From assembly GCA_009015555.1 (NCBI GenBank), contig GCA_009015555.1_3613.1: a DNA stretch of 64,000 nucleotides; one strand, written 5' to 3'. Below, one piece after another: positions 1 to 64,000 of this stretch; the stretch's first letter is position 1; the number at the start of each line of letters is the position of its first letter. The notes under the pieces are model-generated. The model had not been told where the DNA came from. It saw only the letters and a program-made list of their open reading frames with translations, and did not search any database. The DNA comes from a phage. Made by a program: the position numbers and the translations under genes.

Positions 1-63
1 TTACGCGATGCCGCAAAGGCCCGCCGGGCCGAACTGGAAACAATGATCAGCACTAAATGCTAA
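1..63 (+). CDS. 3' end of an upstream ORF (partial, runs off window start)
   Basis: Open frame 1 from position 1 to TAA at 61-63; followed by a promoter. Confidence 0.3.
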   Translation, partial: LRDAAKARRAELETMISTKC

Positions 64-71
64 AAATAAAG

Positions 72-101
72 TTGACGCCGGGAAGCGTTACGGGTTATAC
101 T
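72..101 (+). promoter_or_regulatory. sigma70-like promoter (TTGACG-18-TATACT)
   Basis: -35 TTGACG and -10 TATACT with 18-nt spacer upstream of first early ORFs. Confidence 0.5.
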
Positions 102-149
102 CTTTTCATCGGGTCACAACAGACCACAACAAACAAAGAGAGAAACAAA

Positions 150-227
150 ATGAGCGTAATCTTCCTGGTATCTGTTTTCGTAGCTATCGCATCCACAACC
201 GCAATTTGCATCAAAATGGGCTGGTAA
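150..227 (+). CDS. small hydrophobic peptide (25 aa, MSVIFLVSVFVAIASTTAICIKMGW)
   Basis: ATG with upstream AAAGAGAG; stop abuts ATG of next ORF; below track size cut-off. Confidence 0.3.
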   Translation: MSVIFLVSVFVAIASTTAICIKMGW

Positions 228-228
228 A

Positions 229-621
229 ATGACTACTTTCAACGCTTTACACCTCCGCGCCTTTATCGCTGGTTACTTTGAGGCGCTGTATTTTGCAGAA
301 TCCGCCACCGGGAACGATGGCGAAGAGATCGACAACCTCGCCGGGTATGAGTTGAGCGCCACGGCGAAAGAAGAGGGCGAACAGGCTTGCGCCCGCTTCC
401 TGGACTGGCACGGCGAAAAGGTAAATTTAGCCATTGCCGGATCGGATGACTACGATCACACGCAAGCGGGCCGCGATTTTTGGTTTACCCGCCAGGGGCA
501 CGGCGTCGGATTCTGGGATCGTGGCTTGGGTATGGTTGGCGATGACCTAAGCACGGCGGCGCGGTCATTTGGTGAAAAACATGTATTTATCGACGATGAC
601 GGATTGATCGGGGTAGAATGA
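229..621 (+). CDS. hypothetical early protein (130 aa)
   Basis: Track ORF; downstream of promoter; 4-nt overlap with next ORF. Confidence 0.6.
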   Translation: MTTFNALHLRAFIAGYFEALYFAESATGNDGEEIDNLAGYELSATAKEEGEQACARFLDWHGEKVNLAIAGSDDYDHTQAGRDFWFTRQGHGVGFWDRGLGMVGDDLSTAARSFGEKHVFIDDDGLIGVE

Positions 622-1082
622 TGAACCTTACAGATCTGAAATATTACGACGAACTGACACCCGGCGCACAGGCTGAAGCCCGGCGCAACGTCGCCGCCAG
701 TGTGCAGACCTACCACGGGCGGAATATTGGCAAAGCGTTTTTTAAGTTTCAGCGGGACCCGCACGGGGCGATCAATGACCCGCTACACATCCGCCGGATC
801 ATTAACGGCGGGGAAGCGTGGCGCAAGATCCGCCAGGAGGGCGACGCCTATCTAATCCGCTTCATTCGTTCGAACCGTGTGATCTTCACCCCTTGCGGCG
901 CTTATGTGGCGTATGTGGATAGCTTCACGATGTTTATTGATGGGTTGGAATACATACCCACAGCCGAACAACAAAAGGCGCTGAGAACGCCTTACATTGA
1001 CGTTAACGGGCGGGGGCCTGCCTTTCATGATTGGCTATACCGTATGCACCACAAAATAAAATTTTTCATGATCCGGGGTTGA
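618..1082 (+). CDS. hypothetical early protein (154 aa)
   Basis: Track ORF, ATGA overlap with upstream gene. Confidence 0.6.
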   Translation: MMNLTDLKYYDELTPGAQAEARRNVAASVQTYHGRNIGKAFFKFQRDPHGAINDPLHIRRIINGGEAWRKIRQEGDAYLIRFIRSNRVIFTPCGAYVAYVDSFTMFIDGLEYIPTAEQQKALRTPYIDVNGRGPAFHDWLYRMHHKIKFFMIRG

Positions 1083-1107
1083 CACCCGGCGCAATAGGGC
1101 CGATAAT
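1079..1107 (+). promoter_or_regulatory. sigma70-like promoter (TTGACA-17-GATAAT)
   Basis: Consensus -35 and near-consensus -10 with 17-nt spacer. Confidence 0.5.
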
Positions 1108-1160
1108 GTCTCTCATAGGGCGGGGAATGGTCCCCGGCCCAATGACCTGGAGTCAGTACA

Positions 1161-1412
1161 ATGGAAATCAAACACGTAATTTCTGCAAACGTCGCCGTTT
1201 TAGGTTCTGTAAGTGAAACCCGTGTGAGTCTGGCTAAATGGTGCGCCGCTCAAACTTTCGGGAGTTACGGCGAAAAGGTAACAGAGGTTAAGCGCTTGCT
1301 TTCCTTTGGTAACGTGGGCCGCAAGTTGTTAACAGAGGATATCGCCCGCCGGGTTGAGATCCATTATTCACTTGCTCAAATCATCGTAAAAGAGATCGAA
1401 AGCGCAATTTAA
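1161..1412 (+). CDS. hypothetical early protein (83 aa)
   Basis: Track ORF with GGAG upstream; followed by GC hairpin GGCCCC-GCAA-GGGGCC. Confidence 0.6.
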   Translation: MEIKHVISANVAVLGSVSETRVSLAKWCAAQTFGSYGEKVTEVKRLLSFGNVGRKLLTEDIARRVEIHYSLAQIIVKEIESAI

Positions 1413-1448
1413 CCCGGCCCGGCCCCGCAAGGGGCCAACAGAGGACAA

Positions 1449-1673
1449 ATGAGAATGATTATCAAAAACACTTTGGGCAAAACTGATTTTCTGCGCTCGC
1501 TGGAGATCGGCAAGCCGCAAGCCTGGTATTGTAAAAAGCTGGCGCATGATGAAATGAAAGATTTTACAGCCACGTTAACCCGTGTTAAAATCAGCATTAC
1601 CCAAAAGAAAGCGCTTTTAGTGATTGAGGGGCAGATCCCGCAAACCGTGATCATTGTTGAGAGGACCGCATAA
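1449..1673 (+). CDS. hypothetical early protein (74 aa)
   Basis: Track ORF, RBS AGAGGA upstream. Confidence 0.5.
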   Translation: MRMIIKNTLGKTDFLRSLEIGKPQAWYCKKLAHDEMKDFTATLTRVKISITQKKALLVIEGQIPQTVIIVERTA

Positions 1674-1674
1674 A

Positions 1675-1899
1675 ATGGGGGCCAATACTCGCAACCGCTA
1701 CGGCATAACGCGCCGTTTCGGGGTCTGCTATATGCTGGCAGATGATCCACAATATCGGGCCTTGCTGGAGGCTTACCAGGTCACCAAACTGGACGCCCAA
1801 AAGGGCCGGGCCGAACACGACGCCCACACCGCCAACATTAAAGCGCTTCACGACTTTTTAGCCGTCGCGGAAAAGCGTCACGACATCCGCCACAATTGA
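1675..1899 (+). CDS. hypothetical early protein (74 aa; start moved to in-frame ATG after RBS GAGAGG)
   Basis: Track ORF 1654..1899; internal ATG at 1675 has RBS and avoids overlap. Confidence 0.5.
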   Translation: MGANTRNRYGITRRFGVCYMLADDPQYRALLEAYQVTKLDAQKGRAEHDAHTANIKALHDFLAVAEKRHDIRHN

Positions 1900-1909
1900 G
1901 GGCCGAACC

Positions 1910-2104
1910 ATGATCACAGCTTCAGAGATCCGCCAAACGTTAGCCGCCTTGCGTTACCTTCACCGCCTGCGCCGGGAGAGTGATCCGACTTATGCCGGGT
2001 CATGCCTGGCGAAAGATGCCGAAAACGGGATCGCCACCCTGAAGGAATTAAACGACCGCATGAGGGATAGCGACCGATCCGACTTTATCGGGGGTGAAAT
2101 ATGA
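1910..2104 (+). CDS. hypothetical early protein (64 aa)
   Basis: Track ORF with RBS. Confidence 0.5.
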   Translation: MITASEIRQTLAALRYLHRLRRESDPTYAGSCLAKDAENGIATLKELNDRMRDSDRSDFIGGEI

Positions 2105-2409
2105 TCGCTTTATCGCCAATGGTTTTAGAATGGTATCGCCAGCAGATCGCGCCGCCGCTGGCTATCTTCAAAGAGGCCGAAAGCAAACAGCGCCGGATCT
2201 CCATTCATGAGATCATTACGCTTAACGCCGGGCAGAAAATGAATGTTTCCCGGTCCCACATGGGCAACACGTTAGCGCTTTTAAGTTTACGCCGCAAGCG
2301 TCAACGCCTAACCCTTGAATCACTCCGCATTATGGGACAGCCGCACCAGGTCACCGGGGATCGGATCGCCAGGGCATGGAACCGGGCAAACAGTCGAAAG
2401 GCTGGATGA
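2101..2409 (+). CDS. hypothetical early protein (102 aa)
   Basis: Track ORF; ATGA overlap with upstream ORF. Confidence 0.55.
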   Translation: MIALSPMVLEWYRQQIAPPLAIFKEAESKQRRISIHEIITLNAGQKMNVSRSHMGNTLALLSLRRKRQRLTLESLRIMGQPHQVTGDRIARAWNRANSRKAG

Positions 2410-2828
2410 ATTAACAGTGTTTACAGGGGTTGACTTGTTCGCCCCTTTTTTGTTATTCTTATGTCATGCGATGGCACCTGATGCAGGGGGAGACAAACAC
2501 CGGACCTGCCCGCTATTCAGGAAGGCAGACCGGACCTGGGCCGCGCCGGGCAGATGAGAATGATTATCATTTTCAACAAAATCAAATACATACTTTAAAA
2601 CCGTTGTCAAATTTATTTCCGTTTACTGTATAAATGTACATGCCCGCCAAACGCTCTAAATCGCGTTTTAAGCCGTTTTCCCCTTACCCGGTATCCTACA
2701 TCATAAAAATATAGATCTCCCGAAATCGGACTTTCGCACTTTTTGCCCTTGCAAACGTAAAATTTTTATGTTAGACCTGAAGGGCTGAAAGCCGGGTTTA
2801 CGTTGACAAAACTTTACAATTCTCCCTA

Positions 2829-2857
2829 TTGACGCCAGGAGGCGGATCGCTTATTCT
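2829..2857 (+). promoter_or_regulatory. sigma70-like promoter (TTGACG-17-TATTCT)
   Basis: -35/-10 pair ~50 nt upstream of ORF 2910; a second TTGACA lies 26 nt upstream. Confidence 0.35.
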
Positions 2858-2909
2858 TTACCACGTAGGGCGGCAATGACGCGACGGCCCACAGAGAGGA
2901 GACCGTAAA

Positions 2910-3281
2910 ATGAACCTGAACAATTTCAACCGCTACTACATCCGCGACGAACAGGCAAATGCTTTCGGGTATGATCGTTCGTTCGAAATGCAACAGCACG
3001 TAAACGGCGCAAAGTTACACGTTGAAACTGTTACCTTTGAAAACTATTTTATGGCGACCTTTGAAAGCGGCTTACAGATCTCTATTGAGTACAAAGGCGG
3101 CGTGATGACTCTCGCAACAGATGACAAATTACGCCGTAAAGATCTGTTATCACATCCGGGCTACGCAAGCAACAAAGCATTATTGATTAAAATCTATATC
3201 CGCTGGGTAGTGGGCCGCATCGCAACAGAAGAGGAGATCGCCGCCCTGGTAGATCTGGCCCTGAATCTGGATTTAAATTAA
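2910..3281 (+). CDS. hypothetical early protein (123 aa)
   Basis: Track ORF; RBS AGAGAGGAG. Confidence 0.6.
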   Translation: MNLNNFNRYYIRDEQANAFGYDRSFEMQQHVNGAKLHVETVTFENYFMATFESGLQISIEYKGGVMTLATDDKLRRKDLLSHPGYASNKALLIKIYIRWVVGRIATEEEIAALVDLALNLDLN

Positions 3282-3284
3282 TCG

Positions 3285-3313
3285 TTGACAAGGGGGCCGA
3301 AAGGCCCCATAAT
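3285..3313 (+). promoter_or_regulatory. sigma70-like promoter (TTGACA-17-CATAAT) with GGGGCC-GAAA-GGCCCC hairpin in spacer
   Basis: Consensus elements; same architecture repeated at 3673. Confidence 0.5.
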
Positions 3314-3358
3314 ACCCACTCAAGCAACAAACCACTAAAAACACTGGAGACCGTAAAA

Positions 3359-3670
3359 ATGACTAAATCAAAATTTTTCGAAATGCTGGATCGCTACCTG
3401 TCAAGCCATAACGAATGGGCGAAGTTAGGCAACGGCGGCAACGAATACACCGCCGCACAGTTAGAGGGCTATGTATTCCACGAAGATCCGGCCCGTTTGG
3501 CATCTTACAAAGAATCTGATCCGTCTTATCCGTGGGTTGCTCACGCTTCAGGCTTCACCCTTGCCGATTGTTGGCATGTTGAAGTGATGCAACACAAAAC
3601 AGCGGCAGCGGCAGAAAAGCAAGCTGAAATCTTCACCCGCTGGATCGAAGAGTACAAAAACAAAAAATAA
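3359..3670 (+). CDS. hypothetical early protein (103 aa)
   Basis: Track ORF with RBS GGAGA. Confidence 0.6.
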   Translation: MTKSKFFEMLDRYLSSHNEWAKLGNGGNEYTAAQLEGYVFHEDPARLASYKESDPSYPWVAHASGFTLADCWHVEVMQHKTAAAAEKQAEIFTRWIEEYKNKK

Positions 3671-3672
3671 TA

Positions 3673-3701
3673 TTGACTCAGGGGCCGAAAGGCCCCATAA
3701 T
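3673..3701 (+). promoter_or_regulatory. sigma70-like promoter (TTGACT-17-CATAAT) with GGGGCC-GAAA-GGCCCC hairpin in spacer
   Basis: Near-identical copy of promoter at 3285. Confidence 0.5.
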
Positions 3702-3735
3702 GCGATCTCACCCAACAAAACGGGATTAAGCCATA

Positions 3736-3981
3736 ATGAACCGCCTTTTTAAAATCAATCTTCCACTTTGGACCCTGGCGGCGGTCCTCATCGCGTTTTC
3801 TGGCGATACCGTAAACAACTGGATTTTATCCGCTGTACTCGGACCCGATCAAATGGTCACAACATTTTTAAACGCTTTCGGCGCTACACTGGCAACGGCC
3901 CGCCTGGCTTATCGTCGTAAATCCTTAAACCGTTATGATCTGGCGCTGGCACTGCCTGCCCTGGTTACCTGCCTTAACTAA
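3736..3981 (+). CDS. small membrane protein (81 aa)
   Basis: Track ORF; hydrophobic N-terminal segment; followed by terminator. Confidence 0.55.
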   Translation: MNRLFKINLPLWTLAAVLIAFSGDTVNNWILSAVLGPDQMVTTFLNAFGATLATARLAYRRKSLNRYDLALALPALVTCLN

Positions 3982-3998
3982 CATCATTCAGCCAAACA

Positions 3999-4029
3999 GG
4001 CCCGCCACCCCGGCGGGCTTTTCTTTTGT
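3999..4029 (+). terminator. rho-independent terminator
   Basis: GC-rich hairpin GGCCCGCC-ACCC-CGGCGGGC followed by TTTTCTTTT. Confidence 0.6.
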
Positions 4030-4299
4030 CCCCAACGTGGCAAGCCTGGAGGGCTACCCGGTCCGACTCCCCCAGTCAATAGCCCTTATCACTTCCATTT
4101 GTGGAAATCAACACTTAATTTTATTCACTTTAAAGCGCATAATTGAATAAACGAGGGGCTAACCCACTAGCCAGGGTTGAGAGTAGCGGCCCGCATAGGG
4201 CCTTACAGCGCGTTTTAGACCCTATTGACTTCTATCTGCAAACGTGTATCAGGCCAAAACTGACTAAATCACCTTTTCTTTACATAACTTGACACTATT

Positions 4300-4950
4300 T
4301 ATTCATTTATCTGCATAATGCGAGAATGATTCTCATTTACTATCAATAACTTAACTTTTTATTGACTTCTCAGAAAACACGGTTTTACGTTCCCACGGAT
4401 CAAGGGAGGGCGCGCCGGAGGCGCGACCAATAGAAAACAGGTAACGAACCCTCCCCCGTTGCTAGCTCGCAACGGTTTAGCGTTACGTTCCCACGGTCAA
4501 GGGATGACCGCTATCACCTGTTTTCTATTGGTCATTTGAAGGTGTAAACCTTCATAAAGTCAAGCCTTTTTAGTGCCTACAGGCACAAATACGAATTATT
4601 CTCATCTGCATAAAATCGTGTTTTATCTGCATAAATACGTAAACAGGCGGACCCGTACAGCGTAGCGGGGGCCGCATAGGCCCTACAGGGCAAGGGGCTT
4701 TATTGTGCGAAAAGTAAACGAAAGCGTAGCTTTTGCCTGGCAAAATTCACTCTTCGTGTCAAGCGAAAAATAATTTTTTTTTTCTTTTTGCGTAAACGAT
4801 AATGGTTCTCATCCGACAACCATTCTCAAAGGGCGAATGCGAATCATTCTCATTATCATGCCACAAGGTGAGTGAGACTCATTCTCATCTACGCCAGTGC
4901 TGGCGGGCCTCTCCACGTGTTGGGAATGATTATCATTATCCCGAGTGCGT
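4300..4950. repeat. array of imperfect palindromes built on ATTCTCAT / ATGAGAAT half-sites plus TTATCTGCATAA direct repeats
   Basis: At least six sites, e.g. GAGAATGATTCTCAT, AATGGTTCTCAT..AACCATTCTCA, TGAGACTCATTCTCAT, ATGATTATCAT; TCTGCATAA three times. Confidence 0.5.
4381..4535. repeat. nested repeat structure: 16-bp perfect inverted repeat (CCAATAGAAAACAGGT / ACCTGTTTTCTATTGG) flanking direct repeats TTACGTTCCCACGG(A)TCAAGGGA
   Basis: Read directly; additional GGGAGGG/CCCTCCC and GCGCGCC-GGA-GGCGCGC stems inside. Confidence 0.55.
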
Positions 4951-6169
4951 ATAAGGTGTATTATGTTAAATGGGGTATGGTGGCGTGATGCACAGTCGGA
5001 CCGATGAGTCAATAAGAGAAGTGTAAAGATGGGCAAGATGGTAGACATTTTGTGGAGATGATCACGTAAAGCGAGGGCCTACCCGGTCCGATTGAGGAAA
5101 AGCTGAGAGGGGCTAAGTCATTGATTCATAAGGATATTTGGGGAAAATAACGAGGCCCCTCCCCACCCCCTGATCGCCATGCCTGGCAGCAATATCCATA
5201 CGCTGAGATATTTTTCTGGTTTCTGGGCAAGAAGGGCCACCCCTGATCGCGTTCTAAAAATTTTGGCGGGAGGGTAAAAACACCAAAAAGTCAGGGTAGG
5301 TGAGCCTCTCCGGCTCCCTTGATATTTGGGCAATGTGGGAATACAGACGGGTACGTCTCTGTGGGACGGTTACTACCCGGCGGGAGAGGGCCTCCCGGAC
5401 GGGGTGGTGCACCAGCCTGTGGCACATGAGTTATGCACAGGTCTGCCTCTTTAGGCGACAGATGTGGCTCTACAGGTTTACCACTGTGGGAAACAAAATT
5501 GTGGGAGGGAGATACAAAAATACCGCCCGAAGGCGGTTTATAGATGAATTATTTGTCCACCGTGGCTCTCATATATCTTTCGGACAGACTCCAGATTTTG
5601 GGAGTATGTGGTCTCTGTGGGGCCATCCCTTAAAGAGGATGTACCGCAGGTTAGGATTTTCTTACACTCAAGCTCCGCCTTTGTTGCCATTCCGGGTGGG
5701 AACCGATATATGAACAATGGTGTAACCGTGTGGTCTGGATTGTTCCTCTGTAGTTGCCTTATCCTAATCTTTGGTGTGTGGGTAACACCAAACTTGATGC
5801 TCCCCTCACCGACATCAAGTATGTAGGCACAGTCAGGCGACATCCTGTTGGATCTTCGGGACACGACCGCCATTTTATCACGGACTGACAAGTCAACACC
5901 TGGGTTTCTGACTAGGCCCGGCACCAATATATCCGGGCACCTTTTCCTCTCGATCGCTGCCATCTTTTGACTCTGTTCTGAGTACCACTCGTTACCCGAG
6001 ATTGTTTTGTATTTGTTCATATGCGGCCCGCCGTGGGTAATACGCGATGTGTTTGATATTGTGGTGGGCGAGGAACATAGGTCCGACTCTCCAGGTGTGT
6101 TTTCATAAGTGTTCCTCTTTGGCATGTTTGGAATATGTGGGGAGTATACCTATGTTTGGGGAAGGGGTC

Positions 6170-6192
6170 AAGGGCCTTTCGGCCCTTTTTAT
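6170..6192 (+). terminator. rho-independent terminator (plus-strand orientation)
   Basis: Hairpin GGGCC-TTTC-GGCCC followed by TTTTTATA; on the minus strand no U-run follows. Confidence 0.45.
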
Positions 6193-6473
6193 AGGATTTC
6201 AAATTCCTTGCGGAACAGGTCACGCTGGTTGTTGATGAACACCCAGGATGCTACAGGGTGGTCTTCGGAGAAGTCGTCCTTCTCTACAGTGACCACATCG
6301 TATGGTGGGTATGTGAGTGCCTCTACCCGACTGTGGAATCGGTAGACCTTACCGACCACAAACCCGTACTCATTTCCCCTAAGACACCGGGCGGTGCCTA
6401 CGGAAGGGACAGGGCAGTACGCTGGCTTGTATGCCTTGGCCTTCTTGGGGACATTCCACTTATGCGCCGTCAT
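6189..6473 (-). CDS. hypothetical protein (94 aa); last gene of the leftward block
   Basis: Track ORF; ATGA overlap with upstream small ORF. Confidence 0.5.
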   Translation of the reverse strand: MTAHKWNVPKKAKAYKPAYCPVPSVGTARCLRGNEYGFVVGKVYRFHSRVEALTYPPYDVVTVEKDDFSEDHPVASWVFINNQRDLFRKEFEIL

Positions 6474-6613
6474 TCGATCGTCCTCCGTGCATAGTCATAA
6501 CCTTGCTGGAAGAAATCCCACAGGTCCTCAACGTAGGACTTATTGGGGTACTCTGACGGGTCCCAGCCTGTGTGCTCCTCAAAGTATTCGTTGAACTGCT
6601 CGCGTAGTGTCAC
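6470..6613 (-). CDS. small ORF (47 aa, GTG start, RBS GGAGG)
   Basis: Fills gap between two track ORFs with overlapping stop/start on both sides. Confidence 0.3.
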   Translation of the reverse strand: MTLREQFNEYFEEHTGWDPSEYPNKSYVEDLWDFFQQGYDYARRTIE

Positions 6614-6828
6614 AGGTAATCCTCCAACTTTTTGAGCCAGAAACCAGACAGGTCCCGGCGTCGTCTATCCACTGGGCCGCTATCCATGATCTGGTAGATA
6701 ACGCCGTCTCTCTGGTCCTCGAAGATACGCACGTCACAGTCCACATACAGATACCGCAGTTCTTTCTGTGTGAAGCCATACGTCGGATACCAGTCAGAGA
6801 CCTTGACCTCCGGAGGGACCTTAATCAT
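6610..6828 (-). CDS. hypothetical protein (72 aa)
   Basis: Track ORF. Confidence 0.5.
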   Translation of the reverse strand: MIKVPPEVKVSDWYPTYGFTQKELRYLYVDCDVRIFEDQRDGVIYQIMDSGPVDRRRRDLSGFWLKKLEDYL

Positions 6829-7184
6829 GAGGATGCCTTAAACCCGGCGTTCCAGCCGAAGTCGTAATCAGTTTTGGGATCACCGTTCGCGCCCTTGTAG
6901 CCGCCCGGCGGGCACTCACCCTCAAAGTGCTTCAGTGCGTCCACATACCCGATGTACCAGTCCTTGGGCTTGTCCTCTTTCGAGTACCAAGATTCGCGGA
7001 ATACGAACTCTCTCCACAGGTCTTGGATGACGGCGACGTGCTCCCGCTGGCAGCGGCTATACAGGTTGTTCCTGCCGTTGTACAGCATGTCAAAGACACG
7101 CTGCTCCAGCGCTGCCTCTTCGTCACTGTTCGGGATAATCGGATTGTACCCGGCATACGGGCTTCGGTCTTCGGTATTTTCCAC
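6825..7184 (-). CDS. hypothetical protein (119 aa)
   Basis: Track ORF; 4-nt overlap with downstream ORF. Confidence 0.55.
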   Translation of the reverse strand: MENTEDRSPYAGYNPIIPNSDEEAALEQRVFDMLYNGRNNLYSRCQREHVAVIQDLWREFVFRESWYSKEDKPKDWYIGYVDALKHFEGECPPGGYKGANGDPKTDYDFGWNAGFKASS

Positions 7185-7217
7185 AGAAACTCCTTAGTTA
7201 TCAACAGGTTCGCCACT

Positions 7218-7502
7218 TCAGGCAGGGTACTGATGGGACTCGACAGGCTCCATGACTACCACCAATTGTTGGCCCACACCGCTTATGGTACGGTAGCGCA
7301 CGGAGCGCTCCGGCAGGGGAGGGCGGTTCTGTTCCAGTTGGTGGACCAGTTGGTAGATTTCCTCTTCCGTTGCCGGGCGGCATTCCATCCGGTATCCCAT
7401 GTTGGGAACGAGCGCGGAGGCCATAACCTCTGCCACGATGTGCTCCGGCACGATGGCGGCTACCATGCCGTCCCGGTCTACGATTGCATACGGAACACCC
7501 AT
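7218..7502 (-). CDS. hypothetical protein (94 aa)
   Basis: Track ORF. Confidence 0.5.
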   Translation of the reverse strand: MGVPYAIVDRDGMVAAIVPEHIVAEVMASALVPNMGYRMECRPATEEEIYQLVHQLEQNRPPLPERSVRYRTISGVGQQLVVVMEPVESHQYPA

Positions 7503-7503
7503 A

Positions 7504-7659
7504 CTAACCTCTCTTCAGCCATTGATCACGATTTTCCCAGATGCGTTCTGCGGCTTGTTCAGCCCAGCGCCTGTCCAGGTAACGCTCGAAGTAATACCCC
7601 GCCACCCCTGCGGCGATGATCAGCAGGAACCCACCGACGATTACGATGCCGGGAGTCAT
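7504..7659 (-). CDS. small membrane protein (51 aa, MTPGIVIVGGFLLIIAAGVAGYYFERY...)
   Basis: ATG overlaps stop of upstream ORF (ATGA); stop abuts next start; single TM helix. Confidence 0.35.
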   Translation of the reverse strand: MTPGIVIVGGFLLIIAAGVAGYYFERYLDRRWAEQAAERIWENRDQWLKRG

Positions 7660-7850
7660 GCGTCCACCAAACGGCGTCCAAACGCCGCTATGTCGTCTTC
7701 ATTTGCCAAACGGATAGTCGTAGACACCAGCAGGAATCTGTCCCAGTAGCGGGCCACTGAGCGGGCCATAACGATGTTATGCACCAAGGCCAACGGGTTC
7801 CCGTTGATGTCCTCGATAATGTGCGGGGCGTTCATTTCTTCAATAGTCAT
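7656..7850 (-). CDS. hypothetical protein (64 aa)
   Basis: Track ORF. Confidence 0.45.
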   Translation of the reverse strand: MTIEEMNAPHIIEDINGNPLALVHNIVMARSVARYWDRFLLVSTTIRLANEDDIAAFGRRLVDA

Positions 7851-8064
7851 CGTACCAATCTCCTTGCAGTTCCGCCAGCCGGGCGGTGTCGGATTTAATT
7901 CGGCGTTGCAGAGTACAGATTTCCCGGATGCGGGCCTCTTCAGGCGTTTCTATCGGGAACTCATGCACCAACCCTGTCGAGGACAGGCGCAGTTCTGTAC
8001 GGTGCCCGTTAGGGTACTGGATTATACGGACGCCCTGGTCCCACAAATCACGGTTCTTGCTCAT
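7840..8064 (-). CDS. hypothetical protein (start uncertain; track ORF extends to 8172)
   Basis: Track ORF; N-terminal 36 codons are Cys-rich low-complexity, internal ATG chosen. Confidence 0.35.
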   Translation of the reverse strand: MSKNRDLWDQGVRIIQYPNGHRTELRLSSTGLVHEFPIETPEEARIREICTLQRRIKSDTARLAELQGDWYDDY

Positions 8065-8289
8065 AGACCCATCCAGACCGCAATGGCACAAGGGGCGAAT
8101 AGCAGGGCTACAATGGCCCATGACACATATGCGTACCATGCAGGCCACAAAAGATAATCGCAGTTCTCCCATTCAGTGTTAGGGTTGTTGATCATTTGCC
8201 CTCCTCTCAGTGACTACCGTGCCCCAGGCACAGTTCCCCGTACAGGAATACCGCGCCAGCAACGCAGGCCATGAACAAACAAAAGCCCA

Positions 8290-8472
8290 TCATTCCAGAA
8301 TACCTCGCTTCACGCCTTCACGGCACAGTTCCACAACCACCAGGGCAGCGGAGCTATCCTTGCCGAGGCACAGGGCCATCTTACGCATCAGTGGCAGCGT
8401 GGACAGGATAACAGAGTCCTCCAGGCGGCTGATAGTCTCACGAATTTGTTCAATAGGTACTCGCTTTTCCAT
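8290..8472 (-). CDS. hypothetical protein (60 aa; start at internal ATG preceded by GAGGAG)
   Basis: Track ORF 8290..8502; RBS lies inside the first 10 codons. Confidence 0.4.
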   Translation of the reverse strand: MEKRVPIEQIRETISRLEDSVILSTLPLMRKMALCLGKDSSAALVVVELCREGVKRGILE

Positions 8473-8573
8473 AGTCTTCTCCTCTTCAGTTGATAAGGTC
8501 AATATACACCCATATGTTTACGCTGTAAACATGTTTCGGGGCATATGTCGAAAAAAGTTCATTCCATAAACAT

Positions 8574-8598
8574 GAAAACCGCCCGGATGGGCGGTTGC
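8574..8598 (-). terminator. rho-independent terminator
   Basis: Hairpin ACCGCCC-ATCC-GGGCGGT then U-run on minus strand. Confidence 0.45.
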
Positions 8599-8601
8599 GT
8601 T

Positions 8602-8814
8602 TTATTTGCGGAAGATTTGTACCGGGGTCGGCACGTAATGACTCTGCGGGTTCAGGGGGTGACGGTAGCAATCGAAATCCTCCGGGTTGTCGTTAGACTT
8701 CAGGATCACTTCACGAACCAGCGGCAGGCTGGTAAACAAACCCCAGTCCACATCGGTCTGTCCCATCTCTCCACGCATACTTACGTGGAATAGTTGGTAA
8801 ACGTATGCTTTCAT
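8602..8814 (-). CDS. hypothetical protein (70 aa)
   Basis: Track ORF. Confidence 0.5.
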   Translation of the reverse strand: MKAYVYQLFHVSMRGEMGQTDVDWGLFTSLPLVREVILKSNDNPEDFDCYRHPLNPQSHYVPTPVQIFRK

Positions 8815-8815
8815 C

Positions 8816-9286
8816 TCACTCTCCGTATTTTGCTTTCAGGCGGGCCAACTGGGCACGTTCCTCAGCCTCACGACGTTCAGCCGCCTGCTGCTCTGCTTTC
8901 TCCGCACGAAGTCGTTGCGCCTCCCGGTGATCAACCAGACGGGCATCATACTTACGCTTGGCGAGGATCTCTGCATCTTCCAGCATCAACTGACGTTCAG
9001 CCGAGTATTTCTCATACCCCTCGTCGGAGATTTCGTCAACCGCATAAGATGTACCGAAGTACCCGTTGATGCCCAAAGTGATGTCGGCCCCGGCAGTGAA
9101 CTCGTAATCCTTGTTCAGGCTACGATCCTGGGCCACAGTGTCCAGATAGATGGCGTGGGCCAGCAACTCAATAGCCTGTTCACGATCCTGAGTTGACTGA
9201 ATCGTCATGTCACTGTCAGTGCGGCCTTCACAGTAGCCGCCACGGTAGACGGCATCGTTTTCACGGTAAGAAATAATTGTGTACAT
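8816..9286 (-). CDS. hypothetical protein with charged coiled-coil C-terminus (start at ATG with RBS AGGGG)
   Basis: Track ORF 8816..9307; C-terminal RLRAEKAEQQAAERREAEERAQLARLKAKYGE. Confidence 0.55.
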   Translation of the reverse strand: MYTIISYRENDAVYRGGYCEGRTDSDMTIQSTQDREQAIELLAHAIYLDTVAQDRSLNKDYEFTAGADITLGINGYFGTSYAVDEISDEGYEKYSAERQLMLEDAEILAKRKYDARLVDHREAQRLRAEKAEQQAAERREAEERAQLARLKAKYGE

Positions 9287-9489
9287 TAGAACCCCTGTTT
9301 TGTCCAAGGTAGTGGAATACGTAACTGCCCGATTGTAAACTCCCTGCCAGGATACTCAGCAGCCAAAACCGTCAGGTTGAGTGCAGCAGCCTGCATGGAT
9401 TTATAAATGTGGAAGTGTCCGTCGATACAAACAATTCCGTCATTTCCTTTCTGCTTTATCGCAAAAGCATCATGGTAACCGCCAGCCAT
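9286..9489 (-). CDS. hypothetical protein
   Basis: Track ORF 9286..9522; internal ATG with RBS GGGGGA chosen. Confidence 0.45.
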   Translation of the reverse strand: MAGGYHDAFAIKQKGNDGIVCIDGHFHIYKSMQAAALNLTVLAAEYPGREFTIGQLRIPLPWTKQGF

Positions 9490-9490
9490 A

Positions 9491-9766
9491 TCATCCCCCA
9501 CAATATTTGTTAACTGGTTCACCGTCGATGTCTAAATCGGTGATTACGTGCTTAGGTCCAGTATAGTCCTCTGCCAGTTTCTTTGCAACCCTTTTTGCTT
9601 CTTCCAAGGTTTCAAAATCCTTGATGTCGGGGTCGCCGTGGGAGTAATGCTGCTGGACATACTGCCAGAAGGGCCACCAGAAGCCACGATTGTACTTCAC
9701 CCGGTAATACTCAACCACACGCCCGTTGGCGTAGGTCTTCACATTTTTCTCGATAAGAATCTTCAT
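9491..9766 (-). CDS. hypothetical protein (91 aa)
   Basis: Track ORF. Confidence 0.5.
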   Translation of the reverse strand: MKILIEKNVKTYANGRVVEYYRVKYNRGFWWPFWQYVQQHYSHGDPDIKDFETLEEAKRVAKKLAEDYTGPKHVITDLDIDGEPVNKYCGG

Positions 9767-10122
9767 TCAAACATCCCCTCCATATCGTTCTCGTAGATGT
9801 GATCCCGGATAGCCTCTGCGGTAGCTTTGATGCTGTCCTTGTGGGCATGGATAAGAGTCTTGAACATGTCCACCTTGCCCGGCAGACCAGCAAGCTGCGC
9901 CTTGTTGGCTGCGGCCCTAAAAACACCCATGCAGTGCATGTCATACCCCCAGGGTGTATACAGCCGGAGGAGTTCGGGGAACTCGTCCTTGATCATGTCC
10001 TCAAAATTGTAATATTTCGACTCCCAATACCCGAACATCATCAAATTACCGATATTCCGGCGGAGGGTTTCGTTAGTCTTTGCCATTTCAAGCAACAATT
10101 CAATTGCAGATTTTTCGATCAT
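9763..10122 (-). CDS. hypothetical protein (start at ATG with RBS GGAGG)
   Basis: Track ORF 9763..10140. Confidence 0.5.
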   Translation of the reverse strand: MIEKSAIELLLEMAKTNETLRRNIGNLMMFGYWESKYYNFEDMIKDEFPELLRLYTPWGYDMHCMGVFRAAANKAQLAGLPGKVDMFKTLIHAHKDSIKATAEAIRDHIYENDMEGMFE

Positions 10123-10245
10123 TTTGCCTCCTAAGTGCAATTATTTTGCGGTTTTGTGCAGAAAAGTGCCGGAATTTTGACTTTTACGTGCAAAAACGGC
10201 ACATTTTTACCTGATTTGTGTAAAATACATGAAAACTGTCAAAAA

Positions 10246-10473
10246 TCAACTCTTTTTGATGAATTGGTATCCCGGCGCTTTCAAAAAGGCGATTTGTTTT
10301 TGTACCTGGTCCAGCAAGAAAGATGACCACTCAGGGTAAACTGTTTCGAAGAAAGCCATCTCTTCCTTGTCATACAGGAAGGAATCGCTCAATTGGTGAA
10401 CAAAATCTATCACCTCTTCAGGGCAAAATACTGCCACAGTACCCTCTTCAAGCTCCAATTCAAGTATTTTCAT
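10246..10473 (-). CDS. short member of paralogous family (motif EEMAFFETVYPEW)
   Basis: Track ORF; shares C-terminal module with ORFs 14538-16834. Confidence 0.5.
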   Translation of the reverse strand: MKILELELEEGTVAVFCPEEVIDFVHQLSDSFLYDKEEMAFFETVYPEWSSFLLDQVQKQIAFLKAPGYQFIKKS

Positions 10474-10724
10474 ATGGCTACGAACCCATCCTCGTTCATC
10501 AGGACGTGGTTCGGTGCCCAGAAGTTGTGCCGGGACTCAAGCCACAGGTAGAATCGACGCTTACTTGACAGCGGATGCGGCTCTGTCTCGTAGGAAACGA
10601 GGGCCGTGCGGCCCTTATTCTTCCCACGGAGGATTCGTACACGCTGATCCTTTTTCCACTGGGATGGCACCCGTGGCGAATCGTAACACTTAGGCAGACA
10701 TTCCATGATATGGCCCCTTTCCAC
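10470..10724 (-). CDS. hypothetical protein (84 aa)
   Basis: Track ORF; ATGA overlap. Confidence 0.45.
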   Translation of the reverse strand: MERGHIMECLPKCYDSPRVPSQWKKDQRVRILRGKNKGRTALVSYETEPHPLSSKRRFYLWLESRHNFWAPNHVLMNEDGFVAI

Positions 10725-11205
10725 AGAATTTTTCCCAAAGTGCAGAGTCTATCCCGTGCAAGCCGGGCAGCAACTCCACCACCTGAGTCGTTATGCCCGG
10801 GTACAGAAACTCCAGCATCTCCAGTTCTTCGTTCTGGATGTCACGACAATCCAAGAAGAAGTCTGTCATCTTCACCGGGGATTGCCATACCTTTCCGACA
10901 CGACGCTTCAGGAACACATCCCCATCAGGCATCGCCATCCAAGAGATCCGGTCCAGCTTTCCGGTTGTGGAAATACTGAAGTGTCTCGGAGTGGAGGTGA
11001 CTGTCCCACCAAGGTATGGACCAATATCGAAACGAAACTTAATGGCAGGTTTGCCGACATTCTGAACCACACGATTGTCCTTGCGGTAGCCGCCATTTCC
11101 TGTAAAGATCAGGTTCCCGACGTATTTACGCCGAGTTAGATCTCGCCATGTCCACTCTTTAAACAGTTTGTGCAGGGTGGTCTTAGTCATCCGTGGAATC
11201 ATCAT
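10690..11205 (-). CDS. hypothetical protein (start at MM with RBS GGAGG)
   Basis: Track ORF 10690..11313. Confidence 0.45.
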   Translation of the reverse strand: MMIPRMTKTTLHKLFKEWTWRDLTRRKYVGNLIFTGNGGYRKDNRVVQNVGKPAIKFRFDIGPYLGGTVTSTPRHFSISTTGKLDRISWMAMPDGDVFLKRRVGKVWQSPVKMTDFFLDCRDIQNEELEMLEFLYPGITTQVVELLPGLHGIDSALWEKFCGKGPYHGMSA

Positions 11206-11413
11206 TTTCCTCCGGCAGGATCTCGAATTTTGCAACACCCAGTACCACCACGTGACCCAGAGACAGGACACCTGTCCACGGAGAGCCGTCACGCTTGGGC
11301 CGGGTCCCTTCAACGTCGCAGAAGCCGTTTTTAAGCTCCGAAGCAGTGAAGATCTGCCCCTTTGGAAACACTTTGTTGAAGTCGGTAATCACGTTCGTAC
11401 ATTTCAGCTTCAC
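11183..11413 (-). CDS. hypothetical protein (76 aa)
   Basis: Track ORF; long overlap with neighbour lowers confidence. Confidence 0.3.
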   Translation of the reverse strand: MKLKCTNVITDFNKVFPKGQIFTASELKNGFCDVEGTRPKRDGSPWTGVLSLGHVVVLGVAKFEILPEENDDSTDD

Positions 11414-11681
11414 GATTCATCCCCTCGTATTCAATAGCCACGGCTTTTTGCCACTCTTCTGCGTTTGGTTCCAGTGCCTGAGCCACAAGGCAGGCTCTGG
11501 TCCTCAGGTCTTCAGAAAACTTCCCTGTAGCAACAGTCTCACAACTGATGGCTGTGACCTCTGCGTTGAGTTCCTTACTCACGAAACCTTTGTAATACAT
11601 ATCCCGGGCCTGAAGAACAATGGCCTCCCACAGGTGCCAGTGCATATCGTCCACGTGTATCATATAACTATGGTCTCCCAC
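11331..11681 (-). CDS. hypothetical protein (116 aa)
   Basis: Track ORF. Confidence 0.45.
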   Translation of the reverse strand: MGDHSYMIHVDDMHWHLWEAIVLQARDMYYKGFVSKELNAEVTAISCETVATGKFSEDLRTRACLVAQALEPNAEEWQKAVAIEYEGMNREAEMYERDYRLQQSVSKGADLHCFGA

Positions 11682-11884
11682 TTGAAAAATTTACCAAACG
11701 GCCCATCAACCTCAACCTCATAACTGGCCTCCAAGCTCGTTCCTACCTCCCGGTAAGCATGGATACGGATATCTACCCTATACCTCTCCATGCCGCAGGG
11801 GAATCTGAACTTAATCTCCCTTTTAATCAGATCCGTTATCCCACCGCACTCCGCGACGGGTTTTCTCCACGGCGTTGTCTTCAT
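11660..11884 (-). CDS. hypothetical protein (74 aa)
   Basis: Track ORF. Confidence 0.45.
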   Translation of the reverse strand: MKTTPWRKPVAECGGITDLIKREIKFRFPCGMERYRVDIRIHAYREVGTSLEASYEVEVDGPFGKFFKWETIVI

Positions 11885-11934
11885 AAGTCACCTCCAGGGC
11901 CAGTATACACGAACATCATCGGATTGCAAGCAAT

Positions 11935-11962
11935 AAAAAACCGCCCGAAGGCGGTTGTTTTT
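11935..11962 (-). terminator. rho-independent terminator (hairpin usable in both directions)
   Basis: AAAAAACCGCCCGAAGGCGGTTGTTTTT. Confidence 0.5.
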
Positions 11963-12073
11963 AAAGAGGGGCGATGTCCGACTCAGGAACTTCCTGAACA
12001 ACAGGCCGACCACCGATCTTCACCTCGACGTACCAGTTTTCGGTGTCAGCAACCGGAGCGAGAGTTTTGCCCA

Positions 12074-12580
12074 TCAGACCTTCAAATGGGCCGGAGATGA
12101 ATCGGATTTGTTGATATTCGCTAAATGACATTTATCTTCCTCGTTAATAAACAAAGACATATCTGTCTTCAGGTCGTATTCACGACGCCAAAAGACAGCC
12201 ATAGTTTCGACGATTTGGTTCCCGTACATTGTACGGATGAAGCCAATATCGCCATATGTCAACTCCTTCCCTACAGGCAAGGCGTCGTAGAAGTGGCGCG
12301 GCACCGGAGACCAAAACTCAATACCCTTCCAGAAGAACTGGGCTTTTCTTTCGGTCCGAGGGTCATAGGCATACTTATCCCACGCATCCTTCCCTGGCTC
12401 TCCCGGGGAACCAGCCATACCCATAGGCCCCATAGGGCCAGGGTGGTTCTTTATTTCCGCAGCAGCGATGCCCTTTATGTGGGACCAGATATCTCCGCAG
12501 TCCATATCATACCCGGCGACACGGATAGCAGCCTGCAAGGCACCAATCAAGTCAGTTGTTCTTTTAAGCTCCTGCTCCAC
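12074..12580 (-). CDS. collagen-like repeat protein (GPMGPMGMAGSPGEPG), paralog family member
   Basis: Track ORF; Gly-X-Y tract; FWKGIEF motif shared with ORF 16328. Confidence 0.55.
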   Translation of the reverse strand: MEQELKRTTDLIGALQAAIRVAGYDMDCGDIWSHIKGIAAAEIKNHPGPMGPMGMAGSPGEPGKDAWDKYAYDPRTERKAQFFWKGIEFWSPVPRHFYDALPVGKELTYGDIGFIRTMYGNQIVETMAVFWRREYDLKTDMSLFINEEDKCHLANINKSDSSPAHLKV

Positions 12581-12785
12581 TCTCCACCCCTATCCATACC
12601 AAGACCTTGCAGAAGATGTAGTAATACAGGGGAACAGCCCCCAGTATGTACCAGAATACCCACTGACTGGACCAACCCTTTACCCAATACGGGACGATGA
12701 CCTTCCTTACGATCAGGATCAGACCACCCAGCGGTACGATAATACCAAAGAACCAGAGTGCAGCAAGAATCAGGAAATCAATCAT
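12564..12785 (-). CDS. small membrane protein (73 aa, 2 TM)
   Basis: Track ORF; hydrophobic. Confidence 0.5.
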   Translation of the reverse strand: MIDFLILAALWFFGIIVPLGGLILIVRKVIVPYWVKGWSSQWVFWYILGAVPLYYYIFCKVLVWIGVESGAGA

Positions 12786-13120
12786 TTGACCCCCTTTACG
12801 CCAGTAATATTTTTAATTTCCGCCTTTACCGATGCAGCTTGGGATTTTTCCACAGTTACGATAAGGACCTCGGTAGTTTGTATTTTGAGCCAACGGCGAT
12901 AGAAAGCCTCCAGAGAAGTATCACGGGCGGCAAGTTGGAAGCCTTCGGCTTCAAAATACACATCCCCGGCCTGTACGTCAACCACGGCGTCATCTGCTGG
13001 GTTGTCATACTCCTCTTGCTCAACACCGTCAAATAGGATCAGGGTGTCGTCATGCCAACGACTGCCCCAGAACTCCTCGTCATTGTAGAATTGTTTCCAA
13101 AGGGCACCTTTTACCTTCAT
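12782..13120 (-). CDS. hypothetical protein (start at ATG with RBS AGGAG)
   Basis: Track ORF 12782..13198. Confidence 0.45.
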   Translation of the reverse strand: MKVKGALWKQFYNDEEFWGSRWHDDTLILFDGVEQEEYDNPADDAVVDVQAGDVYFEAEGFQLAARDTSLEAFYRRWLKIQTTEVLIVTVEKSQAASVKAEIKNITGVKGVK

Positions 13121-13255
13121 TTGTATTCTCCTGTAAAGTTTTAAACGGGAATGCCCGTCAGGACGCACCAGATCGATTCTGAGGCGTTTTCTCGCCAAGG
13201 ATGATAAATCACCTTACCTCACCTCTAAAACGCTTACAGCGCGTTACAGGGCGTT

Positions 13256-13465
13256 TTAAGGAACCTTGGTGCAACTCACATTTGGACTACCCTCCATAAG
13301 ACGACAGATCATCGTCTTATCTGATGTCTTCGTGATGACGTAATCCGGGCAGGCGATGATAGTGGCACCACCGCCGTGGTCATGCACGGTACACTTCTTC
13401 AGGTCTTCCTCGGCACTGGCCCCAAAGGCCAAGAGTGCCAGTAAAATTAACGACGCTCTTCCCAC
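13256..13465 (-). CDS. small secreted protein (signal peptide, 4 Cys)
   Basis: Track ORF; N-terminal LILLALLAFGASA. Confidence 0.45.
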   Translation of the reverse strand: MGRASLILLALLAFGASAEEDLKKCTVHDHGGGATIIACPDYVITKTSDKTMICRLMEGSPNVSCTKVP

Positions 13466-13743
13466 TGGCGGTACTCCTCTTCCAGACCCTCAAGGGTCGC
13501 ATTAGCCATAAGCGGCTGGCCCTCCACAGGGTCGATGATATACAGCGTCCCGGTAACATTGTCCACCTGATCCATCATCTGCATGATGTCCGGACGCTTG
13601 AACACGTCATACGGCAGGCCGGGGAAGGCTGTCTGCAACATCATCTTGCAGTTCTGGGCAAATCCGCAGTTTGAGCCTTGGAAGGACATGAACCCCGGCG
13701 TAACCACCATTAGAGACACAACACCAAAACGAGATCTGCTCAT
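13447..13743 (-). CDS. hypothetical protein (98 aa)
   Basis: Track ORF. Confidence 0.5.
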   Translation of the reverse strand: MSRSRFGVVSLMVVTPGFMSFQGSNCGFAQNCKMMLQTAFPGLPYDVFKRPDIMQMMDQVDNVTGTLYIIDPVEGQPLMANATLEGLEEEYRQWEERR

Positions 13744-13744
13744 A

Positions 13745-14008
13745 TCAGTTCAACCTGTTGATTTCTTTAGCTTCGACCACTTCCAGATTTTTGTAGTTCA
13801 CGATCTGGTAGCTCCCCAAGTAGATGTCAGTCTCAAGGATCACCCGGCGGGCTTCCTCCAACGACAGTGCCACACACAGGAAGTCGTTAAACCCGCCCTG
13901 CGGGTAGTATTTTTCCGATGCGAACACCAGAAACAGTCCGGTTGCCGCCGGAGGCTCAGACATCGCCGTAACGGCTTGAGCGGTAACTTCTTTGTTCATC
14001 TGTAACAT
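13745..14008 (-). CDS. hypothetical protein (87 aa)
   Basis: Track ORF. Confidence 0.5.
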   Translation of the reverse strand: MLQMNKEVTAQAVTAMSEPPAATGLFLVFASEKYYPQGGFNDFLCVALSLEEARRVILETDIYLGSYQIVNYKNLEVVEAKEINRLN

Positions 14009-14019
14009 ATTGATCTCCT

Positions 14020-14310
14020 TTACCAGTCCAGTTTGTCAGCGCGGTGGCAGATTGCCAGTCGTGCAGCGCCGAGTTCGTCGCCTTTGCCCAGCAGTATATT
14101 ATGGTCCCGCTGGAACTTCAACTCTTTTATCACATATTCGAGATGCGGTTCGAGTAAACTTACCAGCACCTCGGCCTTTTCCGGATGCAGGGTCTCAAAG
14201 AGATCCCAGCCTGCATCGAAGTTCTCTTCATCGTCGGTGAAGAACTGCTCGCGTAGTTCCGGCGACATGATGTGGAACAAAAGGTGAGAGTATCGGGTAT
14301 TTTTGCTCAT
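14020..14310 (-). CDS. hypothetical protein (96 aa)
   Basis: Track ORF. Confidence 0.5.
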   Translation of the reverse strand: MSKNTRYSHLLFHIMSPELREQFFTDDEENFDAGWDLFETLHPEKAEVLVSLLEPHLEYVIKELKFQRDHNILLGKGDELGAARLAICHRADKLDW

Positions 14311-14483
14311 CAGCTACGACTCTTATGCAGAAGGCCGATGATGGCAGCACCCAAGACGCCGAAGCCCAGACCAATACCGAAGGCCCCTGTCAGCCCAGCG
14401 TTCGCCAGTACCGCTGCACAACCGCTAATCATGGACATGATGCCGATGATAAATGCTTTTTCGATGGTAGATACCTTTTTCAT
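14310..14483 (-). CDS. small glycine-zipper lipoprotein (57 aa; lipobox ISGC)
   Basis: ATG with RBS GAGGAGAG; stop overlaps next start; not in track (<60 aa). Confidence 0.45.
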   Translation of the reverse strand: MKKVSTIEKAFIIGIMSMISGCAAVLANAGLTGAFGIGLGFGVLGAAIIGLLHKSRS

Positions 14484-14537
14484 TCTTCTCTCCTCTGTTG
14501 TTTGATAGGACCCATCATACAGGGTCCTGTGTCAATG

Positions 14538-14996
14538 TCAATCGTTTTCGAAAGCATTTAATGCCTGAAGCTCTTTCCAGGCGGCAATCCATGCCTGCTT
14601 TATCTTGGCGTACTCTTTAGGATGAGCAACTTCCAGTAATCGAAGCTCGTCCCGAGTTACGTGCCTGTCGTCCTCGAAGAACTCCATAGCCTCATCAGAG
14701 AGGTAAGCCGTAAAGACGATCTCTTTGAACTTTATCGTCCTGTTCCTCGACGTCGGAGGATCTACGATGACCTGGGTTCCAGTTGTTGTGATAGTCGGGG
14801 CCGGGGTATTCATGACCTCCCTCATAATCCTTTCCCACTCCCGGGCCTTGATATCGGACGGGGAGGGGGTCCAAGGTTGGTGAATGTTCGGCGGGATGTT
14901 GCCATCCCCAATTCTCCACGGCCCGCCAATCCCAGTTGTCTCATTACCCATCAATGAAGAATTGATGTGTTCCTTCAGGCTCTTATGTTCACTCAT
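14538..14996 (-). CDS. paralog family member (Gly-rich N-terminal part; C-terminal ...KQAWIAAWKEL)
   Basis: Track ORF; shared motifs with neighbours. Confidence 0.55.
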   Translation of the reverse strand: MSEHKSLKEHINSSLMGNETTGIGGPWRIGDGNIPPNIHQPWTPSPSDIKAREWERIMREVMNTPAPTITTTGTQVIVDPPTSRNRTIKFKEIVFTAYLSDEAMEFFEDDRHVTRDELRLLEVAHPKEYAKIKQAWIAAWKELQALNAFEND

Positions 14997-15435
14997 TTGG
15001 CATCATCTCCCCTAAATCAAAGGCTCGGTACGCCTGGCGTTTGTTCCACTCTTCCGCCCAAGCATCCCGGATCGATTTCCACTCGGACTCATCCACCACC
15101 TTGATAAAAGAAAGTTCGTCCCCGTTCAATTGGGTAGCATCATCAATCATGGCAAAGGTTTCTGGTTTCAAGCGGACCTTGAATGCAAGCCCGGCATACG
15201 ATAAAACATAAAGCTCTGTGCAGATACCCATAGGCCCAGGTGTCCCGCACACCCCGGACACCCCCATATCCCCTCTTGGTCCCAACATCCCATTTACCCC
15301 CATCACAACCCCGGTAGTTGCGTCGTAACGCAGTTCGTTCAACTGCGCCGCCCTCAGTTCATCATTAGCGCTTCGCTTTTGGCCCATTGAATTTCTCCAG
15401 CAACAGTTTATCGGCTTCGTCCAAAGCCCCAGCAA
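14989..15435 (-). CDS. paralog family member with collagen-like tract (GVNGMLGPRGDMGVSGVCGTPGPMG)
   Basis: Track ORF; WAEEW motif; start uncertain. Confidence 0.5.
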   Translation of the reverse strand: MLGLWTKPINCCWRNSMGQKRSANDELRAAQLNELRYDATTGVVMGVNGMLGPRGDMGVSGVCGTPGPMGICTELYVLSYAGLAFKVRLKPETFAMIDDATQLNGDELSFIKVVDESEWKSIRDAWAEEWNKRQAYRAFDLGEMMPNE

Positions 15436-15838
15436 AGAGAGGCACCATTGGGGAAAGATCTGCGTACAGCATCTCGAACATCGCCACCTCTCCTTCGTCC
15501 ACGTTGTGCGTGTCTAAGAAGATTTCTTCAATAGACAGACGTTCGGTATCTCCTCGCCCAAAGGCATGATAAACCAAACGATCACCCTTCTCAGGGCAGG
15601 TTCTCCACTGAAGAAGGCCACTCATGCTCTTAGTCCACAACCGCAGGTCCCCGTTCTTCATCTCGTGACGCATGGTAAACTCCCGGACGGTATTCGGCCC
15701 GGTGGGGACTTCGATAGTCAAACCTCGGAACTTACCTTCCAACTTGGTCACTACTTGGCGTCGAACAGGATCATCCATAACGGCCTTCCAACTCCAATCC
15801 CGAGCCAGCCTCTCAATTACATCTTTGATTTCACTCAT
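15365..15838 (-). CDS. paralog family member (motif EVAMFEMLYADL)
   Basis: Track ORF. Confidence 0.55.
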   Translation of the reverse strand: MSEIKDVIERLARDWSWKAVMDDPVRRQVVTKLEGKFRGLTIEVPTGPNTVREFTMRHEMKNGDLRLWTKSMSGLLQWRTCPEKGDRLVYHAFGRGDTERLSIEEIFLDTHNVDEGEVAMFEMLYADLSPMVPLFAGALDEADKLLLEKFNGPKAKR

Positions 15839-16359
15839 TATTTATCCTTCGTTGGGAAAAATACAGACAGGGTATTGGAACCCGCCGCCTTATCGAGTTT
15901 TCGGGTGACGCCGAAGAACTCCCGATTCATATCTATGAGCATTTGCTCGTCGCCGTAAAGCATCTGGAACATATCCAACTCTTCAAATGTCGGACGCCAA
16001 GGGTCGTCAAACATCTCCGATAAATGAGTCTTTACACCGTCACACTCGTAAGTGCAGGAGTTTTCAGTGACTACCAATCTGGCCCGGAGACCTTTTATGC
16101 CAATGCCGGGGATCTCTATGCTCGCCAGATCTCCTGTCTCAGGGTCGATATTCGCCTTTACCATCTTGTCCATCTCCCAAGAAGAATCCATCTTGGTTTT
16201 GAGGTAGAACGAGGCCCGGCTGTCTATATCTATCCCTCTCTCCACCCGATGCTCAAGGAACTTGAAGAAAACTTGGTGTTTCAGCCAGTGGTTCCACCCG
16301 ATCCAGCGAGCACCCTGCCCAAATACCTCACGGGTAATTTCTTCTTGGCTTTTTCTCAT
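15838..16359 (-). CDS. paralog family member (motif ELDMFQMLYGDE)
   Basis: Track ORF. Confidence 0.55.
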   Translation of the reverse strand: MRKSQEEITREVFGQGARWIGWNHWLKHQVFFKFLEHRVERGIDIDSRASFYLKTKMDSSWEMDKMVKANIDPETGDLASIEIPGIGIKGLRARLVVTENSCTYECDGVKTHLSEMFDDPWRPTFEELDMFQMLYGDEQMLIDMNREFFGVTRKLDKAAGSNTLSVFFPTKDK

Positions 16360-16834
16360 AGTAGTCTAACTCCCACTCGTCAAATTCTTCTTTGGCCCTT
16401 TCGATTGCCCACTTTTCCGCCCACTGCTCCCTAAACGCTTTAAATTCATCCGGATAAGTCATCTGGAAGAATGCCATATCCTCCTTGGTGAGGGCATACT
16501 GGTTAAAGAAGAGAGCCTTTATGTCCTCTTCTGAATATAATGTAACCGAAATTCCCTTCCAGATCAACTTGGATTCGATAATTTCTTTCGGCGGTTCGTA
16601 TGATCCGCTGTGACCCATCGGTCCTCCCGGCGCACCTAAGTTTGCCCAACTCCCGTGCATCCACATATACAGAACACCCCCGATGATATAGGTGTCGCCG
16701 TGGTTTGCCGTCAAGGGTAGATTGGTCACTGATTGCAATGACCCTTGTATCACCATATTTTGTGTCGCAGCAGGGAAAAGGCCGGGAGACGTTGAATACG
16801 GGTTAGATACATTACCAGTGTTAAAATTTGCCAT
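16328..16834 (-). CDS. paralog family member (GAPGGPMGHSGS; EDMAFFQMTYPDEFKAFREQWAEKW)
   Basis: Track ORF. Confidence 0.55.
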   Translation of the reverse strand: MANFNTGNVSNPYSTSPGLFPAATQNMVIQGSLQSVTNLPLTANHGDTYIIGGVLYMWMHGSWANLGAPGGPMGHSGSYEPPKEIIESKLIWKGISVTLYSEEDIKALFFNQYALTKEDMAFFQMTYPDEFKAFREQWAEKWAIERAKEEFDEWELDYYEKKPRRNYP

Positions 16835-16881
16835 GCACCCTCCAAAAGAAAAGGCCGACCGTCTTTCGACGATCGACCCGA

Positions 16882-17325
16882 TTATCCAAAGAACAGCACG
16901 ATGACTGTCACAATGGCGTATACCGCCGCCCCGGCAATGAGAATCATTCCGAATGGCTTGCGTGTGAAGCGCTTTAGACGAGCGAACAGGGAGTTTCTTT
17001 TCTTATGCTCTACAACAAGATTCTTGCAGAGTGTCAGGAAAGAATTGATCTCTCCGGCATCGCCTGTCATAGCGAATGGAGTGTGCTTCAACTCTCCGGG
17101 GTTCGGGACTGCAATCGGCCCAGATGGTGTTTCCACAACCATGCCGCGCTGATTTACCCGGTAAGTAACCCCTCGGATCTTATCTTCAAGGACGTATGCC
17201 CTGAATCCCCAAAGATCGGCCTTGGCCCGGCGGATAGATCCGCACGAGTAATCCAAGCGATCCCCTCGGATCAGATCGAGGTTACCCTCTACCATCGGAA
17301 GTTGACGAACGTATGCGTAAAACAT
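16882..17325 (-). CDS. hypothetical protein with C-terminal transmembrane anchor
   Basis: Track ORF; RBS GGGAGGAAGG; C-terminal GMILIAGAAVYAIVTVIVLFFG. Confidence 0.55.
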   Translation of the reverse strand: MFYAYVRQLPMVEGNLDLIRGDRLDYSCGSIRRAKADLWGFRAYVLEDKIRGVTYRVNQRGMVVETPSGPIAVPNPGELKHTPFAMTGDAGEINSFLTLCKNLVVEHKKRNSLFARLKRFTRKPFGMILIAGAAVYAIVTVIVLFFG

Positions 17326-17530
17326 AGCCTTCCTCCCGTTGTAAGATTCCGCACAACCATTTTACCATGTTATGCAAAAATACAACAGAAGACTCTTGAC
17401 AAAGTTGCCATGTTGTCATTTTACACAACAAATTCTCCGCTTCACATTTAAATTGCTAAAATCTATTTTAATACATCGAAAATGCCTATCGTCGGGATCT
17501 GGTCAATAGGCATAACCTTGCAATGAATTT

Positions 17531-18124
17531 TTAGTCAAAAGTCGTTTCACATTTATGCTGGAAACGTTCCAGTGCGATCGAGGTCCTTGGCTCCGCCAAT
17601 CCGGTCCCGTAAACATACGATTTTCCGGTCATGGTTTTACGCACACCGTATGATCCGAGTTCCAGATCTTCGTACATGACGTCGAACCCGTCCTCTGTCT
17701 CGATCACCTCTGTAGGCAGTGCATAAAACTCCCTCAGAAACTTCTGCATCTTCCCGGCGATCCACAGTGCATCCGTCCGGGTGTAGAAGTTGCTGTCATC
17801 ACTCAGCTTCATGAGTTCCAGTTTCAGGAACACAGGTAAGTGAGTTTCGTCAAGGATCGGCTCGTCACGGTAGCAAGGGGTCAACGCCATCCAACGCCCT
17901 GGTTTAAGTTTGCCCTCTTTCTCCAACTGGAGAAAAGATTGCTCCGCCGAGGCAACAACAGTATCCGGATATTTACCGTACAGGCGGGAATCATGTACGC
18001 CCGCCGGGCAGGTGTGAGACATAACATCCGGGTCTACAAGGGCCGGGACCTTTTTGGTCTCAAACCAAAGCCCCCACCAGTTAATCGCGTCACGTACCAG
18101 TGCCAAGTTCATAGGATATTTCAT
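17531..18124 (-). CDS. hypothetical protein with class-II aminoacyl-tRNA-synthetase-like motifs (tentative)
   Basis: Track ORF; motif-2-like CYRDE..HLPVF and motif-3-like GTGLAEPR; function unverified. Confidence 0.5.
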   Translation of the reverse strand: MKYPMNLALVRDAINWWGLWFETKKVPALVDPDVMSHTCPAGVHDSRLYGKYPDTVVASAEQSFLQLEKEGKLKPGRWMALTPCYRDEPILDETHLPVFLKLELMKLSDDSNFYTRTDALWIAGKMQKFLREFYALPTEVIETEDGFDVMYEDLELGSYGVRKTMTGKSYVYGTGLAEPRTSIALERFQHKCETTFD

Positions 18125-18125
18125 A

Positions 18126-18386
18126 TTACCCCCTGTGCCCGTTTTCGAATACTCGGCGGGTAATGCCGGAGAACTTTTTCAGGTCTTCCATCTTGAACCC
18201 CGGGTAGTTTTCCTCCAAGAATCCTTGCATGGCCCCGTAAAGATCAGACATCTCGACAAGAATCATGACGTGACTGCCCTGACGGTGTGCATCGACCAGT
18301 TCCTCGACCTCCTCTTGAATCTTGCCGAGAGATCCGAAACGGCGCTTTTCTATTTTGTCCAGATGATAACCAGGTTTATCTTGCAC
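18126..18386 (-). CDS. MazG/HisE-like all-alpha NTP pyrophosphohydrolase (tentative)
   Basis: Track ORF; EEVEEL...EMSDLYGA pattern. Confidence 0.45.
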   Translation of the reverse strand: MQDKPGYHLDKIEKRRFGSLGKIQEEVEELVDAHRQGSHVMILVEMSDLYGAMQGFLEENYPGFKMEDLKKFSGITRRVFENGHRG

Positions 18387-18395
18387 TTTCTCCTC

Positions 18396-18896
18396 CTATG
18401 GGCAGCAGCGCGGCCCTCCACCACAATAATATTGCCAGCTTCTACCCCCGTGGTAGTTTACTGGCCCTGCTCTCTCACACCCTGACCCGCTGCACCCCTC
18501 TTCCATAATGTGGTAGTCGATGGAACATGAGTGTGGATGGTCCAGCATATCGAGGATCTCAAAACAAAGTCCTCTCAACCATATAAAGTGATTATGCTCG
18601 CATACCTCCAACAAGTCAATCTCTTGTTTTGTCGGTTTTGCCGGATTCTCAAAATACGGGTATGATTTCCATCCAGTAATGACATGGATAACCTTACCGT
18701 CCTTTACCTCATAATCCACGCTCTCAACCAGCCTGATCGAAACCTCTTGGATTACCTCTGTGCAACTTGATCCGTAATCAGGATTTGCCTTCCCTGTGCG
18801 AATGTTTTCCTCTATCCAAGAGATAACCGGGCTTTTGGCCCGGTGTGTATCGACAGACAGGAGATGCGCCATTCTCCCGTTAGTCATTGTGACCAT
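18396..18896 (-). CDS. Cys/His-rich hypothetical protein
   Basis: Track ORF; CEHNH, HPHSC, CSGSGC, CGGGPRCC clusters. Confidence 0.5.
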   Translation of the reverse strand: MVTMTNGRMAHLLSVDTHRAKSPVISWIEENIRTGKANPDYGSSCTEVIQEVSIRLVESVDYEVKDGKVIHVITGWKSYPYFENPAKPTKQEIDLLEVCEHNHFIWLRGLCFEILDMLDHPHSCSIDYHIMEEGCSGSGCERAGPVNYHGGRSWQYYCGGGPRCCP

Positions 18897-20008
18897 GCAG
18901 CATCCTGTACATTGAGGATCAGTTCTTCCGCCAATCGCTTGTTGCTGTTCTTCGGCAGCTTACTCTCGTGGTAGAGAACTTCACGGATCAGTTTGTCCTT
19001 GTCCGATGCCCACTCAACGATGTCCTCGTAACTGTGGGTTCCGTTACGAATGCCCAGCAGTTCCTCTGCGTCCGGGCGGCGAACGATGACCTGCCCCGTT
19101 TCAAGGATTTCCTGTCCCATACGGAGCAGGCGCACCAAGTGCATGGCGTGTTTGGTGTCGTAACCGAACTTCTCCTCCAGCTCATGCCGGGCGGCGTTAC
19201 GGTTCTTCACCCACTGCCAGTAGTTGTGGTGCTTATCCTTGGCAACCGTGTGATCCTGACGAAGATATTTAACGATGAACAACGGCGGCTGCTTTTTCAC
19301 AGACTCTGGGATCTCATCGTACTGCAATTTACGGATCGACCCGTCGGGGTTGAACATCGGCCCAACATCTTCACGGTGGTCCGGTACTACGCCATAGATG
19401 TCCGCCCCGAACGGCACCAACGTGCAGACACCCTGCATATTGTTCAGCTTACGCATGAAGTCTTCGTGCTTCAGCACCTTCACGTCGAGGTAGCTCTGTA
19501 CCAAACGGAAGAACTCAAGTTGGGTCGGCTTTTCTTCCGGCATCGGGTTGTTGATATGCTTGTTGTGACCCTTGATGCGTTTCAACTGCGCCATCGCATA
19601 ACCGCCGAAGCGGTAGGCCACGTTTTTGTTCAGCAGTTGCGGCAGGAAGGACTTCAAATAGTCCCACGCCGGATGCTTGTACAGAGTCGCCTGATCATCA
19701 GTGAAGCCCAGTTCAATGATATTTGGGTTCATGTCGCAGAACAACTCCATGAAGTTGTTCAGTTCGTAAACCTTTCCATCTTCCTCGTCCTCGATCCCCA
19801 TCTCACGGAGGGTTCGGAAAGGTGCCCGGATTACTCCCGGGCGGGCAACGATGATGCCACGAATATCAGTGTCGCTAGTCGGCGTCGCCGTCCCATACGC
19901 ATGAGATCCTGCGAGACATAGCATCAGCACCTTCGATACGTCTTTGTGACTTTCCAGCTTCTCGACGATGCTTTTTACCCTTCCATTTGTCACAATGGTA
20001 TTTTCCAT
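18884..20008 (-). CDS. nucleotidyltransferase-fold protein (Pol-beta superfamily signature GS..G...SDTD)
   Basis: Track ORF 18884..20041; start at in-frame ATG (MENTIV). Confidence 0.6.
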   Translation of the reverse strand: MENTIVTNGRVKSIVEKLESHKDVSKVLMLCLAGSHAYGTATPTSDTDIRGIIVARPGVIRAPFRTLREMGIEDEEDGKVYELNNFMELFCDMNPNIIELGFTDDQATLYKHPAWDYLKSFLPQLLNKNVAYRFGGYAMAQLKRIKGHNKHINNPMPEEKPTQLEFFRLVQSYLDVKVLKHEDFMRKLNNMQGVCTLVPFGADIYGVVPDHREDVGPMFNPDGSIRKLQYDEIPESVKKQPPLFIVKYLRQDHTVAKDKHHNYWQWVKNRNAARHELEEKFGYDTKHAMHLVRLLRMGQEILETGQVIVRRPDAEELLGIRNGTHSYEDIVEWASDKDKLIREVLYHESKLPKNSNKRLAEELILNVQDAAWSQ

Positions 20009-20095
20009 TAATCCTCCAGTCGTGCAAATCACAGAGACCAACCCATCCGGGCTTTTTCACCCGGATGAAACTGTCACAGTTAGTACAGTCTTTTG

Positions 20096-20497
20096 TTACA
20101 GACATTTTACCCCGTAGAAAATCAGAGCGATCACCATCCCGGTTGTGTAGATTGCACCGAAGACGTGCTGACCGTAAGTGTACGTTTTCGCCTTGCCTGC
20201 ATTGGCAATGCCCAAGATATAGCTAACGATGATCGATGCCCAGTGTACAATCATGATGCCGAGGCTCAGTGCGCCAGGGGACCAAATGTACAGCGAGTAC
20301 GAAAGGTACGCTGCAAAGATACCCATCAAAGTTTTGAAGAGAAGAGACCCGGCACCTAACGTTCGCTGTTCGAACTTCAACGCCTCCGGCTTAATGCTTT
20401 CCAAGAAGAGCATCAGACCCAAGCTGATTACATTCAGGCTCGCGCCCAAGCAGAAGATTACCATAAGAACGATGTACTGCCAAGTTGGTGCCAACAT
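20096..20497 (-). CDS. integral membrane protein (4 TM)
   Basis: Track ORF; hydrophobic. Confidence 0.5.
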   Translation of the reverse strand: MLAPTWQYIVLMVIFCLGASLNVISLGLMLFLESIKPEALKFEQRTLGAGSLLFKTLMGIFAAYLSYSLYIWSPGALSLGIMIVHWASIIVSYILGIANAGKAKTYTYGQHVFGAIYTTGMVIALIFYGVKCL

Positions 20498-20898
20498 TAT
20501 AATTTCTCCTCATAAATATCAGTGATGAGGTCAGAGACCTCGAAAGGTTCTAACTCTTCAACGTTAATCAACCGCTTCAGTCGCTCGATAACGAAGTCCT
20601 TCTTCACAAACACATCCGACAAGTGGGCAATGTCCTGCTTGCCACGCATCCCACTGACCAACTGCTTGTACCGGATGTGCTCATAATACTCTTCCCGGGT
20701 GATGTCTGTCAACATCTTTCCGTCTTCCAGTTTCAGAAAGACAGTCCCGTGGTCCCAGTCGAATCCACTGTGGGCAGAGTCTACACCGACACGGGGTGTT
20801 CCGCCAATGGTCACGAAACCTTTGTCGATCTGTACCGCCACTTTGTCTTCCGGGTTGCATTTCTGCAACTGCTCAATCAACTCTTTAACTTTTATCAT
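20497..20898 (-). CDS. hypothetical protein (133 aa)
   Basis: Track ORF. Confidence 0.55.
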   Translation of the reverse strand: MIKVKELIEQLQKCNPEDKVAVQIDKGFVTIGGTPRVGVDSAHSGFDWDHGTVFLKLEDGKMLTDITREEYYEHIRYKQLVSGMRGKQDIAHLSDVFVKKDFVIERLKRLINVEELEPFEVSDLITDIYEEKL

Positions 20899-21194
20899 TT
20901 GCCAACCTTACAGAAATGTGCCAAGGCCAGCCCAATCAGAGACAGAATTGCCGCCGCCAAGATGAAAGGTAAAAAGAACGGTAGTATTGTCAGGAGTACC
21001 GGGGTGATGAAGCCAAGAACGGCACCAACCAATGACCCCAGTACGGCCCCATTTTCACGATTGTAACTCGGTTCCCCGGCGAGGGCCAAGAGTACCACCC
21101 CTAACCACACCAGGACACCGATTATCGCCCATACCCACCCGATCATCACGACACTACCGATGGCGTTCGAGGCCGCAACCATTAAATCAAACAT
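20895..21194 (-). CDS. integral membrane protein (99 aa)
   Basis: Track ORF; hydrophobic. Confidence 0.5.
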   Translation of the reverse strand: MFDLMVAASNAIGSVVMIGWVWAIIGVLVWLGVVLLALAGEPSYNRENGAVLGSLVGAVLGFITPVLLTILPFFLPFILAAAILSLIGLALAHFCKVGK

Positions 21195-21195
21195 A

Positions 21196-21651
21196 TTAAC
21201 CCCTTTTAAGATGGAACTTTTTCAGTTCGACGATGAAATTACGTTCTGTTTCCGTAAAGTCTACCCAGCGGCAGAAATCGCCCTCCCCGAAGTAACCCGC
21301 CGGGGCCTCTCCGTCCTCGTCCAGCTTAACATCGTAAAAGTAATCTGGGAGAACGAAGGCAATAGCCGTCAGTGCCCCGTTCAGTGCATCCTCTTCCTCA
21401 TGGAAGTAAGCAAACGGAATGGAACTTGGGATCTTATCCGCAAATTCATACATCCGTTGCTGATACCCGCCGTCCAGCACGATAAAGGTTTTATCCTTCT
21501 TGAGCCACTGCTCGATCATTTTCACTTTCGGATTGTCTCGCGGTTCGTCCCAGTAGTCAGCCAGTAGTTCGCAGGCAGCATGTCCCGGCTGGATACCTGC
21601 CTGGATGCCCATGATATACTGGTTGACCAAGAAATACATACGAGTCTTCAC
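21196..21651 (-). CDS. PTH2-like peptidyl-tRNA hydrolase (tentative)
   Basis: Track ORF; IMGIQAGIQPGHAA resembles PTH2 GKIAAQCxHAA core. Confidence 0.45.
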   Translation of the reverse strand: MKTRMYFLVNQYIMGIQAGIQPGHAACELLADYWDEPRDNPKVKMIEQWLKKDKTFIVLDGGYQQRMYEFADKIPSSIPFAYFHEEEDALNGALTAIAFVLPDYFYDVKLDEDGEAPAGYFGEGDFCRWVDFTETERNFIVELKKFHLKRG

Positions 21652-21974
21652 TCTTTACCTCCGAAAATTTTACGGGCCAATTCCTCATCGCCGATCGTGT
21701 GGTTCCAAATCCACCGGATTATTTCAATTGCCCACGCGATAGCGTAACAGCCGATCAGGATAAACCATGCAATGGGCCAAACCACTGCGATCAAGACCCA
21801 CCCTAGCATTAGCATGGACCAATCCACGGTTTTACCCTTGTCCAAAGGGCAAAGATACCACCCATCGATGGCGTCCGGCATCTTTATCCCCCGGCCAGTC
21901 TGCCGCCACTTGATAATCCCGAACCACACTGCCGCACTAATACAGACGCCAAGTAGGTAAATTGGAATCGTCAT
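21648..21974 (-). CDS. membrane protein (108 aa)
   Basis: Track ORF; hydrophobic. Confidence 0.5.
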   Translation of the reverse strand: MTIPIYLLGVCISAAVWFGIIKWRQTGRGIKMPDAIDGWYLCPLDKGKTVDWSMLMLGWVLIAVVWPIAWFILIGCYAIAWAIEIIRWIWNHTIGDEELARKIFGGKE

Positions 21975-23253
21975 ACCCTTCCTCCTCTCTTAATTTTTTG
22001 ATTTCTGCCTTTACTCGTGATAGAGCGCGGGCAACGTATTTAACTTTCATCGCTCGGATCTCAGAAGAGATTAATTCACGACGACCTGCCAATCTCGCGG
22101 AGATCTCTTTACTCTTCTCGGAGATTTCCAGTCGATTCTTATGCAACTCGACAGCACAGGCCCATAGTACATGAGGCTGGTCGTAGATGTCAAACATTTT
22201 CTCCGGCCCACGACCCCGTGCGTCGCACATACAAGCCTCAATGAACTTCAGTGCGAACTGATTTTCCTGCGGTTTGTGCGCCTTGATGCGTTCAATCAGG
22301 TCGAATACCTTGCGAGGCTTCAGATCCATGATCCGGTGCAGTCGTGTGTGGTCGGCGCAAACGCGATGGGCGAGGTCTGCCCATTTGTTTGGTACGCCGA
22401 ATCGCTCGCTCAGTTGTGCAACCAACCCAAGACCGAAGTATTCGTGCCCGTGCAGGTTCCCGTACTCAAAATACTGGACCTTCCCCAAGTCGTGACACAG
22501 GACTGCCCATTTCACCTCCGGTGATGACATGATGCGCTGGGCATAGTCCAAACACAGCAGCGTGTGAACGTATGCGTCACCCTCGGGGTGGTGGGCTTTC
22601 GGCTGCAATGCACCTCGCAGGTTTGCCACCTCCGGCATTTCCCCAAGATTGCAGAGCATGTCGATCATCAACGAGGGTCGGTTGTCATTACTCTGGTCCT
22701 CGAAGCATTTGCGGATCTCAGCCATCTTGCGCTCTTTCGGGAGCGCAGCCAGTGTCGCTTTTGCACTCTCGCAAACGAACATCGTTGAGTGGTCCACCAC
22801 GAACTTGCCGCCAAAGCGGGCCAAGAATCGAGCCAGGCGGTAGATACGGAGCGGGTCTTCACGCATAGCTGCCGCTGATACGTTCCTCAGAACACCTTTT
22901 TGGATGTCACGGATGCCGCCATATGGGTCGATGTATTCCCCGGTCTCCAGATCCTTTGCGATCGCATTAATGGTCAAGTCCCGGCGGGCCAAGTCCTCTT
23001 CGATGGTCACATCTGGGCTGAACATCACCTCGAAATCGTGGTATCCTGCGCCAGTTGAACGCTCGGTACGGGCCAGGGCGTACTCTTCCTTGGTCTCAGG
23101 ATGCAGGTAAACTGGGAATGCGGCACCAACTTGCTCGAAGCCGAGTGCCATCATCTCTTCGTGGGTGGAGCCGACCACAACGTAGTCACGGTCTTTGCTC
23201 TCAACACCCATCAGTTCATCGCGGACCGCGCCGCCTACCAGATAGATTTTCAT
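21937..23253 (-). CDS. cca: tRNA nucleotidyltransferase (CCA-adding enzyme) with HD domain
   Basis: MKIYLVGGAVRD..DRDYVVVG head motif, RDLTINA, HD-domain HHPEGDAYVHTL. Confidence 0.9.
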   Translation of the reverse strand: MKIYLVGGAVRDELMGVESKDRDYVVVGSTHEEMMALGFEQVGAAFPVYLHPETKEEYALARTERSTGAGYHDFEVMFSPDVTIEEDLARRDLTINAIAKDLETGEYIDPYGGIRDIQKGVLRNVSAAAMREDPLRIYRLARFLARFGGKFVVDHSTMFVCESAKATLAALPKERKMAEIRKCFEDQSNDNRPSLMIDMLCNLGEMPEVANLRGALQPKAHHPEGDAYVHTLLCLDYAQRIMSSPEVKWAVLCHDLGKVQYFEYGNLHGHEYFGLGLVAQLSERFGVPNKWADLAHRVCADHTRLHRIMDLKPRKVFDLIERIKAHKPQENQFALKFIEACMCDARGRGPEKMFDIYDQPHVLWACAVELHKNRLEISEKSKEISARLAGRRELISSEIRAMKVKYVARALSRVKAEIKKLREEEGYDDSNLPTWRLY

Positions 23254-23471
23254 TTTTTGATGTTCCCTTCCCAGTTGTGCAGATAATCATCGAAGGTCTC
23301 TTTGCAATCGGCAGAGACCACTACTTCCGTATCATCACCCCAGTTGGTGACTCCAGACTCAACAACCTTGAGGTGCTTGGCACCCCAGGATGGGTTGTAC
23401 ACATCATCGAAAAACTTACCCGGCACCGTGCCGCCTTCAAACAGATAGGTTCTTTCTACGTATCCGCTCAT
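23250..23471 (-). CDS. hypothetical protein (73 aa)
   Basis: Track ORF; ATGA overlap. Confidence 0.5.
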   Translation of the reverse strand: MSGYVERTYLFEGGTVPGKFFDDVYNPSWGAKHLKVVESGVTNWGDDTEVVVSADCKETFDDYLHNWEGNIKK

Positions 23472-23800
23472 ACTCTTTCTCCTCGTAAGTTGACAGACCA
23501 GCGGTCAATATCCTTTTCCCAATCCATCGTTCGTTTGGGCATCTCTTTCTCACCACGCAGGTATCTTATGATATTCAGCGGGTGCTTGTCAACAAAAGAA
23601 ATGTCGCTGAACGGGTCATACTCACCACGAAGCATGTTTTCGAATCGAGTGAACTCATTGCCGGACTTTGCCTCAATGGTCATTACGTCAAAATCGTCGT
23701 GTGGACGAGCAGGATCATGAGGGTACACGACCATTTCATACCCTGACAGAGTTTTGGCTTTCTTTGTAAACACCGGGCGGTAAAAAATGTCGTATTTCAT
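23468..23800 (-). CDS. hypothetical protein (start at ATG with RBS GAGGAG)
   Basis: Track ORF 23468..23866. Confidence 0.5.
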   Translation of the reverse strand: MKYDIFYRPVFTKKAKTLSGYEMVVYPHDPARPHDDFDVMTIEAKSGNEFTRFENMLRGEYDPFSDISFVDKHPLNIIRYLRGEKEMPKRTMDWEKDIDRWSVNLRGERV

Positions 23801-23847
23801 GATTATCTCCTCTTCAATGATGGTCATTATACACATGTCTGGTCGCA

Positions 23848-23882
23848 ATGCAATAAAAAAGGCCACCCGAAGGTGACCTTTT
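23848..23882 (-). terminator. rho-independent terminator
   Basis: Minus strand hairpin GGTCACC-TTCG-GGTGGCC followed by TTTTTT. Confidence 0.5.
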
Positions 23883-23884
23883 TG

Positions 23885-24397
23885 TTATTTGGGAGAGACC
23901 CAGTAGAAAGGCTTCTCCAGATTCAGCTTTTTCAGTGGGTCCCAGATGAAATATGCGTACCCGGCACCGTCTGTTTTACCATCCTCGGTGAAGGATGGTC
24001 GCTTCGACAACGTGATCAGGTGGTCAAGGGGGTACTGTTTCCAGAACTCCTCTCGACGCATACTCTCCAAGAACCCCAGGCGCAGCAGCATGATTACGAC
24101 ATCTGCATCTTTATGGGCCTTCTCCACAAACTCTTGGGCCAAGGAGTAGGGCGGATTGGTGATAATGCAATCCACACGATCGTAAGAAGTATTAAGGTAA
24201 TCAACACCGTCCCTGATCTCTCCCCACGCTGACCCGATCGGCAGTTCGTTGTAAAAGCGCCCGGAGGCGCGACAAGGTTCCATGTAAGTCCAGCCCTTGC
24301 GGATTGGAATCAGGTCGAACAGACATTTTACTGCCCACTCAGGAGTTTCGTATACATCGAATGCCTTACGTTCGCCCTTCGGCTTCAGTGCCGCCAT
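23885..24397 (-). CDS. small DNA N6-adenine methyltransferase-like protein (NPPY motif)
   Basis: Track ORF; motif IV IITNPPY, motif-I-like EPCRASGRF. Confidence 0.55.
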   Translation of the reverse strand: MAALKPKGERKAFDVYETPEWAVKCLFDLIPIRKGWTYMEPCRASGRFYNELPIGSAWGEIRDGVDYLNTSYDRVDCIITNPPYSLAQEFVEKAHKDADVVIMLLRLGFLESMRREEFWKQYPLDHLITLSKRPSFTEDGKTDGAGYAYFIWDPLKKLNLEKPFYWVSPK

Positions 24398-25320
24398 TAA
24401 TCTTCCTCTCCAACATAGAACTGACTTCCCGCCAGGATTTCTTCAATCAAGCACTCCAGTGCCTGCTGACGAGTATTCTGCGAGGGATCGAGATCAAGGC
24501 CAAAGGCAATGCCGATCTCCTCGATCTCGTCCATGTTGTACTCATCGAAATCCTTCGGGCACAGGGTACTCAGACGAAACACCTTTTTGTAGCCGTCATC
24601 CAAGGTGATGTCGAACTCATCTCCCTGTGGGAAGTCTTCCGCCGACAGAACTTTAGTCTCCGGGAACGGAAGGGAAATTACCTCTCCGATCGGCAATAAA
24701 ATACCTTCGTCCTGTGAAGCAGGTTCCGGCAGTTTACCCGAGCCAAATCGGGAAAGAATCTGCTCACGACGTTCACTGTTCTGCAAACGCTCACGCATCT
24801 CTTCCGCCGTCAGGTATATTTCCCCGGCACGTTCGAACAACTCAGCCAGTTCAAGAGGCGTCAGGACCTCAGCCATCATCCCGTAGAACTTCTCTTTGAA
24901 GAGACGTTCATAAAATTTGCTGCGGGCGATCACGTGGGCACTATCACCTCCAGATCCCAACTGAACGTTGTGGAACATGAAATAGCAGCCGTCTTCACAA
25001 ATACGCTCATCCCCGGACAGGAAGATCGTGGTTGCTGCACTGGCACACTCACCAATGGCCCGGGTAATGATCTTCGCCTTGCTGTCACGGAAAGCAGCGA
25101 GGTACATGTCGGCAATGTCTACTCGCCCGCCCGGTGATGTGATCAGGATTTCAATAACATCATCTTCCTCTGCGGTCCGAATCATGTCCAAACCCTCGAA
25201 GTGGTTTCGTGGATCATTGTCCAGTTCGGTCACATAGAGACGCCAGTCACGGCGCTCTTGAGGGGTACACCAAAGGTTACCACGGTAAGTTTGATCAACG
25301 GTATCGAATTGCTCTTCCAT
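24397..25320 (-). CDS. ClpP-family serine peptidase-like protein with C-terminal extension
   Basis: ITSPGGRVDIADMY...ECASAATTIFLSGD...FMFHNVQLGSGG matches ClpP Ser/His region. Confidence 0.6.
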   Translation of the reverse strand: MEEQFDTVDQTYRGNLWCTPQERRDWRLYVTELDNDPRNHFEGLDMIRTAEEDDVIEILITSPGGRVDIADMYLAAFRDSKAKIITRAIGECASAATTIFLSGDERICEDGCYFMFHNVQLGSGGDSAHVIARSKFYERLFKEKFYGMMAEVLTPLELAELFERAGEIYLTAEEMRERLQNSERREQILSRFGSGKLPEPASQDEGILLPIGEVISLPFPETKVLSAEDFPQGDEFDITLDDGYKKVFRLSTLCPKDFDEYNMDEIEEIGIAFGLDLDPSQNTRQQALECLIEEILAGSQFYVGEED

Positions 25321-25796
25321 CAGGCCCCCTTGCTCAGTTCAGTACGGACACGAATGTGGTTTTGCAGAATCCACTCAATAACCTGAGACCGATCCGAATC
25401 CACAATTACTTCATGATGGCGCTTGAACATGTCGAGGATCTTTTGAGCCTCGACCGCATACCGCGCTGCCCGGTCGATAAACAGCAGACGCTCTTTTGCA
25501 TCACCTGTCACCGGACACAGTTCACTTGGCACCTCGATATCTGCCAAATGGTCAACCAGTTCTTGACGCTTTGAGAACATGAGGTGGACCTCTTGCTCAA
25601 CTGGCATCGACAGGTCGAATAATTTGGCCCAAAAGCCGGGCTTAACCCGTAGCTTACGGACGTTGATGATTTCCTCTTTCATGTCCAAGAAAAGGAGTTC
25701 CGCCAGATCTTCCAGGCGAGCGGCATCGACAGCACCACAGTTTTTAAGTTCCATCAGTTTGCGATGTTCAACTGTGGCAAAAATACCCTTATCCAT
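25320..25796 (-). CDS. hypothetical protein (start at ATG with RBS GGGAGAG)
   Basis: Track ORF 25320..25946. Confidence 0.5.
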   Translation of the reverse strand: MDKGIFATVEHRKLMELKNCGAVDAARLEDLAELLFLDMKEEIINVRKLRVKPGFWAKLFDLSMPVEQEVHLMFSKRQELVDHLADIEVPSELCPVTGDAKERLLFIDRAARYAVEAQKILDMFKRHHEVIVDSDRSQVIEWILQNHIRVRTELSKGA

Positions 25797-25806
25797 AAAC
25801 TCTCCC

Positions 25807-26121
25807 TTAGATACCGACGAGGTAGTGAAATTTTCCGTCATCTGACGTAATTTTGTCAATAACGTAGTACCACTCATTGATACCTCGCTTAACACTAATG
25901 CCAACCCGATCACCAGGGGACAACTGCACATCAGAAATGTGCTCAATTGCCTCTCGGAAATAACGCCAATGGGTCATCTCCTTGAAAGCACAGATACGCT
26001 TGTTGGAACCATCCACGGTCCAGAGCGCTTGGTTGGCCCACTGACCTACCGACCACTTCCCGGTCTTCTTATCCTTACCCAGTGCAAAAGCGCTGTTAAG
26101 GTTATTACGATTTAAGGCCAC
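25807..26121 (-). CDS. hypothetical protein (104 aa)
   Basis: Track ORF. Confidence 0.5.
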   Translation of the reverse strand: MALNRNNLNSAFALGKDKKTGKWSVGQWANQALWTVDGSNKRICAFKEMTHWRYFREAIEHISDVQLSPGDRVGISVKRGINEWYYVIDKITSDDGKFHYLVGI

Positions 26122-26698
26122 GCTTTTCCTCCATACTTACCAAAAACTTCTCAAGGACTTCGTGGTTTTTCTCATGAAGGAGATTCAAGGTACGAATACC
26201 CTGCTTCTTCGCAAGATTCACTGCCGTCGCCGTCCCACCCTTCGGGTCACCCTTCTTGGTTTCGAGGGCGTAATATAACACAAACTTGCTCTGGTTCAAG
26301 TAAGCATTTCCGAGATCGGCACCGAACAACTGGTGTACGTTCCGTTCATGGAGCTTGCGAGCACCTTGGGATAACCTCTCCCACCCACCATGCACTTCCT
26401 TCACCCAATCCCAACGCATCTCTGCGTGTTCCGGGAACTGTCTGTCCACAGCGTCCAAAGTGATGTCCCACGTATTGACAAGGCCATCACCACCTGTGAA
26501 ACCTCTCCAAGGGATGAAGATCTCACATTTTGCACCTTCAAATCTCTGCGCTCCACGTTGGAACGCCGCATCCGCCCCGGCAGCTTTACCGGAACGCAAA
26601 ACAAACCCCATACGGGCTAGTCGGTAAGCGGCGTCTTCCATGACGCCTACGACTTCAGCCGGGGTTTCACGGGAACCAATCCCGGTGTATGCCGTCAT
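26105..26698 (-). CDS. DprA/SLOG-like Rossmann-fold protein (tentative)
   Basis: YTGIGSRETP...VLRSGKAAGADAAF pattern. Confidence 0.45.
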   Translation of the reverse strand: MTAYTGIGSRETPAEVVGVMEDAAYRLARMGFVLRSGKAAGADAAFQRGAQRFEGAKCEIFIPWRGFTGGDGLVNTWDITLDAVDRQFPEHAEMRWDWVKEVHGGWERLSQGARKLHERNVHQLFGADLGNAYLNQSKFVLYYALETKKGDPKGGTATAVNLAKKQGIRTLNLLHEKNHEVLEKFLVSMEEKRGLKS

Positions 26699-27444
26699 TA
26701 CTGCTCCTTCAAGTCACGCTCACGCGCCTTAACCACTGCCTTACAGAACGGGCTACGGACGATATCGTCACTGGAACCTTCGACAAACTCTGCCAGATGG
26801 AAGAGGTTGTGACGATCGATAAACTCAATCGCCCAGTCCAGCCCGGATTCACGGCCCTTCATGTCGTTCTGGGTAATGTCACCCAGGCAGAACATCTTGG
26901 AACCTTCACCCAGTCGTGTCATGATCGTATATGCGGTCTCTTCGTCCGTGTTCTGAAACTCGTCGATAATAACCACAGAATCCTCAAAGGATCGACCACG
27001 CACGTACTCCAGAGGAACGAACTCGATGTTCTTGTTGTTCAACTGGGTCTCGTAGTAGTTCGCCCCGTAGCGATCTTTGATCACCTGAACCAGTGCCGCG
27101 AGGTACGGTTCAAATTTCTCTCTGATATCACCCGGCAGCAGGCCCAAACTGTTCCCCATACCCACGGTTGGGCGGGACAGGACGATCTTTTTAATCTTCC
27201 CAGATTTGAGCCAGTCAATGACGGTACTCATCACAACGAAAGTCTTACCAGTGCCAGCGGGGCCGTTTACGAAAACGGCATCCTTCTGGTTTACCGCGCT
27301 CAAAAGGCTTTTCTGGAAGTGGGTCCGGGTCTGGATAGCCTTAGCCAGTTCAACTTCCTCGCGGGCGCGGGGTGTTACCACACGCTCACGACTTGCCTTC
27401 TTCTCACGACGAGATTGACGCTCTTGACGATTGTTATGACGCAT
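26698..27444 (-). CDS. phoH: PhoH-like ATPase
   Basis: Walker A VNGPAGTGKTF, Walker B VIIDEFQN, RBS GGAGG. Confidence 0.85.
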   Translation of the reverse strand: MRHNNRQERQSRREKKASRERVVTPRAREEVELAKAIQTRTHFQKSLLSAVNQKDAVFVNGPAGTGKTFVVMSTVIDWLKSGKIKKIVLSRPTVGMGNSLGLLPGDIREKFEPYLAALVQVIKDRYGANYYETQLNNKNIEFVPLEYVRGRSFEDSVVIIDEFQNTDEETAYTIMTRLGEGSKMFCLGDITQNDMKGRESGLDWAIEFIDRHNLFHLAEFVEGSSDDIVRSPFCKAVVKARERDLKEQ

Positions 27445-27488
27445 AGTACCTCCGAAAGCTGTTTATGGCCCCCGGCGGGGGCCGTCAG

Positions 27489-28082
27489 TTACTTCTGGCA
27501 AAGGCCCAGTTCAACGTTGTACTCCGGCATTTCCCGGAACACACGGTCGTACCACCCGTAGGTGAACTCCTCGTTGGCCTGACGCTTCTCACTGATGTCT
27601 GTGTAATAAGACACCTGATGACAGGTCAGTGCGAATGCAAGAACGTTGATGCCCTTGTCTCCACGCGCCTTCTGGAACGCCTTCAGGGCAGCAAGGGTAT
27701 TTTTACCCATGCCTCCATCTGTGGCAATATCTCCGTAGAGTTTGCCCTGGCGATTCAGTACGTTCAACATACGCTGAAGAGTCTTGACTGCGTTTGCACG
27801 TCCGGAGTTGATCCCGAAGTCAAACAGGCGGTCGGCGATAGCCGGGCTGATAGCCAAGATATCATCCAACCACATACGCTGCCACCAACCACGGTCATAA
27901 ATGTCCAAGGCTTGGGCCACTGTCAAGTCTTTCATCGCGCCTTTATACCCGAACTCCCTTGCCGTTGCAATGGTGATCCCATGATTGGTTTCACCACCAA
28001 GGTCGTTCTTGTTGTTGACATACCCAGCCTCGATATTCACCTTGGCGCGGATAATGCCTTCTTTACTAAAGCGTACTGGCAC
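27489..28082 (-). CDS. peptidoglycan hydrolase-like protein (GH108 N-terminal domain + PG-binding-like C-terminus), GTG start
   Basis: EAGYVNNKNDLGGETNHGIT signature; RBS GGAG before GTG. Confidence 0.65.
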   Translation of the reverse strand: MPVRFSKEGIIRAKVNIEAGYVNNKNDLGGETNHGITIATAREFGYKGAMKDLTVAQALDIYDRGWWQRMWLDDILAISPAIADRLFDFGINSGRANAVKTLQRMLNVLNRQGKLYGDIATDGGMGKNTLAALKAFQKARGDKGINVLAFALTCHQVSYYTDISEKRQANEEFTYGWYDRVFREMPEYNVELGLCQK

Positions 28083-28091
28083 TACAACTCC

Positions 28092-28505
28092 TTATTGCAG
28101 GGTCGGCTTACTGACGACGCCATAAAGAAGCTCCTGCTGCGCTTCTTGAAGCGCCGGGACGAGTTGCAGGTTCATCTCTGCAATCGCATCCTGATAAAGA
28201 ATATCTGCGTGGTACTGCTTCAGGTGCTCCGGAGCCAACGTCGCCAAATGTTCAGCAAACAGGTTCTGGAGGCGGTTCCGATAATCTTCACCGGACAATT
28301 GATCAACCAGTTTCTCCTGGTCTTTAATCCGGCGCAGATCGTCGGCAGTTTTGTCTTCAATGTCCTGGAGAAACTCCAGGGTATCGACAGCCACTTCGAT
28401 TTGCGGTTCAATGTTGATTTCCGCAAGACGGATAGCCACGTCATGGAGAATGTCCAGTTCCGCTTCTTCCGGGGATACCACGATGTTCTCAGCCAGTGCT
28501 GTCAT
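28092..28505 (-). CDS. hypothetical acidic protein
   Basis: Track ORF 28092..28550; internal ATG with RBS AGGAG chosen. Confidence 0.45.
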   Translation of the reverse strand: MTALAENIVVSPEEAELDILHDVAIRLAEINIEPQIEVAVDTLEFLQDIEDKTADDLRRIKDQEKLVDQLSGEDYRNRLQNLFAEHLATLAPEHLKQYHADILYQDAIAEMNLQLVPALQEAQQELLYGVVSKPTLQ

Positions 28506-28515
28506 TCCCTTCTCC

Positions 28516-28803
28516 TTACAGTTCGCCAATGTCGAAATCGCCAGCTTCAACGACCTCTTTTTCAGACTCGAAATGAGCCACTAACTCAGTGTACCCGCCG
28601 ATGTACCGATCGTCAAGGAAAATCTGCGGCACGGTAGCAGCAGGTCGTCCAGTCGCATCTTTCACCCAAGCGTTCATTTGCATAAAGAACACTTCGTCCT
28701 CTAAAACATCCTTGTATGTGAACTCCAACAGTTTTGACTGGAGAAGCTCCTTGGCCCGTACACAGTACGGACAGTTTTCCTTGCCGAAGACCGTAAAGTA
28801 CAT
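28516..28803 (-). CDS. glutaredoxin/NrdH-like redoxin (CPYC)
   Basis: FGKENCPYCVRAKELL; adjacent to RNR genes. Confidence 0.8.
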   Translation of the reverse strand: MYFTVFGKENCPYCVRAKELLQSKLLEFTYKDVLEDEVFFMQMNAWVKDATGRPAATVPQIFLDDRYIGGYTELVAHFESEKEVVEAGDFDIGEL

Positions 28804-29030
28804 CAAACCTCCACAAACATAGCCAGTACCGGGGATTTGGCGTCGAAATAATCGACATGTGCTTCCAGCGGGCCGTGATTTTCAAAAGTGCCCAGCGTAT
28901 GAGGGATACCCTCTGCATCATACACCAGATTCAGATCTTTGCTGTATTTGTACACCGAGCCAGCCTTGAACGGATTGTTCATGGATTTGGCAACCACCTT
29001 GCAGTACAAATCTTGTAGGTCTTCCATCAT
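28803..29030 (-). CDS. hypothetical protein (75 aa)
   Basis: Track ORF. Confidence 0.5.
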   Translation of the reverse strand: MMEDLQDLYCKVVAKSMNNPFKAGSVYKYSKDLNLVYDAEGIPHTLGTFENHGPLEAHVDYFDAKSPVLAMFVEV

Positions 29031-29248
29031 TCCTCCACAATTTCAAAAGTCGCCACAATGGCGCTGTCTTCATCACAACAAGCGGCACGGACCGTAACCC
29101 CATCTGGTTCCAATTCCCAGTTGTGATCAGTCTCGTCTATGGAGTCGTTGTCAGCAACACCATACTCCAAATCTGCCCCGTACACCTTTCCGACGGTGAA
29201 GAACTTTCCATACCCATTGCCAACGGTCTTACATTTCAGCTTTGCCAT
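29027..29248 (-). CDS. hypothetical protein (73 aa)
   Basis: Track ORF. Confidence 0.5.
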   Translation of the reverse strand: MAKLKCKTVGNGYGKFFTVGKVYGADLEYGVADNDSIDETDHNWELEPDGVTVRAACCDEDSAIVATFEIVEE

Positions 29249-29257
29249 AAAACCTCC

Positions 29258-30355
29258 TTACAGGTCCATATTGAAATCTTCGGCAGACATAGAGGAATCA
29301 ACCTGGCCGGACAGATACTGACCGTTCTCGGTTTCCTGCGGTGTTACCTGCACATTACCGGTATTCAGGTGGCTGTTGATCCAAGGGATTGGGTTCTTGG
29401 TCGGTTTTCCGATCAGTTCACCAAGGCCAACCGCCCGCATACGTTGATCTGTGATGTAGTCGATGTAACCGTCCAGCATACCTTTGTTCAGACCGATCAT
29501 CGAACCGTCTTTGAACAGGAAGCTGCCCCAGTCTTTCTCCTGCACCGATGCGTCGATAAAGCCCTGTCGTGCCTCTTCGTAGCAATCCTCTGCTACACGA
29601 GCAAACAGATCACCTTCGTTACCGTTCTGCATTTCTTTCAGCATATACTGGGTGCCGGACAAATGCAAGGCTTCATCACGGGCAATCAGTTCAATAATGT
29701 TGGTGTTGCCCAGCATTACCCCGCGCTCGCCGAACGCAAATGAGCAGGCGAAGCTCACGTAGAAGCGGATCGCTTCCAGTGCGTTGATATTGTGCAGGCA
29801 CAGGTACAGCGCACGGGCATGAGTGTACGGGTCAACCGGAAGGTTTAGGGCCTTGCGGCAGTTCAGTTCGTACAGGTCATCATACATCTTCGTCACCGCC
29901 TCGGCGCGGGCGATAATCTCCGGCGACTTCATGATGTCGTCAAAGACGATCGACGGATCTGCCAGGATGTTACGGATGATATGGGTGTATGAGCGAGAGT
30001 GGATAGTCTCACTGAACGCCCAAGTCTCGACCCATGTTTCCAAGGTTGTGTCGGACACGATCGGGAGCAGAACTGCGTTCGGCCCACGGCCCTGTACAGA
30101 ATCCAGAAGGATCTGGTACTTCAGGTTGCTGATGAAGATGTGCTTCTCGTGATCCGGCAGATTCATGTAGTCGATACGGTCACGGGTCACGTTAACTTCT
30201 TCCGGACGCCAGAAGAACGCCAGTTGCTTCTCGATCAGCTTCTCGAACTTGGCGTGTTTCTGCTGGTCATAACGAGAAACGTTCGGTGTCTCGCCGAGGA
30301 ACATCGGCTGAGTCAGGAAATCGAATTTGTTCTGGTTGAAAGTGCTGTAAGACAT
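29258..30355 (-). CDS. nrdB: ribonucleoside-diphosphate reductase beta subunit (class Ia)
   Basis: Full-length R2 homolog; start at ATG with RBS AAGGAG (track ORF extends to 30388). Confidence 0.95.
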
Positions 30356-30425
30356 TGTTTTCTCCTTTTCTCTAAACTTGCGGTCCATTATACGGATGCC
30401 GGACCAAGTGTCAATACCCTAAGAC

Positions 30426-30450
30426 AGAAAAACCGCCCCGAAGGGCGGTT
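30426..30450 (-). terminator. rho-independent terminator
   Basis: ACCGCCC-TTCG-GGGCGGT with flanking T-runs. Confidence 0.5.
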
Positions 30451-30452
30451 TA

Positions 30453-30623
30453 TTATTTGAGGATCTTCTGCATGTCACGGTAGATCGCTTTGTGGTCACG
30501 ACACGAGCACAGATTCACCTTGTATGCGTTGTTGATGAGAGTCTTCTTCTCCAACGGCCCATACGTCTTGGTCCAACTGATCATCCGCCAGCGGCGATAG
30601 ATGAACCACCATAACACAGTCAT
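30453..30623 (-). CDS. small hypothetical protein (W/R-rich)
   Basis: Track ORF 30453..30659; weak. Confidence 0.3.
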   Translation of the reverse strand: MTVLWWFIYRRWRMISWTKTYGPLEKKTLINNAYKVNLCSCRDHKAIYRDMQKILK

Positions 30624-30631
30624 ACTGCCCC

Positions 30632-32890
30632 TTACAGTTTGCAAGCCCCGCCGCCGCAACCATCGTCTTCCTGATCGTTGCCGTCTTTGGTCTCTTGGTA
30701 ATACAGAGTCTTCAGTCCGTGTTTATACGCCCACATAATGTCACGCAGCACGACCTTGATCGGCAGCTTTCCGCCCGGGAAGTCCCACGGCTTGTAGAAC
30801 GTATTCGCCGATGCCGCCTGGTCGATGAACTTCTGCATGATTGCCACGAGAGTCAGGTAAGGAATAGGCGAAGCCATGTCCCACTTGTACTCGTAAACCA
30901 CACTTGGGTCACCTACCCCCGGCACCAACACTGGCAGCATACCCGCTCCGGATTTCTTGAAGGAAATCGCATCACGAGGTGGCTCAAAACCATTCGTGGA
31001 GTTAGTGATCTGGCTGGATGTCTCGCAAGGCATCATCGTGGACAGCGTGGAGTTACGCAGGCCATGAATCGCGATATCGACACGCAGCTTTTCCCAGTCC
31101 ATCTTCAGTTCCGCAGTGTGGAGAGCATCCACCTCTTTTTTGTAACGGTCGATCGGCAGAATGCCCTGAGAGTAAGTGGTCTCGTGGAAGAGATCACATT
31201 TGCCCAGTTCTTTTGCCAGGTCAACCGACGCTTCCAGTAGGTAATACTGGAATGCTTCAGCCAGTTCGTGAACAGCGTTAGCTGCACGAGGGTCGCTGTA
31301 CTTCATCCCGCGCTTCGCCAGGTAGTACGCGAGGTTGGTCCAGCCAATCCCCAGTGTACGGCGCAGCTTGGTCTTCTCTGCCGCCAGAACCGGGTAGTTC
31401 TGATAGTCCAGCAGTCGGTCCAGAGCACGAACCAGTGTACGGACAGGCTCACGCATGTCTTCCGGCTTCTCGATCTTGCCAAGGTTAATGGCAGACAGAG
31501 TACACAGGGCTACCTCGCCCGGGTCTTCTGGATCGTTAATGTCGTTGATCGGATGCGTCGGCAGCGCGATCTCCATACACAGGTTGGACTGCTTCACCGG
31601 GGCCTGTTTAGGGTCAAACGGGCTGTTGGTATTACAGTGGTCAACGTGCTGAACATAAATACGACCAGTTTGTGAACGCTCCTGCCCAAAGACAGAGAAT
31701 GCGTCCGCCGCAGGGATAGACTTCTTCGCCACGGAAGGATCTGCTTCCAGTTCCTCGTAAAGCTGTTGGAATTTCTCCTGATCAGAGAAGAAATATTCGT
31801 ACAGCTTACCGCCAGCCACGTTCGGGTGGAACAACGTGATGTTCTTGCCCTGCTGGAGGCGGGTATAAAGCAGCTTGTTGATCTGGAGGCCGTAGTCCAC
31901 ATGGCGAGCACGAGTGCTCTCGGTGCCACGATTGTTCTTCAGAACGATCAGGCTCTCAAAATCCCAGTGCCACATCGGGTAGAAATAGTTAGCCGATGCC
32001 TTACGGACGCCGCCCTGAGAGGTCCACCCAAGAGACTCTTGGTACATGCGGACAATCGGCACGGTGCCTGCGTGTTTAACCTCACCACCACGAATGGCAG
32101 AATCCTGACCACGAATCATGCCGAAGTTCAGGCCGATCCCGGCTCGTTGAGCCGCATATTTACCCTGCGCCGTGTTGGCGTTAAAGATCTGGTCGATATT
32201 ATCACCAGACTCAATCAGTACGCAAGAGCTAAACTGACGGGTCGGGGTACGAACACCCGCCATGATCGGGGTCGGTAAAGACACCTTCATCAGCGATACG
32301 TTCTCGTACAGGTCAACAATACGTTCCAGACGGGTCTTTTTGTCTTCCTGTGACAACAGGCCCATTGCAATCAGCATCAGCGCCATCTGAGGGGATTCAT
32401 AAATCTCCCCGGTGACGCGGTGCTTGACCAGGTACTTGTCTTCGTACTGACGCATTGCTGCGTAAGTGTAATCGAAGTCGCGGTCGTGAACGATCTTGTC
32501 ATTCAGGAAAGCAATCTCATCACGGGTGTAATCGTCCAGCAGGTGGCGGTCGTACTTGCCGTTGCCCACGTTCAGATAAATCTGATGGAACAGATCGAAC
32601 GGCTGGAAATCACCATATGCCTCTTTGCGGATCTTGAACAGCAGCAGTCGTGCAGCAGCGTACTGGTAATCCGGATTCTGAACACTAATCAGGTCGGATG
32701 CCGCCTTAATCAGGGTTTCGTGGATGGCCTTTGTTGTTACTCCATCGAACATTTGAATCTGGGCTTTCATAAGGATCTCTGATGCACACACATCGAGACC
32801 TTCACATGCCCACTCTACCACACGGTTAGCCTTCTCGGCATCGAACTTCTCTGTCGCGCCGGAATTTTTTACAACATTAATGCTGGTCAA
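30632..32890 (-). CDS. nrdA: ribonucleoside-diphosphate reductase alpha subunit (class Ia), TTG start
   Basis: 752 aa R1 homolog; C-terminal CGGGACKL; RBS GGAG upstream of TTG. Confidence 0.95.
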   Translation of the reverse strand: MTSINVVKNSGATEKFDAEKANRVVEWACEGLDVCASEILMKAQIQMFDGVTTKAIHETLIKAASDLISVQNPDYQYAAARLLLFKIRKEAYGDFQPFDLFHQIYLNVGNGKYDRHLLDDYTRDEIAFLNDKIVHDRDFDYTYAAMRQYEDKYLVKHRVTGEIYESPQMALMLIAMGLLSQEDKKTRLERIVDLYENVSLMKVSLPTPIMAGVRTPTRQFSSCVLIESGDNIDQIFNANTAQGKYAAQRAGIGLNFGMIRGQDSAIRGGEVKHAGTVPIVRMYQESLGWTSQGGVRKASANYFYPMWHWDFESLIVLKNNRGTESTRARHVDYGLQINKLLYTRLQQGKNITLFHPNVAGGKLYEYFFSDQEKFQQLYEELEADPSVAKKSIPAADAFSVFGQERSQTGRIYVQHVDHCNTNSPFDPKQAPVKQSNLCMEIALPTHPINDINDPEDPGEVALCTLSAINLGKIEKPEDMREPVRTLVRALDRLLDYQNYPVLAAEKTKLRRTLGIGWTNLAYYLAKRGMKYSDPRAANAVHELAEAFQYYLLEASVDLAKELGKCDLFHETTYSQGILPIDRYKKEVDALHTAELKMDWEKLRVDIAIHGLRNSTLSTMMPCETSSQITNSTNGFEPPRDAISFKKSGAGMLPVLVPGVGDPSVVYEYKWDMASPIPYLTLVAIMQKFIDQAASANTFYKPWDFPGGKLPIKVVLRDIMWAYKHGLKTLYYQETKDGNDQEDDGCGGGACKL

Positions 32891-32908
32891 GCGGATCTCC
32901 TTATTGAA

Positions 32909-33139
32909 TTACTTAGCTTCAGGCTTTTTGACTTCGTACTGCTCAACATCTTCCTCGGAAGCCGCACCGAGGCGGATTGTTTTACCGGAGTACGGGTCGT
33001 GGTACGTATCGTCGTAACCCATCGACTCATCACACAGGTCGTTGAACTGCAACCAGCCAATGTACTCGGCTTTGCTTTGGAAGCCACGTTTGAACCACTT
33101 AGTCTGCTCGTCCGGAACAGCATTGTTTTTCTTTGCCAT
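32909..33139 (-). CDS. hypothetical protein (76 aa)
   Basis: Track ORF. Confidence 0.5.
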   Translation of the reverse strand: MAKKNNAVPDEQTKWFKRGFQSKAEYIGWLQFNDLCDESMGYDDTYHDPYSGKTIRLGAASEEDVEQYEVKKPEAK

Positions 33140-33141
33140 GA

Positions 33142-33636
33142 TTACGCTCCTTTCACCAGGTTGAAGATATCATCCATGTCGTCGAACTCTGGCAGGTCCA
33201 TGACAACAACGTCGCTACGATCCTCGCGTTTGGTGTACTTGCGGGTGTTGACCTTTTCCACAGATGGGATGTCGAACGCCAGGGAGTTCACCAGTGCAGC
33301 ACCCACGGCGCTGTTTACATCGAGGACATCTACTTTATCATAAATCCCCACGAACGGGAAGTCACGTTCATCACGCAGACGACCTGAGAAAATGGTTGTC
33401 GTGCGGAACATGTAAGGCTTATCAGCACATCGGACATTTACGCCGTCCATGCGGTCAATCTTGCATGGGACGTACAGACCAGTCTCTTCATTCAGGACAG
33501 AGACCTCAAATCCGATCAGGTGCAACACTTGGCGAAGAGTTTCCTTTTTCTTCATGTCCTTTCCAAGAAACTTTGCACACTCGACAATGAAATCCAGAGT
33601 CACAGAGCCATATTTAATATTTTTACCGAAAGCCAT
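33142..33636 (-). CDS. hypothetical protein (start at ATG with RBS GAGGAG)
   Basis: Track ORF 33142..33657. Confidence 0.5.
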   Translation of the reverse strand: MAFGKNIKYGSVTLDFIVECAKFLGKDMKKKETLRQVLHLIGFEVSVLNEETGLYVPCKIDRMDGVNVRCADKPYMFRTTTIFSGRLRDERDFPFVGIYDKVDVLDVNSAVGAALVNSLAFDIPSVEKVNTRKYTKREDRSDVVVMDLPEFDDMDDIFNLVKGA

Positions 33637-33717
33637 TCTACATCTCCTCGTACACAAATTCCGGGGCCAATGCCCCGGTCATAACAGAATAGGGTAAGGT
33701 TACTTCTTTGTCAAACT

Positions 33718-34764
33718 TTATTTAGCAAAATTGCTCAGGTTGTACCCACCAACTGCAACATGGCCCGGGATTAGCTGGCGATGCTGGATAAATCCCTTGA
33801 AATTGCCCGACCAGAAGTTTCCTTCGCGATCGACGTGCGTGATCCCTTTCTCCCAAGAGGATGGGCACCATGCCGCATTCAGCAACTGGCTCTCTGGGTA
33901 CTCACAATCATCAACCGTCTCTTCAATTTCACGACCCTGGTGTTCGAATGGAGAGGCATGTACCTTCTTCCCGGCAACCAGACGGGTGTAGATGTCCAGA
34001 GCCTTGTCCTTGGTGCTGTCCAGACGGCGATAGCTCACCTGACCACAACAAGAGGCAGAGATGCGGAGCGCCTCTTCTTCTGTCAGCATTACCGGGCGGT
34101 CATTTTCATCCAGAACGCAATAGCCTTCGAAGATGTGTGCGTCACCCTCCGGCCCGAAACCGTACACGTGGTCAACATACGGGGTGTGCCATACGCCCGC
34201 CGGGAGCCACTCCGGCTCGGAGTTATCCATCGCCTCCTTCATGAGGTTAGCCAGAACCTCGATCGTTGGGTCTGCATCAGCATCGACACGAAGCCACAGG
34301 AAGTTTTCCATTTCCGTTGTGGTCATGACCGTCTTCATCATCTGGAACGGTTCGATCAGACGGTTAGCGATCTGCTTGTGGAATTTGGCCTCTTCAAAAG
34401 CCAGTGCCACTTCGCAGGCGCGATCAGCCGCCTCGGCCCATGCGTCGCGCCCAGTCATTCCCTGCTCGTACTGCGGCAGGTAAACCAACGCATCATGCTC
34501 AACACCCTTGTCCTGCATACCCGGCTGGTTGGAGCCGAAGCGGACTGGCATTGCCATGTTTTCACGAATCAGCTTCACCATCGTCTTGATCGGTACAGCG
34601 CGAGATGACATCGCGTTACGGCTGAACAGTCGGTGAGTCATGAACTCACTGTGGATGATGCGAGGGTAAGTCAATTCAAAAGTCGTGATACGACCACTGC
34701 GCTGCCCCACAGAATCGGCGATGATCTGAACTTCGATATTGCCACGACTAAATACCTGACCCAT
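33718..34764 (-). CDS. thyX: ThyX-like flavin-dependent thymidylate synthase homolog with C-terminal extension
   Basis: ThyX-like motif THR-LFSRNAM-SSR (canonical RHR-x7-S-x-R) and preceding FELTYPRIIHSEF block. Confidence 0.6.
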   Translation of the reverse strand: MGQVFSRGNIEVQIIADSVGQRSGRITTFELTYPRIIHSEFMTHRLFSRNAMSSRAVPIKTMVKLIRENMAMPVRFGSNQPGMQDKGVEHDALVYLPQYEQGMTGRDAWAEAADRACEVALAFEEAKFHKQIANRLIEPFQMMKTVMTTTEMENFLWLRVDADADPTIEVLANLMKEAMDNSEPEWLPAGVWHTPYVDHVYGFGPEGDAHIFEGYCVLDENDRPVMLTEEEALRISASCCGQVSYRRLDSTKDKALDIYTRLVAGKKVHASPFEHQGREIEETVDDCEYPESQLLNAAWCPSSWEKGITHVDREGNFWSGNFKGFIQHRQLIPGHVAVGGYNLSNFAK

Positions 34765-34778
34765 AAAATCTCCTTTTA

Positions 34779-34982
34779 TTACTTCAACTTACGAATTTTG
34801 TAAGGAACAACAACATCATGCCTGACGGCAAGATACAAGTCAAGCATCTCCTTGCACATATCCTGCGTCACCCTGAAAGAAGTGAGCAGGTCTCCCTGCT
34901 CCGTTCTTACCTCAATATGCTCCCCGTATCGGACAACATATCGACCTTTTCCGCAACGCATTACAGGTTTTCCAGCAACCAA
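34779..34982 (-). CDS. hypothetical protein (67 aa)
   Basis: Track ORF. Confidence 0.4.
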   Translation of the reverse strand: MVAGKPVMRCGKGRYVVRYGEHIEVRTEQGDLLTSFRVTQDMCKEMLDLYLAVRHDVVVPYKIRKLK

Positions 34983-35572
34983 TCAGCGATTTCTTTCCAG
35001 TCCGCTGAAGTTAAGTCGTAATTGATGCGTGGCTCAACATCCTGACTGAAAGGCGTGTCGAACTTGATCTTAATCACGTCGTCCGGGAATTGATTCAGGA
35101 ACTGGTTCCGATCGTCAATGATTACCCCTCCAGCGACGCCCGCTTTAACCTTTGTGGCATAAAAACCGCTGCCGTCTGTCCCGTTGTCGAGATCAAGGAA
35201 CGGACAATGACGCTTCAGGAATCGTACCTTGCTGCTGAAGTGCCCCTTCTTGCAGTAAGATACGAAACGAATCGGGTGCCCGGCCTCGTGCAAACGACGA
35301 ATTGCATCCACTGCCCCGGCAATCGGCGTCATCTTGTCGTACAGATGAGGATCTTCCCAAAACTCATACGGCTCAATCGCCTCTTTGCAACGAGTCGGGA
35401 AGTATTTGGAGAGGTTGTAATTGAACAACCCCTTTTCCTCATAATCCTTGTCCATCAAATCAACGTCCGCAGGGATTTGATAGACACTTTCCATCCAGTA
35501 AAGCCAAGGCCACCCTGAATCAACGAACGTCAGATCTACATCTACCAGGATCGGGGTCTTAGTGAATGACAT
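34961..35572 (-). CDS. HAD-family 5'(3')-deoxyribonucleotidase-like protein
   Basis: ILVDVDLT N-terminal motif; start at ATG with RBS GGGAG (track to 35608). Confidence 0.5.
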   Translation of the reverse strand: MSFTKTPILVDVDLTFVDSGWPWLYWMESVYQIPADVDLMDKDYEEKGLFNYNLSKYFPTRCKEAIEPYEFWEDPHLYDKMTPIAGAVDAIRRLHEAGHPIRFVSYCKKGHFSSKVRFLKRHCPFLDLDNGTDGSGFYATKVKAGVAGGVIIDDRNQFLNQFPDDVIKIKFDTPFSQDVEPRINYDLTSADWKEIADWLLENL

Positions 35573-36218
35573 ACAGGTCGCTCCCTTTACAGTCTTGCAC
35601 AAAATCACAAATCTTACGGACCGTGCCGTTCAGATCGCCTTCTTCGTTCAGGATGTCAGTTTCATACATCCGAAGATGTTCAGGAAACTCTTTCGCATAG
35701 ATATATCGGCGAGAATCCCCATCGAAATTGTACTCCGTGCCATCTTTTTTCAGACGGTGGATTCGGACAAGGAAATAGTTGTCCGGGCCAACCACATTCA
35801 CAACCGGGATCGACTCCTCTAAGAAGCCCCCGTCGCTGACCACAACTACCAGTTGCACGTCTGCCGGGGTTTCATCCTTCAGCTTTTGCAACTTGGCGGC
35901 AAATGCCTTACCAAACACATCATTCCCAAATGTGGGCTTCATGATGTTCTCGGAGCAGTGGATCATCCAGTCACGAGGGCTGACGTTTACGCCGTTGATC
36001 TGGAGATACGGGCACGGCTTCTCTTTGTACTCACGCTCATACAGAGCGAACCACAGCTTACGGCTCAGGCCGGATGCCCGGATAGCGATATCGAACAGAA
36101 GTTCCTTGAACTCCATGTGGACGACTTCAAACCCCGGGGTGTTGATATAGCTGTGGAGACCTTCGCACAGTGCATCTTTTCCCGCGCCCGCCGGGGCATT
36201 CAAATTAATCAGAATCAT
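35559..36218 (-). CDS. P-loop nucleotide kinase (dNMP kinase-like)
   Basis: P-loop NAPAGAGKDA; start at ATG with RBS GGGAG (track to 36245). Confidence 0.55.
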   Translation of the reverse strand: MILINLNAPAGAGKDALCEGLHSYINTPGFEVVHMEFKELLFDIAIRASGLSRKLWFALYEREYKEKPCPYLQINGVNVSPRDWMIHCSENIMKPTFGNDVFGKAFAAKLQKLKDETPADVQLVVVVSDGGFLEESIPVVNVVGPDNYFLVRIHRLKKDGTEYNFDGDSRRYIYAKEFPEHLRMYETDILNEEGDLNGTVRKICDFVQDCKGSDLYVIH

Positions 36219-36529
36219 TAGTGCTCCCACTCCTCTCTGTACCATTTTGGCATAGGTGCCAAATAACCATTCACACGCTCAAGTTCGTTAAGGATCTTCT
36301 CTGCCGAACTTAATTTTGTAAAGCGGCGGAGGGTCTTCCACCCCTTGTAATGAACCGGGAGTTCAAAACACTCATAAGAGCCTTCGCAATACCTGAACTC
36401 TTGAACCCGATACTTAAAGAAATAAGCTCTCGGGTCGTACTGGATTCGATATTTGAACTGATCGCCATTATCCCGATGCGCCTGCTTTTTGTCAAGGGCC
36501 TTTTTCATTTCTTGGGAGATGAACATCAT
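36218..36529 (-). CDS. hypothetical protein (103 aa)
   Basis: Track ORF. Confidence 0.5.
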   Translation of the reverse strand: MMFISQEMKKALDKKQAHRDNGDQFKYRIQYDPRAYFFKYRVQEFRYCEGSYECFELPVHYKGWKTLRRFTKLSSAEKILNELERVNGYLAPMPKWYREEWEH

Positions 36530-36544
36530 TATCCTCCTGTTTCA

Positions 36545-36572
36545 AAAAGAAAAACCGCCCCGAAGGGCGGCT
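36545..36572 (-). terminator. rho-independent terminator
   Basis: GCCGCCC-TTCG-GGGCGGT followed by TTTTTCTTTTT on minus strand. Confidence 0.55.
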
Positions 36573-36576
36573 TGGG

Positions 36577-37659
36577 TTACAGAATGTTCGCCAGCGTTTT
36601 CTTCATCGCTGCCTTCTCACGAACGTTCTGGCGGTCACGGGCACAAGACCCGCATTCCTGACAACGGTACACCTTAAATTTGGACAGGAAGGTGTGGGCA
36701 GATTTGCCTTTTTCTTCCACCAAGTCGTCGGAACCGCAGCGTACACATCGCATCACAGACTGATCCGGGTGGAACAGGGCAATGTTAGGGTGCTTACGCA
36801 TAAACGGACGAACGGTCAGGTACAGTTCTTCCAATGTCGGGATATCCCCGATGTTGTACTCTTCCATTTCGTCGAATGCCGTAGGATCACCTTCCACACA
36901 GCGACGCCACAGACCGAATCCTTCGTGAGACAACTTACGGCTGTCCAGTTCGAAGTAGTTACACGCCGCTTCCAGTGCATTGGAAGGCAGAGAGAACGAC
37001 TCCTTCAGTGCCGCCAGTGTGTCGATCGTGATATATGGGCTTGGCGGTTGCATACCGTAATATGCGAAACGCTGGTTGGCCCAACCACGGTCGAAACGGG
37101 CGTTGTGTGCAATGAAGATATCACACTCGTCAAGGACTTGCCAGAGATCCTGAATCAGTTTTTTATCCGACTGATGATCCCGTTTGAACTCTTCCGGGTA
37201 GTCGGTCAGTTTACGACTGAAGATGGACGGGTTGTGCAGCCACTTCCCGGCGAACGTCAGCATGTACGGCTCTTGAATAACCTGCTTCGGCGCGATGAAT
37301 TGCTTGAAGCGACCAAACGAATAGGCGATGCTCGGAGAGGTCTCGACATCACCAAGGAACACTTTGGCACCCGGGTTATTTTCCTTCACCTTTTCGATGA
37401 AGGTTTTCTGGATCTCTGCCAGCGTTTTACCACCATTGACTTCCTGCTGCATAAAATCAGCGTACTCATCTGGTGTTGGGATACTGTCAATCAATTGTTG
37501 GACAGTTTCCAGATTACGTGCTTCCAGTTCACGCTTCAGCATGTTGCGTACAGTTGACTCTTGAGATTCCTTGCCCAGTTGACGGGCTACCTCGCGCTGG
37601 GACAACCCACCCTTCATCAGAGCCATAACCTGTTCAACAGTAAAAGTCACATTAGCCAA
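36577..37659 (-). CDS. DEDD-family 3'-5' exonuclease with N-terminal HTH and C-terminal zinc ribbon
   Basis: FLGDVETSP, IFIAHNARFD, YNIGDIPTLEELY motifs; CVRCGS...CQECGSC. Confidence 0.7.
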   Translation of the reverse strand: MANVTFTVEQVMALMKGGLSQREVARQLGKESQESTVRNMLKRELEARNLETVQQLIDSIPTPDEYADFMQQEVNGGKTLAEIQKTFIEKVKENNPGAKVFLGDVETSPSIAYSFGRFKQFIAPKQVIQEPYMLTFAGKWLHNPSIFSRKLTDYPEEFKRDHQSDKKLIQDLWQVLDECDIFIAHNARFDRGWANQRFAYYGMQPPSPYITIDTLAALKESFSLPSNALEAACNYFELDSRKLSHEGFGLWRRCVEGDPTAFDEMEEYNIGDIPTLEELYLTVRPFMRKHPNIALFHPDQSVMRCVRCGSDDLVEEKGKSAHTFLSKFKVYRCQECGSCARDRQNVREKAAMKKTLANIL

Positions 37660-37673
37660 AATTAATCTCCCGA

Positions 37674-37907
37674 TTACTTACAAAATTCGATAATGTCTAC
37701 CACGGCGAAGTCACGAACATCGTCTTTATCGACATCGTGCGCCTTGATGAACCACTGAGCGCCTTTATGGTACTCACTTTCCCCGTACCAGAACATTGGG
37801 GCACCCTTGATGGTTCGATAACCGCATTCACCTCTCCAGTTACGGTAGAAGAACCGAATGTTCGGGGCATCCAACCCCGCATACAGACTTCGATCGATCT
37901 TACTCAT
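37674..37907 (-). CDS. hypothetical protein
   Basis: Track ORF 37674..37937. Confidence 0.4.
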   Translation of the reverse strand: MSKIDRSLYAGLDAPNIRFFYRNWRGECGYRTIKGAPMFWYGESEYHKGAQWFIKAHDVDKDDVRDFAVVDIIEFCK

Positions 37908-38469
37908 AAAGATAGTCTTCCTCCAATTTCCGGACAAACTCAGTGACGTAGATGGTGATCATCACGCCCTTGTCCAGGTTCTCGTCAATAACGATACCGA
38001 AGTTCAGGTAGGCGTTACGGGCGATAGTTTCCTTTGTCCACCTCTTGAGTGACTTCTTCAAGTCGGCGACAATCTCTCCGTGGAACTTATGGTGGAGATA
38101 GTCCCTTTCAAGATAGTCTGCCAGTCTACGCAGAGTTTCACTCATTGTCAACCCTGTTTTCCCTTCCATGTGCTTAGACCACAACTTCTGGACTCCGCCC
38201 TCGAAAAGATTAAGAGTTGACCCGATGACCCCACGGCATTTTCCGTCGTAATGGTCATGGTCCAAACATGGGTCCGCCATCGGCTCCCGCAGGATAGCAC
38301 AAAGACCACCCTGCTCCAAAAGGAGTTGATCCCGGTAGGCCGCAATACTCTTCGACCCAGAGACCCACTTATCCTTGCTCAAAGGTACACGAATCGGCGT
38401 TGTAGCCTTCACTTTAGCAGTGAAGCTGGGCTTCCTCGATCGCCTTCTTCTCCCTGTCCGTATTGCCAC
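37900..38469 (-). CDS. recombination endonuclease VII-like protein
   Basis: CAIL..DPCLDHDH..GKCRGVIGSTLNLFEG matches endo VII zinc/active-site motif. Confidence 0.7.
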   Translation of the reverse strand: MAIRTGRRRRSRKPSFTAKVKATTPIRVPLSKDKWVSGSKSIAAYRDQLLLEQGGLCAILREPMADPCLDHDHYDGKCRGVIGSTLNLFEGGVQKLWSKHMEGKTGLTMSETLRRLADYLERDYLHHKFHGEIVADLKKSLKRWTKETIARNAYLNFGIVIDENLDKGVMITIYVTEFVRKLEEDYLYE

Positions 38470-39058
38470 TAATACCCTCCATCGTCAGAGCGAAAAGGAA
38501 CTCCTCCCGGGTCGGGTTTTTGAAGTCCTCAAAATATCCCAGCATGGTCCGGCGGAACAGCGTAACAGGAAAGTCAAACTTATCCGACAGTGATCCGACA
38601 TTTGTACCGACGCCTGTACTGGTCAGGGCAATATCTGAACCCAGCCCGTTCCTGATCCTCTCATCGTTTTGCGTTAAGAGGAACATAGCCATGCCCGGTA
38701 TGTAATCTGATCTTTTGCAACGAGACATCACCTCTGCCAAGTTTTCAGGATACTCCATCCTCTCAAACCCCCGCCCGGTGACGAGGACCTCATCATAGAT
38801 GAGGCCCCTTGTCTTCTCTGCCCAAGACCATTGATTAGTGCAGTAAAAGTTGATCAGGAAATCAACATTCAGCACCTTGTCACGAACAATGATCTCGTCG
38901 AAGTGTTTCCTGTCTACAGACTCGTATGTTTTATCGCGGGAAAGAGTCCCCTGCAAAGAAAACCTCCAGTCCTGCTTATCACTCCGGTCGTAACACAGGA
39001 TAATCTTACGTGTTGCGTTCTTTAAGATTGAATCCCAGTCTTTCTCCGTTTCTCTCAA
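38414..39058 (-). CDS. hypothetical protein (TTG start in track)
   Basis: Track ORF. Confidence 0.45.
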   Translation of the reverse strand: MRETEKDWDSILKNATRKIILCYDRSDKQDWRFSLQGTLSRDKTYESVDRKHFDEIIVRDKVLNVDFLINFYCTNQWSWAEKTRGLIYDEVLVTGRGFERMEYPENLAEVMSRCKRSDYIPGMAMFLLTQNDERIRNGLGSDIALTSTGVGTNVGSLSDKFDFPVTLFRRTMLGYFEDFKNPTREEFLFALTMEGISGNTDREKKAIEEAQLHC

Positions 39059-39629
39059 GGAAACACCCTCCGATCAGGATGGCGTCGGCGAGGTCGGTAG
39101 CCCCGCCATTCTTTCCAGACTTATTATAGCCCTTCAGGAATCCCGGATGCAGGATCTCGCAAACACGCATCATTTCGTTTTTGCCCATCTTCACCTTGAC
39201 CATCTTCGTCCCGGCATCGTTCATGGTTTCCTGTTCTTCACCCGGTAACCACTTACGTGCCCAAGACTTAACCGATGTCGGCGCGATGACGTGAATTTGG
39301 TCCATAGTATACCCGTCACGAAGAAGAGTCAACTGGATGCTGTAAAATAATCCAGCCAGGTCCCTTGTGGCATCGCCAACCGACCCCAGGCTCAACGATT
39401 CAAGCACGATGTGATCCACATCGAACGAATCACACACCCCGGCAATCTGCCCGGTGATGTAGGCAATCTGTTCAGCAGTGTGCTCGAAGTACATGCACCA
39501 ACCTTTGGAGTCCTTGGCCTTCTTCTCTGACCCCGTGGTGTGGAGTACCTCCTTAAAGATCGGAATCCCGTCTTCCAACACCACATAGGCACATGAAGAC
39601 AAACTTTGGTCAATCGTCAATAAGCGCAT
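39006..39629 (-). CDS. RuvC-like Holliday junction resolvase (tentative)
   Basis: LLTIDQS...IVLESLSLG...GATDLADAILIG acidic catalytic pattern. Confidence 0.55.
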   Translation of the reverse strand: MRLLTIDQSLSSCAYVVLEDGIPIFKEVLHTTGSEKKAKDSKGWCMYFEHTAEQIAYITGQIAGVCDSFDVDHIVLESLSLGSVGDATRDLAGLFYSIQLTLLRDGYTMDQIHVIAPTSVKSWARKWLPGEEQETMNDAGTKMVKVKMGKNEMMRVCEILHPGFLKGYNKSGKNGGATDLADAILIGGCFLERNGERLGFNLKERNT

Positions 39630-39945
39630 CTTCATCCTTAGCAATAAAATGGTACTCGTTCATCAAAAACACATAGTTCTTGATGACCTTTTGAACTTCG
39701 TCGTACACCGTGAACATGGCGTACTTGTCCCCCGGGTAAGGAACACCCACCGGGTATACTTCGCACAGACTACGCACCCGTGGGTCGTACCACTGGATTC
39801 GCCAAGGTTCTTCCAGCATGGTCCACGGCTCCTCGATGAGATAGAAGGTCTTTGAAGCCCCGGGCACGAATGCCGCCCGGAGTTCATCTGCCTTAATCAT
39901 CTCCTCGACGCGAACATCCAAACCGCCAGCGTCGTTTTGACTCAT
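39610..39945 (-). CDS. hypothetical protein (111 aa)
   Basis: Track ORF. Confidence 0.5.
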   Translation of the reverse strand: MSQNDAGGLDVRVEEMIKADELRAAFVPGASKTFYLIEEPWTMLEEPWRIQWYDPRVRSLCEVYPVGVPYPGDKYAMFTVYDEVQKVIKNYVFLMNEYHFIAKDEDALIDD

Positions 39946-41057
39946 TACACAACCCCCACTTTACGAAGAACATGTCCCAGAGTGGTCTTATCATCCGGGG
40001 TGCGCTTCATGTACACCGCTTGGAAGATAACAGAGGCCCACTGCCCGGCGCTGAACTTGCGATCCACGCCCATGTGATCAGTGAATGCCACCCCGTCAGG
40101 GAACCACTCCTTGTACTGATTTACGATCGCTTCCCACATGGCCTTCTCATCCTGACACGGAGAGATGACTTGGAAGGCAGAGGTCTCGCCAAACTTGATC
40201 TTGTCGAAGTTTTGGTATGGCTTCACGTTATCCGATTGATCACCGAACAACATTTGGTAACCAAAGAACTTCTGGCCCCAGCCTTTTACCTTACCCTTCT
40301 CCATCCAGATCTCCCCCATCGACTCATCAATAAGCCACGGGAGCGGATGCTTCCAGTCGCGCTCTGTTGAGTCACGCATGGTATTGAAGATAAGGCCAGG
40401 GCACTGGACTTGATCTTTGTCGAATGATGCCACGATATAGTTGAACTTGCCAGTCTTTTTGTAATGCAACCAGCCCTCATACTGTTTCATGGTCAGATAA
40501 TCATCCGCCTCGATCCCGTCAATCACGATCGCGCCGTATTTCCGTTGAACATATTCACGGGTATCCGACAGCAACAACGGGCGAACAGTGTCCTCACGGT
40601 TGCCTTTGTAGATTTCCGGCGTCGGCAGCGCCAACCGGAAGTTTCCGGTCCCACCCAAGACACCGAGTCCATTTGTCGTACCCATGTGTTCAAGGATCGC
40701 GTTGATCTTAATCTTCAGCAAGTGCAGGCAGTTTTCCACAGGTTCAGGGTACTGCTTGTCCGTAATTGTGAAATCATCACGGGTCCAAGGAGTAAACTCC
40801 CGGCCCGCTGCCGCCATCTTCGCCTCCATGTTGGTGTTCTGGTCCTTCAGCCACCCGCCGACTACTGTTTTCTGTCGGCCCCAAAACTCCGTCTTGTTCT
40901 TGAACTCCATCTGACGACCGGATTTGTTGTGGGTTGCGATAATGGTACGCTTTTCCGCGCCCGCCGCCGCAACATAACACGTCTGATCCAAATCAAGAAC
41001 AATAGTAACATCATCCGTAACGATATCCTTCAGGTTTTCTACAACGGGATAACCCAT
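39945..41057 (-). CDS. FEN-family 5'-3' exonuclease / flap endonuclease
   Basis: EIYKGNRED, GIEADDY, FGDQSDNV motifs; RBS GAGGAG. Confidence 0.8.
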   Translation of the reverse strand: MGYPVVENLKDIVTDDVTIVLDLDQTCYVAAAGAEKRTIIATHNKSGRQMEFKNKTEFWGRQKTVVGGWLKDQNTNMEAKMAAAGREFTPWTRDDFTITDKQYPEPVENCLHLLKIKINAILEHMGTTNGLGVLGGTGNFRLALPTPEIYKGNREDTVRPLLLSDTREYVQRKYGAIVIDGIEADDYLTMKQYEGWLHYKKTGKFNYIVASFDKDQVQCPGLIFNTMRDSTERDWKHPLPWLIDESMGEIWMEKGKVKGWGQKFFGYQMLFGDQSDNVKPYQNFDKIKFGETSAFQVISPCQDEKAMWEAIVNQYKEWFPDGVAFTDHMGVDRKFSAGQWASVIFQAVYMKRTPDDKTTLGHVLRKVGVV

Positions 41058-41069
41058 TACTCACTCCTC

Positions 41070-41576
41070 TTAAAACGCATCACCAAAGTCCTCTTCTTCC
41101 TTGACGGGGCGCTTGAACTTAAAGTCCGGCCCCATGTACTCACTCAGGTAGTCGATATTAAGCGACCACTCCTGCTGGCTGCGCTGCCGCCATGTGGCAA
41201 ACTCACTTTTCAGATAAGCAATGGCCTGATCACGAGTGATCCCATTAACCTTCATGAATTGCTTGATCGCCCTTTCGAGTTTCCCGTTCTTCTCGGCGAG
41301 GCCCGGATGGTGGAACTCATGGCACGGCGGACACAGGCTCATGAGGCCGACCAGTTTAACCTCTCCATTTTCGAATGTCCAGCTTTCATGACACTCAACC
41401 GGATGTTTTCTTCCGTTTCCACCCTGCCCACCACAGATCTGGCAGGTGTAGTTGTGCTCGGCATAGCACTTCCGGCGCACCTTATCCCACCCGGTCTGGG
41501 TGAGGTAAGAACGGAGGTTGTTGTCCCACGCCGTTTGTGGGATCAGGCAGATTTTATGCTTAATCTTTGAAGTCAT
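41070..41576 (-). CDS. HNH-motif zinc-binding endonuclease-like protein
   Basis: CQICGG..HPVECHESW...LCPPCHEFHH; start at ATG with RBS AGAGGG. Confidence 0.55.
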   Translation of the reverse strand: MTSKIKHKICLIPQTAWDNNLRSYLTQTGWDKVRRKCYAEHNYTCQICGGQGGNGRKHPVECHESWTFENGEVKLVGLMSLCPPCHEFHHPGLAEKNGKLERAIKQFMKVNGITRDQAIAYLKSEFATWRQRSQQEWSLNIDYLSEYMGPDFKFKRPVKEEEDFGDAF

Positions 41577-42111
41577 TACGCACCCTCTCATACCCGCCGC
41601 AGCGGTCAATCAGGGCGTCCGTCGCCCGGTCCCACGCCTTGCCCAAGAGGTTCATCCCCAACCAGTTGGCCTCGTCGTCAATCATCGGGTGGTCTTGGCT
41701 CAGGCCGACACCCCAGATACGATCCCGGTCAGAAGCCTCAACAAAACTCCGGCCCGCAAGTCGGTGCTGGATCGCCTCGCAGCGGAGGCCGAGGTCAAAC
41801 ACCAGACGGCAGTAACAGACATTCTCGACGATCTGCTCTCGGGACTTCTCCCACAGTTCGTTGTTGAACCCCTTTACCTTACGACCAAGCATCTTGGCTT
41901 CCTGCGGGTGGAATACCTCTGTGATCTGCCGGGCGATATTGTGATCGGCAAACAGCATGGCCTTTTCGTACATCATCATGTGCTCCCCGGTGTAGAACTT
42001 AACACCTTCCTGCTCATGTCGCGGCAGAGCGAAAGCCCTGTCGTTTCGGTAATGATTACTGAACATGTCCTTCCACGAATAGAAGAACACGTGCTTGTCG
42101 GTCACCCTCAT
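41560..42111 (-). CDS. NADAR (YbiA-like) domain protein
   Basis: FFYSWKDMFSNHY, GEH..MYEKAMLF, AKMLGRKV, ANWLGMNLLGKAW blocks. Confidence 0.65.
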   Translation of the reverse strand: MRVTDKHVFFYSWKDMFSNHYRNDRAFALPRHEQEGVKFYTGEHMMMYEKAMLFADHNIARQITEVFHPQEAKMLGRKVKGFNNELWEKSREQIVENVCYCRLVFDLGLRCEAIQHRLAGRSFVEASDRDRIWGVGLSQDHPMIDDEANWLGMNLLGKAWDRATDALIDRCGGYERVRNDFKD

Positions 42112-42305
42112 ACGCAGAACTCCCCTGCCAGTCGGTTGTACTTTTCCCGGAAGAACTCAAGGCGGACCTCCAGGTCGTCGATATGGTCCGCAGCCTGAAT
42201 CATCTGGTCATACGGATCTCCGTCGCAGTTCTCCTGACTCGCAAGGTCCCGCAGGACCGTCTGAATCGGGAACATGCCGTTTTTAATTGGATGGATCACT
42301 TTCAT
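42108..42305 (-). CDS. hypothetical protein
   Basis: Track ORF 42108..42320. Confidence 0.4.
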   Translation of the reverse strand: MKVIHPIKNGMFPIQTVLRDLASQENCDGDPYDQMIQAADHIDDLEVRLEFFREKYNRLAGEFCV

Positions 42306-42517
42306 CGGCGGCTTCCCCACTCGGTGGAGATCAGGAAGGCCATAGCCACGGCAAATACCAACTCAACCATCAATGTGACATTGATCACTGTCTCCAGTTC
42401 ACGACCGTAAATACCGTTCAGGTTGAAAGTCGTTAACCCCACAATCGCCGGGGTGGCGAAAAGGATCAGTACGCCGATAACAACATAGCCGATCAAGAAT
42501 TTAACCAAACTGTTCAT
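42302..42517 (-). CDS. small membrane protein (2 TM)
   Basis: Track ORF 42302..42592; internal ATG with RBS. Confidence 0.45.
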   Translation of the reverse strand: MNSLVKFLIGYVVIGVLILFATPAIVGLTTFNLNGIYGRELETVINVTLMVELVFAVAMAFLISTEWGSRR

Positions 42518-42852
42518 AGTCCATCTCCAAAAATCAGGGACGCCGGGCAACTGATCCGGCAGTCTTTTGCTAACGGGAAGTCCTGCAACCACTGCGCCAG
42601 TAGGATGCTCGAACTGTTTTTGTAATCACCGGAGTTGATGTGGATGTATCCGATCTCCCAAGGGAACAGAGGGCTGTTCACGATGTGAGTCTCCACAATG
42701 TCCGTCAACTGACCATAAGTGATCAAGTTCTCTGCCTTCGATGGCAGGTACAAGCCGAAGCGAAGACCCGCCGGGCCAGTCGGTTCCATCTTACGGAACC
42801 CTACCGCCTTGGACATGTCTACCGCAAACACCTCAATAGTTACAGTTTCCAT
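42514..42852 (-). CDS. hypothetical protein (112 aa)
   Basis: Track ORF. Confidence 0.5.
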   Translation of the reverse strand: METVTIEVFAVDMSKAVGFRKMEPTGPAGLRFGLYLPSKAENLITYGQLTDIVETHIVNSPLFPWEIGYIHINSGDYKNSSSILLAQWLQDFPLAKDCRISCPASLIFGDGL

Positions 42853-43229
42853 CAGTAAAGATCCTCGCTAAACAGTGTATCGTATGGCGCACCTTTTTTA
42901 CGCACCGTGTTGATCTGTCCTGCGTGAGTGGCAATGACCAGGGCATCTTGTCGGTTGTGATACTCTCCCCATTGGTCGATAAAACCCTGCTCTTCACCCG
43001 CTACAAAACGAGTAGAAATTTTATCTTCCAAGAGGTCAAGAACCTCAGCCATATCTTTGGAATAGTGACGAGACCCCGGAACTACCACAAAACCACCAGT
43101 CTTCAGTTCGAAGCGGTTGGCGGCACAAACAATCCGTCGCTGCAATTTGCGACCGTCCCACCAGTCGGCGATCTTATAACAAATTTCCGGGAGACCTTCT
43201 TTTACGGTATCTTCCATCAGTTCCTCCAA
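42852..43229 (-). CDS. hypothetical protein (125 aa)
   Basis: Track ORF. Confidence 0.5.
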   Translation of the reverse strand: MEELMEDTVKEGLPEICYKIADWWDGRKLQRRIVCAANRFELKTGGFVVVPGSRHYSKDMAEVLDLLEDKISTRFVAGEEQGFIDQWGEYHNRQDALVIATHAGQINTVRKKGAPYDTLFSEDLY

Positions 43230-43429
43230 TATACGTTTTTGTCTTTTTTAATCATGCGGCTTACCTCTTTTGCCGACAAACGGTCATAACTTGCTCCGTT
43301 TTCCCGGTATGCGCCGCATGGGACCCATTCAGGGATAGAAAAGCTATAGTGCTGGTAGAAGATAGTACCTTTGGCAATTTCAATCTCCAGCCAAGGGAGA
43401 TGAACCTCGCGGATTTTGAAATATGTCAT
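43217..43429 (-). CDS. hypothetical protein (70 aa)
   Basis: Track ORF. Confidence 0.45.
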   Translation of the reverse strand: MTYFKIREVHLPWLEIEIAKGTIFYQHYSFSIPEWVPCGAYRENGASYDRLSAKEVSRMIKKDKNVYWRN

Positions 43430-43599
43430 TGTCTGTTCACCAGGCTCGTCAGGATCGCAGAACCGATATATTCCAGCACATCATTGGTCGTGCTCATCTC
43501 CGGCAGTTTGATTGCCTTGCTTTCTTTATCTATTCCTGCCTGAACAGAGGGGTTTTTGAGAAGGGCCGCGATCTGCTCTTTGTTGAACTTTACTAACAT
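43426..43599 (-). CDS. hypothetical protein (start at ATG with RBS AGGAGA)
   Basis: Track ORF 43426..43647. Confidence 0.4.
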   Translation of the reverse strand: MLVKFNKEQIAALLKNPSVQAGIDKESKAIKLPEMSTTNDVLEYIGSAILTSLVNRQ

Positions 43600-43609
43600 G
43601 ATGGTCTCC

Positions 43610-43819
43610 TTAGTGCTTAACGTATTTTGAAGGGCAAGAACCGCCACCTTCGTGAGTTATCGCCACGGTGGTGCGCCCGTTGCTATAAATGCACACCTTG
43701 TCACTACCGTCGGTGTAGTAATCCTCCAGGTCCAGCGTTTGAGCCGCATGTGCCGCAGAGAAATTTAACACACCTGTAATCAAAACTCCCAGCATAAACC
43801 CTAAGAATACTTCTTTCAT
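43610..43819 (-). CDS. small secreted protein (signal peptide)
   Basis: Track ORF; N-terminal hydrophobic stretch ending AHA. Confidence 0.45.
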   Translation of the reverse strand: MKEVFLGFMLGVLITGVLNFSAAHAAQTLDLEDYYTDGSDKVCIYSNGRTTVAITHEGGGSCPSKYVKH

Positions 43820-44022
43820 TTCGTCACCCCTTTTGCGATATTTTCGATTCGTTGGCGAAGGATCTCTTCGCCCGGTATTGGCCCGGCCTTAATAAATTCA
43901 CGGGCCTCTGGAAATTCAGTCTCCGGAAGTGCATTCAGGATCTGTTTCAGAAAACACAAAGCCTGCATACGGTGCCCATCGAACTGAAGCGCAAGGTCTC
44001 GCCATTTCATTTCTGTACTCAC
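43816..44022 (-). CDS. hypothetical protein (68 aa)
   Basis: Track ORF. Confidence 0.45.
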   Translation of the reverse strand: MSTEMKWRDLALQFDGHRMQALCFLKQILNALPETEFPEAREFIKAGPIPGEEILRQRIENIAKGVTK

Positions 44023-44522
44023 TTTGCCCCCATCGCTTTCGATATGTCGTCCAAATACTGAGTCTGTGTCTTGTCATCGTCCGGCAGGCGGAGGATGTCG
44101 GCACCCCAGCGGTTGGCGTTCATCATGATGTGCAGCGGACCGCGCCGCCATTCGCCGTACCATGCACTAAGTTTGTCGTGCTCTTTGTGCATACTGTCCA
44201 ACTGGTCAATAAGATAATACGCATGATTCAGGAACTTTGCAACCAATTTCACAATATTTTCGTACTTCGGTGGAAACGGGTTGTACTCGAACATCTTATC
44301 CAGAATAACCATCTCGCGGACCATCTCACGAACGGTGCCGATCGGGTTGGCTACCGGGGCGTTCTCCCAGTTGAAGCGGTAAAGAGACTCACAGATTTCC
44401 TTGCAGCGCTTCTCCTTCTTCTCTTGGCTCTTTGGAGCTTGGAAGAAGATCTCTGCTGGAGGGTAGATGGATACGTTGTTGATCCACTTTTCAATGAAGG
44501 CCAGGTTGATACTGTTGCTCAT
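44019..44522 (-). CDS. hypothetical protein (167 aa)
   Basis: Track ORF. Confidence 0.55.
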   Translation of the reverse strand: MSNSINLAFIEKWINNVSIYPPAEIFFQAPKSQEKKEKRCKEICESLYRFNWENAPVANPIGTVREMVREMVILDKMFEYNPFPPKYENIVKLVAKFLNHAYYLIDQLDSMHKEHDKLSAWYGEWRRGPLHIMMNANRWGADILRLPDDDKTQTQYLDDISKAMGAK

Positions 44523-44591
44523 GATATTTCCTCTTTCGTTGTTTGATGGGAGTAGTATACAGGAGGGGAGGCAGGAGTCAAGAGGCAGATA

Positions 44592-44620
44592 AAGAAAAAC
44601 CGCCCCGAAGGGCGGTTCTT
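44592..44620 (-). terminator. rho-independent terminator
   Basis: ACCGCCC-TTCG-GGGCGGT followed by TTTTTCTTT on minus strand. Confidence 0.55.
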
Positions 44621-44902
44621 TTAGTATTGATCTTCAGCGTAGCGGCGCTGATTTTCTGTGTTATCCACGTCCTTTAGCGTAAAGTTGTACTGCTCGCTAC
44701 GGACTGGGGCCGGGCGCGGTGTCGGGTCCAGATGGGCCAGCTTGACACCCGGCGGAATTTCATTGATGGTGAACGTGGTGTTGACCAGTTGTCCAGCCAG
44801 TTCATCCATACGCATGGAAACGAAGGCGGCTACGGAACGACCTTCACGGTCAGCCAGGAAACGCAGTTTTTCGAAGGTTGCATCGTTGAAGTTAATGTTC
44901 AT
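44621..44902 (-). CDS. ribbon-helix-helix-like DNA-binding protein (tentative)
   Basis: Track ORF; N-terminal beta-strand/helix pattern FEKLRFLADREGRSVAAFV. Confidence 0.45.
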   Translation of the reverse strand: MNINFNDATFEKLRFLADREGRSVAAFVSMRMDELAGQLVNTTFTINEIPPGVKLAHLDPTPRPAPVRSEQYNFTLKDVDNTENQRRYAEDQY

Positions 44903-44974
44903 ATTGTAAATCTCCTTTCTGAATTATGTTTGGGTTAACCGCCCCCGTAGGGGCGGGGTACTGCACAGCGGGTA

Positions 44975-45292
44975 TTACTCGCCGTCTTCTTCAGAAGCGC
45001 GGCCCATCAGGATGTCCAGTTCGTTAAGCTGCTCAATCTGGCCTTCCAGCGCCGCACGTTTCTTCTCAGCGGCGTCCTGCTTGTCGTACTCGCCGTTGAT
45101 CAGGGTTCGCAGGAATTTCGGATCGATGTTCAGATCTTCTTTGGTGATCGCCAGGATGCTTTTCAGGTCTTCTGCGGCGTCCTTCTGCTTACGAATCGCA
45201 TCAACACCTTCCTGAACGATATTTGCAAGGCGCTTACGTACAGCCGGGTCAGAAGGCAGGGTGTTCAGCAGTTCAACTTTTACTTTAGCCAT
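44975..45292 (-). CDS. hypothetical protein (105 aa)
   Basis: Track ORF. Confidence 0.55.
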   Translation of the reverse strand: MAKVKVELLNTLPSDPAVRKRLANIVQEGVDAIRKQKDAAEDLKSILAITKEDLNIDPKFLRTLINGEYDKQDAAEKKRAALEGQIEQLNELDILMGRASEEDGE

Positions 45293-45366
45293 TTGTGTTA
45301 CTCCTCTTCAGTGAATGTGTGAGCATTATGCTCGTTTTAACTCAGTGTGTCAACAACTTTTTGAAA

Positions 45367-45543
45367 CTATCGGACGAACATTCGACCTTGTTCAAAATAT
45401 CCATTCTTAATGCCCCGAGGGGCAGAAAGAGACTGTACCGCAGTAGCACCACAATTGCAAGTGGCAGTTTTGCGGTCTGCAATCTTTCGATTCTTGTCAA
45501 ATACTGCCCCGCACCCGGGGCATTTGTAAGAATACGTCGGCAT
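45367..45543 (-). CDS. FmdB-type zinc-ribbon protein (58 aa, MPTYSYKCPGCG...CNCG)
   Basis: Hand-translated; TAATG overlap with MazG stop; below track size cut-off. Confidence 0.5.
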   Translation of the reverse strand: MPTYSYKCPGCGAVFDKNRKIADRKTATCNCGATAVQSLSAPRGIKNGYFEQGRMFVR

Positions 45544-45905
45544 TACTTGTCTGTCTCCAGGATCTTACGCTCAGTAGCCAGATCACGGTTCTCCGCCAGG
45601 TCGTTTTCGAACTTACTCGGGTAACGAGCCTTCAGCTTGCGAATCACACGGTCCTGCTCTGCATCGAAGTCGGTGTTCAGTGCATCCATCGCCAGTGCCA
45701 GATACCACAGCAGGTCACCCATTTCCTCTTTCAGGTTGGTGGTGTCCAGAGGCTTGCCGTAGAACAGGGACTTCTTCAGGGCATCCTGGAACTCTGCCGC
45801 CTCGGTCACCAGACCCATTGAAGCGTGAATCAGGCGCGGGCCAACCGCGTCCAGATAAAAGTTGTGGGACTCGGTACGGATAGCATCTTTAATAAACTGC
45901 GACAT
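45543..45905 (-). CDS. mazG: MazG-like nucleotide pyrophosphohydrolase
   Basis: EEMGDLLWYLALA motif; start at ATG with RBS AAGGAG (track to 45944). Confidence 0.7.
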   Translation of the reverse strand: MSQFIKDAIRTESHNFYLDAVGPRLIHASMGLVTEAAEFQDALKKSLFYGKPLDTTNLKEEMGDLLWYLALAMDALNTDFDAEQDRVIRKLKARYPSKFENDLAENRDLATERKILETDK

Positions 45906-45959
45906 CAACTTCTCCTTTTCTGTTTCAGTGGGGCCATTATACATGACCCCGTTACACTG

Positions 45960-46400
45960 TCAACGACTTTTGTAAATCTTTTCTGCTTCTTCCCGGCGAC
46001 GTTCGTCACGGGCCTTCCTTTCGATGGCACACGCTTCCCGGTAGGCTTTCCGCCGGGCACCGCAGATACCTTCGACCAGACGCAGAACGCGATCCTGCTC
46101 CCAACGGTTCATCCAGTCGAGATCCCCGGAGACAACAGGGGAGCCGTGGAAGTTGTCACGGTAAAGGTACGTCTTCACCTTCCGTTCGTGGTCGAGGATC
46201 ACATAGTCCACAAAGTGGCTACAGCGGTCTCGGTCCGCTTGCGATGGGTTGTCGTACACTTCCAGCTTTTTGGCAGCGATCAATTCGAGAATCCGATTGA
46301 CCGGGGGCCGGGTCATGCGCCTTGGTGTCACGTACTTATCCCATGCCCATACGAGGACCAGAAGAATAAACAAACTTGTGCAGACCCAGAATCCCGTCAT
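45960..46400 (-). CDS. membrane-anchored hypothetical protein
   Basis: Track ORF; N-terminal TM helix. Confidence 0.55.
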   Translation of the reverse strand: MTGFWVCTSLFILLVLVWAWDKYVTPRRMTRPPVNRILELIAAKKLEVYDNPSQADRDRCSHFVDYVILDHERKVKTYLYRDNFHGSPVVSGDLDWMNRWEQDRVLRLVEGICGARRKAYREACAIERKARDERRREEAEKIYKSR

Positions 46401-47764
46401 TCCAGATCCTCCGCAATAGCCCGCAGCAGATCCAGCAGGGAGTCAGATGCCTCGATCACCTCTTCCAGGCTGTTAGCCTTGGTCTTGTCCATACGGATCT
46501 CGACGAACTTGTAGTTCAGACGAGGCAGGAACAGAGACTGAAGCTCTTTGGTTTCCGACTTCGTGATGTCGTTGGCCTTGATCGTGATGATCTGCCCGAT
46601 GAAGAAGTCCGCTGGCTTCTTACGAAGCGCGTCCGTCAAGCCGGAGCCGACGCCAACTTCCAGCAAGCCGTCACGAGTACGACAGATCAGTGCGCCGACG
46701 AGACTAGGATCTTTCTTGTGCGGCGTTGTAGCCACGACTTCCAGATCAACATCGAACTCGTTCTTCAACTTGACGCCTTTCTTCGTCTTGTTGTCGCCCC
46801 ACGGCATCTTCGCCTCTTTGAGGACGGTGCCCTCTTTCTTCTGGAGGCGCATTTCGATGAAGTGGTCGATCGCTTCCTTCAGGCTGTTGATCTTACGGCC
46901 CGTAACCATACGGAAGTTGTAACGGCGATCGACTTCCTGCACCAGCAGATCCGCCTCGATACGACGATCAGCGTAGTCGGTCTTCGACTTACGTGCGATG
47001 TACTCTTCCATCGTCACGATGTCCCAGATCACCAGGCGCACCAGATCACGATCGATGTCTGCCGGGTCTTGGTTCAGGTAGCCGTTGCCCTCAGCACGTT
47101 CCATCACACCATGCAGGCCATCATCGTCGATAACCAGACCTTCGCCATGTGCCACAAAGGCCCCACGGTTTTCTGCCGCCTGCATCAGGCGCTGCTCGAT
47201 CTCTTCCGGAGCACGGAAGTTCAGTTCCTTCCCGGAGCGGGAGCGGTAGATCACCTGCTCAGGCCACACCATGATGTCCGCATACAGGCCATCCATTTTC
47301 TCGTCGGAGAAAGCGCCCTTGTAGTTGAACTTACGCAGCAGATCCTCTTTGAACAGGGTGTAGCTCTGGTACGGAGGCTCCGTGATCAGGTCTTTCCACA
47401 CCTTATTGGTCAGAGTGGTCTGGATGCCGCACTCCAGATCTCGGTTGATGATCTTCAGAAGTGTGCCCGGCTCCTCGCAGGTCTGTACCAGTTGAGTCAT
47501 GTACGACTTCGCATCATCACCCGTGTAAACTCGCCCTGCGATGTTCTTCACCAACAGATCCACGCTTTCAGACAGCGGGGTAAGACCAGTCGTGAAGAAT
47601 GGAACCCGCAGTCCTCGGACGAAAAAGTTCAGTTCTTTGGAATATGCAACAGCGAAGGCTTGTTTCAGGCCATCGTTATCGGCATTCGCCCGCAGGATCG
47701 CTTCCTTCTCCTTGAGGGATCGGGTTGCAGACAACTCTGCGAGAATACTCGTTACGTTTGACAT
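46397..47764 (-). CDS. ATP-dependent DNA ligase (T4 gp30-like)
   Basis: KMDG adenylation motif, RDLECG, PHKKDP, DKTKAN blocks collinear with T4 ligase; RBS GAGGAG. Confidence 0.9.
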   Translation of the reverse strand: MSNVTSILAELSATRSLKEKEAILRANADNDGLKQAFAVAYSKELNFFVRGLRVPFFTTGLTPLSESVDLLVKNIAGRVYTGDDAKSYMTQLVQTCEEPGTLLKIINRDLECGIQTTLTNKVWKDLITEPPYQSYTLFKEDLLRKFNYKGAFSDEKMDGLYADIMVWPEQVIYRSRSGKELNFRAPEEIEQRLMQAAENRGAFVAHGEGLVIDDDGLHGVMERAEGNGYLNQDPADIDRDLVRLVIWDIVTMEEYIARKSKTDYADRRIEADLLVQEVDRRYNFRMVTGRKINSLKEAIDHFIEMRLQKKEGTVLKEAKMPWGDNKTKKGVKLKNEFDVDLEVVATTPHKKDPSLVGALICRTRDGLLEVGVGSGLTDALRKKPADFFIGQIITIKANDITKSETKELQSLFLPRLNYKFVEIRMDKTKANSLEEVIEASDSLLDLLRAIAEDLE

Positions 47765-47850
47765 TTGGTCTCCTCATTAACGCCACAATTGTAAGCCCGG
47801 CGAGCATTGCCCCACCGAGAATTAAGAATACCGCAAGAAATCGGATCGCG

Positions 47851-48237
47851 TCAAGCATTATCTGGTGACCAGAGTAACACTGATTCCTCGATCTCAAAAT
47901 CGTAGTCGTCCACATGACCAGACTCCCGGTCGATATGAGTGTGATAACTGCACGTCCAGCGATAAACACCAGGGTCCATGTCATCTACGTCCGGCGGCAG
48001 GCCAAGATACTCCGCCTCCGGGCCGTTGTCCATGATACCGGGATGCAGGTTTGGTGGGTCCAGCACGGTAACCCTTCCAGCATAATCCACCGCCACGATC
48101 CACACACTCCCGTGCGGGGAGTCATATTCCGGCTCTTCGTCAACCATGATCAGCATATCCTCGGTCTCCTCTACTGGAGGATTAAGGCACTTATCGATCC
48201 CGGCGTCAAGCCACTTTTCAGATAAACTCTTACCCAC
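47851..48237 (-). CDS. hypothetical acidic protein (128 aa)
   Basis: Track ORF. Confidence 0.5.
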   Translation of the reverse strand: MGKSLSEKWLDAGIDKCLNPPVEETEDMLIMVDEEPEYDSPHGSVWIVAVDYAGRVTVLDPPNLHPGIMDNGPEAEYLGLPPDVDDMDPGVYRWTCSYHTHIDRESGHVDDYDFEIEESVLLWSPDNA

Positions 48238-48496
48238 GAACCCACCCCTTCGATTTCATATACGCCTCCGCAGAGGGCCAGTTATTATCGACAACAGCCT
48301 TTAACCAATCATGGTCGAGTCCGTCATGTACATGCTCCGAGTACAGGTCGTCAATGGTCTCCAAGTGATCCTCTTGACCTTGGTCAACGAGATAATCACG
48401 GAGCGCCGTCACCCGGCGACCCAGCTTGCACGATTCGCAATCACACATCAACTTCCTCCACGACGCAAAGTCTTTGAGCGAGAACCCAAGTTCCAC
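48230..48496 (-). CDS. hypothetical protein (88 aa)
   Basis: Track ORF. Confidence 0.5.
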   Translation of the reverse strand: MELGFSLKDFASWRKLMCDCESCKLGRRVTALRDYLVDQGQEDHLETIDDLYSEHVHDGLDHDWLKAVVDNNWPSAEAYMKSKGWVRG

Positions 48497-48782
48497 CTTG
48501 TGACTCTGGTCTCTGGAATGTTCTGATCCCCTGAACCCTCACCTTGAACCACTTCCGAGTTTCCCCAGACTTCAGGTCGGTTTTCAGATGTGGGGCAACA
48601 GGTGCCAGTGTACAGTGCCAGCCGGGCCGCAGGGCGAATCCCTTTGTCGGGTGGGACTCTGCCTCCATCCACTGCCCAGGCACCACTACGAGCTTCCTGT
48701 TGATAAACAGAGGCCCTATCGTACCATCTTTCCGCACACGGAACAACTTGTATGCGGTTATTTCAAGACATATATCAGCCAT
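48441..48782 (-). CDS. hypothetical protein (start at ATG with RBS GGAG)
   Basis: Track ORF 48441..48860. Confidence 0.5.
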   Translation of the reverse strand: MADICLEITAYKLFRVRKDGTIGPLFINRKLVVVPGQWMEAESHPTKGFALRPGWHCTLAPVAPHLKTDLKSGETRKWFKVRVQGIRTFQRPESQGGTWVLAQRLCVVEEVDV

Positions 48783-49077
48783 CAATATGCTCCAGAACCA
48801 GAAGGTGTTTGCACCGCTTGTTGTTTGCCCAGACCAGAAGGGCCATGTCCATCCATGCAACCTGATCCGGGTCTCCGGCCACGGTTAAGTGCATGTTGTC
48901 ACAGTTCTGCCTTACTTTCGTCACAGTGAAGTCAATATTGGCCCGGTTCATCCGTTCCTCAAGATACTCCAACTGGTCGTTCAGATCAATACTCCATTTG
49001 TAAAATCGCGGTTTTTCTTGTGCCCGGTAGATCTCTTCCATTCGATCAACCACACCCTCCGCAAAGCTCAGTGTCAT
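48775..49077 (-). CDS. hypothetical protein (start at ATG with RBS GGGGG)
   Basis: Track ORF 48775..49137. Confidence 0.5.
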   Translation of the reverse strand: MTLSFAEGVVDRMEEIYRAQEKPRFYKWSIDLNDQLEYLEERMNRANIDFTVTKVRQNCDNMHLTVAGDPDQVAWMDMALLVWANNKRCKHLLVLEHIDG

Positions 49078-49292
49078 CCTACCCCCTTCATTCCCGCCCG
49101 GCACTCCGGGCAATACCAAACCCCGAGACCGGGGCATTCAGGATCTTCCACGTAATTATCAGGCTTATTCGATACAGTCACTGATTGACCGATCACCGCA
49201 CCCGGTATTTTGTAGAAACAGATATGCGGCCCAACACCATAGTGAGGGTATGAACCGTCTGCACAGTTACCACACATCGCGTTTCTTCCCAC
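49074..49292 (-). CDS. Cys-rich small protein (putative zinc-binding)
   Basis: Track ORF; CGNC...CPGLGVWYCPEC. Confidence 0.5.
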   Translation of the reverse strand: MGRNAMCGNCADGSYPHYGVGPHICFYKIPGAVIGQSVTVSNKPDNYVEDPECPGLGVWYCPECRAGMKGVG

Positions 49293-49494
49293 GAGGGTGC
49301 AGATCCATATCCACAGCCAAGAACGGATTCTTACGCGCCCAGCGCTCTTCTTTAGTCTCCAGCCCGTAGTTAAGATAGGACAACAACCAACGACCCAGCA
49401 CTATCGCCAACACAATGATTACGGCAAACACAACCAGATCCAATTCGCGTTGATTAAGACCGAAAGCCACAATATCATTCACACACTGTTTCAT
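49267..49494 (-). CDS. small membrane protein (75 aa)
   Basis: Track ORF. Confidence 0.5.
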   Translation of the reverse strand: MKQCVNDIVAFGLNQRELDLVVFAVIIVLAIVLGRWLLSYLNYGLETKEERWARKNPFLAVDMDLHPRGKKRDVW

Positions 49495-49775
49495 CAGATC
49501 ATCTCCATCGTAATCAGTACATTGTCGAGGTCATCAGCGTTAAGCTGGAGTTCAGGCTTCATACTATCTTCCACACGGTGATAAATCAACCCCTTTTCCA
49601 CATATTTGATCATCACCTCGTAATATTTCCCCAACAGGGTGTCCCATCCACACTCGTAAACAGACACCATACAGACTTTCAGGCCAGCTTTTGCTGAGTG
49701 CCATGCCTCACGCACAGCTTCCAGATGGGCTAATTCCAGTTCATCAATTTTATTACGCTGCTTATTACTTAACAT
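49494..49775 (-). CDS. hypothetical protein (93 aa); first gene of leftward block
   Basis: Track ORF; RBS GAGGG; promoter upstream. Confidence 0.55.
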   Translation of the reverse strand: MLSNKQRNKIDELELAHLEAVREAWHSAKAGLKVCMVSVYECGWDTLLGKYYEVMIKYVEKGLIYHRVEDSMKPELQLNADDLDNVLITMEMI

Positions 49776-49814
49776 TCTATAACCCTCATACGGTTGTCTC
49801 GTTTCAATGTGTGC

Positions 49815-49843
49815 ATTCTATGATCCAATGATCCTCTTGTCAA
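49815..49843 (-). promoter_or_regulatory. sigma70-like promoter driving the leftward gene block (TTGACA-17-TAGAAT on minus strand)
   Basis: Plus-strand ATTCTA and TGTCAA read as -10/-35 on minus strand with 17-nt spacer. Confidence 0.5.
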
Positions 49844-49859
49844 TACTTTAAATTTTAAA

Positions 49860-50010
49860 TTTTTCATGTAAGATCTATATAAAGATCCTAAAGATCAATA
49901 GGAATCTTCTATTGTTTTCTTGTTTTTAATAATTATTATGAATGTATATGAATAATAATTATAAGATCAATAATTTATGAGTGGAACGAATAAATTATAA
50001 GATTAATAAA
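49860..50010. repeat. AT-rich region with reiterated (T)AAGATC(A)ATA motifs and clustered GATC sites
   Basis: AAGATCTATATAAAGATCCTAAAGATCAATAGG, TATAAGATCAATAA, TATAAGATTAATAA. Confidence 0.45.
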
Positions 50011-50139
50011 ACCGTAGCCCGGAGGGCGAGCGTAGCGAGGTTTATAGATTCTATTATTACTTCGTGTGCCTTTCAGGGCTACATGGTTGACAACCGATTT
50101 GATTAATGAAACACTGGGTAGGGTTTCAAAGGAGGGTAT

Positions 50140-50508
50140 GTGAAGGATTTTGTTGTTCCAGAGGGTTCTTTTGTAAGCCTCCCTACTAAGTGGGGCTTCG
50201 ACTTGCCTGCTGAAGACCTGAAGCGGATGTTCTTGTTACATTTCCGATTCAAGTATTTTGCAGAGCAAGCGTTTCAGAGTGGTGAAGACGTTAGGCGTTG
50301 TTACTATGAGTCACAGGAGACCATGTGTCGCCTGTTTGGTATGTCTGAAGCATCAAGGACGAAGGTTGGAAAGTTTCTCAAGCGAATGGAGGCATCGGGC
50401 CACATTTCCATCATACGTGAGAAAGTAATGCTGTACGGTTCAATGAAGCCACGGCACTACATTGTGGTCAATGACCCTGTGCTATTGGAAAGGTATGGTC
50501 TTTCTTAG
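50140..50508 (+). CDS. hypothetical protein, possible winged-helix DNA-binding protein (GTG start)
   Basis: Track ORF; RBS AAGGAGGG; first rightward gene after AT-rich region. Confidence 0.5.
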   Translation: MKDFVVPEGSFVSLPTKWGFDLPAEDLKRMFLLHFRFKYFAEQAFQSGEDVRRCYYESQETMCRLFGMSEASRTKVGKFLKRMEASGHISIIREKVMLYGSMKPRHYIVVNDPVLLERYGLS

Positions 50509-50550
50509 ACTATCTGACTGAATCTTGATAAAATGGGGGCGGAGGAACTC

Positions 50551-51201
50551 ATGAACGAAATGCTTATGCTTGGGCAGGCCAAAGCTAAAGCTGGCCTGGA
50601 TATTGATTTTGAAGACGCCGAGATTGGCAGCACCACGATTGTGGACAAGAACGGACATCCTTTCACACTCGTTGGTACTATCGCGACTGGTGGTGGGGTA
50701 GTCGAAGACCCCGAGGTAGGGAAGTGCTTCTACTTCCCCGGTACGGGATACTTCGAAACCCCTATGGTAAAGGACCTTCAACTCGCTGGAGTACCTGTCA
50801 TGATCGAGGCGGTATTTAAGTGGGACGGTGCCGCAGGAGGGTCTATCTGGGAGACTGGGAACTACCCCAGTGGACGACCACCAACACCCGGCATTTGCCT
50901 TAGTGTTGGTCAATACCCTGCTACGTACATCCAGTATTTCATGATGTATACCAACGGGTCTTGGGGCCGTGGCCTACCTCCAGCTACAACCTTCACCGGG
51001 GAATGGGAGACTGTAACCTTCCAACGGTCAAATGATGGAACGGGACCAATGGTTGTTTATCGCGACGGTGCCGAGTTCTCCAGGGTTGCCTTGGGTCCAA
51101 GCCCGATCGGTAATGGAAGCAAGCTGTCGGTTGGCGGGTCGTACACATACGGTGCCTATTGGAAGGGACGCCTGAAAAGTCTTAAAATTACACCACTCTA
51201 A
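50551..51201 (+). CDS. hypothetical protein with lectin/LamG-like C-terminal pattern (tentative)
   Basis: Track ORF 50533..51201; start at ATG after GGAGGAA. Confidence 0.5.
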   Translation: MNEMLMLGQAKAKAGLDIDFEDAEIGSTTIVDKNGHPFTLVGTIATGGGVVEDPEVGKCFYFPGTGYFETPMVKDLQLAGVPVMIEAVFKWDGAAGGSIWETGNYPSGRPPTPGICLSVGQYPATYIQYFMMYTNGSWGRGLPPATTFTGEWETVTFQRSNDGTGPMVVYRDGAEFSRVALGPSPIGNGSKLSVGGSYTYGAYWKGRLKSLKITPL

Positions 51202-51203
51202 CA

Positions 51204-51234
51204 AAAGGCCCTTGACGGGGCCTTTTTCTTTTTG
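51204..51234 (+). terminator. rho-independent terminator
   Basis: AGGCCC-TTGAC-GGGGCCT followed by TTTTCTTTTT. Confidence 0.55.
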
Positions 51235-51269
51235 TAAGATCGCTTTACTTTAACTGAGAGGAGAGAGAT

Positions 51270-52160
51270 ATGATTCGTGCATATTTAGGCGGAAGTCAGT
51301 TGGACATCGAGTTCAGCACATTTGCCGGGGGCGAGAGAAACGTCCTCATCAAGGGTTTCCAATGGCCCAGTCCGTTCAATGCGGATCTGAAAGAGAAGAT
51401 GCCAGAAGGTAAAGACCTTGTTGTCTACGCCCATGTTGACAGTTCAGATGCCATCATGGACCTGCTGCTGTTTACCGACGCATTCAACCGCATGGGTCGA
51501 GGCACAGGCAACCAGGTGAAGAAGGTCTGTTATGTGCCATACATCCCGTATGCCCGTCAAGACCGAGTGATGGTTCCTGGAGAACCGCTGTCGTCGGCAG
51601 TGTTTGGAACACTTATCAACCTGTGTGGATTTGACCGTATCATTGTTGATGACCCGCACTCAGATGTGTCTCCGTCACACATCAAGAACGTTGCCATTTT
51701 CGAACAATATGAACTGGCCTTGGATATTCTTGGCCCGGGCTTCTTCGACGATGCCGTTATCGTAGCTCCGGACGCCGGGGCAATCAAGAAGGTCACGAAG
51801 TTGGCTCAGAAGGTCAACCACCGTGAAATCGGGGTTGGGACCAAGCATCGTGACCTTATGACCAATAACATCACTGACACGACTTATGCCGGGCCGGATG
51901 TTAATGGTAAGCGTGTCATCATGGTTGATGACATTTGCGACGGAGGTCGTACATTTATCGAGCTTGGTAAGGTTCTCCGTGCCAATGGTGCGAAAGAGGT
52001 TGTTCTGTACACCACGCACGGGATTTATTCCTACGGCGCGGATGTGTTTAAGGACGTTATTGATGAGGTTTACTCCGCCTATCCGTGGATGAAGAACCTG
52101 GAAGGCCGAAACGAAAATAATATTTTCAAATCTGTTGACAAGATGGTTGAGTTCAAGTAA
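51270..52160 (+). CDS. ribose-phosphate pyrophosphokinase (Prs)-like enzyme; candidate ADPR-pyrophosphate synthetase of a NAD+ reconstitution pathway
   Basis: PRTase type I motifs YARQDR, DPHS, VIMVDDICDGGRT; RBS GAGAGGAGAG. Confidence 0.85.
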   Translation: MIRAYLGGSQLDIEFSTFAGGERNVLIKGFQWPSPFNADLKEKMPEGKDLVVYAHVDSSDAIMDLLLFTDAFNRMGRGTGNQVKKVCYVPYIPYARQDRVMVPGEPLSSAVFGTLINLCGFDRIIVDDPHSDVSPSHIKNVAIFEQYELALDILGPGFFDDAVIVAPDAGAIKKVTKLAQKVNHREIGVGTKHRDLMTNNITDTTYAGPDVNGKRVIMVDDICDGGRTFIELGKVLRANGAKEVVLYTTHGIYSYGADVFKDVIDEVYSAYPWMKNLEGRNENNIFKSVDKMVEFK

Positions 52161-52211
52161 TATTCACAACGTTCCGGGGCACATTGCCCCAATTTAACTG
52201 AGGAGATTTAT

Positions 52212-54002
52212 ATGTTACATAACGACCTGCCTATCCTGTTTGCTGACTGGTACAAACCGAGCCATATTTCCATGTACAGCAAACAGTCTGAGATCGTACA
52301 AGACAACATGACCCCACGCTCAAGCAAACACTTTCAGCACTTTTCTGACAGTGACCAGCGCGTCATGTCTGCTGGCCTGCAAGGCTTTATTAAGTGGTTC
52401 CTGATTGAACACTTCAACCGTGAGTTCTTCGGTCGTCCGAAGGAAGAAGTTATCGGGGAGTTCAAAGAGATCTGTGACCTGGCGATCGGCCCAGACATGG
52501 TTGAAACGTGGGGCTTCGAAAAGCTGCATGACCTGGGCTATCTGCCTGTTGAAATCCGCGCCCTGCCGGAAGGTACTCTTTCTCCGGTACAAGTGCCTCT
52601 GTTCACAATTCAGAACACGCACCCGGACTTCTACTGGCTTCCTAACTACCTGGAGTCAGTGATCTCCTCTGAAAACTGGAAAACCGTAACTACGGCAACC
52701 ATTTTCTGGCAGTATCGTAAGCTGGCTGAACTGTGGGCGCAGAAAACCTGCGACAACAACCTGCACGTCCCGTTCCAGATTCATTGCTTCGCTTATCGCG
52801 GCCAGGCTGGCACTCACGATGCGGCCCAGTCTGAACTGGGACAACTGATGAACTCTCAGGGCACCGACACCATCCCGGCGATCCTGTATGCAAACCGTTA
52901 TTACGGTATGAAAGGCAAGTTCGTATCCGGCTCCATCCCGGCATCCGAGCACAGCGTTGCAACAACGAACATCGGGTTCATCATCGGACGCCTCCGTTCT
53001 GAGCATCCGGAAATGTCGCTGGATGACCTGCGTTTCCACGCAGAAGTCGAGTTCCTGCGCCGATACATCACTGAAATCTTCCCGAAAGGTTTCGTGTCTT
53101 ATGTCGGCGACAGTTATGACTGGTTCCGCCTGATCACTCAGGGTGTTCGTATCCTGAAAGACGAAATCATGGCCCGTGATGGTCGTGTGGTATTCCGCCC
53201 GGATTCCGGCGTACCGGAAGACATCATCTGCGGCACACTGGACTGGCGTAAGATTGAAGACCTCGACACGGCAGGTACTCTGGAACGCGCTGCCAATTGG
53301 GCACTGGAAAGTGCCGAAGATGAAGTTCGTGAGAACACCCCGCACGGTGAATGCGGTGATGAATCCGTTGAACGTTACTTCCTGTTCGATGGCGATCTGT
53401 ACCTGATGAAGGGTGAGATTGACTGGAACCGTCACGACAAAACGTATTACTACATCGACGGTCGCCGTGTTCTGTCTTACGAAAAGGCAGAACTCACTGA
53501 TGAGCAGAAAGGTTCTGTTGAACTGCTGTACGATGTGTTCGGTGGCGACCTGAACTCCAAAGGCTATCGTACTCTGGACACCCACGTCGGCCTGATTTAC
53601 GGTGACTCCATCACCGTTGCTCGCGCCAAAGAGATCTTCGAGCGCCTGGAAGCAAAAGGCTTTGCATCGAACAACGTTGTGTTCGGTGTCGGTTCCTTCA
53701 CCACCCAGTTCAACACTCGTGATTCTCTGGGTCAGGCAGTCAAGGCGACAGGCGCGGTTATTGACGGTCAGCAGATCATGGTCGTCAAAGAGCCTAAGAC
53801 CGACCTCGGCAAGAAGTCTGCTCAGGGCTTCCTGAAGGTTGTTCGTGGTGAAGACGGTGAACTGAAGCTGGTTGATAACCTCCAACTGGAGCAAGTCAAC
53901 GATACCGACAATGAACTGCGTGTGGTTTTCCGTGACGGCGTTCTGCTGGTTGACGAAACGCTGACTGAAATCCGTGAGCGTGTCACAGCAAACCTGAAAT
54001 AA
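52212..54002 (+). CDS. nadV: nicotinamide phosphoribosyltransferase (NAMPT/NadV)-like enzyme with ~100-aa insertion
   Basis: DWYKPSHI, PEG..VPLFTIQNT.PDFYWL, FAYRG, GTDT, SIPASEHS, YVGDSYD, FRPDSG, VFGVGSF collinear with NAMPT. Confidence 0.9.
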   Translation: MLHNDLPILFADWYKPSHISMYSKQSEIVQDNMTPRSSKHFQHFSDSDQRVMSAGLQGFIKWFLIEHFNREFFGRPKEEVIGEFKEICDLAIGPDMVETWGFEKLHDLGYLPVEIRALPEGTLSPVQVPLFTIQNTHPDFYWLPNYLESVISSENWKTVTTATIFWQYRKLAELWAQKTCDNNLHVPFQIHCFAYRGQAGTHDAAQSELGQLMNSQGTDTIPAILYANRYYGMKGKFVSGSIPASEHSVATTNIGFIIGRLRSEHPEMSLDDLRFHAEVEFLRRYITEIFPKGFVSYVGDSYDWFRLITQGVRILKDEIMARDGRVVFRPDSGVPEDIICGTLDWRKIEDLDTAGTLERAANWALESAEDEVRENTPHGECGDESVERYFLFDGDLYLMKGEIDWNRHDKTYYYIDGRRVLSYEKAELTDEQKGSVELLYDVFGGDLNSKGYRTLDTHVGLIYGDSITVARAKEIFERLEAKGFASNNVVFGVGSFTTQFNTRDSLGQAVKATGAVIDGQQIMVVKEPKTDLGKKSAQGFLKVVRGEDGELKLVDNLQLEQVNDTDNELRVVFRDGVLLVDETLTEIRERVTANLK

Positions 54003-54006
54003 TTTC

Positions 54007-54030
54007 AGCCGCCCTTCGGGGCGGTTTTTA
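54007..54030 (+). terminator. rho-independent terminator
   Basis: GCCGCCC-TTCG-GGGCGG followed by TTTTT. Confidence 0.6.
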
Positions 54031-54047
54031 ACTATCCGGAGGATGAA

Positions 54048-54206
54048 ATGAAACTGAATGAATCTCAGTATCTGGCGGCAAGAAAGGCGTTTGTGGAAAA
54101 TTCCGTATTCGATAATATCCGTATGTGGGTGGAAGATGGGCAAATGTCAGAGGATGAGCTTCGGGTGTTGATTGGAGAGATCTTCGCTCCCGTGGAGGTA
54201 GAATGA
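54048..54206 (+). CDS. small hypothetical protein (52 aa, MKLNESQYLAARKAF...)
   Basis: RBS GGAGG; ATGA overlap with next ORF; below track cut-off. Confidence 0.35.
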   Translation: MKLNESQYLAARKAFVENSVFDNIRMWVEDGQMSEDELRVLIGEIFAPVEVE

Positions 54207-54394
54207 GAAACCCAGTTGCACGAAACGACTTTAACCGGGCAGCAACGCACCCAGATCGCTCTAAGCGGCCTCAAAAGACTGTAGACGAGGGTTTGCTCGA
54301 CTACTTTGCAGAAAACGCTGAGAACGTCGCATACAGCGAATATGAACGTGCCTCTACAAACGCTCCGGGCGCTCCCCTTCCACCCGGGCGTTGA
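54203..54394 (+). CDS. hypothetical protein (63 aa)
   Basis: Track ORF. Confidence 0.4.
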   Translation: MRNPVARNDFNRAATHPDRSKRPQKTVDEGLLDYFAENAENVAYSEYERASTNAPGAPLPPGR

Positions 54395-54419
54395 CTATCA
54401 TTAAGTCCTCCAGTAAAAT
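54391..54419 (+). promoter_or_regulatory. sigma70-like promoter (TTGACT-17-TAAAAT)
   Basis: Upstream of ORF 54454. Confidence 0.4.
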
Positions 54420-54453
54420 GACCATATCACTTGATTAACTTACTGTTGGACTT

Positions 54454-54705
54454 ATGAATCCCTATAAACTCACTCTCAGCTTTATCACCCCTGATTACAC
54501 TTCTGAAGAACATTGTGAGCATTACCCTACCCTTCAAGACGCTCTCGATGACGCCGACGATTTAGCTTTCAGTACCGTCGGATTCCCTCTTGAGGATTGG
54601 CAAAGTGTTGACTTTGGTGAAGGTAATTACTTATACTCGTTTTACCCGAACGAGGTTGATAAAACCTCTCGCTATAAACTGGCAATCCTGAAGGAGGAAG
54701 TTTGA
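54454..54705 (+). CDS. hypothetical acidic protein (83 aa)
   Basis: Track ORF. Confidence 0.45.
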   Translation: MNPYKLTLSFITPDYTSEEHCEHYPTLQDALDDADDLAFSTVGFPLEDWQSVDFGEGNYLYSFYPNEVDKTSRYKLAILKEEV

Positions 54706-54938
54706 GAAAGTTCCATTACTTAGTCACCATCGACCTGGATGATGACCACCTTGAGCAGATGGTTAAGGACCAGCCTGACCTTATCGACTGCGAGACGTTC
54801 GAAGGAGTAGCCCCGGAAAACTTCGTAAGTGTTTTCGCAGAGAAGATGACCGAAGGTATTGACGAGGCTTTACAAGAAGGTCTCGGTGACGCTGGCAACA
54901 GCAAAGTTAAAACTATTTTCGCAGGAGAATGCAAATGA
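54702..54938 (+). CDS. hypothetical acidic protein (78 aa, TTG start)
   Basis: Track ORF; RBS AGGAGG. Confidence 0.45.
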   Translation: MRKFHYLVTIDLDDDHLEQMVKDQPDLIDCETFEGVAPENFVSVFAEKMTEGIDEALQEGLGDAGNSKVKTIFAGECK

Positions 54939-55004
54939 ACAGCACCGAATTAGTGATCGGCTACGGAGAAGGCATTCGTAGCGAAGAGGACTGGGGAGTT
55001 TTCG

Positions 55005-55175
55005 ATGAGCGCCCGGACCTTTAATCACCTGCCGGGGGCGGATGACCCCCGGAACCACGAATATAAGGGATACATCTGCCTTTGTTTTGTGTGCGGAAAC
55101 AAATATCTTGGTCCAAAACGCTCGGTTATGTGCAATCTTTGTGCAAACGGTAAAAAGCCTGTTGACAAAGAGTAG
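55005..55175 (+). CDS. small zinc-ribbon protein (56 aa; CLCFVCG...CNLCANG)
   Basis: ATG with RBS GGGGAG; two CxxC pairs; below track cut-off. Confidence 0.4.
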   Translation: MSARTFNHLPGADDPRNHEYKGYICLCFVCGNKYLGPKRSVMCNLCANGKKPVDKE

Positions 55176-55190
55176 AGCTACAGGTAATCT
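55162..55190 (+). promoter_or_regulatory. sigma70-like promoter upstream of tRNA cluster (TTGACA-17-TAATCT)
   Basis: Consensus -35; ~290-nt leader before first tRNA. Confidence 0.4.
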
Positions 55191-55477
55191 GAATATGTCC
55201 CGAACGAGATGACAATCAAGTAGGTGGATGGATAAGTCAACCCGGTCTGTTAAACGACCAAAGTGCCATTGCGGTTCGGGTTGAGTTCAGCCGGATAAAC
55301 AGCGGCTCCATCGACGGCCTCTGGAATAGCGACGGTTGCTTCAGGTCTCACGACCACCCGTTACGTGAAACACGCTTTTGCTGGACGAGAAGGGGAAGTC
55401 AACCCCACGGGCATACGTCCTCTGCCCATTTCTCCCTCCCCCGGAGCGTAACAACTACCGGACTTGCTGGGAGACTT

Positions 55478-55553
55478 GCTGGATTAGCTCAGTAGGTAGA
55501 GCGCCTCACTTGTAATGAGGATGTCGCGGGTTCGATTCCTGCATCCAGCACCA
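55478..55553 (+). tRNA. tRNA-Thr (anticodon TGT)
   Basis: Cloverleaf by hand: acceptor GCTGGAT/ATCCAGC, loop CTTGTAA, T-loop GGTTCGATTCC, encoded CCA. Confidence 0.8.
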
Positions 55554-55559
55554 GATCAT

Positions 55560-55636
55560 GCAACGTTGCCGGAGTCTGGTAACGGCTCTCGCTGCAAACG
55601 AGATGAGCACTGGTTCGAATCCAGTACGTTGCTCCA
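55560..55636 (+). tRNA. tRNA-Cys (anticodon GCA)
   Basis: Acceptor GCAACGT/ACGTTGC, loop CTGCAAA, T-loop GGTTCGAATCC, CCA. Confidence 0.8.
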
Positions 55637-55637
55637 A

Positions 55638-55714
55638 GCGCCTTTGGTCCAATTGGTAGAGGCACTACATTCAAAATGTAGGGGTTCCCAGTTCGAATCT
55701 GGGAAGGCGCACCA
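55638..55714 (+). tRNA. tRNA with Leu anticodon CAA but short (5-nt) variable arm; identity uncertain
   Basis: Acceptor GCGCCTT/AAGGCGC, anticodon stem CTACA/TGTAG, loop TTCAAAA, T-arm CCCAG-TTCGAAT-CTGGG, A73, CCA. Confidence 0.55.
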
Positions 55715-55730
55715 AAATTTATGTAACCTA

Positions 55731-55759
55731 TTGACATAGTGTAATTATACTGCTAATAT
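55731..55759 (+). promoter_or_regulatory. sigma70-like promoter (TTGACA-17-TAATAT)
   Basis: Consensus -35, good -10, upstream of ORF 55786. Confidence 0.5.
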
Positions 55760-55785
55760 GGATACACTAATTCAATGGGGGCATT

Positions 55786-56160
55786 ATGAGCAAGGCTGCG
55801 ATTGTAACTCGTAAGCGTGGTCGCCCAAGCAAAGAAGAGAGCACAGCAATCGCCCTTGAAAAGGCAATGCTTGATCTCCGAGGCGAATTGGCCCGTCTGA
55901 CGCCGAAGGCCATTCATACTCTCGAAAACCTGCTCACAACAGGCACAGAGAAAGTGAAGGAAACCACGGCGAAGTATATCCTTGAGCAGGCGAAAGAGGT
56001 TAACAACCTCTATACTGAAGAGGATAACGAAGACGACGCAGCAGGCGGCACAACATCTGCCTCTTCTGAAACTCACGCTGGTTCTTCTGACGAGATGAAA
56101 AATGCCATCCCGTTGACAACCCAGATTCGTGAGTATAAAGCAGTAGGCGAAGATGATTAA
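55786..56160 (+). CDS. small basic/acidic protein with AT-hook-like RKRGRPSK motif
   Basis: Track ORF; own promoter and terminator inside tRNA cluster. Confidence 0.55.
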   Translation: MSKAAIVTRKRGRPSKEESTAIALEKAMLDLRGELARLTPKAIHTLENLLTTGTEKVKETTAKYILEQAKEVNNLYTEEDNEDDAAGGTTSASSETHAGSSDEMKNAIPLTTQIREYKAVGEDD

Positions 56161-56163
56161 CTG

Positions 56164-56190
56164 GAAGGCTCCCGAAGGAGCCTTTATTAG
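56164..56190 (+). terminator. rho-independent terminator
   Basis: AGGCTCC-CGAA-GGAGCCT then TTTATT. Confidence 0.5.
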
Positions 56191-56325
56191 AAGTTCTCTT
56201 TTGACGGGCACTTGTTAACGACCCGCAGAATGACGACGGTGTACAACGGCGTTTGATGGCGAGGAAGGTCTATAGGGATCAGCGCAGATCCTTGGATGTC
56301 AGGTGAGCCGTACAAAAGAGAATTT

Positions 56326-56413
56326 GGGGAGTTATTTCCGTAGAGGTAGCGGTGCAGACTGTAAATCTGTTGTCATTGCGACTCGGGTGGTTCGACTCCA
56401 TCACTCCCCACCA
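56326..56413 (+). tRNA. tRNA-Tyr (anticodon GTA), long variable arm
   Basis: Loop CTGTAAA, variable arm GTCATTGCGACTC, T-loop GGTTCGACTCC, CCA. Confidence 0.8.
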
Positions 56414-56419
56414 AATTAT

Positions 56420-56514
56420 AGTAGGATGGCTGAGTGGCTTAAAGCAGCATCTTGGAAAGGTGTCGGATCAGGTAACCCCTGGTCCCGGGAGTTCAAATCT
56501 CCCTCCTACTGCCA
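56420..56514 (+). tRNA. tRNA-Ser (anticodon GGA), type II
   Basis: Acceptor AGTAGGA/TCCTACT, D-loop GAGTGGCTTAA, loop TTGGAAA, long variable arm, CCA. Confidence 0.75.
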
Positions 56515-56518
56515 GACC

Positions 56519-56595
56519 GGATCGTTAGCTCAATTGGTTAGAGCAAGGGACTTTTAATCCCGAGGTTCGGGGTTCGAGTCCCTGACGGTCCACCA
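56519..56595 (+). tRNA. tRNA-Lys (anticodon TTT)
   Basis: Acceptor GGATCGT/ACGGTCC, loop CTTTTAA, T-loop GGTTCGAGTCC, CCA. Confidence 0.8.
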
Positions 56596-56760
56596 GAAAG
56601 GAAGAGGGTCCAAGCTGGTAATGCGAGAGGCGAGTCCTCAGACCAAAGCCCAGATGGAGGCCACCCTAAAGTCGTCCAACCGAAGGTCCCTGATTGAGTA
56701 ATACTTCCCCGCTTGTCGGGTACAGTTCTCAGTCACACCGGAAGGGGCGCACCCTATAAT

Positions 56761-56836
56761 TGACGGTGAGCATATAAGGACATGCGGGGGCCTGTTAAGT
56801 CCAGGATAGCTGGTTCGAATCCAGTACCGTCAGCCA
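56761..56836 (+). tRNA. tRNA-Asn (anticodon GTT)
   Basis: Acceptor TGACGGT/ACCGTCA, loop CTGTTAA, T-loop GGTTCGAATCC, CCA. Confidence 0.75.
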
Positions 56837-56945
56837 ATTTGGTTCCGACAAGGTGACGGCGCACCCCGGAGCGACGCTGAAAGATGCAGGCCGACGAACA
56901 CATACGTGTACTTAATCAATAGTCATTGCGATGGCTATTCGTTAA

Positions 56946-57023
56946 GTCCTGGTAGACAAACTGGATAAAGTCACCACCCTTTCAAGGTGGGGTTTGAGGG
57001 TTCGATCCCCTCTCAGGACGCCA
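56946..57023 (+). tRNA. tRNA-Glu (anticodon TTC)
   Basis: Anticodon stem CCACC/GGTGG, loop CTTTCAA, T-loop GGTTCGATCCC, CCA. Confidence 0.75.
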
Positions 57024-57117
57024 ATCTTTTAGGTCGGTAGATTAATGAGCAAAGGCCGCTCGCTGGATTCCAACCCCAGTTCAAGGCGTTCGATTCGTCA
57101 CCTTCCTGCCAAATTCA

Positions 57118-57193
57118 GGTCCTATGGTATTAGCGGTAAACATACTCGCCTGTCACGCGAGAGTCACGGGTTCGAATCCCGTTAGGACCGCCA
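57118..57193 (+). tRNA. tRNA-Asp (anticodon GTC)
   Basis: Acceptor GGTCCTA/TAGGACC, loop CTGTCAC, T-loop GGTTCGAATCC, CCA. Confidence 0.8.
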
Positions 57194-57200
57194 CTTCAAA

Positions 57201-57275
57201 TGGGGATTAGCTCAGGGGTAGAGCGCACAACTGATAATTGTGAGGTCGGTGGTTCGAAACCACCATCCCCAACCA
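57201..57275 (+). tRNA. tRNA-Ile (anticodon GAT)
   Basis: Acceptor TGGGGAT/ATCCCCA, loop CTGATAA, T-loop GGTTCGAAACC, CCA. Confidence 0.8.
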
Positions 57276-57345
57276 AACAGCCCCTCCCGGGATTGGACCG
57301 GGTTAACGGCAATCGCACACTGAGGCGTCTTCCGGGGGAACAATA

Positions 57346-57422
<77 letters not shown>

Positions 57423-57428
57423 AATTAT

Positions 57429-57503
57429 TGCGAGGTAGTTCAGCGGTAGAACAGGGGTTTCATACGCCTCATGTCGGCAGTTCGATTCTGCCCTTCGCAA
57501 CCA
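57429..57503 (+). tRNA. tRNA-Met (anticodon CAT; initiator/elongator/Ile-lysidine not resolved)
   Basis: Acceptor TGCGAGG/CTTCGCA, loop TTCATAC, T-loop AGTTCGATTCT, CCA. Confidence 0.7.
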
Positions 57504-57509
57504 AATCAT

Positions 57510-57587
57510 GCTCCAGTAGCCCAATTGGTAGAGGCACTTGATTTAGGATCATGTCAGCGATGAGTTCGAATCTCTCCTGGAGTACCA
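57510..57587 (+). tRNA. tRNA-like gene with Leu anticodon TAG, short variable arm and weak T-stem; identity uncertain
   Basis: Acceptor GCTCCAG/CTGGAGT, D-arm CCAATTGGTAGAGG shared with 55638 tRNA, loop TTTAGGA, A73, CCA. Confidence 0.45.
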
Positions 57588-57593
57588 CATAAA

Positions 57594-57667
57594 GCGGGCA
57601 TGGTATAGTGGTTGTGCCTTAGCCTTCCAAGCTAATGAGTCCGGTTCGATCCCGGATGTCCGCTCCA
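57594..57667 (+). tRNA. tRNA-Gly (anticodon TCC)
   Basis: Acceptor GCGGGCA/TGTCCGC, stem TTAGC/GCTAA, loop CTTCCAA, T-loop GGTTCGATCCC, CCA. Confidence 0.8.
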
Positions 57668-57740
57668 ATTCACGGTGAGTCACTGCCGTTAAGTGTGAAG
57701 TTAAAAATGCCCGTGGTGATCGGGTTATCTCACCCAGTGT

Positions 57741-57816
57741 AGGGGATTAGTTTAATTGGTAAAACATCGGGTTTTGATCCCGACATCGCGAGGTTCGAAT
57801 CCTCCATCCCCCGCCA
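57741..57816 (+). tRNA. tRNA-Gln (anticodon TTG)
   Basis: Stem TCGGG/CCCGA, loop TTTTGAT, T-loop GGTTCGAATCC, CCA; 1-72 is A-C mismatch. Confidence 0.7.
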
Positions 57817-57898
57817 CATTAATGCTCATTAGCTCTTGTCAGTGGAACTCGAACCCTTAGAGCAGGCGACACAGACGTGTGTTTTAGTGAGCATCAAT

Positions 57899-57974
57899 GT
57901 GGCCTTAATTCAGCAGGTAGAATCCCCGGTTGTGAACCGGGCAGTCGTGGGTTCAAGTCCCACAGGTCACCCCA
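57899..57974 (+). tRNA. tRNA-His (anticodon GTG)
   Basis: Acceptor GTGGCCT/AGGTCAC, stem CCCGG/CCGGG, loop TTGTGAA, C73, CCA. Confidence 0.8.
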
Positions 57975-57978
57975 ATCT

Positions 57979-58071
57979 GGAAGATAGGGCGTAGTGGTAC
58001 GCACCCGGATTTGAACCCCGGCCCGCTGTGGCGACCCCACGGTGATAGTTCGACTCTATTATCTTCCGCCA
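57979..58071 (+). tRNA. tRNA-Ser (anticodon TGA), type II
   Basis: Collinear with bacterial tRNA-Ser(UGA): acceptor GGAAGAT, loop TTTGAAC, long variable arm, ...TTCC-G-CCA end. Confidence 0.7.
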
Positions 58072-58092
58072 CCCCTGATCATAAGGCAAACT

Positions 58093-58785
58093 ATGTTAGA
58101 AATGTTAACAGTGGGTAAATACACCCCTAGTCCTATAATTTCTAGCCCTATGGATGCTTATTTTGAGGGCGAGAGGAATAATAAATACGGCACTGTTGAG
58201 TGGGTTGTTCCTCAAGGCGTCACCTCAATCTGCTGTGTAGTGATAGGCGCAGGATCTTCTGGCAGAAGCGGCGGTCTTTCTTGGAGAAACAACATTCCAG
58301 TTACACCTGGTGAAAAACTTAAAATGCAGGTTAACTCCACAGCCAGCGCCCTCTTGAGAGAGACAACTATCCTTTGTGCTGCCCAGTGTGGCGGCAACGG
58401 AGGAAAAACATATAACTCTGTGAACGACGGTGGAGGCAATGCTGGACAATCACCACATGGTAGAGGTGGTGCTGGCGGCTACACCGGGAATGGTGGTGAT
58501 GGGCATACGTTCACAGGTGGTCCAGGACCAGGGTCCCCAGGTTCAGGTGGCGGCGGCGGCGGAGGCGCAGTTGTGTATCTGAACGGATCATTGACACCAA
58601 CTGTCTGCGGCGGAGTCGGCATGTATGGACAGGGGTCGAATGGTGGCGCTGATAACAGCGCCGGATATCCAGGCTCCGGCGGTTCTGGAACAAGATACGG
58701 AAGAGCAGTCGATGGTTATGGTGTTGTCAGGGTTGTGTGGGGAAATTATTCATTCCCAACAAATGCCCCGAGACCGAAATCCTGA
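58093..58785 (+). CDS. glycine-rich repeat protein (GGxGG tracts, poly-Gly run) embedded in tRNA cluster
   Basis: Track ORF 58042..58785; start at ATG after AAGG just downstream of tRNA-Ser. Confidence 0.5.
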   Translation: MLEMLTVGKYTPSPIISSPMDAYFEGERNNKYGTVEWVVPQGVTSICCVVIGAGSSGRSGGLSWRNNIPVTPGEKLKMQVNSTASALLRETTILCAAQCGGNGGKTYNSVNDGGGNAGQSPHGRGGAGGYTGNGGDGHTFTGGPGPGSPGSGGGGGGGAVVYLNGSLTPTVCGGVGMYGQGSNGGADNSAGYPGSGGSGTRYGRAVDGYGVVRVVWGNYSFPTNAPRPKS

Positions 58786-58856
58786 TAGGGATGGTCCCTA
58801 CGAGGATCGTCTTTTGCTCAGTGGTACTCAGCATTTACTTAGTATTCAAACAATAT

Positions 58857-58943
58857 AGAAGAGTGGCGAAATAGGTAGCCGCACCGGACTGCTAATCCGG
58901 GGTCCTTCGGGGCCTGAGAGTTCAAGTCTCTCCTCTTCTGCCA
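58857..58943 (+). tRNA. tRNA-Ser (anticodon GCT), type II
   Basis: Acceptor AGAAGAG/CTCTTCT, stem CCGGA/TCCGG, loop CTGCTAA, long variable arm, CCA. Confidence 0.75.
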
Positions 58944-58948
58944 AGCAT

Positions 58949-59024
58949 GGAACTGTAGCTCAGTTGGTAGAGCGGTTGCCTGAAGAGCAGCGCGTCAGCG
59001 GTTCAAATCCGTTCAGTTCCACCA
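58949..59024 (+). tRNA. tRNA-Phe (anticodon GAA)
   Basis: Acceptor GGAACTG/CAGTTCC, D-arm TAGCTCAGTTGGTAGAGC, loop CTGAAGA, T-loop GGTTCAAATCC, CCA. Confidence 0.8.
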
Positions 59025-59063
59025 CATTCTAACAAGAATAAAATATCTCCTCTCCTTCGCCTC

Positions 59064-59094
59064 AGTGCCCTCCTTCGTGGAGGGCTTTTTTATT
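59064..59094 (+). terminator. rho-independent terminator closing tRNA cluster
   Basis: GCCCTCC-TTCGT-GGAGGGC then TTTTTTATTT. Confidence 0.5.
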
Positions 59095-59130
59095 TCTGGT
59101 TTCGGTGATAAAATACCCAAAGGAGGTATT

Positions 59131-59502
59131 ATGACAACTTTCATATTGAAGTACAAGAAGTACCTGATCGGCATCGGGGTCGCGGCCCTTCTGCTGTTCT
59201 CCTTTAATTGGTATGTCGGCACCAAGGAGGATGCGGCTTATGACCGTGGCTTTCAGTATGCAAACACCCAGTGGGAGAAAAAGGGAAAAGAGTACGTTGA
59301 TCTTATCGACAAAGGTAAGGCTGACAACACGGCTCTTAATGAAGAACTGGCTCGGGTATCTGAGGAAAAGCGTAAGCTGGAAGAAGCCCGCCGTCATAAT
59401 GTAAACGACAAACAGGTCGAATACAACAAAACTGAAGCCGCCCGGAAGAAAGGGTTGGACGATGACTTTGTGGATCTGTACAACGAATCCTTGGGGGACT
59501 GA
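59131..59502 (+). CDS. i-spanin (Rz)-like protein: N-terminal TM helix plus charged coiled-coil
   Basis: Track ORF 59065..59502; start at ATG after AAAGGAGG; LIGIGVAALLLFSF then KRKLEEARR. Confidence 0.55.
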   Translation: MTTFILKYKKYLIGIGVAALLLFSFNWYVGTKEDAAYDRGFQYANTQWEKKGKEYVDLIDKGKADNTALNEELARVSEEKRKLEEARRHNVNDKQVEYNKTEAARKKGLDDDFVDLYNESLGD

Positions 59503-59816
59503 TGAGAAAATTTATTCTCGGAATGTTCATGGTTCTGGCACTGTCAGCGTGCAGCAACAAAGACAGAATCCCAGAGGTTGCCTTCAAGGGCACCACGGTA
59601 GAAGACCTTGTAGATAAGCCGGACCGAGAGCTAATGCGTAAGGCTCCACCAAAGCAGTACCTCAAGAAAGGTACAGACAACGGTGAAGGCGCGGTTGTTA
59701 TAAGTAACAACAACTTGCGGGCAGCGACAGTCGAGCGCAGGCTCGAAGACCTCCAGCAATACGTCTGCAACCTCTTCCAAGACCCAGTTGGGGAAGTCTG
59801 CGTAAAGGGTAAGTGA
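59502..59816 (+). CDS. o-spanin (Rz1)-like outer-membrane lipoprotein (lipobox LSAC)
   Basis: Track ORF; start overlaps Rz-like stop (TGATG); signal peptide MFMVLALSAC. Confidence 0.5.
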   Translation: MRKFILGMFMVLALSACSNKDRIPEVAFKGTTVEDLVDKPDRELMRKAPPKQYLKKGTDNGEGAVVISNNNLRAATVERRLEDLQQYVCNLFQDPVGEVCVKGK

Positions 59817-59825
59817 TTGTGCCAA

Positions 59826-59860
59826 AAGGCTCTCCATACGTGGAGGGCCTTTTCTTTTAG
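59826..59860 (+). terminator. rho-independent terminator
   Basis: AGGCTCTCCA-TACG-TGGAGGGCCT then TTTCTTTT. Confidence 0.5.
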
Positions 59861-59921
59861 GTCACTTTGTGATAATATACCTACTATCGAAGCATGTCAA
59901 TTTATTTATTCAGGAGAGTTA

Positions 59922-61409
59922 ATGTCCGCTACATTCGCACCCGCGAGTCGTAAGCAACAGATGGTTCTCGAATCTAAAGCACAGATCCTCATCATGGGTG
60001 GCGCAGCAGGCTCCGGCAAATCTTACCTGCTCCAGTTGATGCCCCTGTTGATCATTGATGATCCTCGTACAGCTTGCATCATGTTCCGCCGTACAGTGCC
60101 TCAGATTCGTGGTCAGGGCGGTCTGTTCGACAAAGCGAAAGATATTTACAACCAGCTTCCTCCGGTCGTCAAGCCTAAGTTCAAAGAGAACGAGATGATT
60201 GCGACCTTCCCGAACGGGGCGACGGTGAAGTGGCAGTCCATGCAGCACATCAACGATAAGTATAACATCCAGGGTCTGGAATTTACTTTCATTGGTGTGG
60301 ATGAAGGGACCCAGTTTGACTGGGAACAGCTTGAGTACATGATGTCGCGTTTGCGTTCAAACTCAAAGTACCCTTCCCGTATGGTCGTATCTTGTAACCC
60401 CGACCCGGATCATAAGCTCCGGGAAATGATTGACTGGTATCTGGATGAGAATGGTCTGCCGATCCCTGAACGTGACGGAGTTATCCGTTGGTTTGTTCGT
60501 GTGGATGACAACTACATCTGGGGTTCCACCAAGGAAGAACTGAAGCAACGCTTCGGTAAGAAATGTAAGCCTGTTTCATTCAGCTTCATCTCTTCCACCA
60601 TTTACGACAACCCTCCGATGCTGATCAACAACCCGGAGTACCTTGCCCAGTTGGAAGGTCTGAACGATGTTGACCGCGCCCGCCTGCTTCACGGCAACTG
60701 GGACGCTCGCCCGGAAGGTGCAAACTATTTCAAACGTGAGTTCCTGAAAGAGGTGGATTGCCTCCCGATGAACGTCACGAAAGTCCGTGCTTACGATAAG
60801 GCAGGTACGGAGCGATCCACAGCAAACAAAACCCCTGACTTTACGGCGGGGATTGGTGTGGCCCGCGATGACGACGGATTTTATTACCTGTATGGAAACT
60901 ACCATGACGATTTCATCGACAATGGTGAGTGGTCCACTGGCACCGCCGGGCGCTTCTGTAAGAAAGCTGGCGAACGTGACGTGATTATCACGAAGCAGGC
61001 AATGCTGGACGGTGACGACACAATCGTCATTTTCTCCGTTGACCCCGGTCAGGCAGGTATCTCCGAGTTCACCACGTCATCCCGTGATCTTATCTCGAAA
61101 GGGTATATGGTAGAGAAAGACCCGACACCCGGTAACAAATCGAAGCTAACCCGCTTCTCCCCGTTTGCCCAGTTGGCACAGAACGGATTTGTCCGGATCG
61201 TTAAGAAGTCATTCCCTCTGGACACGTACAACGCATTGATGAAAGAACTTGAGTCTTTCAACGGTGAACGTTCTACCGGGTCCCGTAAGGATGACTGGGC
61301 GGATGCCGTGGCATCAGGAATTAACTTCCTGGAGAAGACCGAGGTCGTCCGCGCCGTCGCTATTCCTCGACCAAATGCCCCTACTCTGTACGCCTCACGT
61401 CGTTATTAA
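59922..61409 (+). CDS. terminase large subunit
   Basis: Walker A GGAAGSGKS, Walker B FIGVDEG, C-terminal nuclease region; RBS CAGGAGAG (track ORF from 59817). Confidence 0.9.
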   Translation: MSATFAPASRKQQMVLESKAQILIMGGAAGSGKSYLLQLMPLLIIDDPRTACIMFRRTVPQIRGQGGLFDKAKDIYNQLPPVVKPKFKENEMIATFPNGATVKWQSMQHINDKYNIQGLEFTFIGVDEGTQFDWEQLEYMMSRLRSNSKYPSRMVVSCNPDPDHKLREMIDWYLDENGLPIPERDGVIRWFVRVDDNYIWGSTKEELKQRFGKKCKPVSFSFISSTIYDNPPMLINNPEYLAQLEGLNDVDRARLLHGNWDARPEGANYFKREFLKEVDCLPMNVTKVRAYDKAGTERSTANKTPDFTAGIGVARDDDGFYYLYGNYHDDFIDNGEWSTGTAGRFCKKAGERDVIITKQAMLDGDDTIVIFSVDPGQAGISEFTTSSRDLISKGYMVEKDPTPGNKSKLTRFSPFAQLAQNGFVRIVKKSFPLDTYNALMKELESFNGERSTGSRKDDWADAVASGINFLEKTEVVRAVAIPRPNAPTLYASRRY

Positions 61410-61427
61410 TATCACAGGGGATATGCC

Positions 61428-62951
61428 GTGTCAAGAAAACGTAATCGTAACCGCTCCGTTAAAGTGGCTAAGGCCACCAGCGAGCAACTTAACGTATCCC
61501 GTATGCGTATGAGTGAGCAAGGGACCTTTGCTCTGGCTAAGGTTCAGGTTGACTCCGAACGTATGAAGGCCGAAGAGATTCGCTGGCCCAACCTGATTGG
61601 TACAGTCGAGTCAATGAAGCAGGACGCCACCGTTGCGACGGGCCTTGACATGCTGTACACTTTCGTGGAGAAGGCGTTCAAGGATTTCAAGGTAATCCCT
61701 GGCGAATCTGAGGAGTCCAAAAAGGCTGCTAAGTTTGTTGAGTATTGCCTGAAGAACATGGAAGGTCAAACCCTTCGTCAGTTCGCCCGTGACGCCGCAA
61801 CATTCAACGAGTATGGCCTGTCAGTTGTGGAGAAAGTCTACACTCAGGTTACTGTTGGGGAATACATCGGCAAGTACAAGGTAAAGAACCTTGCTTTCCG
61901 ACCGCAGGCGTCCTTGAGCCGGACAAACCCGATTGTTTACAATGAGGACGGCTCTGCCATCATCGGTATTAAACAATCCCTATCTGCGTTCCAGAACTAC
62001 ACAGCCAGTGAGATTGGTGTTGGTGGCGTATCCACCCGCATGAGTGATGTCATTATCCCAATCAATCGTGTCATGCTGATGAACACGGGAGGCTCTTCAT
62101 CTCAGGCTCTCGGTGTCTCTCCTCTGGTAGGGTGCTACCGAGCGTGGCGTGAAAAGATTCTGATTGAGAACCTTGAGGTTGTTGGCGCAACCAAGGACAT
62201 GGGTGGTGTGATCGAATTGAAGATCCCTTCCCAGATCCTGAACAAAGCTGCAATGGACCAGTCTTCTCCTGAAGCAGAAATGGTCCGTGGCCTGATGTCT
62301 GACGCTGCAAATGCCCACTCCGGTGAGCAGTCATTCTTCATGCTGCCATCTGATACAAAGGATAACGCCCCTCAGTATTCAATGACCCTCAAGGGCATCG
62401 ACGGGATGGGTAAGCAGTACAGCACCGCACAGTTGATCAGTGACCGTAAGAAGTCAATCCTTGATCGTCTGGGCGCTGGCTTCATCAACGTGGGTAACGA
62501 CAAAGGCGGTTCTTACAACCTGTCTGAGTCCAAGCAGACTATCCACACCCAGTTTGTTCAACGTGTAAACGAGATCATTCTGGAAGCTCTGAACGAAAAC
62601 CTGCTGCCACAATTGCTGGCTCTGAACGATATGCGCCTCCCGGAGACGGAGATGCCATACGTCAAGGCTGGGGAAATCGTGGACGTGGACATGGAAGGTT
62701 TCTCCAAGGCGATTCAGCGTATTGGTGCCGTTGGATACCTGCCGAAAACTCCGAAGGTTATCAACCGTGTACTGGAAGTTCTGGGCATTGATGAGAAGAT
62801 TGAGGAAGACATTTCTCAGGAAGAACTCATGAAGCTGTTGGGTGAAGATACGAGCCGCGCCGGAGACGGCATGACGAAAGGATCTTCTGGTAACGGTACT
62901 GGCAAAATCTCTTCCACAAGAGATAATTCAGCGGCTAATTTGGATAATTAA
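61428..62951 (+). CDS. portal protein (by size and position after terminase), GTG start
   Basis: 507-aa ORF immediately downstream of terminase; RBS AGGGGA. Confidence 0.6.
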   Translation: MSRKRNRNRSVKVAKATSEQLNVSRMRMSEQGTFALAKVQVDSERMKAEEIRWPNLIGTVESMKQDATVATGLDMLYTFVEKAFKDFKVIPGESEESKKAAKFVEYCLKNMEGQTLRQFARDAATFNEYGLSVVEKVYTQVTVGEYIGKYKVKNLAFRPQASLSRTNPIVYNEDGSAIIGIKQSLSAFQNYTASEIGVGGVSTRMSDVIIPINRVMLMNTGGSSSQALGVSPLVGCYRAWREKILIENLEVVGATKDMGGVIELKIPSQILNKAAMDQSSPEAEMVRGLMSDAANAHSGEQSFFMLPSDTKDNAPQYSMTLKGIDGMGKQYSTAQLISDRKKSILDRLGAGFINVGNDKGGSYNLSESKQTIHTQFVQRVNEIILEALNENLLPQLLALNDMRLPETEMPYVKAGEIVDVDMEGFSKAIQRIGAVGYLPKTPKVINRVLEVLGIDEKIEEDISQEELMKLLGEDTSRAGDGMTKGSSGNGTGKISSTRDNSAANLDN

Positions 62952-63020
62952 TCCGGTCGTGAAAACAACCTGTTGCAAAACAGTCAGTTCAGTGCTAAAA
63001 TAATTATCACGGGAGCAATG

Positions 63021-63596
63021 ATGGAAAACATTACCCTTTCCGACCTTCCTTCACAAACTAATCTGACTCGAATCCAAAAGAGTCGGTTTGTGAAAAAGGC
63101 CAACGACCTGTTGAAGCAGGGCTTTAATAAAGCTGCTGCCGTTAACGGGGCCGTTGGCTCCGTCCTCGTCCAGAAAGCCGCTGGTGAAGAAGAGATGATT
63201 TCTTATGAGATCATCTACGAACCTGACACCCCGGACCTTCACGGACAGTGGATGTCGAAAGAGACCTTGGTAAAGGCTCAACAGGATTTCAAAAAGGCTC
63301 AGGAACTCGGTGCTGTCACGGAGAACCTGTATCACCTTTTCGACACCGACTCTTGGAAAATCGTTGACCACTGGATTCAACCAGAGTTCGACGTTAATGT
63401 AGCGCAAACTGGCGAAGTAATCAAGGCCGGATCTTGGGTTGCAAAAGTTCAGTACACCCCTGAGACATGGGAGTTGAAGAAGGCCGGACTTATCGGTGGC
63501 CTGTCACTTCAGTGCGGCGGAATGCTGAACGAAGAGACGAATGAACTTTCCGAACTGGACTTCAGTATTTCACTCGAAGAAGAGGAAGCCAAATGA
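63021..63596 (+). CDS. hypothetical head-morphogenesis-region protein
   Basis: Track ORF 62973..63596; start at ATG spaced 5 nt after GGGAG. Confidence 0.45.
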   Translation: MENITLSDLPSQTNLTRIQKSRFVKKANDLLKQGFNKAAAVNGAVGSVLVQKAAGEEEMISYEIIYEPDTPDLHGQWMSKETLVKAQQDFKKAQELGAVTENLYHLFDTDSWKIVDHWIQPEFDVNVAQTGEVIKAGSWVAKVQYTPETWELKKAGLIGGLSLQCGGMLNEETNELSELDFSISLEEEEAK

Positions 63597-64000
63597 TCAA
63601 GACGTGGATCGAGAAAGGTCGCCAGATTAAATCTCGCGGCATTGCTCTCACTCACCGAGATCAGGGCTACAGCGCGAATAACCGCCACGTCAGCCTCCTG
63701 ACCAAATCCGAAGTTGACCCTGAGAAACTCACGGTTGACATCATCAAATCTCTCGAACAGGTCCAACTCACCATTTCTATGGAAGAGTACCTGCGCCGCT
63801 TCTTCCACCTGTGGAGTGGAGATGCAGAGTTGCTCACCAAAGTGCTGGGCATGAAGACCGAGTTCGAACAGTCCATCGAAGACAACCCGCCGGATGATGA
63901 TTCCTGGGAAGCAGAATGGAATGAGCGCCACCAAGAATACTTGGAACAGAAGCTCTCCTCTGTCACCCTTATCAAGAAAGCGAAGGCTGGCGATGAACTG
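63593..64000 (+). CDS. hypothetical protein (partial, continues beyond window end)
   Basis: ATG overlapping upstream stop (ATGA), RBS GAAGAGGAAG; open to end of window. Confidence 0.4.
   Translation, partial: MIKTWIEKGRQIKSRGIALTHRDQGYSANNRHVSLLTKSEVDPEKLTVDIIKSLEQVQLTISMEEYLRRFFHLWSGDAELLTKVLGMKTEFEQSIEDNPPDDDSWEAEWNERHQEYLEQKLSSVTLIKKAKAGDEL

Follow-up and report, generated by a model that had tools for sequence, protein, structure and literature searches.

A minimal class II synthetase-type core derived from seryl-tRNA synthetase is paired with a MazG/HisE-like protein in large phages

The window, a 64,000-nucleotide stretch of phage DNA (NCBI GenBank assembly GCA_009015555.1, contig GCA_009015555.1_3613.1), belongs to a Cronobacter phage CR3-like Certrevirus (Vequintavirinae), with 97.8% identity to CR3 in the 3.3 kb around the open reading frame (ORF) considered here. 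Translation of the window places this ORF of 197 codons plus stop, with an ATG start, on the minus strand. It corresponds to CR3_gp191, which RefSeq names "histidyl tRNA synthetase", a label also carried by PHROG 4806, which the ORF matches with E=6.5e-77. The locus comprises the following features:

17531..18124, minus strand: gene of a minimal class II aminoacyl-tRNA synthetase (aaRS)-like protein, a catalytic core derived from seryl-tRNA synthetase (SerRS) (CR3_gp191, PHROG 4806)
18126..18386, minus strand: gene of the partner, an 86-amino acid MazG/HisE-like protein (PHROG 6408), directly upstream of the core gene
18129..18134, minus strand: AGGGGG, a Shine-Dalgarno-like run in the last partner codons, 5 nt before the core ATG, as read from the sequence
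18396..18896, minus strand: gene of a 166-amino acid protein (PHROG 12113) that ends C-x-G-x-G-C...CGGGPRCCP, a lineage-specific neighbour

The partner gene ends 1 nt before the core ATG, and the AGGGGG run, which reads ...CACAGGGGGTAATATGAAATAT... in the reverse complement, suggests translational coupling of partner and core. As a scan of 17200-20300 for promoters and terminators gave counts no higher than those of shuffled sequence, no claim on operon boundaries is made. Among the 18 tRNA genes of the window are tRNA-Ser GGA, TGA and GCT. The Cys-rich tail of the 166-amino acid protein is restricted to Certrevirus-like loci, and the aaRS-like protein P0063 carries the same tail at its own C-terminus; the 166-amino acid protein is possibly an accessory outside the universal module. 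PADLOC returned zero matches for the core, the partner and the Cys-rich ORF.

The original prediction had singled out a CYRDE...HLPVF and a YGTGLAEPR stretch in the 197-amino acid ORF as resembling class II motifs 2 and 3. Both are present, as C84-Y-R-D-E88 with H95-L-P-V-F99 and as Y172-G-T-G-L-A-E-P-R180, encoded on the minus strand, which the prediction did not give; the motif 2 codons, read directly from the reverse complement of 17828-17875, are CYRDEPILDETHLPVF. Searched as a single protein, the ORF product matches the Pfam family tRNA-synt_2d with E=0.002, under the gathering score, and gives weak NCBIfam matches to pheS and the PylS C-terminal domain below curated cutoffs; NCBIfam serS is not matched at E<=1, and a single-sequence search of PDB sequences retrieved only a chance thioredoxin match (E=0.62). 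Among 44 diverse homologues, tRNA-synt_2 is matched by 21, tRNA-synt_2d by 15 and tRNA-synt_2b, weakly, by three. The profile of this 44-sequence family retrieves SerRS chains from the PDB with E=2.7e-6 to 5e-4, followed by pyrrolysyl- (PylRS) and aspartyl-tRNA synthetase (AspRS) at about 0.006-0.009.

An AlphaFold model of the core, built from the family alignment, is compact and confident (pLDDT 92, pTM 0.88) and predicts an antiparallel beta-sheet catalytic fold with flanking helices, as in class II aaRS. In a viral structure library, the full-length synthetase closest to the core is a giant-virus SerRS, and a Foldseek search of the PDB with a homologue, taken from a fusion model, returned synthetase cores only and said nothing about the helical domain of the fusion. 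Since the compact PylRS core ranked first in this search, the fold alone does not decide the subfamily, while the sequence does. SerRS of the bacterial, archaeal and eukaryotic type outscores methanogen-type SerRS against the core. Further structural neighbours include HisZ, AsnA, EpmA/GenX and Bll0957. The ORF thus encodes a class II catalytic core of the aaRS type, about 190 amino acids long and derived from SerRS, and the class II-like reading proposed earlier is borne out by motifs, family profile and predicted fold, the last of which could have turned out unrelated. The earlier remark that the protein is too small for a full synthetase holds as well (197 versus 430 amino acids in E. coli SerRS), and because of this size it is regarded as a paralogue and not as a housekeeping enzyme.

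The correspondence with E. coli SerRS can be followed along the active site:

18035..18106, minus strand: motif 1, residues 7-30, a helix (7-17) and a strand with P27 (at least 90% conserved), assigned from secondary structure
17942..17950, minus strand: S59-A-E61, equivalent to E. coli T237-A-E239, the serine-binding TxE motif; S59 and E61 invariant
17828..17875, minus strand: motif 2, C84-Y-R86-D-E88...H95-x-x-x-F99; R86 and F99 invariant, E88 and H95 at least 90% conserved
17816-17824, minus strand: K101 and E103, after motif 2, equivalent to E. coli K289 and E291; both invariant
17639..17662, minus strand: E155-L-G-S158-Y-G-x-R162 strand, equivalent by eye to SerRS E355-I-S-S358 (metal/ATP site)
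17585..17611, minus strand: motif 3, Y172-G-T174-G-L-A-E-P-R180, equivalent by sequence comparison to SerRS N389-G-S391-G-L-A-V-G-R397

Residues 17-143 of the core align with residues 185-335 of E. coli SerRS by hhalign with a probability of 92.7%, and the equivalences of E155/S158 and T174/R180, which lie outside this alignment, are short motif matches made by eye. Motif 1, the dimer-interface motif of class II enzymes, aligns with 'ENYVPYLV' of E. coli SerRS 185-200. Around motif 2, TPC-Y-R86-D-E88 corresponds to TPC-F-R268-S-E270, H95xxxF99 to R283xxxF287 and F99-x-K101-x-E103 to F287-x-K289-x-E291, with a motif 2 loop that is 6 residues shorter in the core. Conservation was scored on the 44-sequence family alignment with identities down to 34%, across which 23 positions that map to the active site are invariant, among them E155, G157, S158, G160 and R162 as well as T174, A177, E178, P179 and R180 of motif 3. 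In the structure of E. coli SerRS bound to an analogue of seryl-adenylate, T237, E239, R268, E291 and S391 contact the seryl moiety, and R397 ends the conserved motif 3 block (bioRxiv 10.1101/586255). The phage counterparts of the seryl-contacting residues, S59, E61, R86, E103 and T174, are all invariant. Judged from these alignments, the core retains motifs 1-3 and every residue with which E. coli SerRS holds seryl-adenylate; the conserved ATP-binding residues that the original prediction proposed to look for were found, the counterparts of the serine and ATP site being invariant or at least 90% conserved in the 44 sequences.

On the other hand, the parts of SerRS that select the tRNA have no equivalent. 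The coiled coil of SerRS recognizes tRNASer's long variable arm and passes the acceptor end on to the opposite subunit (PMC10817482). In the core, 6 residues precede the motif 1 helix, and its SerRS alignment starts at residue 185, so that the N-terminal coiled-coil arm is absent; SerRS residues 100-180 and the C-terminal tail are likewise without counterpart. By this comparison, the core is devoid of anything that SerRS uses to choose tRNASer.

Several more familiar identities were considered and rejected. A complete SerRS (EC 6.1.1.11) does not fit a protein with no coiled-coil arm, no serS match and sub-cutoff tRNA-synt_2b scores, and the RefSeq and PHROG label of a histidyl-tRNA synthetase (HisRS) fits neither, as the core shows no HisRS family membership and no C-terminal anticodon-binding domain. 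HisZ was discarded because no hisG-like gene is conserved nearby and the catalytic residues are invariant, and an amino acid:[carrier protein] ligase of the Bll0957 type because a carrier-protein gene is missing and methanogen-type SerRS scores lower. The earlier suggestion of an AsnA/EpmA-like enzyme or another paralogue was right in its general form, a non-canonical class II paralogue, and was abandoned in its specific one, as the core shows neither the class IIb origin of AsnA and EpmA, from an AspRS/AsnRS or LysRS core, nor a match to their family models. The core alone is, to judge from these sequence comparisons, neither a histidyl-tRNA synthetase nor a self-sufficient seryl-tRNA synthetase.

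The most informative feature of the locus is the partner gene, which the original prediction did not mention. The partner matches Pfam PRA-PH with E=0.0012 and 19.6 bits against a gathering cutoff of 21.3; among 39 partner-family members, 34 match PRA-PH at E<0.1 (best E 3.8e-4), every match staying under curated thresholds. The partner profile reaches PDB structures with E=0.09-0.4, the MazG-like SSO3215 structure 1vmg among them, and against E. coli MazG it gave no significant hhalign match. Invariant in the 39 sequences are Y7, H8, K22, E25, E26, E29, E45 and D48, of which E25/E26/E29/E45/D48 form the EExxE...ExxD metal-binding motif of MazG/HisE-type pyrophosphohydrolases. The partner is a probable member of the MazG/HisE all-alpha NTP pyrophosphohydrolase superfamily, an assignment kept at probable, not proven, because all matches are sub-threshold and the MazG comparison is insignificant. 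In the model of a natural fusion the partner domain consists of three helices; as these are only 16-21 residues long and the acidic metal motif is invariant, the idea that the partner is a replacement for the coiled-coil tRNA arm was rejected.

In about 110 of 115 loci, which represent 73 lineages at 60% identity, the core gene either neighbours the partner gene or is fused to it. In the viral set (80 IMG/VR contigs and 4 phage records), a partner homologue lies on the same strand in 81 of 84 loci, mostly with a 4-nt overlap with the core gene or at a distance of at most 30 nt, and in one case fused. A scan of 185,579 species genomes found the core in 23 loci, all on MAG contigs except for one 775-bp contig of an isolate assembly, with the partner in 21 of them, 6 times as a fusion. 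Eight further loci are all paired: 4 in annotated phages, and 4 in a reverse test that started from partner proteins of a separate search, each of which has a core gene next to it. Both gene orders occur, and in alia, Acinetobacter PhT2 and Caulobacter CcrColossus, three unrelated phages, the upstream gene gives the same weak PRA-PH match. In natural fusions the end of the motif 3 helix is connected by a linker of 5-8 residues to the N-terminal GYH of the partner, and in the AF2 model of one such fusion the whole is predicted with confidence as one body (pLDDT 91, pTM 0.85). Third genes recur in at most 7 of the 73 lineages each.

By tblastn the core protein is found in 273 phage records, where it goes under the names histidyl-tRNA synthetase, seryl-tRNA synthetase, RNA polymerase alpha-CTD protein and hypothetical protein. 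Carriers are Vequintavirinae, phi92/phAPEC8-like phages, T4-like Acinetobacter and Providencia phages, giant Caulobacter and Brevundimonas siphoviruses and Microcystis phages, with hosts that range from enterobacteria to cyanobacteria; some loci are on contigs labelled CPR/DPANN. Among 1.84 billion cluster representatives, 1174 are retrieved at E<=1e-30, and relaxing the threshold to E<=1e-3 raises the number to no more than 1652, so that the family is discrete and well apart from genuine synthetases. It is essentially restricted to viruses, mainly large phages.

Additional domains occur occasionally. Cores of Caulobacter phages are fused to an RNA polymerase alpha-CTD-like helix-hairpin-helix, and some cores carry Zn-ribbon-like C-terminal tails, extensions which are, as far as their sequence tells, of the nucleic-acid-binding type. 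A Pfam search with ten length-extended members of the core or partner family found no additional domains, and the N-terminal extensions of such members may be over-called ORFs. The surroundings of the pair are diverse. Neighbours from dNTP synthesis are frd and td, which flank it in a T4-like Providencia phage, nrdC/nrdH around it in an Acinetobacter phage, and ribonucleotide reductase (RNR) genes next to it in alia, PsgM04F and RXM. Neighbours from RNA repair and translation are a CCA-adding enzyme and the nucleotidyltransferase RlaP near the pair in Vequintavirinae, a YqeY-like (GatB-tail-type) gene after the module in alia, and, in other loci, genes of IF3, KTSC and RNA ligases. NAD/ADP-ribose genes are found in one context, and a PRPP-synthetase-like gene together with FolD on one contig. 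Large phages commonly keep such genes in their auxiliary regions, and the gene contexts do not settle the function.

What might such a pair do? Since the residues of the serine and ATP site are conserved, the core would be expected to bind L-serine and ATP and to form seryl-AMP with release of PPi, acting in a physical complex with the MazG/HisE-like pyrophosphohydrolase. The activated seryl (or adenylyl) group would then be passed to an acceptor that is not picked by canonical tRNASer recognition, most likely a nucleotide or nucleic-acid end, while the partner would hydrolyse a substrate or product of this transfer that is of the nucleoside-triphosphate type. We give about an even chance to this general reading, a two-part phage enzyme composed of a seryl-AMP-forming core in complex with a pyrophosphohydrolase and directed to an acceptor outside canonical tRNASer recognition. 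Candidate purposes would be the control of nucleotide pools or alarmones, chemistry at RNA or tRNA ends, or counter-defence. A more specific version is put forward tentatively, as a possibility with less than an even chance: a hitherto undescribed viral enzyme that uses seryl-adenylate on a nucleotide-type acceptor or nucleic-acid end, and by which large phages of widely differing hosts would steer host nucleotide signalling, nucleotide pools or immunity. Its reactions could be the making or destroying of an aminoacyl- or adenylyl-nucleotide (of the Np4N or alarmone type) or the modification of an RNA or tRNA end. A role in DNA hypermodification was judged unlikely because the DNA chemistries of the carrier phages are unrelated to one another.

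Ordinary tRNA charging would suit the intact active site just as well, given a tRNA-binding partner. The core could thus be a working SerRS subunit that charges tRNASer of host or phage through a borrowed tRNA-binding surface, provided either by a heterodimer with host SerRS, whose arm feeds the opposite subunit, or by a trans-acting tRNA-binding protein. The intact serine/ATP site and motif 1 argue for such a subunit, as do the tRNA genes of the window with their three tRNASer species and the YqeY-like, CCA-adding enzyme, RlaP, IF3, KTSC and RNA ligase neighbours; moreover, the arm of one SerRS subunit serves the active site of the other, and SerRS2-alpha/SLIMP offers a precedent (PMC10817482). 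We nevertheless consider a charging subunit unlikely. It would leave the near-universal MazG/HisE-like partner and the fusions unexplained, no tRNA-related neighbour is conserved past a few lineages, the shortened motif 2 loop is in SerRS the contact to the acceptor stem, and the core falls below every curated synthetase cutoff, with serS unmatched. In addition, with hosts so diverse, an interface with host SerRS would need to be generic.

Somewhat less probable than a charging subunit is a ligand-sensing regulatory subunit, in which the core would act as a sensor of serine, ATP or tRNA that turns the hydrolase on or off, with dNTPs, NTPs or alarmones as the substrates of the hydrolase. This draws on the analogies of HisRS-like HisZ, which regulates HisG, and of the HisRS-like domain of GCN2, which senses uncharged tRNA, but in the phage family the catalytic residues are invariant too (the arginines of motifs 2 and 3, metal-site Glu155 and Ser158). 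By analogy with EpmA, which acts on EF-P, and with the amino acid:[carrier protein] ligases, which act on phosphopantetheine, the core might also be a ligase that attaches seryl groups, independently of tRNA, to a protein or a carrier thiol or amine, which we hold to be improbable. That the gene is what is left of a captured SerRS gene, inactive and without a role of its own, is what the very short length for a class II protein and the sub-threshold Pfam and NCBIfam scores might suggest; it is hardly credible, being contradicted by 23 invariant active-site positions maintained down to 34% identity, by 1174 cluster representatives, by a confident compact model and by synteny and fusions over 73 lineages.

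In the literature searched, no functional study of the core family and no description of its pairing with the partner was found, only mentions at the level of annotation. The paper on Citromicrobium phage RXM assigns g121 to protein synthesis as SerRS and lists g118 and g119 apart from it as MazG, and the pair is not described in two surveys of the Aravind group, on jumbo phages and on NAD/ADPr systems. The fixed MazG/HisE-like partner of a virus-restricted family of more than 1000 clusters has apparently gone unnoticed. Many of the 273 phage records misname the core a His- or Ser-tRNA synthetase, and in genome papers it figures as a translation gene. As stand-alone class II paralogues are already known, neither a new fold nor a new kind of protein is at hand; what is new is a minimal SerRS-derived core which is tied to an unexpected MazG/HisE-like partner, widespread in large phages and mis-annotated. 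To our knowledge, the core, with about 175-200 amino acids, is the smallest natural class II synthetase-type core and, if catalytic, the smallest such catalyst. Apparently reduced to the amino-acid and ATP site, it bears on the minimum size of a synthetase-type enzyme and on the recruitment of synthetase cores to new chemistry. Because the fusion is conserved, the function is directly testable with two small soluble proteins, and should the product prove to be a signal linked to a nucleotide or an RNA end carrying a modification, this would represent a new phage activity in host takeover or counter-defence.

Compared with known systems, the core shares with bacterial-type SerRS (class IIa, E. 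coli SerS) the catalytic fold, motifs 1-3 and the TxE motif, with the common strands 'TPC(F/Y)R.E', 'F.K.E' and motif 3 'G(S/T)GLA..R', but is less than half as long as the E. coli enzyme, has no arm, scores below curated cutoffs, is viral and is coupled to a MazG/HisE-like protein. In protostome mitochondria, an arm-less catalytic SerRS2-alpha works with SLIMP, which is catalytically dead and bears the arm (PMC10817482). That system offers a precedent in nature for a SerRS catalytic subunit without arm that relies on a partner subunit; SLIMP, however, is a SerRS paralogue that kept its arm, whereas the partner in the phages is unrelated to SerRS, being all-alpha, pyrophosphohydrolase-like and built of short helices. 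The partner itself resembles MazG, HisE/PRA-PH and the dimeric dUTPase superfamily as a small helical protein with the EExxE...ExxD motif, to which it adds, relative to known MazG/HisE proteins, the invariant Y7-H8 ('GYH'), K22 and a basic C-terminal 'TKRAFxxGxR'. Like HisZ, AsnA, EpmA/GenX and Bll0957, which have taken on tasks outside translation, the core is a stand-alone class II protein without anticodon- or tRNA-binding domain. Those proteins, of about 275-330 amino acids, stem from other parents (His, Asp/Asn, Lys and methanogen-type Ser), and none of them is paired with a MazG/HisE-like protein; and while regulatory paralogues such as the non-catalytic HisZ have lost their catalytic residues, those of the phage core are invariant.

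In its different genomic settings the pair, the gene for the SerRS-derived class II catalytic core (aaRS-like core) together with that of its MazG/HisE-like partner, keeps varied company. On one Logan contig (ERR3663001) it has a PRPP-synthetase-like gene on one side and, on the other, the gene of a FolD-like methylene-THF dehydrogenase/cyclohydrolase. On a contig of SRR20702428 it is surrounded by NADAR, Nudix, ADP-ribosylglycohydrolase and R2K ATP-grasp genes. These contexts may hint at nucleotide, one-carbon or NAD-ADP-ribose chemistry. In phi92/phAPEC8-like phages, the aaRS-like gene is immediately followed by a YqeY-like gene annotated as 'tRNA amidotransferase', and no YqeY-like gene was seen beside the module in the window.

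Escherichia phage alia locus (L002), 4586-5020: gp075, YqeY-like (GatB-tail-type, tRNA-binding) protein of 144 aa

Features of the window linked to RNA are the following.

18884-20041, minus strand: RlaP-type ('RNA repair pathway') nucleotidyltransferase of the pol-beta family, 385 aa (Pfam E=1.3e-17; PHROG 388)
55478-59024, plus strand: cluster of 18 tRNA genes

The RlaP-type gene is located upstream of the module within the same gene string, and in the relatives CR3 and LTH01 a tRNA nucleotidyltransferase of the CCA-adding type is encoded as well, a few kb farther upstream. The tRNA cluster includes three tRNA-Ser genes (GGA, TGA and GCT), each with a long variable arm, which are relevant to the alternative reading of the aaRS-like core as a working SerRS subunit that would charge tRNA by use of a borrowed tRNA-binding surface.

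The core also occurs in extended and fused forms. In phiCbK-like phages, it is preceded N-terminally by a helix-hairpin-helix domain resembling the C-terminal domain of the RNA polymerase alpha subunit (Pfam E=3.1e-6), the reason why one record is labelled 'RNA polymerase alpha subunit C-terminal domain protein'.

Caulobacter phage CcrColossus locus (L004), 3692-4546: gp133, aaRS-like core with alpha-CTD-like domain; also found in Erythrobacter phage L02 (H60)
Metagenome-assembled contigs L088, L090, L091, L093, L098 and L099: core and MazG/HisE-like domain fused; labelled Woesebacteria, Woesearchaeota, Saccharibacteria and Nanoarchaeota

Where contigs were binned with CPR bacteria or DPANN archaea, this single-ORF fusion is the predominant form. 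Some of these contigs are 0.2-0.9 Mb long; they may be mis-binned huge phages or carry genuine cellular or prophage copies.

A further fusion concerns a neighbouring ORF of the window, listed here with a group of four ORFs.

18396-18896, minus strand: Cys-rich protein of 166 aa (PHROG 12113), ending in C-x-G-x-G-C...NY...CGGGPRCCP
14989-16834, minus strand: four consecutive ORFs of 148, 157, 173 and 168 aa

An aaRS-like homologue of 235 aa (P0063) carries this Cys-rich tail as a C-terminal fusion, and as a separate ORF it is restricted to Certrevirus-like loci (L001, L005-L009 and the window). It may represent an accessory of this lineage or a Zn-binding module. The four consecutive ORFs look like tandem paralogues; all share a C-terminal '...F.ML(Y)...' segment, and two contain collagen-like G-x-x runs that match tail-fibre PHROGs.

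Phages CR3 and CR8 have a gene of ~660 bp (CR3_gp194, 'virion structural protein'; 11094-11699 in the CR3 locus L001) that separates the Cys-rich ORF from that of the nucleotidyltransferase and is absent from the window at about 18896. The megablast match to CR3 is interrupted and falls into two segments, spanning 3961 bp in CR3 and 3301 bp in the window. Phage PBES 02 matches the window colinearly.

What the first reader, a model, noticed from the sequence alone, without database searches (positions are those of the whole stretch)
23885..25320. ClpP-family peptidase homolog with long C-terminal extension adjacent to a miniature N6-adenine methyltransferase
ORF 24397-25320 matches the ClpP catalytic region (ITSPGGRVDIADMY, ECASAATTIF, FMFHNV) but has ~100 extra C-terminal residues and lies in the early/metabolic block, far from the capsid genes where prohead proteases normally reside. 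The directly downstream gene (23885-24397) is a 170-aa protein with an NPPY motif typical of N6-adenine methyltransferases. The pair may function in host take-over or anti-restriction rather than in capsid maturation.
Basis: partly seen in the sequence, partly recalled or inferred. Interest (0 to 1): 0.5.

Follow-up and report, generated by a model that had tools for sequence, protein, structure and literature searches.

The report
Phage ClpP-like peptidase and small methyltransferase
Two neighbouring genes of a known Cronobacter phage type encode a ClpP-like peptidase that is not the capsid protease and a very small N6-adenine-type methyltransferase; both are already annotated in public records, neither has been tested, and nothing shows that they work as a pair.

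Summary
The minus-strand ORFs 24397-25320 (307 aa) and 23885-24397 (170 aa) are real, conserved genes. The window is a Certrevirus, 98.6% identical to Cronobacter phage CR8 over the 4-kb stretch compared. There these genes are already annotated as "ATP-dependent protease (ClpP)" and "DNA methyltransferase".

The peptidase has a ClpP fold and an invariant Ser94 and His117. Glu167 sits where ClpP has its catalytic Asp. After the fold come a variable disordered linker and a conserved, very acidic domain of about 65 aa, found only in this family.

It is not the prohead protease. An S78/XkdF-type protease lies next to the portal gene, and virion mass spectrometry of the relative CB7 found that protease but not the ClpP homologue. 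The "ATP-dependent" label is unsupported: the pocket that docks ClpX/ClpA is not conserved, and the phage has no Clp ATPase.

The methyltransferase is a minimal gamma-type amino-methyltransferase core (YxTP, EPCxxxG, NPPY) with no target-recognition domain. Its family occurs in 550 phage records, mostly without a ClpP neighbour and often in replication modules.

The adjacency is inherited gene order, not a dedicated module. Broad anti-restriction by methylation is unlikely: relatives carrying the orthologue are highly restriction-sensitive, and this genome avoids palindromic sites instead. The finding is ordinary and of low to moderate interest.

The parts
24397..25320 (-). Gene for the 307-aa ClpP-like serine peptidase (CR8 gp208 orthologue). 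Catalytic codons: Ser94 = 25039-25041, His117 = 24970-24972, Glu167 (at the Asp position) = 24820-24822.
   Evidence: ORF. Pfam PF00574 E=3.2e-7, above its cut-off. phrog_5410 E=5.7e-141 over the full length. Ser94, His117 and Glu167 are invariant in 31 homologues. Foldseek top hits are bacterial ClpPs.
24745..25320 (-). ClpP-fold catalytic domain, residues 1-192.
   Evidence: AlphaFold2 pLDDT is about 85-96 over residues 25-190. About 160 columns align to solved ClpPs, with target-normalised TM-score 0.6-0.74.
24625..24744 (-). Disordered linker, residues 193-232, hypervariable in length.
   Evidence: pLDDT is below 50 for residues 195-232. The linker is 13-95 residues long in homologues, with unrelated insertions.
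24397..24624 (-). Conserved acidic C-terminal domain, residues 233-307: a beta-hairpin followed by three helices, with no known family.
   Evidence: pLDDT 75-92. Conserved positions include G243, D257 and F258. Net charge is -15 and pI 4.1. No Pfam hit, and the only PHROG hit is phrog_5410. Among 1.84 billion representative proteins it matches only 7, each 241-340 aa, always at the C-terminus.
23885..24397 (-). Gene for the 170-aa minimal gamma-type N6-amino methyltransferase (CR8 gp207 orthologue). Motif X is Y16-x-T18-P19, motif I is E40-P41-C-R-A-S-G46, motif IV is N81-P-P-Y84 (24146-24157). There is no target-recognition domain.
   Evidence: ORF. phrog_799 E=7.1e-66. Invariant residues in 38 homologues. 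Model pLDDT 91.3. Foldseek hits HsdM, CamA, M.BseCI and PacII, and also the rRNA adenine methyltransferases DIMT1 and ErmC'.
23850..23883 (-). Intrinsic terminator directly after the methyltransferase stop codon; it ends the transcription unit.
   Evidence: GGUCACC-UUCG-GGUGGCC followed by UUUUUU. Folding energy -17 kcal/mol, z = -4.86, and none of 200 shuffles folds as well.
25320..25796 (-). Upstream 158-aa gene of unknown function (phrog_7224, CR8 gp209 orthologue). Its TGA stop overlaps the ATG of the peptidase gene.
   Evidence: phrog_7224 E=4e-78. Overlap TGATG. It sits directly upstream of the peptidase gene in L002, L004, L005 and L122. It is annotated as fused to the peptidase in Salmonella phage SSBI34 (P0061).
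62973..63596 (+). Context: the candidate true prohead protease (S78/XkdF type), directly after the portal gene at 61428-62951.
   Evidence: Pfam Peptidase_S78_2 E=6.5e-15. phrog_3017 head maturation protease E=2.8e-18. The CB7 orthologue CB7_5 was detected in virions.

Best explanation
These are two independent accessory genes. They are the last two cistrons of a non-structural operon (PhoH, DprA-like, two small ORFs, peptidase, methyltransferase, terminator) in a Certrevirus.

Peptidase, shown here: a ClpP fold, conserved catalytic residues (Ser94, His117, and Glu167 where ClpP has Asp), and a non-capsid location. Inferred: it assembles into a ClpP-type ring and cleaves peptides or proteins in the infected cell. 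The acidic C-terminal domain hangs on a flexible linker and would act as a docking or substrate-recruiting appendage, possibly together with the co-translated 158-aa upstream protein. It probably does not dock host ClpX/ClpA in the canonical way.

Methyltransferase, shown here: the motifs, the fold and the absence of a target-recognition domain. Inferred: it is an orphan SAM-dependent enzyme that methylates adenine N6 in phage DNA at a limited set of sites. It would give at most narrow protection, or serve replication or packaging. It is not blanket anti-restriction.

The two genes are co-transcribed and translationally coupled because of inherited gene order, not because they form a two-component system.
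For: Identity and existing annotation.

Peptidase:
- Pfam, PHROG and PDB sequence hits.
- Invariant Ser94, His117 and Glu167.
- ClpP fold.
- A separate S78_2 protease next to the portal gene, within a complete head module of portal, protease, a 370-aa protein, decoration protein and major capsid protein.
- Absent from the 26 virion proteins found for CB7.
- Five of the 12 ClpA/ClpX loop-pocket residues are charged and two are deleted.
- tblastn finds no ClpX homologue in the CR8-type genome.
- The C-terminal domain is conserved, acidic and restricted to this family.

Operon: the start and stop codons overlap and a strong terminator follows. The gene order is kept down to 37% peptidase identity.

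Methyltransferase:
- Invariant YxTP, EP and TNPP motifs.
- Confident Rossmann-fold model matching gamma-type DNA adenine methyltransferases.
- Weak Dam, EcoRI-methylase and Eco57I hits in 20-30 of 38 family members.
- Some homologues carry an Arg/Lys-rich C-terminal tail.
- Distant homologues lie among DnaB, primase, PolA and RuvB-like genes.

Independence of the two genes: only 5 of the 80 best methyltransferase loci have a ClpP-like neighbour.

Against blanket methylation: BASEL Vequintavirus phages with the orthologue are exceptionally restriction-sensitive, and this genome shows extreme palindrome avoidance.
Against: There are no biochemical data for either protein. The literature states that the function of the related T5-type "Clp protease" is unknown.

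That distant relative was detected at a low level in BF23 virions, so some virion association cannot be excluded.

Glu in place of Asp, and Gln in the L005 branch, leave catalytic competence unproven.

Oligomeric state and any use of a host unfoldase were not testable. The pocket argument rests on a sequence alignment at 22% identity.

The methyltransferase fold matches rRNA and tRNA adenine methyltransferases about as well as DNA ones. The gene lies near a CCA-adding enzyme gene, so an RNA substrate is not excluded.

The restriction-sensitivity data come from Vequintavirus orthologues, not from this phage.
Confidence: 0.55

Rival explanations
1. The ClpP homologue works as public records label it: as the proteolytic core of an ATP-dependent protease, docking the host unfoldases ClpX or ClpA and so redirecting host proteolysis during infection.
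For: It has the ClpP fold with the handle helix. The N-terminal segment DQTYRGNL aligns with the ClpP axial-loop segment EQTSRGER. Sister lineages carry an HslV-like peptidase in the same slot; HslV also normally needs a host ATPase.
Against: Of the 12 E. coli ClpP residues that form the IGL/IGF-loop pocket, five are charged in the phage family (E22, E57, D79, R87, E109) and two are deleted. It scores 20-27 bits against NCBIfam ClpP cut-offs of 228-251. The phage encodes no Clp ATPase.
Confidence: 0.2
2. The ClpP homologue is associated with the capsid. It would be a second maturation protease, or a packaged protein whose C-terminal domain targets it into the prohead, as scaffold-like extensions do on ClpP-type prohead proteases.
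For: It matches ClpP-type head maturation protease families (phrog_1684 E=1.2e-18; NF045542 E=1.4e-9). The distantly related BF23 "Clp protease" ORF45 was found in purified virions with 3 peptides. A linker followed by a small domain resembles capsid-targeting extensions.
Against: It is not among the 26 virion proteins of CB7, whereas the S78-type protease is. It lies about 36 kb from the head genes, on the other strand, in an operon with PhoH and a DprA-like gene that ends in a terminator. The NF045542 score is 38 bits against a cut-off of 120. The head module already has its own protease.
Confidence: 0.12
3. The 170-aa enzyme methylates RNA (tRNA or rRNA adenine or guanine amino groups) rather than DNA, as part of the phage translation toolkit.
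For: Foldseek hits include DIMT1/KsgA, ErmC', PH1948 and TrmN at E-values similar to the DNA methyltransferases. There is no target-recognition domain for reading DNA sequence. The gene lies three genes from a CCA-adding enzyme gene, and the phage carries 18 tRNA genes.
Against: The best sequence-level hits are all DNA methyltransferase families: Dam PF05869, EcoRI methylase, Eco57I and phrog_799. The YxTP, EPxxGxG and NPPY motif order is that of gamma-type DNA adenine methyltransferases. In other phage lineages homologues sit between DnaB, primase, PolA and RuvB-like genes.
Confidence: 0.15
4. One reading: peptidase and methyltransferase form one functional unit for host take-over or anti-restriction. 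One version has a promiscuous adenine methyltransferase like Hia5.
For: The reading frames overlap and the adjacency is conserved across Vequintavirinae-like phages. Lack of a target-recognition domain could mean relaxed specificity. Non-specific phage adenine methyltransferases do exist (Hia5, Hin1523).
Against: 75 of the 80 best methyltransferase loci have no ClpP-like gene within 4 kb. The peptidase slot can instead hold an HslV-like gene with a further gene inserted before the methyltransferase. Phages with the orthologue are exceptionally sensitive to six restriction systems; that all six are blocked by adenine methylation is textbook knowledge. About 30 palindromic hexamers, including GAATTC, AAGCTT and CTGCAG, are absent from the genome, which blanket methylation would make unnecessary. 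Hia5-type enzymes are 281-aa alpha-class enzymes of a different family.
Confidence: 0.08

Closest known systems
Bacterial ClpP (MEROPS S14, Pfam PF00574), e.g. E. coli ClpP
   Same: Same fold: about 160 aligned columns, target-normalised TM-score 0.6-0.74. Catalytic Ser and His sit in the same motifs: SPGG, GxxxSAA and MxHN/Q.
   Different: Only 18-24% identity. Glu, or Gln in one branch, replaces the triad Asp. The hydrophobic pocket that docks the ATPase is not conserved. There is an extra module of about 120 aa made of a linker and an acidic domain. It falls far below the NCBIfam ClpP cut-offs.
Non-structural "Clp protease" genes of large lytic phages (phrog_1827; T5/BF23 ORF45, ICP1, My1, V22, pf16)
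   Same: They share the diverged ClpP-like core (phrog_1827 E=7.3e-35; BFVD hits; 1393 phage records). They lie outside the head module, often near PhoH. Their function is explicitly unknown.
   Different: Those proteins are about 160-230 aa and lack the acidic C-terminal domain. Only 159 records cover at least 80% of the query. BF23 ORF45 was seen in virions; the CB7 orthologue was not.
ClpP-related phage head maturation proteases (NCBIfam NF045542, phrog_1684 and phrog_94)
   Same: Detectable homology of the catalytic core. Many of them also carry C-terminal extensions.
   Different: Below the family threshold: 38 bits against 120. It is not next to the portal or major capsid protein genes. 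The phage has a separate S78_2 prohead protease.
Small phage N6-adenine methyltransferases (Pfam Dam PF05869) and gamma-type enzymes (type I HsdM, CamA, M.BseCI)
   Same: NPPY/F motif IV, the YxTP and EPxxGxG motif order, and a Rossmann core. One family member (P0185) carries a precomputed PF05869 hit.
   Different: The window protein is below every Pfam cut-off (Dam 14.7 bits against 28.1). HsdM and CamA have large additional domains or specificity subunits, whereas this protein is the bare catalytic core.
Hia5, Hin1523 and Nma1821 non-specific DNA adenine methyltransferases (PMC3299994)
   Same: They are phage-borne orphan adenine methyltransferases used for anti-restriction. They are a possible functional analogue if lack of a target-recognition domain meant relaxed specificity.
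   Different: They are 281-aa Dam-like enzymes with DPPY and a divergent target-recognition region, so a different family. Indirect evidence here argues against promiscuous methylation.

Membership tests
ClpP (S14 / PF00574) | Profile match above the curated threshold | tested here: inconclusive
   Pfam PF00574 scores 30.8 bits against a cut-off of 20.2, but covers only profile positions 39-126 of 182. The NCBIfam ClpP models score 20-27 bits against cut-offs of 228-251.
ClpP (S14 / PF00574) | ClpP/crotonase-like fold with handle helix | tested here: met
   AlphaFold2 model. The top 50 Foldseek PDB hits are all ClpP, with target-normalised TM-score up to 0.74.
ClpP (S14 / PF00574) | Ser-His-Asp catalytic triad | tested here: inconclusive
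   Ser94 and His117 are invariant. The Asp position holds an invariant Glu167 in this clade and Gln in the L005 branch.
ClpP (S14 / PF00574) | Hydrophobic pocket that binds the IGF/IGL loops of ClpX or ClpA | tested here: not met
   The pocket residues L23, L48, F49, A52, Y60, Y62, F82, I90, M92, F112, L114 and L189 align to E, gap, gap, T, E, L, D, R, I, I, E and no equivalent.
ClpP (S14 / PF00574) | Double heptameric ring and ATP-dependent degradation with an AAA+ partner | not testable with these tools
   No ClpX homologue is encoded by the phage. Assembly and activity need experiments.
ClpP-related prohead (head maturation) protease | Profile match above threshold (NF045542) | tested here: not met
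   38.1 bits against a cut-off of 120.
ClpP-related prohead (head maturation) protease | Gene located in the head module, next to portal, scaffold or major capsid protein genes | tested here: not met
   It lies about 36 kb from the portal gene, on the opposite strand, in an operon with PhoH and a DprA-like gene. The slot after the portal gene is occupied by a Peptidase_S78_2 gene.
ClpP-related prohead (head maturation) protease | Presence in procapsids or virions | not testable with these tools
   From the literature only: it is absent from the CB7 virion mass spectrometry list, while a distant BF23 relative is present at a low level.
N6-adenine (amino) DNA methyltransferase, gamma-type | Catalytic motif IV (D/N)PP(Y/F) | tested here: met
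   T80, N81, P82 and P83 are invariant, and residue 84 is Y or F, in 38 homologues.
N6-adenine (amino) DNA methyltransferase, gamma-type | SAM-binding motifs X and I placed before motif IV, in a class I Rossmann fold | tested here: met
   Y16-x-T18-P19 and E40-P41-C-x-x-x-G46 are conserved. The model has pLDDT 91 and matches HsdM, CamA, M.BseCI and PacII.
N6-adenine (amino) DNA methyltransferase, gamma-type | Target-recognition domain or partner specificity subunit | tested here: not met
   The 170 residues form the catalytic core only. No specificity-subunit gene is adjacent.
N6-adenine (amino) DNA methyltransferase, gamma-type | Curated profile membership (Pfam or NCBIfam) | tested here: not met
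   No Pfam hit reaches its cut-off (Dam 14.7 against 28.1; EcoRI_methylase 15.3 against 26.4). There is no NCBIfam hit. Only phrog_799 matches strongly.
N6-adenine (amino) DNA methyltransferase, gamma-type | m6A formed in DNA | not testable with these tools
   The only report is an indirect ClaI digestion pattern for CB7, which host Dam could also explain.

The most novel reading that the evidence does not exclude
The 158-aa protein (phrog_7224) and the ClpP-like peptidase with its tethered acidic domain form a phage-specific proteolytic module that needs no unfoldase. The acidic domain would recruit basic proteins, for example host nucleoid or defence DNA-binding proteins, and the small partner would gate or activate the ring. 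Sister lineages that keep a weakly similar ~160-aa protein but swap the ClpP-like gene for an HslV-like peptidase in the same slot would then show selection for a compartmentalised peptidase activity as such.
Probability: 0.12. Interest if true: 0.6.

Novelty: already known. Interest (0 to 1): 0.22.

Why it matters
As filed, it matters little. Both genes are annotated in CR3, CR8, phiTE, CB7 and many other records, and the analysis confirms those labels with corrections. "ATP-dependent" is unsupported. The protein is not the head protease. The methyltransferase is not a broad anti-restriction device.

Three things remain of some value. First, non-structural ClpP-like genes occur in over a thousand lytic phage genomes (T5-like, ICP1, Vequintavirinae), and the literature says their function is unknown. 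The Vequintavirinae form adds an orphan acidic domain and a coupled small partner gene, which gives a concrete handle for experiments. Second, a 170-aa methyltransferase with no recognition domain is a compact test case for how such enzymes choose targets. Third, the RefSeq label "DNA methyltransferase" on the S78-type prohead protease (CR8 gp003) looks wrong.

Tried and rejected
- Prohead protease role. Rejected on gene position, the presence of an S78_2 protease and published virion proteomics.
- A phage-encoded Clp ATPase. tblastn with E. coli ClpX against the window plus CR8 bases 1-90000 gave nothing below E=0.7. CR8 gp116 "ATPase" shows only generic P-loop motifs by eye; I did not classify it.
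- Origin of the C-terminal domain. There was no Pfam hit, and the only PHROG hit was phrog_5410, its own family. An exhaustive phmmer search found it only on ClpP-like proteins.
- Defence or anti-defence libraries. PADLOC gave only a marginal NPPY hit.
- Literature on phage ClpP. Four searches found no functional study. Only the BF23 paper comments, saying "function currently unknown".
- Homology between phrog_7224 and the 158-aa protein upstream of the HslV-like gene. hhalign gave probability 25% and E=7.7e-4, so the result is inconclusive.
- Hia5-type membership for the methyltransferase. Rejected: it is a different class and size.
- The automatic terminator scan missed the strong hairpin after the methyltransferase gene. 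I found it by reading the sequence and confirmed it by folding.
Full report
**What the window is.** A megablast of window 23000-27000 matches Cronobacter phage CR8 at 98.6% identity and CR3 at 97.4% over the whole stretch. Weaker matches go to other Certrevirus phages: PBES 02, phiTE, CB7 and P7_Pc. In the CR8 RefSeq record the two genes of the finding are gp208, "ATP-dependent protease (ClpP)", and gp207, "DNA methyltransferase". The original GenBank records call them "putative ClpP ATP-dependent protease subunit" and "putative DNA methyltransferase". The finding therefore re-discovers annotated genes.

**Observation check.** Both ORFs are on the minus strand, exactly where stated. They are 24397-25320 (307 aa) and 23885-24397 (170 aa), and all quoted motifs are present. 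The stop of the first and the start of the second overlap as TAATG, with a GGAGAGGA ribosome-binding site upstream. The stop of the upstream gene (25320-25796, phrog_7224) overlaps the peptidase start as TGATG. Directly after the methyltransferase stop lies a strong intrinsic terminator at 23850-23883. Its folding energy is -17 kcal/mol, z = -4.86, and none of 200 shuffles folds as well. The two genes are thus the last cistrons of a co-directional unit: NrdAB, glutaredoxin, endolysin, PhoH, DprA-like, gp210, gp209, peptidase, methyltransferase.

**The peptidase: family and fold.**
- Pfam CLP_protease scores above its cut-off (E=3.2e-7, residues 46-131).
- phrog_5410, "ATP-dependent protease", matches the full length at E=5.7e-141. 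phrog_1827 matches the core at E=7.3e-35. ClpP-type head maturation protease families match more weakly.
- All NCBIfam ClpP and ClpP-related head-protease models are far below their cut-offs.
- In an alignment of 31 homologues sharing 42-89% identity with the window protein, Ser94 (GECAS-AA), His117 (FMFHN) and Glu167 are invariant.
- Glu167 immediately precedes the strand IYLTA, just as Asp171 precedes RFLSA in E. coli ClpP. HMMER aligns it to the catalytic Asp of P. aeruginosa ClpP2. MAFFT places it two residues away.
- A more distant branch (L005, 28% identity) has Gln at this position.
- The AlphaFold2 model has mean pLDDT 78.5. Residues 25-192 form a confident ClpP fold, 195-232 are disordered, and 233-299 form a confident small domain of a beta-hairpin and three helices.
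- The top 50 Foldseek PDB hits are all bacterial, organellar or human ClpPs, with about 160 aligned columns and target-normalised TM-score 0.6-0.74.

**The peptidase: C-terminal extension.** The linker is hypervariable, 13-95 residues long with unrelated insertions. The terminal domain is conserved (G243, D257 and F258 invariant) and strongly acidic. Its net charge is -15 here and -9 to -18 in most homologues, with pI about 4.1. It has no Pfam hit, and its only PHROG hit is phrog_5410, the family of the protein itself. An exhaustive phmmer search of 1.84 billion representative proteins found it in only 7 proteins of 241-340 aa, always at the C-terminus. It is an orphan domain of this family.

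**Not the prohead protease.** Right after the portal gene (61428-62951) lies a 207-aa ORF (62973-63596). It matches Pfam Peptidase_S78_2/XkdF at E=6.5e-15 and phrog_3017, "head maturation protease", at E=2.8e-18. In CR8 the head module reads terminase, portal, this gene, a 370-aa protein, decoration protein, major capsid protein. Published virion mass spectrometry of the Certrevirus CB7 lists 26 proteins. They include CB7_5, "prohead core protein protease" (21 kDa, next to the portal), but not the ClpP homologue (PMC7344957). One caveat remains. [quoted passage not shown]

**Is it "ATP-dependent"?** The ClpA IGL-loop pocket of E. coli ClpP is formed by L23, L48, F49, A52, Y60, Y62, F82, I90, M92, F112, L114 and L189 (bioRxiv 10.1101/820209). 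I aligned the MG1655 ClpP sequence with the phage family. These positions become E22, gap, gap, T49, E57, L59, D79, R87, I89, I107, E109 and no equivalent, and the pattern holds across the family. tblastn with E. coli ClpX finds nothing in the window or in CR8 bases 1-90000, which together cover the genome. The canonical docking mode is therefore unlikely. This rests on an alignment at low identity, and an unconventional interaction with a host unfoldase cannot be excluded.

**The methyltransferase.**
- No Pfam or NCBIfam model reaches its threshold. phrog_799, "DNA methyltransferase", matches at E=7.1e-66.
- Of 38 family members, 30 hit EcoRI_methylase, 20 hit Dam PF05869 (best E=1.6e-5) and 9 hit Eco57I. 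All these hits are weak and centred on NPPY.
- Invariant positions are Y16, T18, P19 (motif X, YxTP), E40, P41 (motif I, EPCxxxG), T80-N81-P82-P83 (motif IV, followed by Y or F), R133-P134-S135-F136, D143 and Y147. This is the gamma-type motif order.
- The model is confident (pLDDT 91.3, pTM 0.86) and is a bare Rossmann core.
- Foldseek finds type I HsdM subunits, CamA, M.BseCI and PacII. At similar E-values it also finds the rRNA and tRNA enzymes DIMT1, ErmC', PH1948 and TrmN. The fold alone does not settle DNA against RNA.
- Three observations favour DNA. All sequence-level hits are DNA methyltransferase families. Many homologues (226-227 aa) carry an Arg/Lys-rich C-terminal tail. In unrelated phage lineages the gene lies among DnaB, primase, PolA, RuvB-like and helicase genes (L007, L123, L124).
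- The family is large: at least 377 IMG/VR loci and 550 phage records, 220 of them Escherichia phages. A size of 155-230 aa is its norm.

**Are the two genes a functional pair?** The order PhoH, DprA-like, ~105 aa, ~160 aa, ClpP-like, methyltransferase (with overlapping frames) is kept in relatives down to 37% peptidase identity (L002-L005, L122). However, among the 80 best IMG/VR loci that carry the methyltransferase, only 5 have a ClpP-like gene within 4 kb. All 5 are the closest relatives. Two further loci, and L006, instead have an HslV/proteasome-like peptidase in the slot between PhoH and the methyltransferase. It begins MTTII..., contains GSGSDYA, matches phrog_1040 at E=2.4e-46 and scores exactly at the Pfam Proteasome cut-off. 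An extra 141-aa gene lies between it and the methyltransferase. The adjacency is therefore lineage-specific gene order.

The more consistent partner of the peptidase is the upstream ~160-aa protein. It is always directly upstream and usually overlaps the peptidase gene. In Salmonella phage SSBI34 it is annotated as fused to the peptidase (P0061). In the HslV-type loci a protein of the same size sits in the same place, with weak collinear similarity: hhalign E=7.7e-4, probability 25%, and a shared DMFK...VD...IE(W/Y) motif. That result is inconclusive.

[quoted passage not shown] The systems tested were EcoKI, EcoCFT_I, EcoRI, EcoRV, EcoCFT_II and EcoP1_I (PMC8594841). That all six are blocked by adenine methylation is textbook knowledge, not a result obtained here. 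BASEL Vequintavirus phages AlexBoehm and CarlMeissner encode a 61.8%-identical orthologue of this methyltransferase.

Independently, this genome avoids restriction sites. In the window alone, 21 of 45 testable palindromic hexamers have observed/expected below 0.15, against 4 of 3564 non-palindromic hexamers. In a pseudo-genome of about 149 kb, about 30 of the 64 palindromic hexamers occur 0-1 times. Examples are GAATTC (0 observed against 15 expected), AAGCTT (0 against 47), CTGCAG (0 against 42), GGATCC (0 against 39) and GGGCCC (0 against 69). GATC is at expectation, 989 against 978. Both lines argue against promiscuous, Hia5-like adenine methylation. Hia5-type enzymes are in any case a different, 281-aa Dam-like family. 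A narrow site specificity, or a role in replication or packaging, remains the most likely function. The only experimental hint is a ClaI digestion pattern for CB7, which host Dam could equally explain.

**Verdict.** Novelty is "already known" at the level of the finding. The residual open points are the orphan acidic domain, the coupled 160-aa partner, the ClpP/HslV swap, and the unknown role of non-structural ClpP-like genes present in 1393 phage records. These give modest interest.

Noticed in passing
whole window (and CR8 loci L125, L126): Palindromic hexamers are avoided to an extreme degree. In the window, 21 of 45 testable palindromic hexamers have observed/expected below 0.15, against 4 of 3564 non-palindromic ones. 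Genome-wide, about 30 of 64 occur 0-1 times, including GAATTC, AAGCTT, CTGCAG, GGATCC, GGGCCC, GGTACC, GTCGAC and CCATGG. GATC is at expectation and CTAG is strongly depleted.
   Followed up: partly
window 62973-63596 (+); CR8 gp003: The gene after the portal gene is a Peptidase_S78_2/XkdF-type prohead protease (Pfam E=6.5e-15). RefSeq nevertheless labels the CR8 orthologue "DNA methyltransferase", apparently taken from the name of phrog_1530. This looks like a misannotation.
   Followed up: partly
L006 2358-4522; L047, L048: In a sister lineage with contigs of about 106-150 kb, the slot between PhoH and the methyltransferase homologue holds an HslV/proteasome-like peptidase instead of the ClpP-like gene. 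It begins MTTII... and matches phrog_1040 at E=2.4e-46. A 158-aa protein weakly similar to phrog_7224 still precedes it.
   Followed up: partly
P0061 (Salmonella phage SSBI34) against window 24397-25796: In SSBI34 the upstream phrog_7224 protein and the ClpP-like protein are annotated as one 448-aa fusion. This could be a real fusion or a missed stop or frameshift; I did not check it.
   Followed up: no
alignment A1 (e.g. P0099, P0120); L005 4001-4684: Many methyltransferase orthologues in 140-150 kb phages are 219-227 aa long, because they carry a C-terminal tail of about 55 aa rich in Arg and Lys that is absent from the window protein. This fits a nucleic-acid-binding appendage.
   Followed up: no
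window 24625-24744 (linker); alignment A2: The linker of the peptidase is a hotspot for insertions and deletions. Several homologues carry a shared cassette of about 30 aa (GICNHDTFGDSPxAxALRxxVNAPT...) that is missing here. Others carry unrelated insertions.
   Followed up: no
window 55478-59024 (+): A cluster of 18 tRNA genes lies just upstream of the terminase gene. The same genome also has a CCA-adding enzyme gene (21937-23253) and a gene that PHROG and RefSeq label "histidyl tRNA synthetase" (17531-18124).
   Followed up: no
CR8 record 51285-53201 (L126): The same phage type also encodes a second "DNA methyltransferase" (gp068; the CB7 paper calls its counterpart a cytosine methylase) and a "Lar-like restriction alleviation protein" (gp065). 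Any anti-restriction function is therefore spread over several genes.
   Followed up: no

What the first reader, a model, noticed from the sequence alone, without database searches (positions are those of the whole stretch)
33718..34764. Divergent ThyX-like protein (THR in place of RHR, 120-aa C-terminal extension) in the nucleotide-metabolism cluster
The ORF has the ThyX signature region with Thr replacing the first Arg (THR-LFSRNAM-SSR) and is about 120 aa longer than typical ThyX. It sits next to a HAD 5'-nucleotidase, a P-loop nucleotide kinase and the RNR genes. Divergent thymidylate-synthase-family enzymes in phages sometimes make modified pyrimidines, so the product could be dTMP or a modified nucleotide.
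Basis: partly seen in the sequence, partly recalled or inferred. Interest (0 to 1): 0.45.

Follow-up and report, generated by a model that had tools for sequence, protein, structure and literature searches.

The report
Rearranged phage ThyX-type thymidylate synthase
This gene is a real and ordinary member of a very large phage-only branch of the flavin-dependent thymidylate synthase (ThyX) family that most likely makes normal dTMP; the unusual point is that the whole branch has its sequence segments in a different order from textbook ThyX.

Summary

THR in place of RHR is confirmed and is a family trait: T43 is present in 97% of 133 aligned members. The "C-terminal extension" is mis-described. 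Residues 234-276 are the alpha1-alpha2-HxSPFEH segment that lies before the RHR motif in canonical ThyX. Re-ordering the profile turns two non-collinear matches into one (E 5e-13).

The residues aligning with TmThyX H53, S88, R90, R147 and R174 are conserved. R74, R78, Y91, R165 and H178 are systematically replaced.

Full-length homologues occur in over 1000 phage genomes (N4-like, ICP1, PAK_P1, phiCbK), often next to RNR or dCTP/dCMP deaminase genes. No ThyA, DHFR or dUTPase was found in this phage type. Vequintavirinae are reported as exceptionally restriction-sensitive, which argues against a protective, restriction-blocking thymidine modification. Most likely product: dTMP. No biochemistry or description of the rearrangement was found.

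The parts
33718..34764 (-). ThyX-like gene, 348 aa plus stop. Homologue of CR3_219 and N4 gp30; PHROG 85.
34770..34775 (-). Shine-Dalgarno AAGGAG, 5 nt upstream of the ATG at 34764.
   Evidence: Sequence read.
34705..34755 (-). Residues 4-20: two N-terminal beta-strands that run straight into the beta3-equivalent strand. The alpha1-alpha2-HxSPFEH segment found here in canonical ThyX is absent.
   Evidence: DSSP of the model. No significant profile match to ThyX.
34213..34683 (-). Residues 28-184: catalytic core, collinear with T. maritima ThyX residues 63-199.
34600..34638 (-). Residues 43-55: T-H-R-LFSRNAM-S-S-R, the ThyX signature with Thr for the first Arg. It is followed by invariant A56 where ThyX has Tyr.
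   Evidence: T43 97%, H44 100%, R55 100%, A56 100% of 133 members.
34288..34305 (-). Residues 154-159 (NFLWLR): equivalents of ThyX N169, L173 and R174.
   Evidence: N154 99%, R159 100%.
34081..34212 (-). Residues 185-228: invariant WHxPY (H193, P195) followed by a beta-rich insertion of variable length (14-46 aa across the family).
   Evidence: No match to ThyX.
33937..34080 (-). Residues 229-276: relocated alpha1-alpha2-HxSPFEH segment, equivalent to ThyX residues 20-60. It includes HASPFEH at residues 269-275 (nt 33940-33960).
   Evidence: hmmsearch vs PDB: profile 216-266 <-> TM0449 chain 31-79. hhalign 234-276 <-> 20-60, E 7e-7. Re-ordered profile gives a single alignment, E 5e-13. Helices 229-242, 252-264 and 271-275 in the model.
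33721..33936 (-). Residues 277-348: family-specific tail with a variable part and a conserved C-terminal motif SGN321..Q327.R329 (nt 33778-33810). The last ~11 residues differ from CR3.
   Evidence: no ThyX match. (33-nt length difference from CR3; C-terminal 11 aa not aligned).
34961..35608 (-). Neighbour: NT5C-type (HAD superfamily) 5'-deoxynucleotidase-like protein.
   Evidence: Pfam PF06941 at 1.7e-8, 35 bits against cut-off 24.8. PHROG 420.
35559..36245 (-). Neighbour: P-loop deoxynucleoside monophosphate kinase.
   Evidence: PHROG 139 at 5.9e-44. Annotated 'dephospho-CoA kinase' in PcCB7V.
30632..32890 (-). Neighbour: class Ia ribonucleotide reductase alpha subunit (NrdA).
   Evidence: Translation. 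CR3_216 and PcCB7V annotation.
29258..30388 (-). Neighbour: ribonucleotide reductase beta subunit (NrdB).
   Evidence: Translation. CR3_215 annotation.
28516..28806 (-). Neighbour: glutaredoxin-like protein (CPYC motif).
   Evidence: Translation. CR3_212 and PcCB7V 'glutaredoxin 1'.

Best explanation
The gene encodes a functional flavin-dependent thymidylate synthase of the ThyX (Thy1) superfamily. It belongs to a very large, apparently phage-borne subfamily (N4 gp30-like, PHROG 85). Its most likely reaction is the canonical ThyX one: reductive methylation of dUMP to dTMP, with methylene-tetrahydrofolate as carbon donor and a reduced flavin as relay and reductant. This would top up dTTP supply alongside the adjacent phage RNR, glutaredoxin, dNMP kinase and 5'-nucleotidase.

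What differs from textbook ThyX is the architecture. The alpha1-alpha2-HxSPFEH segment normally sits between the first beta-hairpin and the RHR strand. Here it has been moved to the C-terminal side of the catalytic core (residues 229-276). It is flanked by a variable beta insertion and a conserved tail.

Several canonical contacts are also replaced family-wide: R74->S/A, R78->T, E86->A/S, Y91->A, R165->T, H178->D/A. I infer that family-specific near-invariant residues (R35, H193, R246, N321, Q327, R329) compensate for them.

Shown: fold, homology, segment order, residue conservation, gene context. Inferred: substrate, product, cofactor, compensation, oligomeric state.
For: Homology and fold:
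- Pfam Thy1 is above the gathering score and PHROG 85 'thymidylate synthase' matches at 5e-104.
- A family profile hits only ThyX chains in the PDB.
- The AF2 model has pLDDT 94.6 and pTM 0.92.
- All listed Foldseek PDB hits (top 50) are ThyX-family chains, including PolB at rank 47.

Segment order:
- hhalign gives two non-collinear matches, 234-276 <-> Tm 20-60 (E 7e-7) and 28-184 <-> Tm 63-199 (E 6e-6).
- Re-ordering the profile gives one alignment over Tm 20-199 (score 89, E 5e-13) with a seamless PFEHQ|ITTFEL junction.

Residue conservation:
- Equivalents of S30, H53, E58, H59, H79, R80, S83, N85, S88, R90, R147, N169, L173 and R174 are conserved at 82-100% in 133 diverse members.

Selection for function:
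- 4841 50%-identity clusters, with near-invariant motifs.
- Inteins sit at six positions within or next to the conserved motifs.

Context:
- RNR, glutaredoxin, dNMP kinase and nucleotidase lie nearby here.
- The gene lies next to nrdB/nrdA in Pseudomonas phage REC, near nrdA in ICP1, and 2 kb from a dCTP deaminase in N4-like Bp4.
- thyX and dcd co-occur in roseophages (PMC11934525).

No alternative enzyme:
- No ThyA, DHFR, dUTPase or dCMP/dCTP deaminase is annotated or found by tblastn in the window or in the whole genome of relative PcCB7V.

DNA appears ordinary:
- CB7 DNA is cut by BglI, and its ClaI pattern fits Dam methylation (PMC7344957).
- Vequintavirinae are exceptionally RM-sensitive (PMC8594841).
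Against: - No member of this subfamily has been shown biochemically to make dTMP in any paper I could find.
- The protein scores 30.7 bits against the NCBIfam thyX equivalog model, whose cut-off is 87.9.
- Residues said to hydrogen-bond dUMP in T. maritima ThyX include R78 (Basta 2012, PMC3498832). Here R78 is Thr, and the conserved Tyr after SxR is invariably Ala.
- Other replaced positions (R165, H178, N163) are, from my recollection of the TM0449 structures, flavin-adenosine contacts. Cofactor binding may therefore differ.
- The restriction data come from relatives (CB7; E. coli Vequintavirinae), not from this phage, and they would not detect a small modification such as 5-hmdU at all sites.
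- Compensation by family-specific residues is inference only. I had no model coordinates and no oligomer model.
Confidence: 0.7

Rival explanations
1. The enzyme uses ThyX-type flavin chemistry but releases a non-canonical pyrimidine nucleotide. One example is 5-hydroxymethyl-dUMP, formed by water capture of the exocyclic methylene intermediate. The neighbouring dNMP kinase and nucleotidase would then channel this product into phage DNA.
For: Systematic replacement of R78, Y91, E86, Q75 and R74 in the nucleotide pocket. Failure of the thyX equivalog cut-off. Adjacent dNMP kinase and 5'-nucleotidase, a pairing also seen in phages that remodel nucleotide pools (general knowledge). ThyX forms an exocyclic methylene intermediate (discussed in PMC8989533).
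Against: No hypermodification genes (5-hmdU kinase, aGPT-Pplase, glycosyltransferase clusters) are annotated in the relative PcCB7V. Certrevirus CB7 DNA is restriction-digestible. Vequintavirinae carrying 55-60% identical homologues are exceptionally RM-sensitive. The family co-occurs with dCMP/dCTP deaminase and is the only thymidylate synthase candidate in these genomes. The phages would therefore depend wholly on host ThyA for T if this enzyme made something else. The known phage pyrimidine hydroxymethylases mentioned in the papers read here are ThyA-fold enzymes.
Confidence: 0.1
2. It is a ThyX-fold methylase acting on a different substrate from dUMP. Candidates are UMP (as with the PolB nucleoside-antibiotic enzyme), a di- or triphosphate, or a nucleic acid.
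Confidence: 0.07
3. It is a catalytically dead or repurposed ThyX relic, for example a nucleotide-binding regulator or scaffold of a dNTP-synthesis complex.
For: The classical RHR...SxRY motif is incomplete and the equivalog score is low.
Against: Equivalents of the invariant canonical positions (R174, R90, S88, H53, R147, N169) are 99-100% conserved across 133 members drawn from thousands of clusters. Inteins target exactly these motifs. The gene is retained in more than 1000 phage genomes of many lineages.
Confidence: 0.03

Closest known systems
Canonical flavin-dependent thymidylate synthase ThyX / FDTS (T. maritima TM0449, M. tuberculosis ThyX, H. pylori ThyX, PBCV-1 A674R; Pfam PF02511, TIGR02170)
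   Different: The alpha1-alpha2-HxSPFEH segment lies after the core instead of before it. R78->T, Y91->A, R74->S/A, Q75->E, E86->A/S, R165->T and H178->D/A. About 120 extra residues in two variable insertions, plus a conserved C-terminal SGN..Q.R motif. It fails the TIGR02170 cut-off. Single-sequence searches do not connect it to solved ThyX.
Phage 'thymidylate synthase' family PHROG 85 / N4 gp30 / ICP1 gp193 / CR3_219 / CB7_206
   Same: This gene is a member. Matches are full length at 36-97% identity with the same length, motifs and architecture.
   Different: Nothing of substance. The window's copy differs from CR3 mainly in the last ~11 residues. The family is annotated by homology only. 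I found no biochemical or structural study of it.
PolB, the ThyX-like UMP/dUMP C5-methylase of polyoxin biosynthesis (PDB 4P5A/4P5B)
   Different: PolB is about as long as canonical ThyX chains (226-229 residues in PDB 4P5A/4P5B); I did not check its segment order. Context is antibiotic biosynthesis in Streptomyces. It scores lower than bona fide ThyX.
ThyA-family phage dUMP/dCMP hydroxymethylases (T4 gp42, SPO1, M6/ViI pathway enzymes)
   Same: Phage-encoded enzymes that add one carbon to pyrimidine C5, sometimes flanked by kinases.
   Different: Unrelated fold and mechanism (covalent Cys catalysis, no flavin). No ThyA-like sequence is present here.

Membership tests
ThyX / Thy1 superfamily (Pfam PF02511) | Significant match to the Thy1 domain model above the curated gathering score | tested here: met
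   34.5 bits against cut-off 24.8. Residues 28-184 = profile 60-190 of 191.
ThyX / Thy1 superfamily (Pfam PF02511) | ThyX three-dimensional fold | tested here: met
Canonical ThyX (equivalog TIGR02170) | Score above the NCBIfam equivalog cut-off | tested here: not met
   30.7 bits against cut-off 87.9.
Canonical ThyX (equivalog TIGR02170) | Signature motif RHRxxSxxxxSxR(Y) | tested here: not met
   The sequence is T43-H-R-LF-S-RNAM-S-S-R-A56. The first Arg is Thr (97% of the family) and the Tyr is Ala (100%). H, the second R, both Ser and the last R are kept.
Canonical ThyX (equivalog TIGR02170) | Collinear order: beta1-beta2, alpha1-alpha2-HxSPxEH, beta3, RHR..SxR, R147, R174 | tested here: not met
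   The HxSPFEH segment (234-276) lies C-terminal to the core (28-184). Two non-collinear hhalign hits merge into one only after re-ordering.
Canonical ThyX (equivalog TIGR02170) | Conservation of catalytic and substrate-activating residues (TmThyX H53, S88, R90, R147, R174) | tested here: met
   H269 100%, S53 99%, R55 100%, R135 99%, R159 100% of 133 members.
Canonical ThyX (equivalog TIGR02170) | Bound FAD, NAD(P)H- and CH2-THF-dependent conversion of dUMP to dTMP, thyA complementation | not testable with these tools
   Needs biochemistry or genetics. No published test for this subfamily was found.
Canonical ThyX (equivalog TIGR02170) | Homotetramer with active sites formed by three subunits | not tested
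   Only a monomer model was available, with no coordinates and no multimer prediction.
PHROG 85 / N4 gp30-like phage thymidylate synthase family | Full-length profile match and shared architecture and motifs | tested here: met
   PHROG 85 at 5.3e-104 over residues 13-337. 967 phage records have at least 80% coverage. Shared invariant positions. Bp4 orf59 is annotated as similar to N4 gp30.
ThyA-type thymidylate synthase / pyrimidine hydroxymethylase | ThyA fold and sequence family | tested here: not met
PolB-type UMP/dUMP methylase | Closer similarity to PolB than to ThyX, with its UMP-recognition loops | tested here: inconclusive

The most novel reading that the evidence does not exclude
The N4 gp30-like subfamily is not just a rearranged ThyX. 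Its remodelled nucleotide/flavin pocket (R78T, Y91A, R74S/A, E86A/S, R165T, H178D/A, new R329/H193/R246) would give it different chemistry or substrate use from canonical ThyX. Possibilities are a different flavin or reductant, a different phosphorylation state of the substrate, or release of 5-hydroxymethyl-dUMP or another C5 adduct in at least some phages. A weaker version is much more probable (about 0.5 that it is both real and undescribed): the family is a third architectural form of thymidylate synthase, a naturally permuted ThyX, present in model phages such as N4-like phages and ICP1.
Probability: 0.1. Interest if true: 0.75.

Novelty: new variant of a known kind. Interest (0 to 1): 0.35.

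Why it matters
For this phage the result is mostly reassuring. The gene is the expected phage thymidylate synthase, and there is no good sign of exotic DNA chemistry.

The wider point is structural and evolutionary. A ThyX lineage found in more than 1000 sequenced phages, including N4-like phages, ICP1 and PAK_P1-type therapy phages, has its flavin/folate-binding segment transposed. It also lacks two residues (R78 and Y91 in TmThyX numbering) that are invariant in the canonical ThyX alignment used here.

ThyX is studied intensively both as a mechanistic oddity and as an antibacterial target. A natural, active variant that dispenses with these residues would therefore test current ideas about which contacts are essential. 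It also explains why equivalog models (TIGR02170) and single-sequence searches fail on these genes, and why their annotation swings between 'thymidylate synthase' and 'hypothetical protein'.

Tried and rejected
- Single-sequence phmmer against the PDB found nothing at E <= 1. A family profile was needed.
- Pfam scans of ten isolated C-terminal halves gave no Thy1 hit. The relocated segment is visible only to profile methods.
- I tested whether the N-terminal 27 residues, the 185-233 insertion or the 277-340 tail resemble any part of ThyX, and whether the two halves are internal repeats. Nothing was significant. The best lead was the tail 'GFIQHR' against Tm 'RQWFRHR' at E 0.31, which I treat as noise. 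I therefore cannot say whether the rearrangement arose by duplication and differential loss or by segment transposition. A simple circular permutation is unlikely for two reasons: the two N-terminal strands remain in front of the core, and the 195-236 insertion shrinks to 14 residues in short members.
- The afdb50 fold library was not installed. The BFVD search returned only family members and other phage ThyX-like proteins.
- Leduc 2004 and Stull 2016, which assign roles to individual residues, are not held. Roles of R165, H178 and Y91 therefore rest on my recollection and are marked as such.
- Literature searches for a permuted ThyX and for biochemical work on this phage family found nothing relevant.
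- I rejected the idea that THR is a peculiarity of this phage. It is the family norm: 110 of the 113 representatives (out of 150) that match the strict motif pattern have THR.

Full report
**1. Observation**

The ORF at 33718-34764 on the minus strand is present and encodes 348 residues. Its ATG at 34764 follows an AAGGAG Shine-Dalgarno sequence (34770-34775) and lies 14 nt after the stop of the upstream gene.

The surrounding 3.5 kb is 97.4% identical to Cronobacter phage CR3 (Certrevirus, Vequintavirinae). It is 81-97% identical to about 20 other Cronobacter, Pectobacterium, Enterobacter and Klebsiella phages. In CR3 the gene is CR3_219, "putative thymidylate synthase".

The neighbours are also as described:
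- An NT5C-type 5'-deoxynucleotidase of the HAD superfamily at 34961-35608 (Pfam PF06941, 35 bits against cut-off 24.8).
- A P-loop deoxynucleoside monophosphate kinase at 35559-36245 (PHROG 139, 5.9e-44).
- NrdA, NrdB and a glutaredoxin downstream.

**2. Family membership and fold**

- The protein passes the Pfam Thy1 gathering score (34.5 against 24.8). Only residues 28-184 align, to profile positions 60-190 of 191.
- It matches PHROG 85 "thymidylate synthase" at 5e-104 over its whole length.
- It fails the NCBIfam thyX equivalog model TIGR02170 (30.7 bits against cut-off 87.9).
- As a single sequence it finds no solved structure.
- An AlphaFold2 model built on a 133-sequence alignment is very confident (pLDDT 94.6, pTM 0.92).
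- All listed Foldseek PDB matches (top 50) are ThyX-family chains, with target TM-scores of only 0.41-0.59.

The ThyX fold is therefore established, but only about half of the protein superposes in sequence order.

**3. The features are family-wide**

tblastn finds homologues in 1035 phage records, 967 of them covering at least 80% of the protein. They include:
- Vequintavirinae and phi92-like phages (55-70% identity);
- Vibrio phage ICP1 (52%);
- Pseudomonas PAK_P1-, PaGz-1- and Otagovirus-type phages (46-50%);
- N4-like phages such as Bp4/G7C and roseophage EE36phi1 (36-40%);
- Caulobacter phiCbK-type phages (32%).

The large protein collections hold 5127 homologues at 90% clustering. At 50% clustering there are 4841 clusters, 1229 of them with E <= 1e-30. 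Nearly all are 290-350 aa.

Among 150 representatives, 113 match the strict motif pattern, and 110 of these have THR, 2 RHR and 1 KHR. 133 of the 150 carry an HxSxxEH motif.

In the 133-sequence alignment:
- Invariant positions are H44, R55, A56, M83, R159, H193, P195, S244, H269 and R329.
- Positions conserved at 90% or more include S18, R35, E40, T43, S48, N50, S53, S54, W109, H129, K130, Q131, R135, E138, T150, N154, L158, S236, R246, S271, E274, H275, N321 and Q327.

**4. The extra length is a rearrangement, not a simple extension**

I noticed that KKVHASPFEHQ at residues 266-276 resembles the HGHETPFEH motif. In T. maritima ThyX that motif lies before the RHR motif, at residues 51-59.

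- A family profile searched against PDB sequences hits only ThyX, in non-collinear pieces. Profile 216-266 aligns with TM0449 chain residues 31-79. Profile 27-56 aligns with 73-102. Profile 138-177 aligns with 172-211.
- I then built a canonical ThyX alignment from homologues of the T. maritima enzyme and ran hhalign. It gives two separate hits: residues 234-276 to Tm 20-60 (probability 91.9, E 7e-7) and residues 28-184 to Tm 63-199 (probability 84.9, E 6.4e-6).
- When the columns for 190-277 are placed in front of those for 26-184, a single collinear alignment to Tm 20-199 appears (score 89, probability 97.9, E 5e-13). The junction PFEHQ|ITTFEL aligns seamlessly on PFEHI-VFTFHV.
- The model's helices 229-242, 252-264 and 271-275 correspond to ThyX alpha1, alpha2 and the PFEH turn.

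In canonical ThyX the order is beta1-beta2, alpha1-alpha2-HxSPFEH, beta3, RHR and onwards. Here two N-terminal strands (4-7 and 10-20) run directly into the beta3 equivalent (25-34). The helical segment follows the core instead.

The remaining extra residues fall into three parts:
- an invariant WHxPY turn followed by a beta-rich insertion whose length varies from 14 to 46 residues across the family;
- a tail section of 12-58 residues;
- a conserved C-terminal SGN..GW.Q.R motif.

None of these pieces, nor the N-terminal strands, shows significant similarity to any part of ThyX or to each other. The evolutionary route therefore stays open: segment transposition, or tandem duplication with complementary loss. 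A plain circular permutation does not fit, because the N-terminal strands remain in front.

I found no paper describing this rearrangement.

**5. Active-site comparison**

I mapped T. maritima positions through the hhalign alignment and counted residues in both alignments.

Conserved equivalents:

| TmThyX position | Residue here | Frequency in family |
|---|---|---|
| S30 | S244 | 100% |
| H53 | H269 | 100% |
| T55 | S271 | 98% |
| E58 | E274 | 96% |
| H59 | H275 | 99% |
| H79 | H44 | 100% |
| R80 | R45 | 82% |
| S83 | S48 | 91% |
| N85 | N50 | 96% |
| S88 | S53 | 99% |
| R90 | R55 | 100% |
| R147 | R135 | 99% |
| N169 | N154 | 99% |
| L173 | L158 | 98% |
| R174 | R159 | 100% |

Systematically replaced positions, all invariant in the canonical set:

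| TmThyX position | Replacement in family |
|---|---|
| R28 | Q |
| R74 | S/A |
| Q75 | E |
| R78 | T (97%) |
| E86 | A/S |
| Y91 | A (100%) |
| E144 | Q |
| N163 | T |
| R165 | T |
| H178 | D/A |

Basta et al. 2012 (PMC3498832) list R78, R80, S88 and R90 as residues that hydrogen-bond dUMP in T. maritima ThyX. One of these four is therefore lost. From my own recollection of the TM0449 complexes, which I could not check here, R74 and R147 also bind the phosphate, while R165, N163 and H178 contact the flavin's ADP part.

The pattern reads as a conserved catalytic centre inside a remodelled phosphate and flavin-adenosine environment. I infer that family-specific invariant residues with no ThyX counterpart (R35, H193, R246, N321, Q327, R329) take over those contacts. 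Without coordinates or an oligomer model this is inference only.

**6. What the enzyme most likely does**

I favour ordinary thymidylate synthesis, dUMP to dTMP, with confidence about 0.7. There are four arguments.

(a) The residues aligning with the invariant ThyX positions S88, R90, R147, R174 and H53 are retained across thousands of clusters.

(b) Gene context recurs in unrelated phages:
- RNR, glutaredoxin and dNMP kinase here;
- nrdB/nrdA immediately downstream in Pseudomonas phage REC;
- nrdA nearby in ICP1;
- a dCTP deaminase 2 kb upstream in N4-like Bp4;
- strict co-occurrence of thyX and dcd in four roseophage genera (PMC11934525).

(c) No other thymidylate synthase is present. The full annotation of the close relative PcCB7V lists no ThyA, DHFR, dUTPase or dCMP deaminase.

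(d) The DNA of these phages behaves as ordinary DNA:
- Certrevirus CB7 DNA is cut by BglI, and its ClaI pattern is explained by Dam methylation (PMC7344957).

The modified-pyrimidine idea keeps about 0.1. The pocket is altered, no member has been assayed, and small modifications would escape those tests. A different substrate (PolB-like) gets about 0.07, and an inactive relic about 0.03.

**7. Comparison with known families and novelty**

The protein works like ThyX and belongs to the Thy1 superfamily. It does not satisfy three defining features of canonical ThyX that I could test: the equivalog score, the full RHR..SxRY motif, and collinear segment order.

It is an ordinary member of the N4 gp30-like phage family (PHROG 85), which is widely annotated as thymidylate synthase purely by homology. 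As a gene in this phage it is therefore already known.

The family as a whole is a variant of a known kind. Its rearranged topology and altered motif appear not to have been described or tested in the literature available to me.

Interest is moderate (0.35). There is no sign of new DNA chemistry. What remains is a clean, testable structural oddity in a mechanistically important enzyme family that is present in several model and therapy phages.

Noticed in passing
Family members P0135, P0137, P0143, P0145, P0155, P0169, P0173, P0208, P0209, P0247, P0254 (not in the window): About 10% of the 150 family representatives are 520-680 aa because they carry inteins (Intein_splicing with HNH or LAGLIDADG domains). 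The inteins sit at six distinct sites, all within or next to conserved motifs: after H38, R45 (THR|), F47, S53, R159/A160 (LR|) and H269 (H|xSPFEH). This phage ThyX-like family is an intein hot spot, and the insertion sites mark its functional motifs.
   Followed up: partly
window 33661-33714 (minus strand), just downstream of the gene's stop: A sigma70-like site TTGACA-17 nt-TATTCT (33714-33686) is followed by a perfect 7-bp GC hairpin, CCGGGGC-ATTG-GCCCCGG (33678-33661), with a weak T-tract. It lies between the ThyX-like gene and the next ORF (33142-33657). Conserved sigma70-like promoters near nucleotide-metabolism genes are reported for Certrevirus (PMC7344957).
   Followed up: no
window 33718-33750 against CR3 and PBES 02: The last ~11 residues (..VGGYNLSNFAK) are not shared with CR3 or PBES 02, whose proteins are 337 aa. 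The aligned 3.5 kb is 33 nt shorter in CR3. The 348-349 aa form does exist elsewhere (P0001, 93% identity, 100% coverage). The variable C-terminus lies beyond the last conserved residue, R329.
   Followed up: partly
window 33142-33657 (-), 32909-33139 (-), 34779-34982 (-), 36218-36529 (-): Four small conserved ORFs of unknown function are interleaved with the nucleotide-metabolism genes (PHROGs 5557, 5488, 4903 and 15820; no Pfam hits). PHROG 5557 (171 aa) sits between the ThyX-like gene and nrdA.
   Followed up: no
L004 14304-16367 (PcCB7V) against window 29258-30388: The NrdB gene of relative PcCB7V is annotated at 2064 nt, against 1131 nt here. CB7 has introns and inteins in nrdA and nrdB (PMC7344957). 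The window's RNR genes appear free of such elements, so mobile-element content varies within the genus.
   Followed up: no
window 36577-37659 (-): A 360-aa protein with an RNase_T/DnaQ-like exonuclease domain (Pfam PF00929, 7e-7). It is annotated 'putative DNA polymerase 2' in CR3 and 'exonuclease' in PcCB7V, so the annotation is inconsistent between relatives.
   Followed up: no
BFVD hits: Other phage 'ThyX-like' proteins of 300-370 aa (crAss-like phages, Gordonia and Mycobacterium phages) match only weakly (TM about 0.3). They may be further architectural variants of ThyX and could be compared with this family.
   Followed up: no
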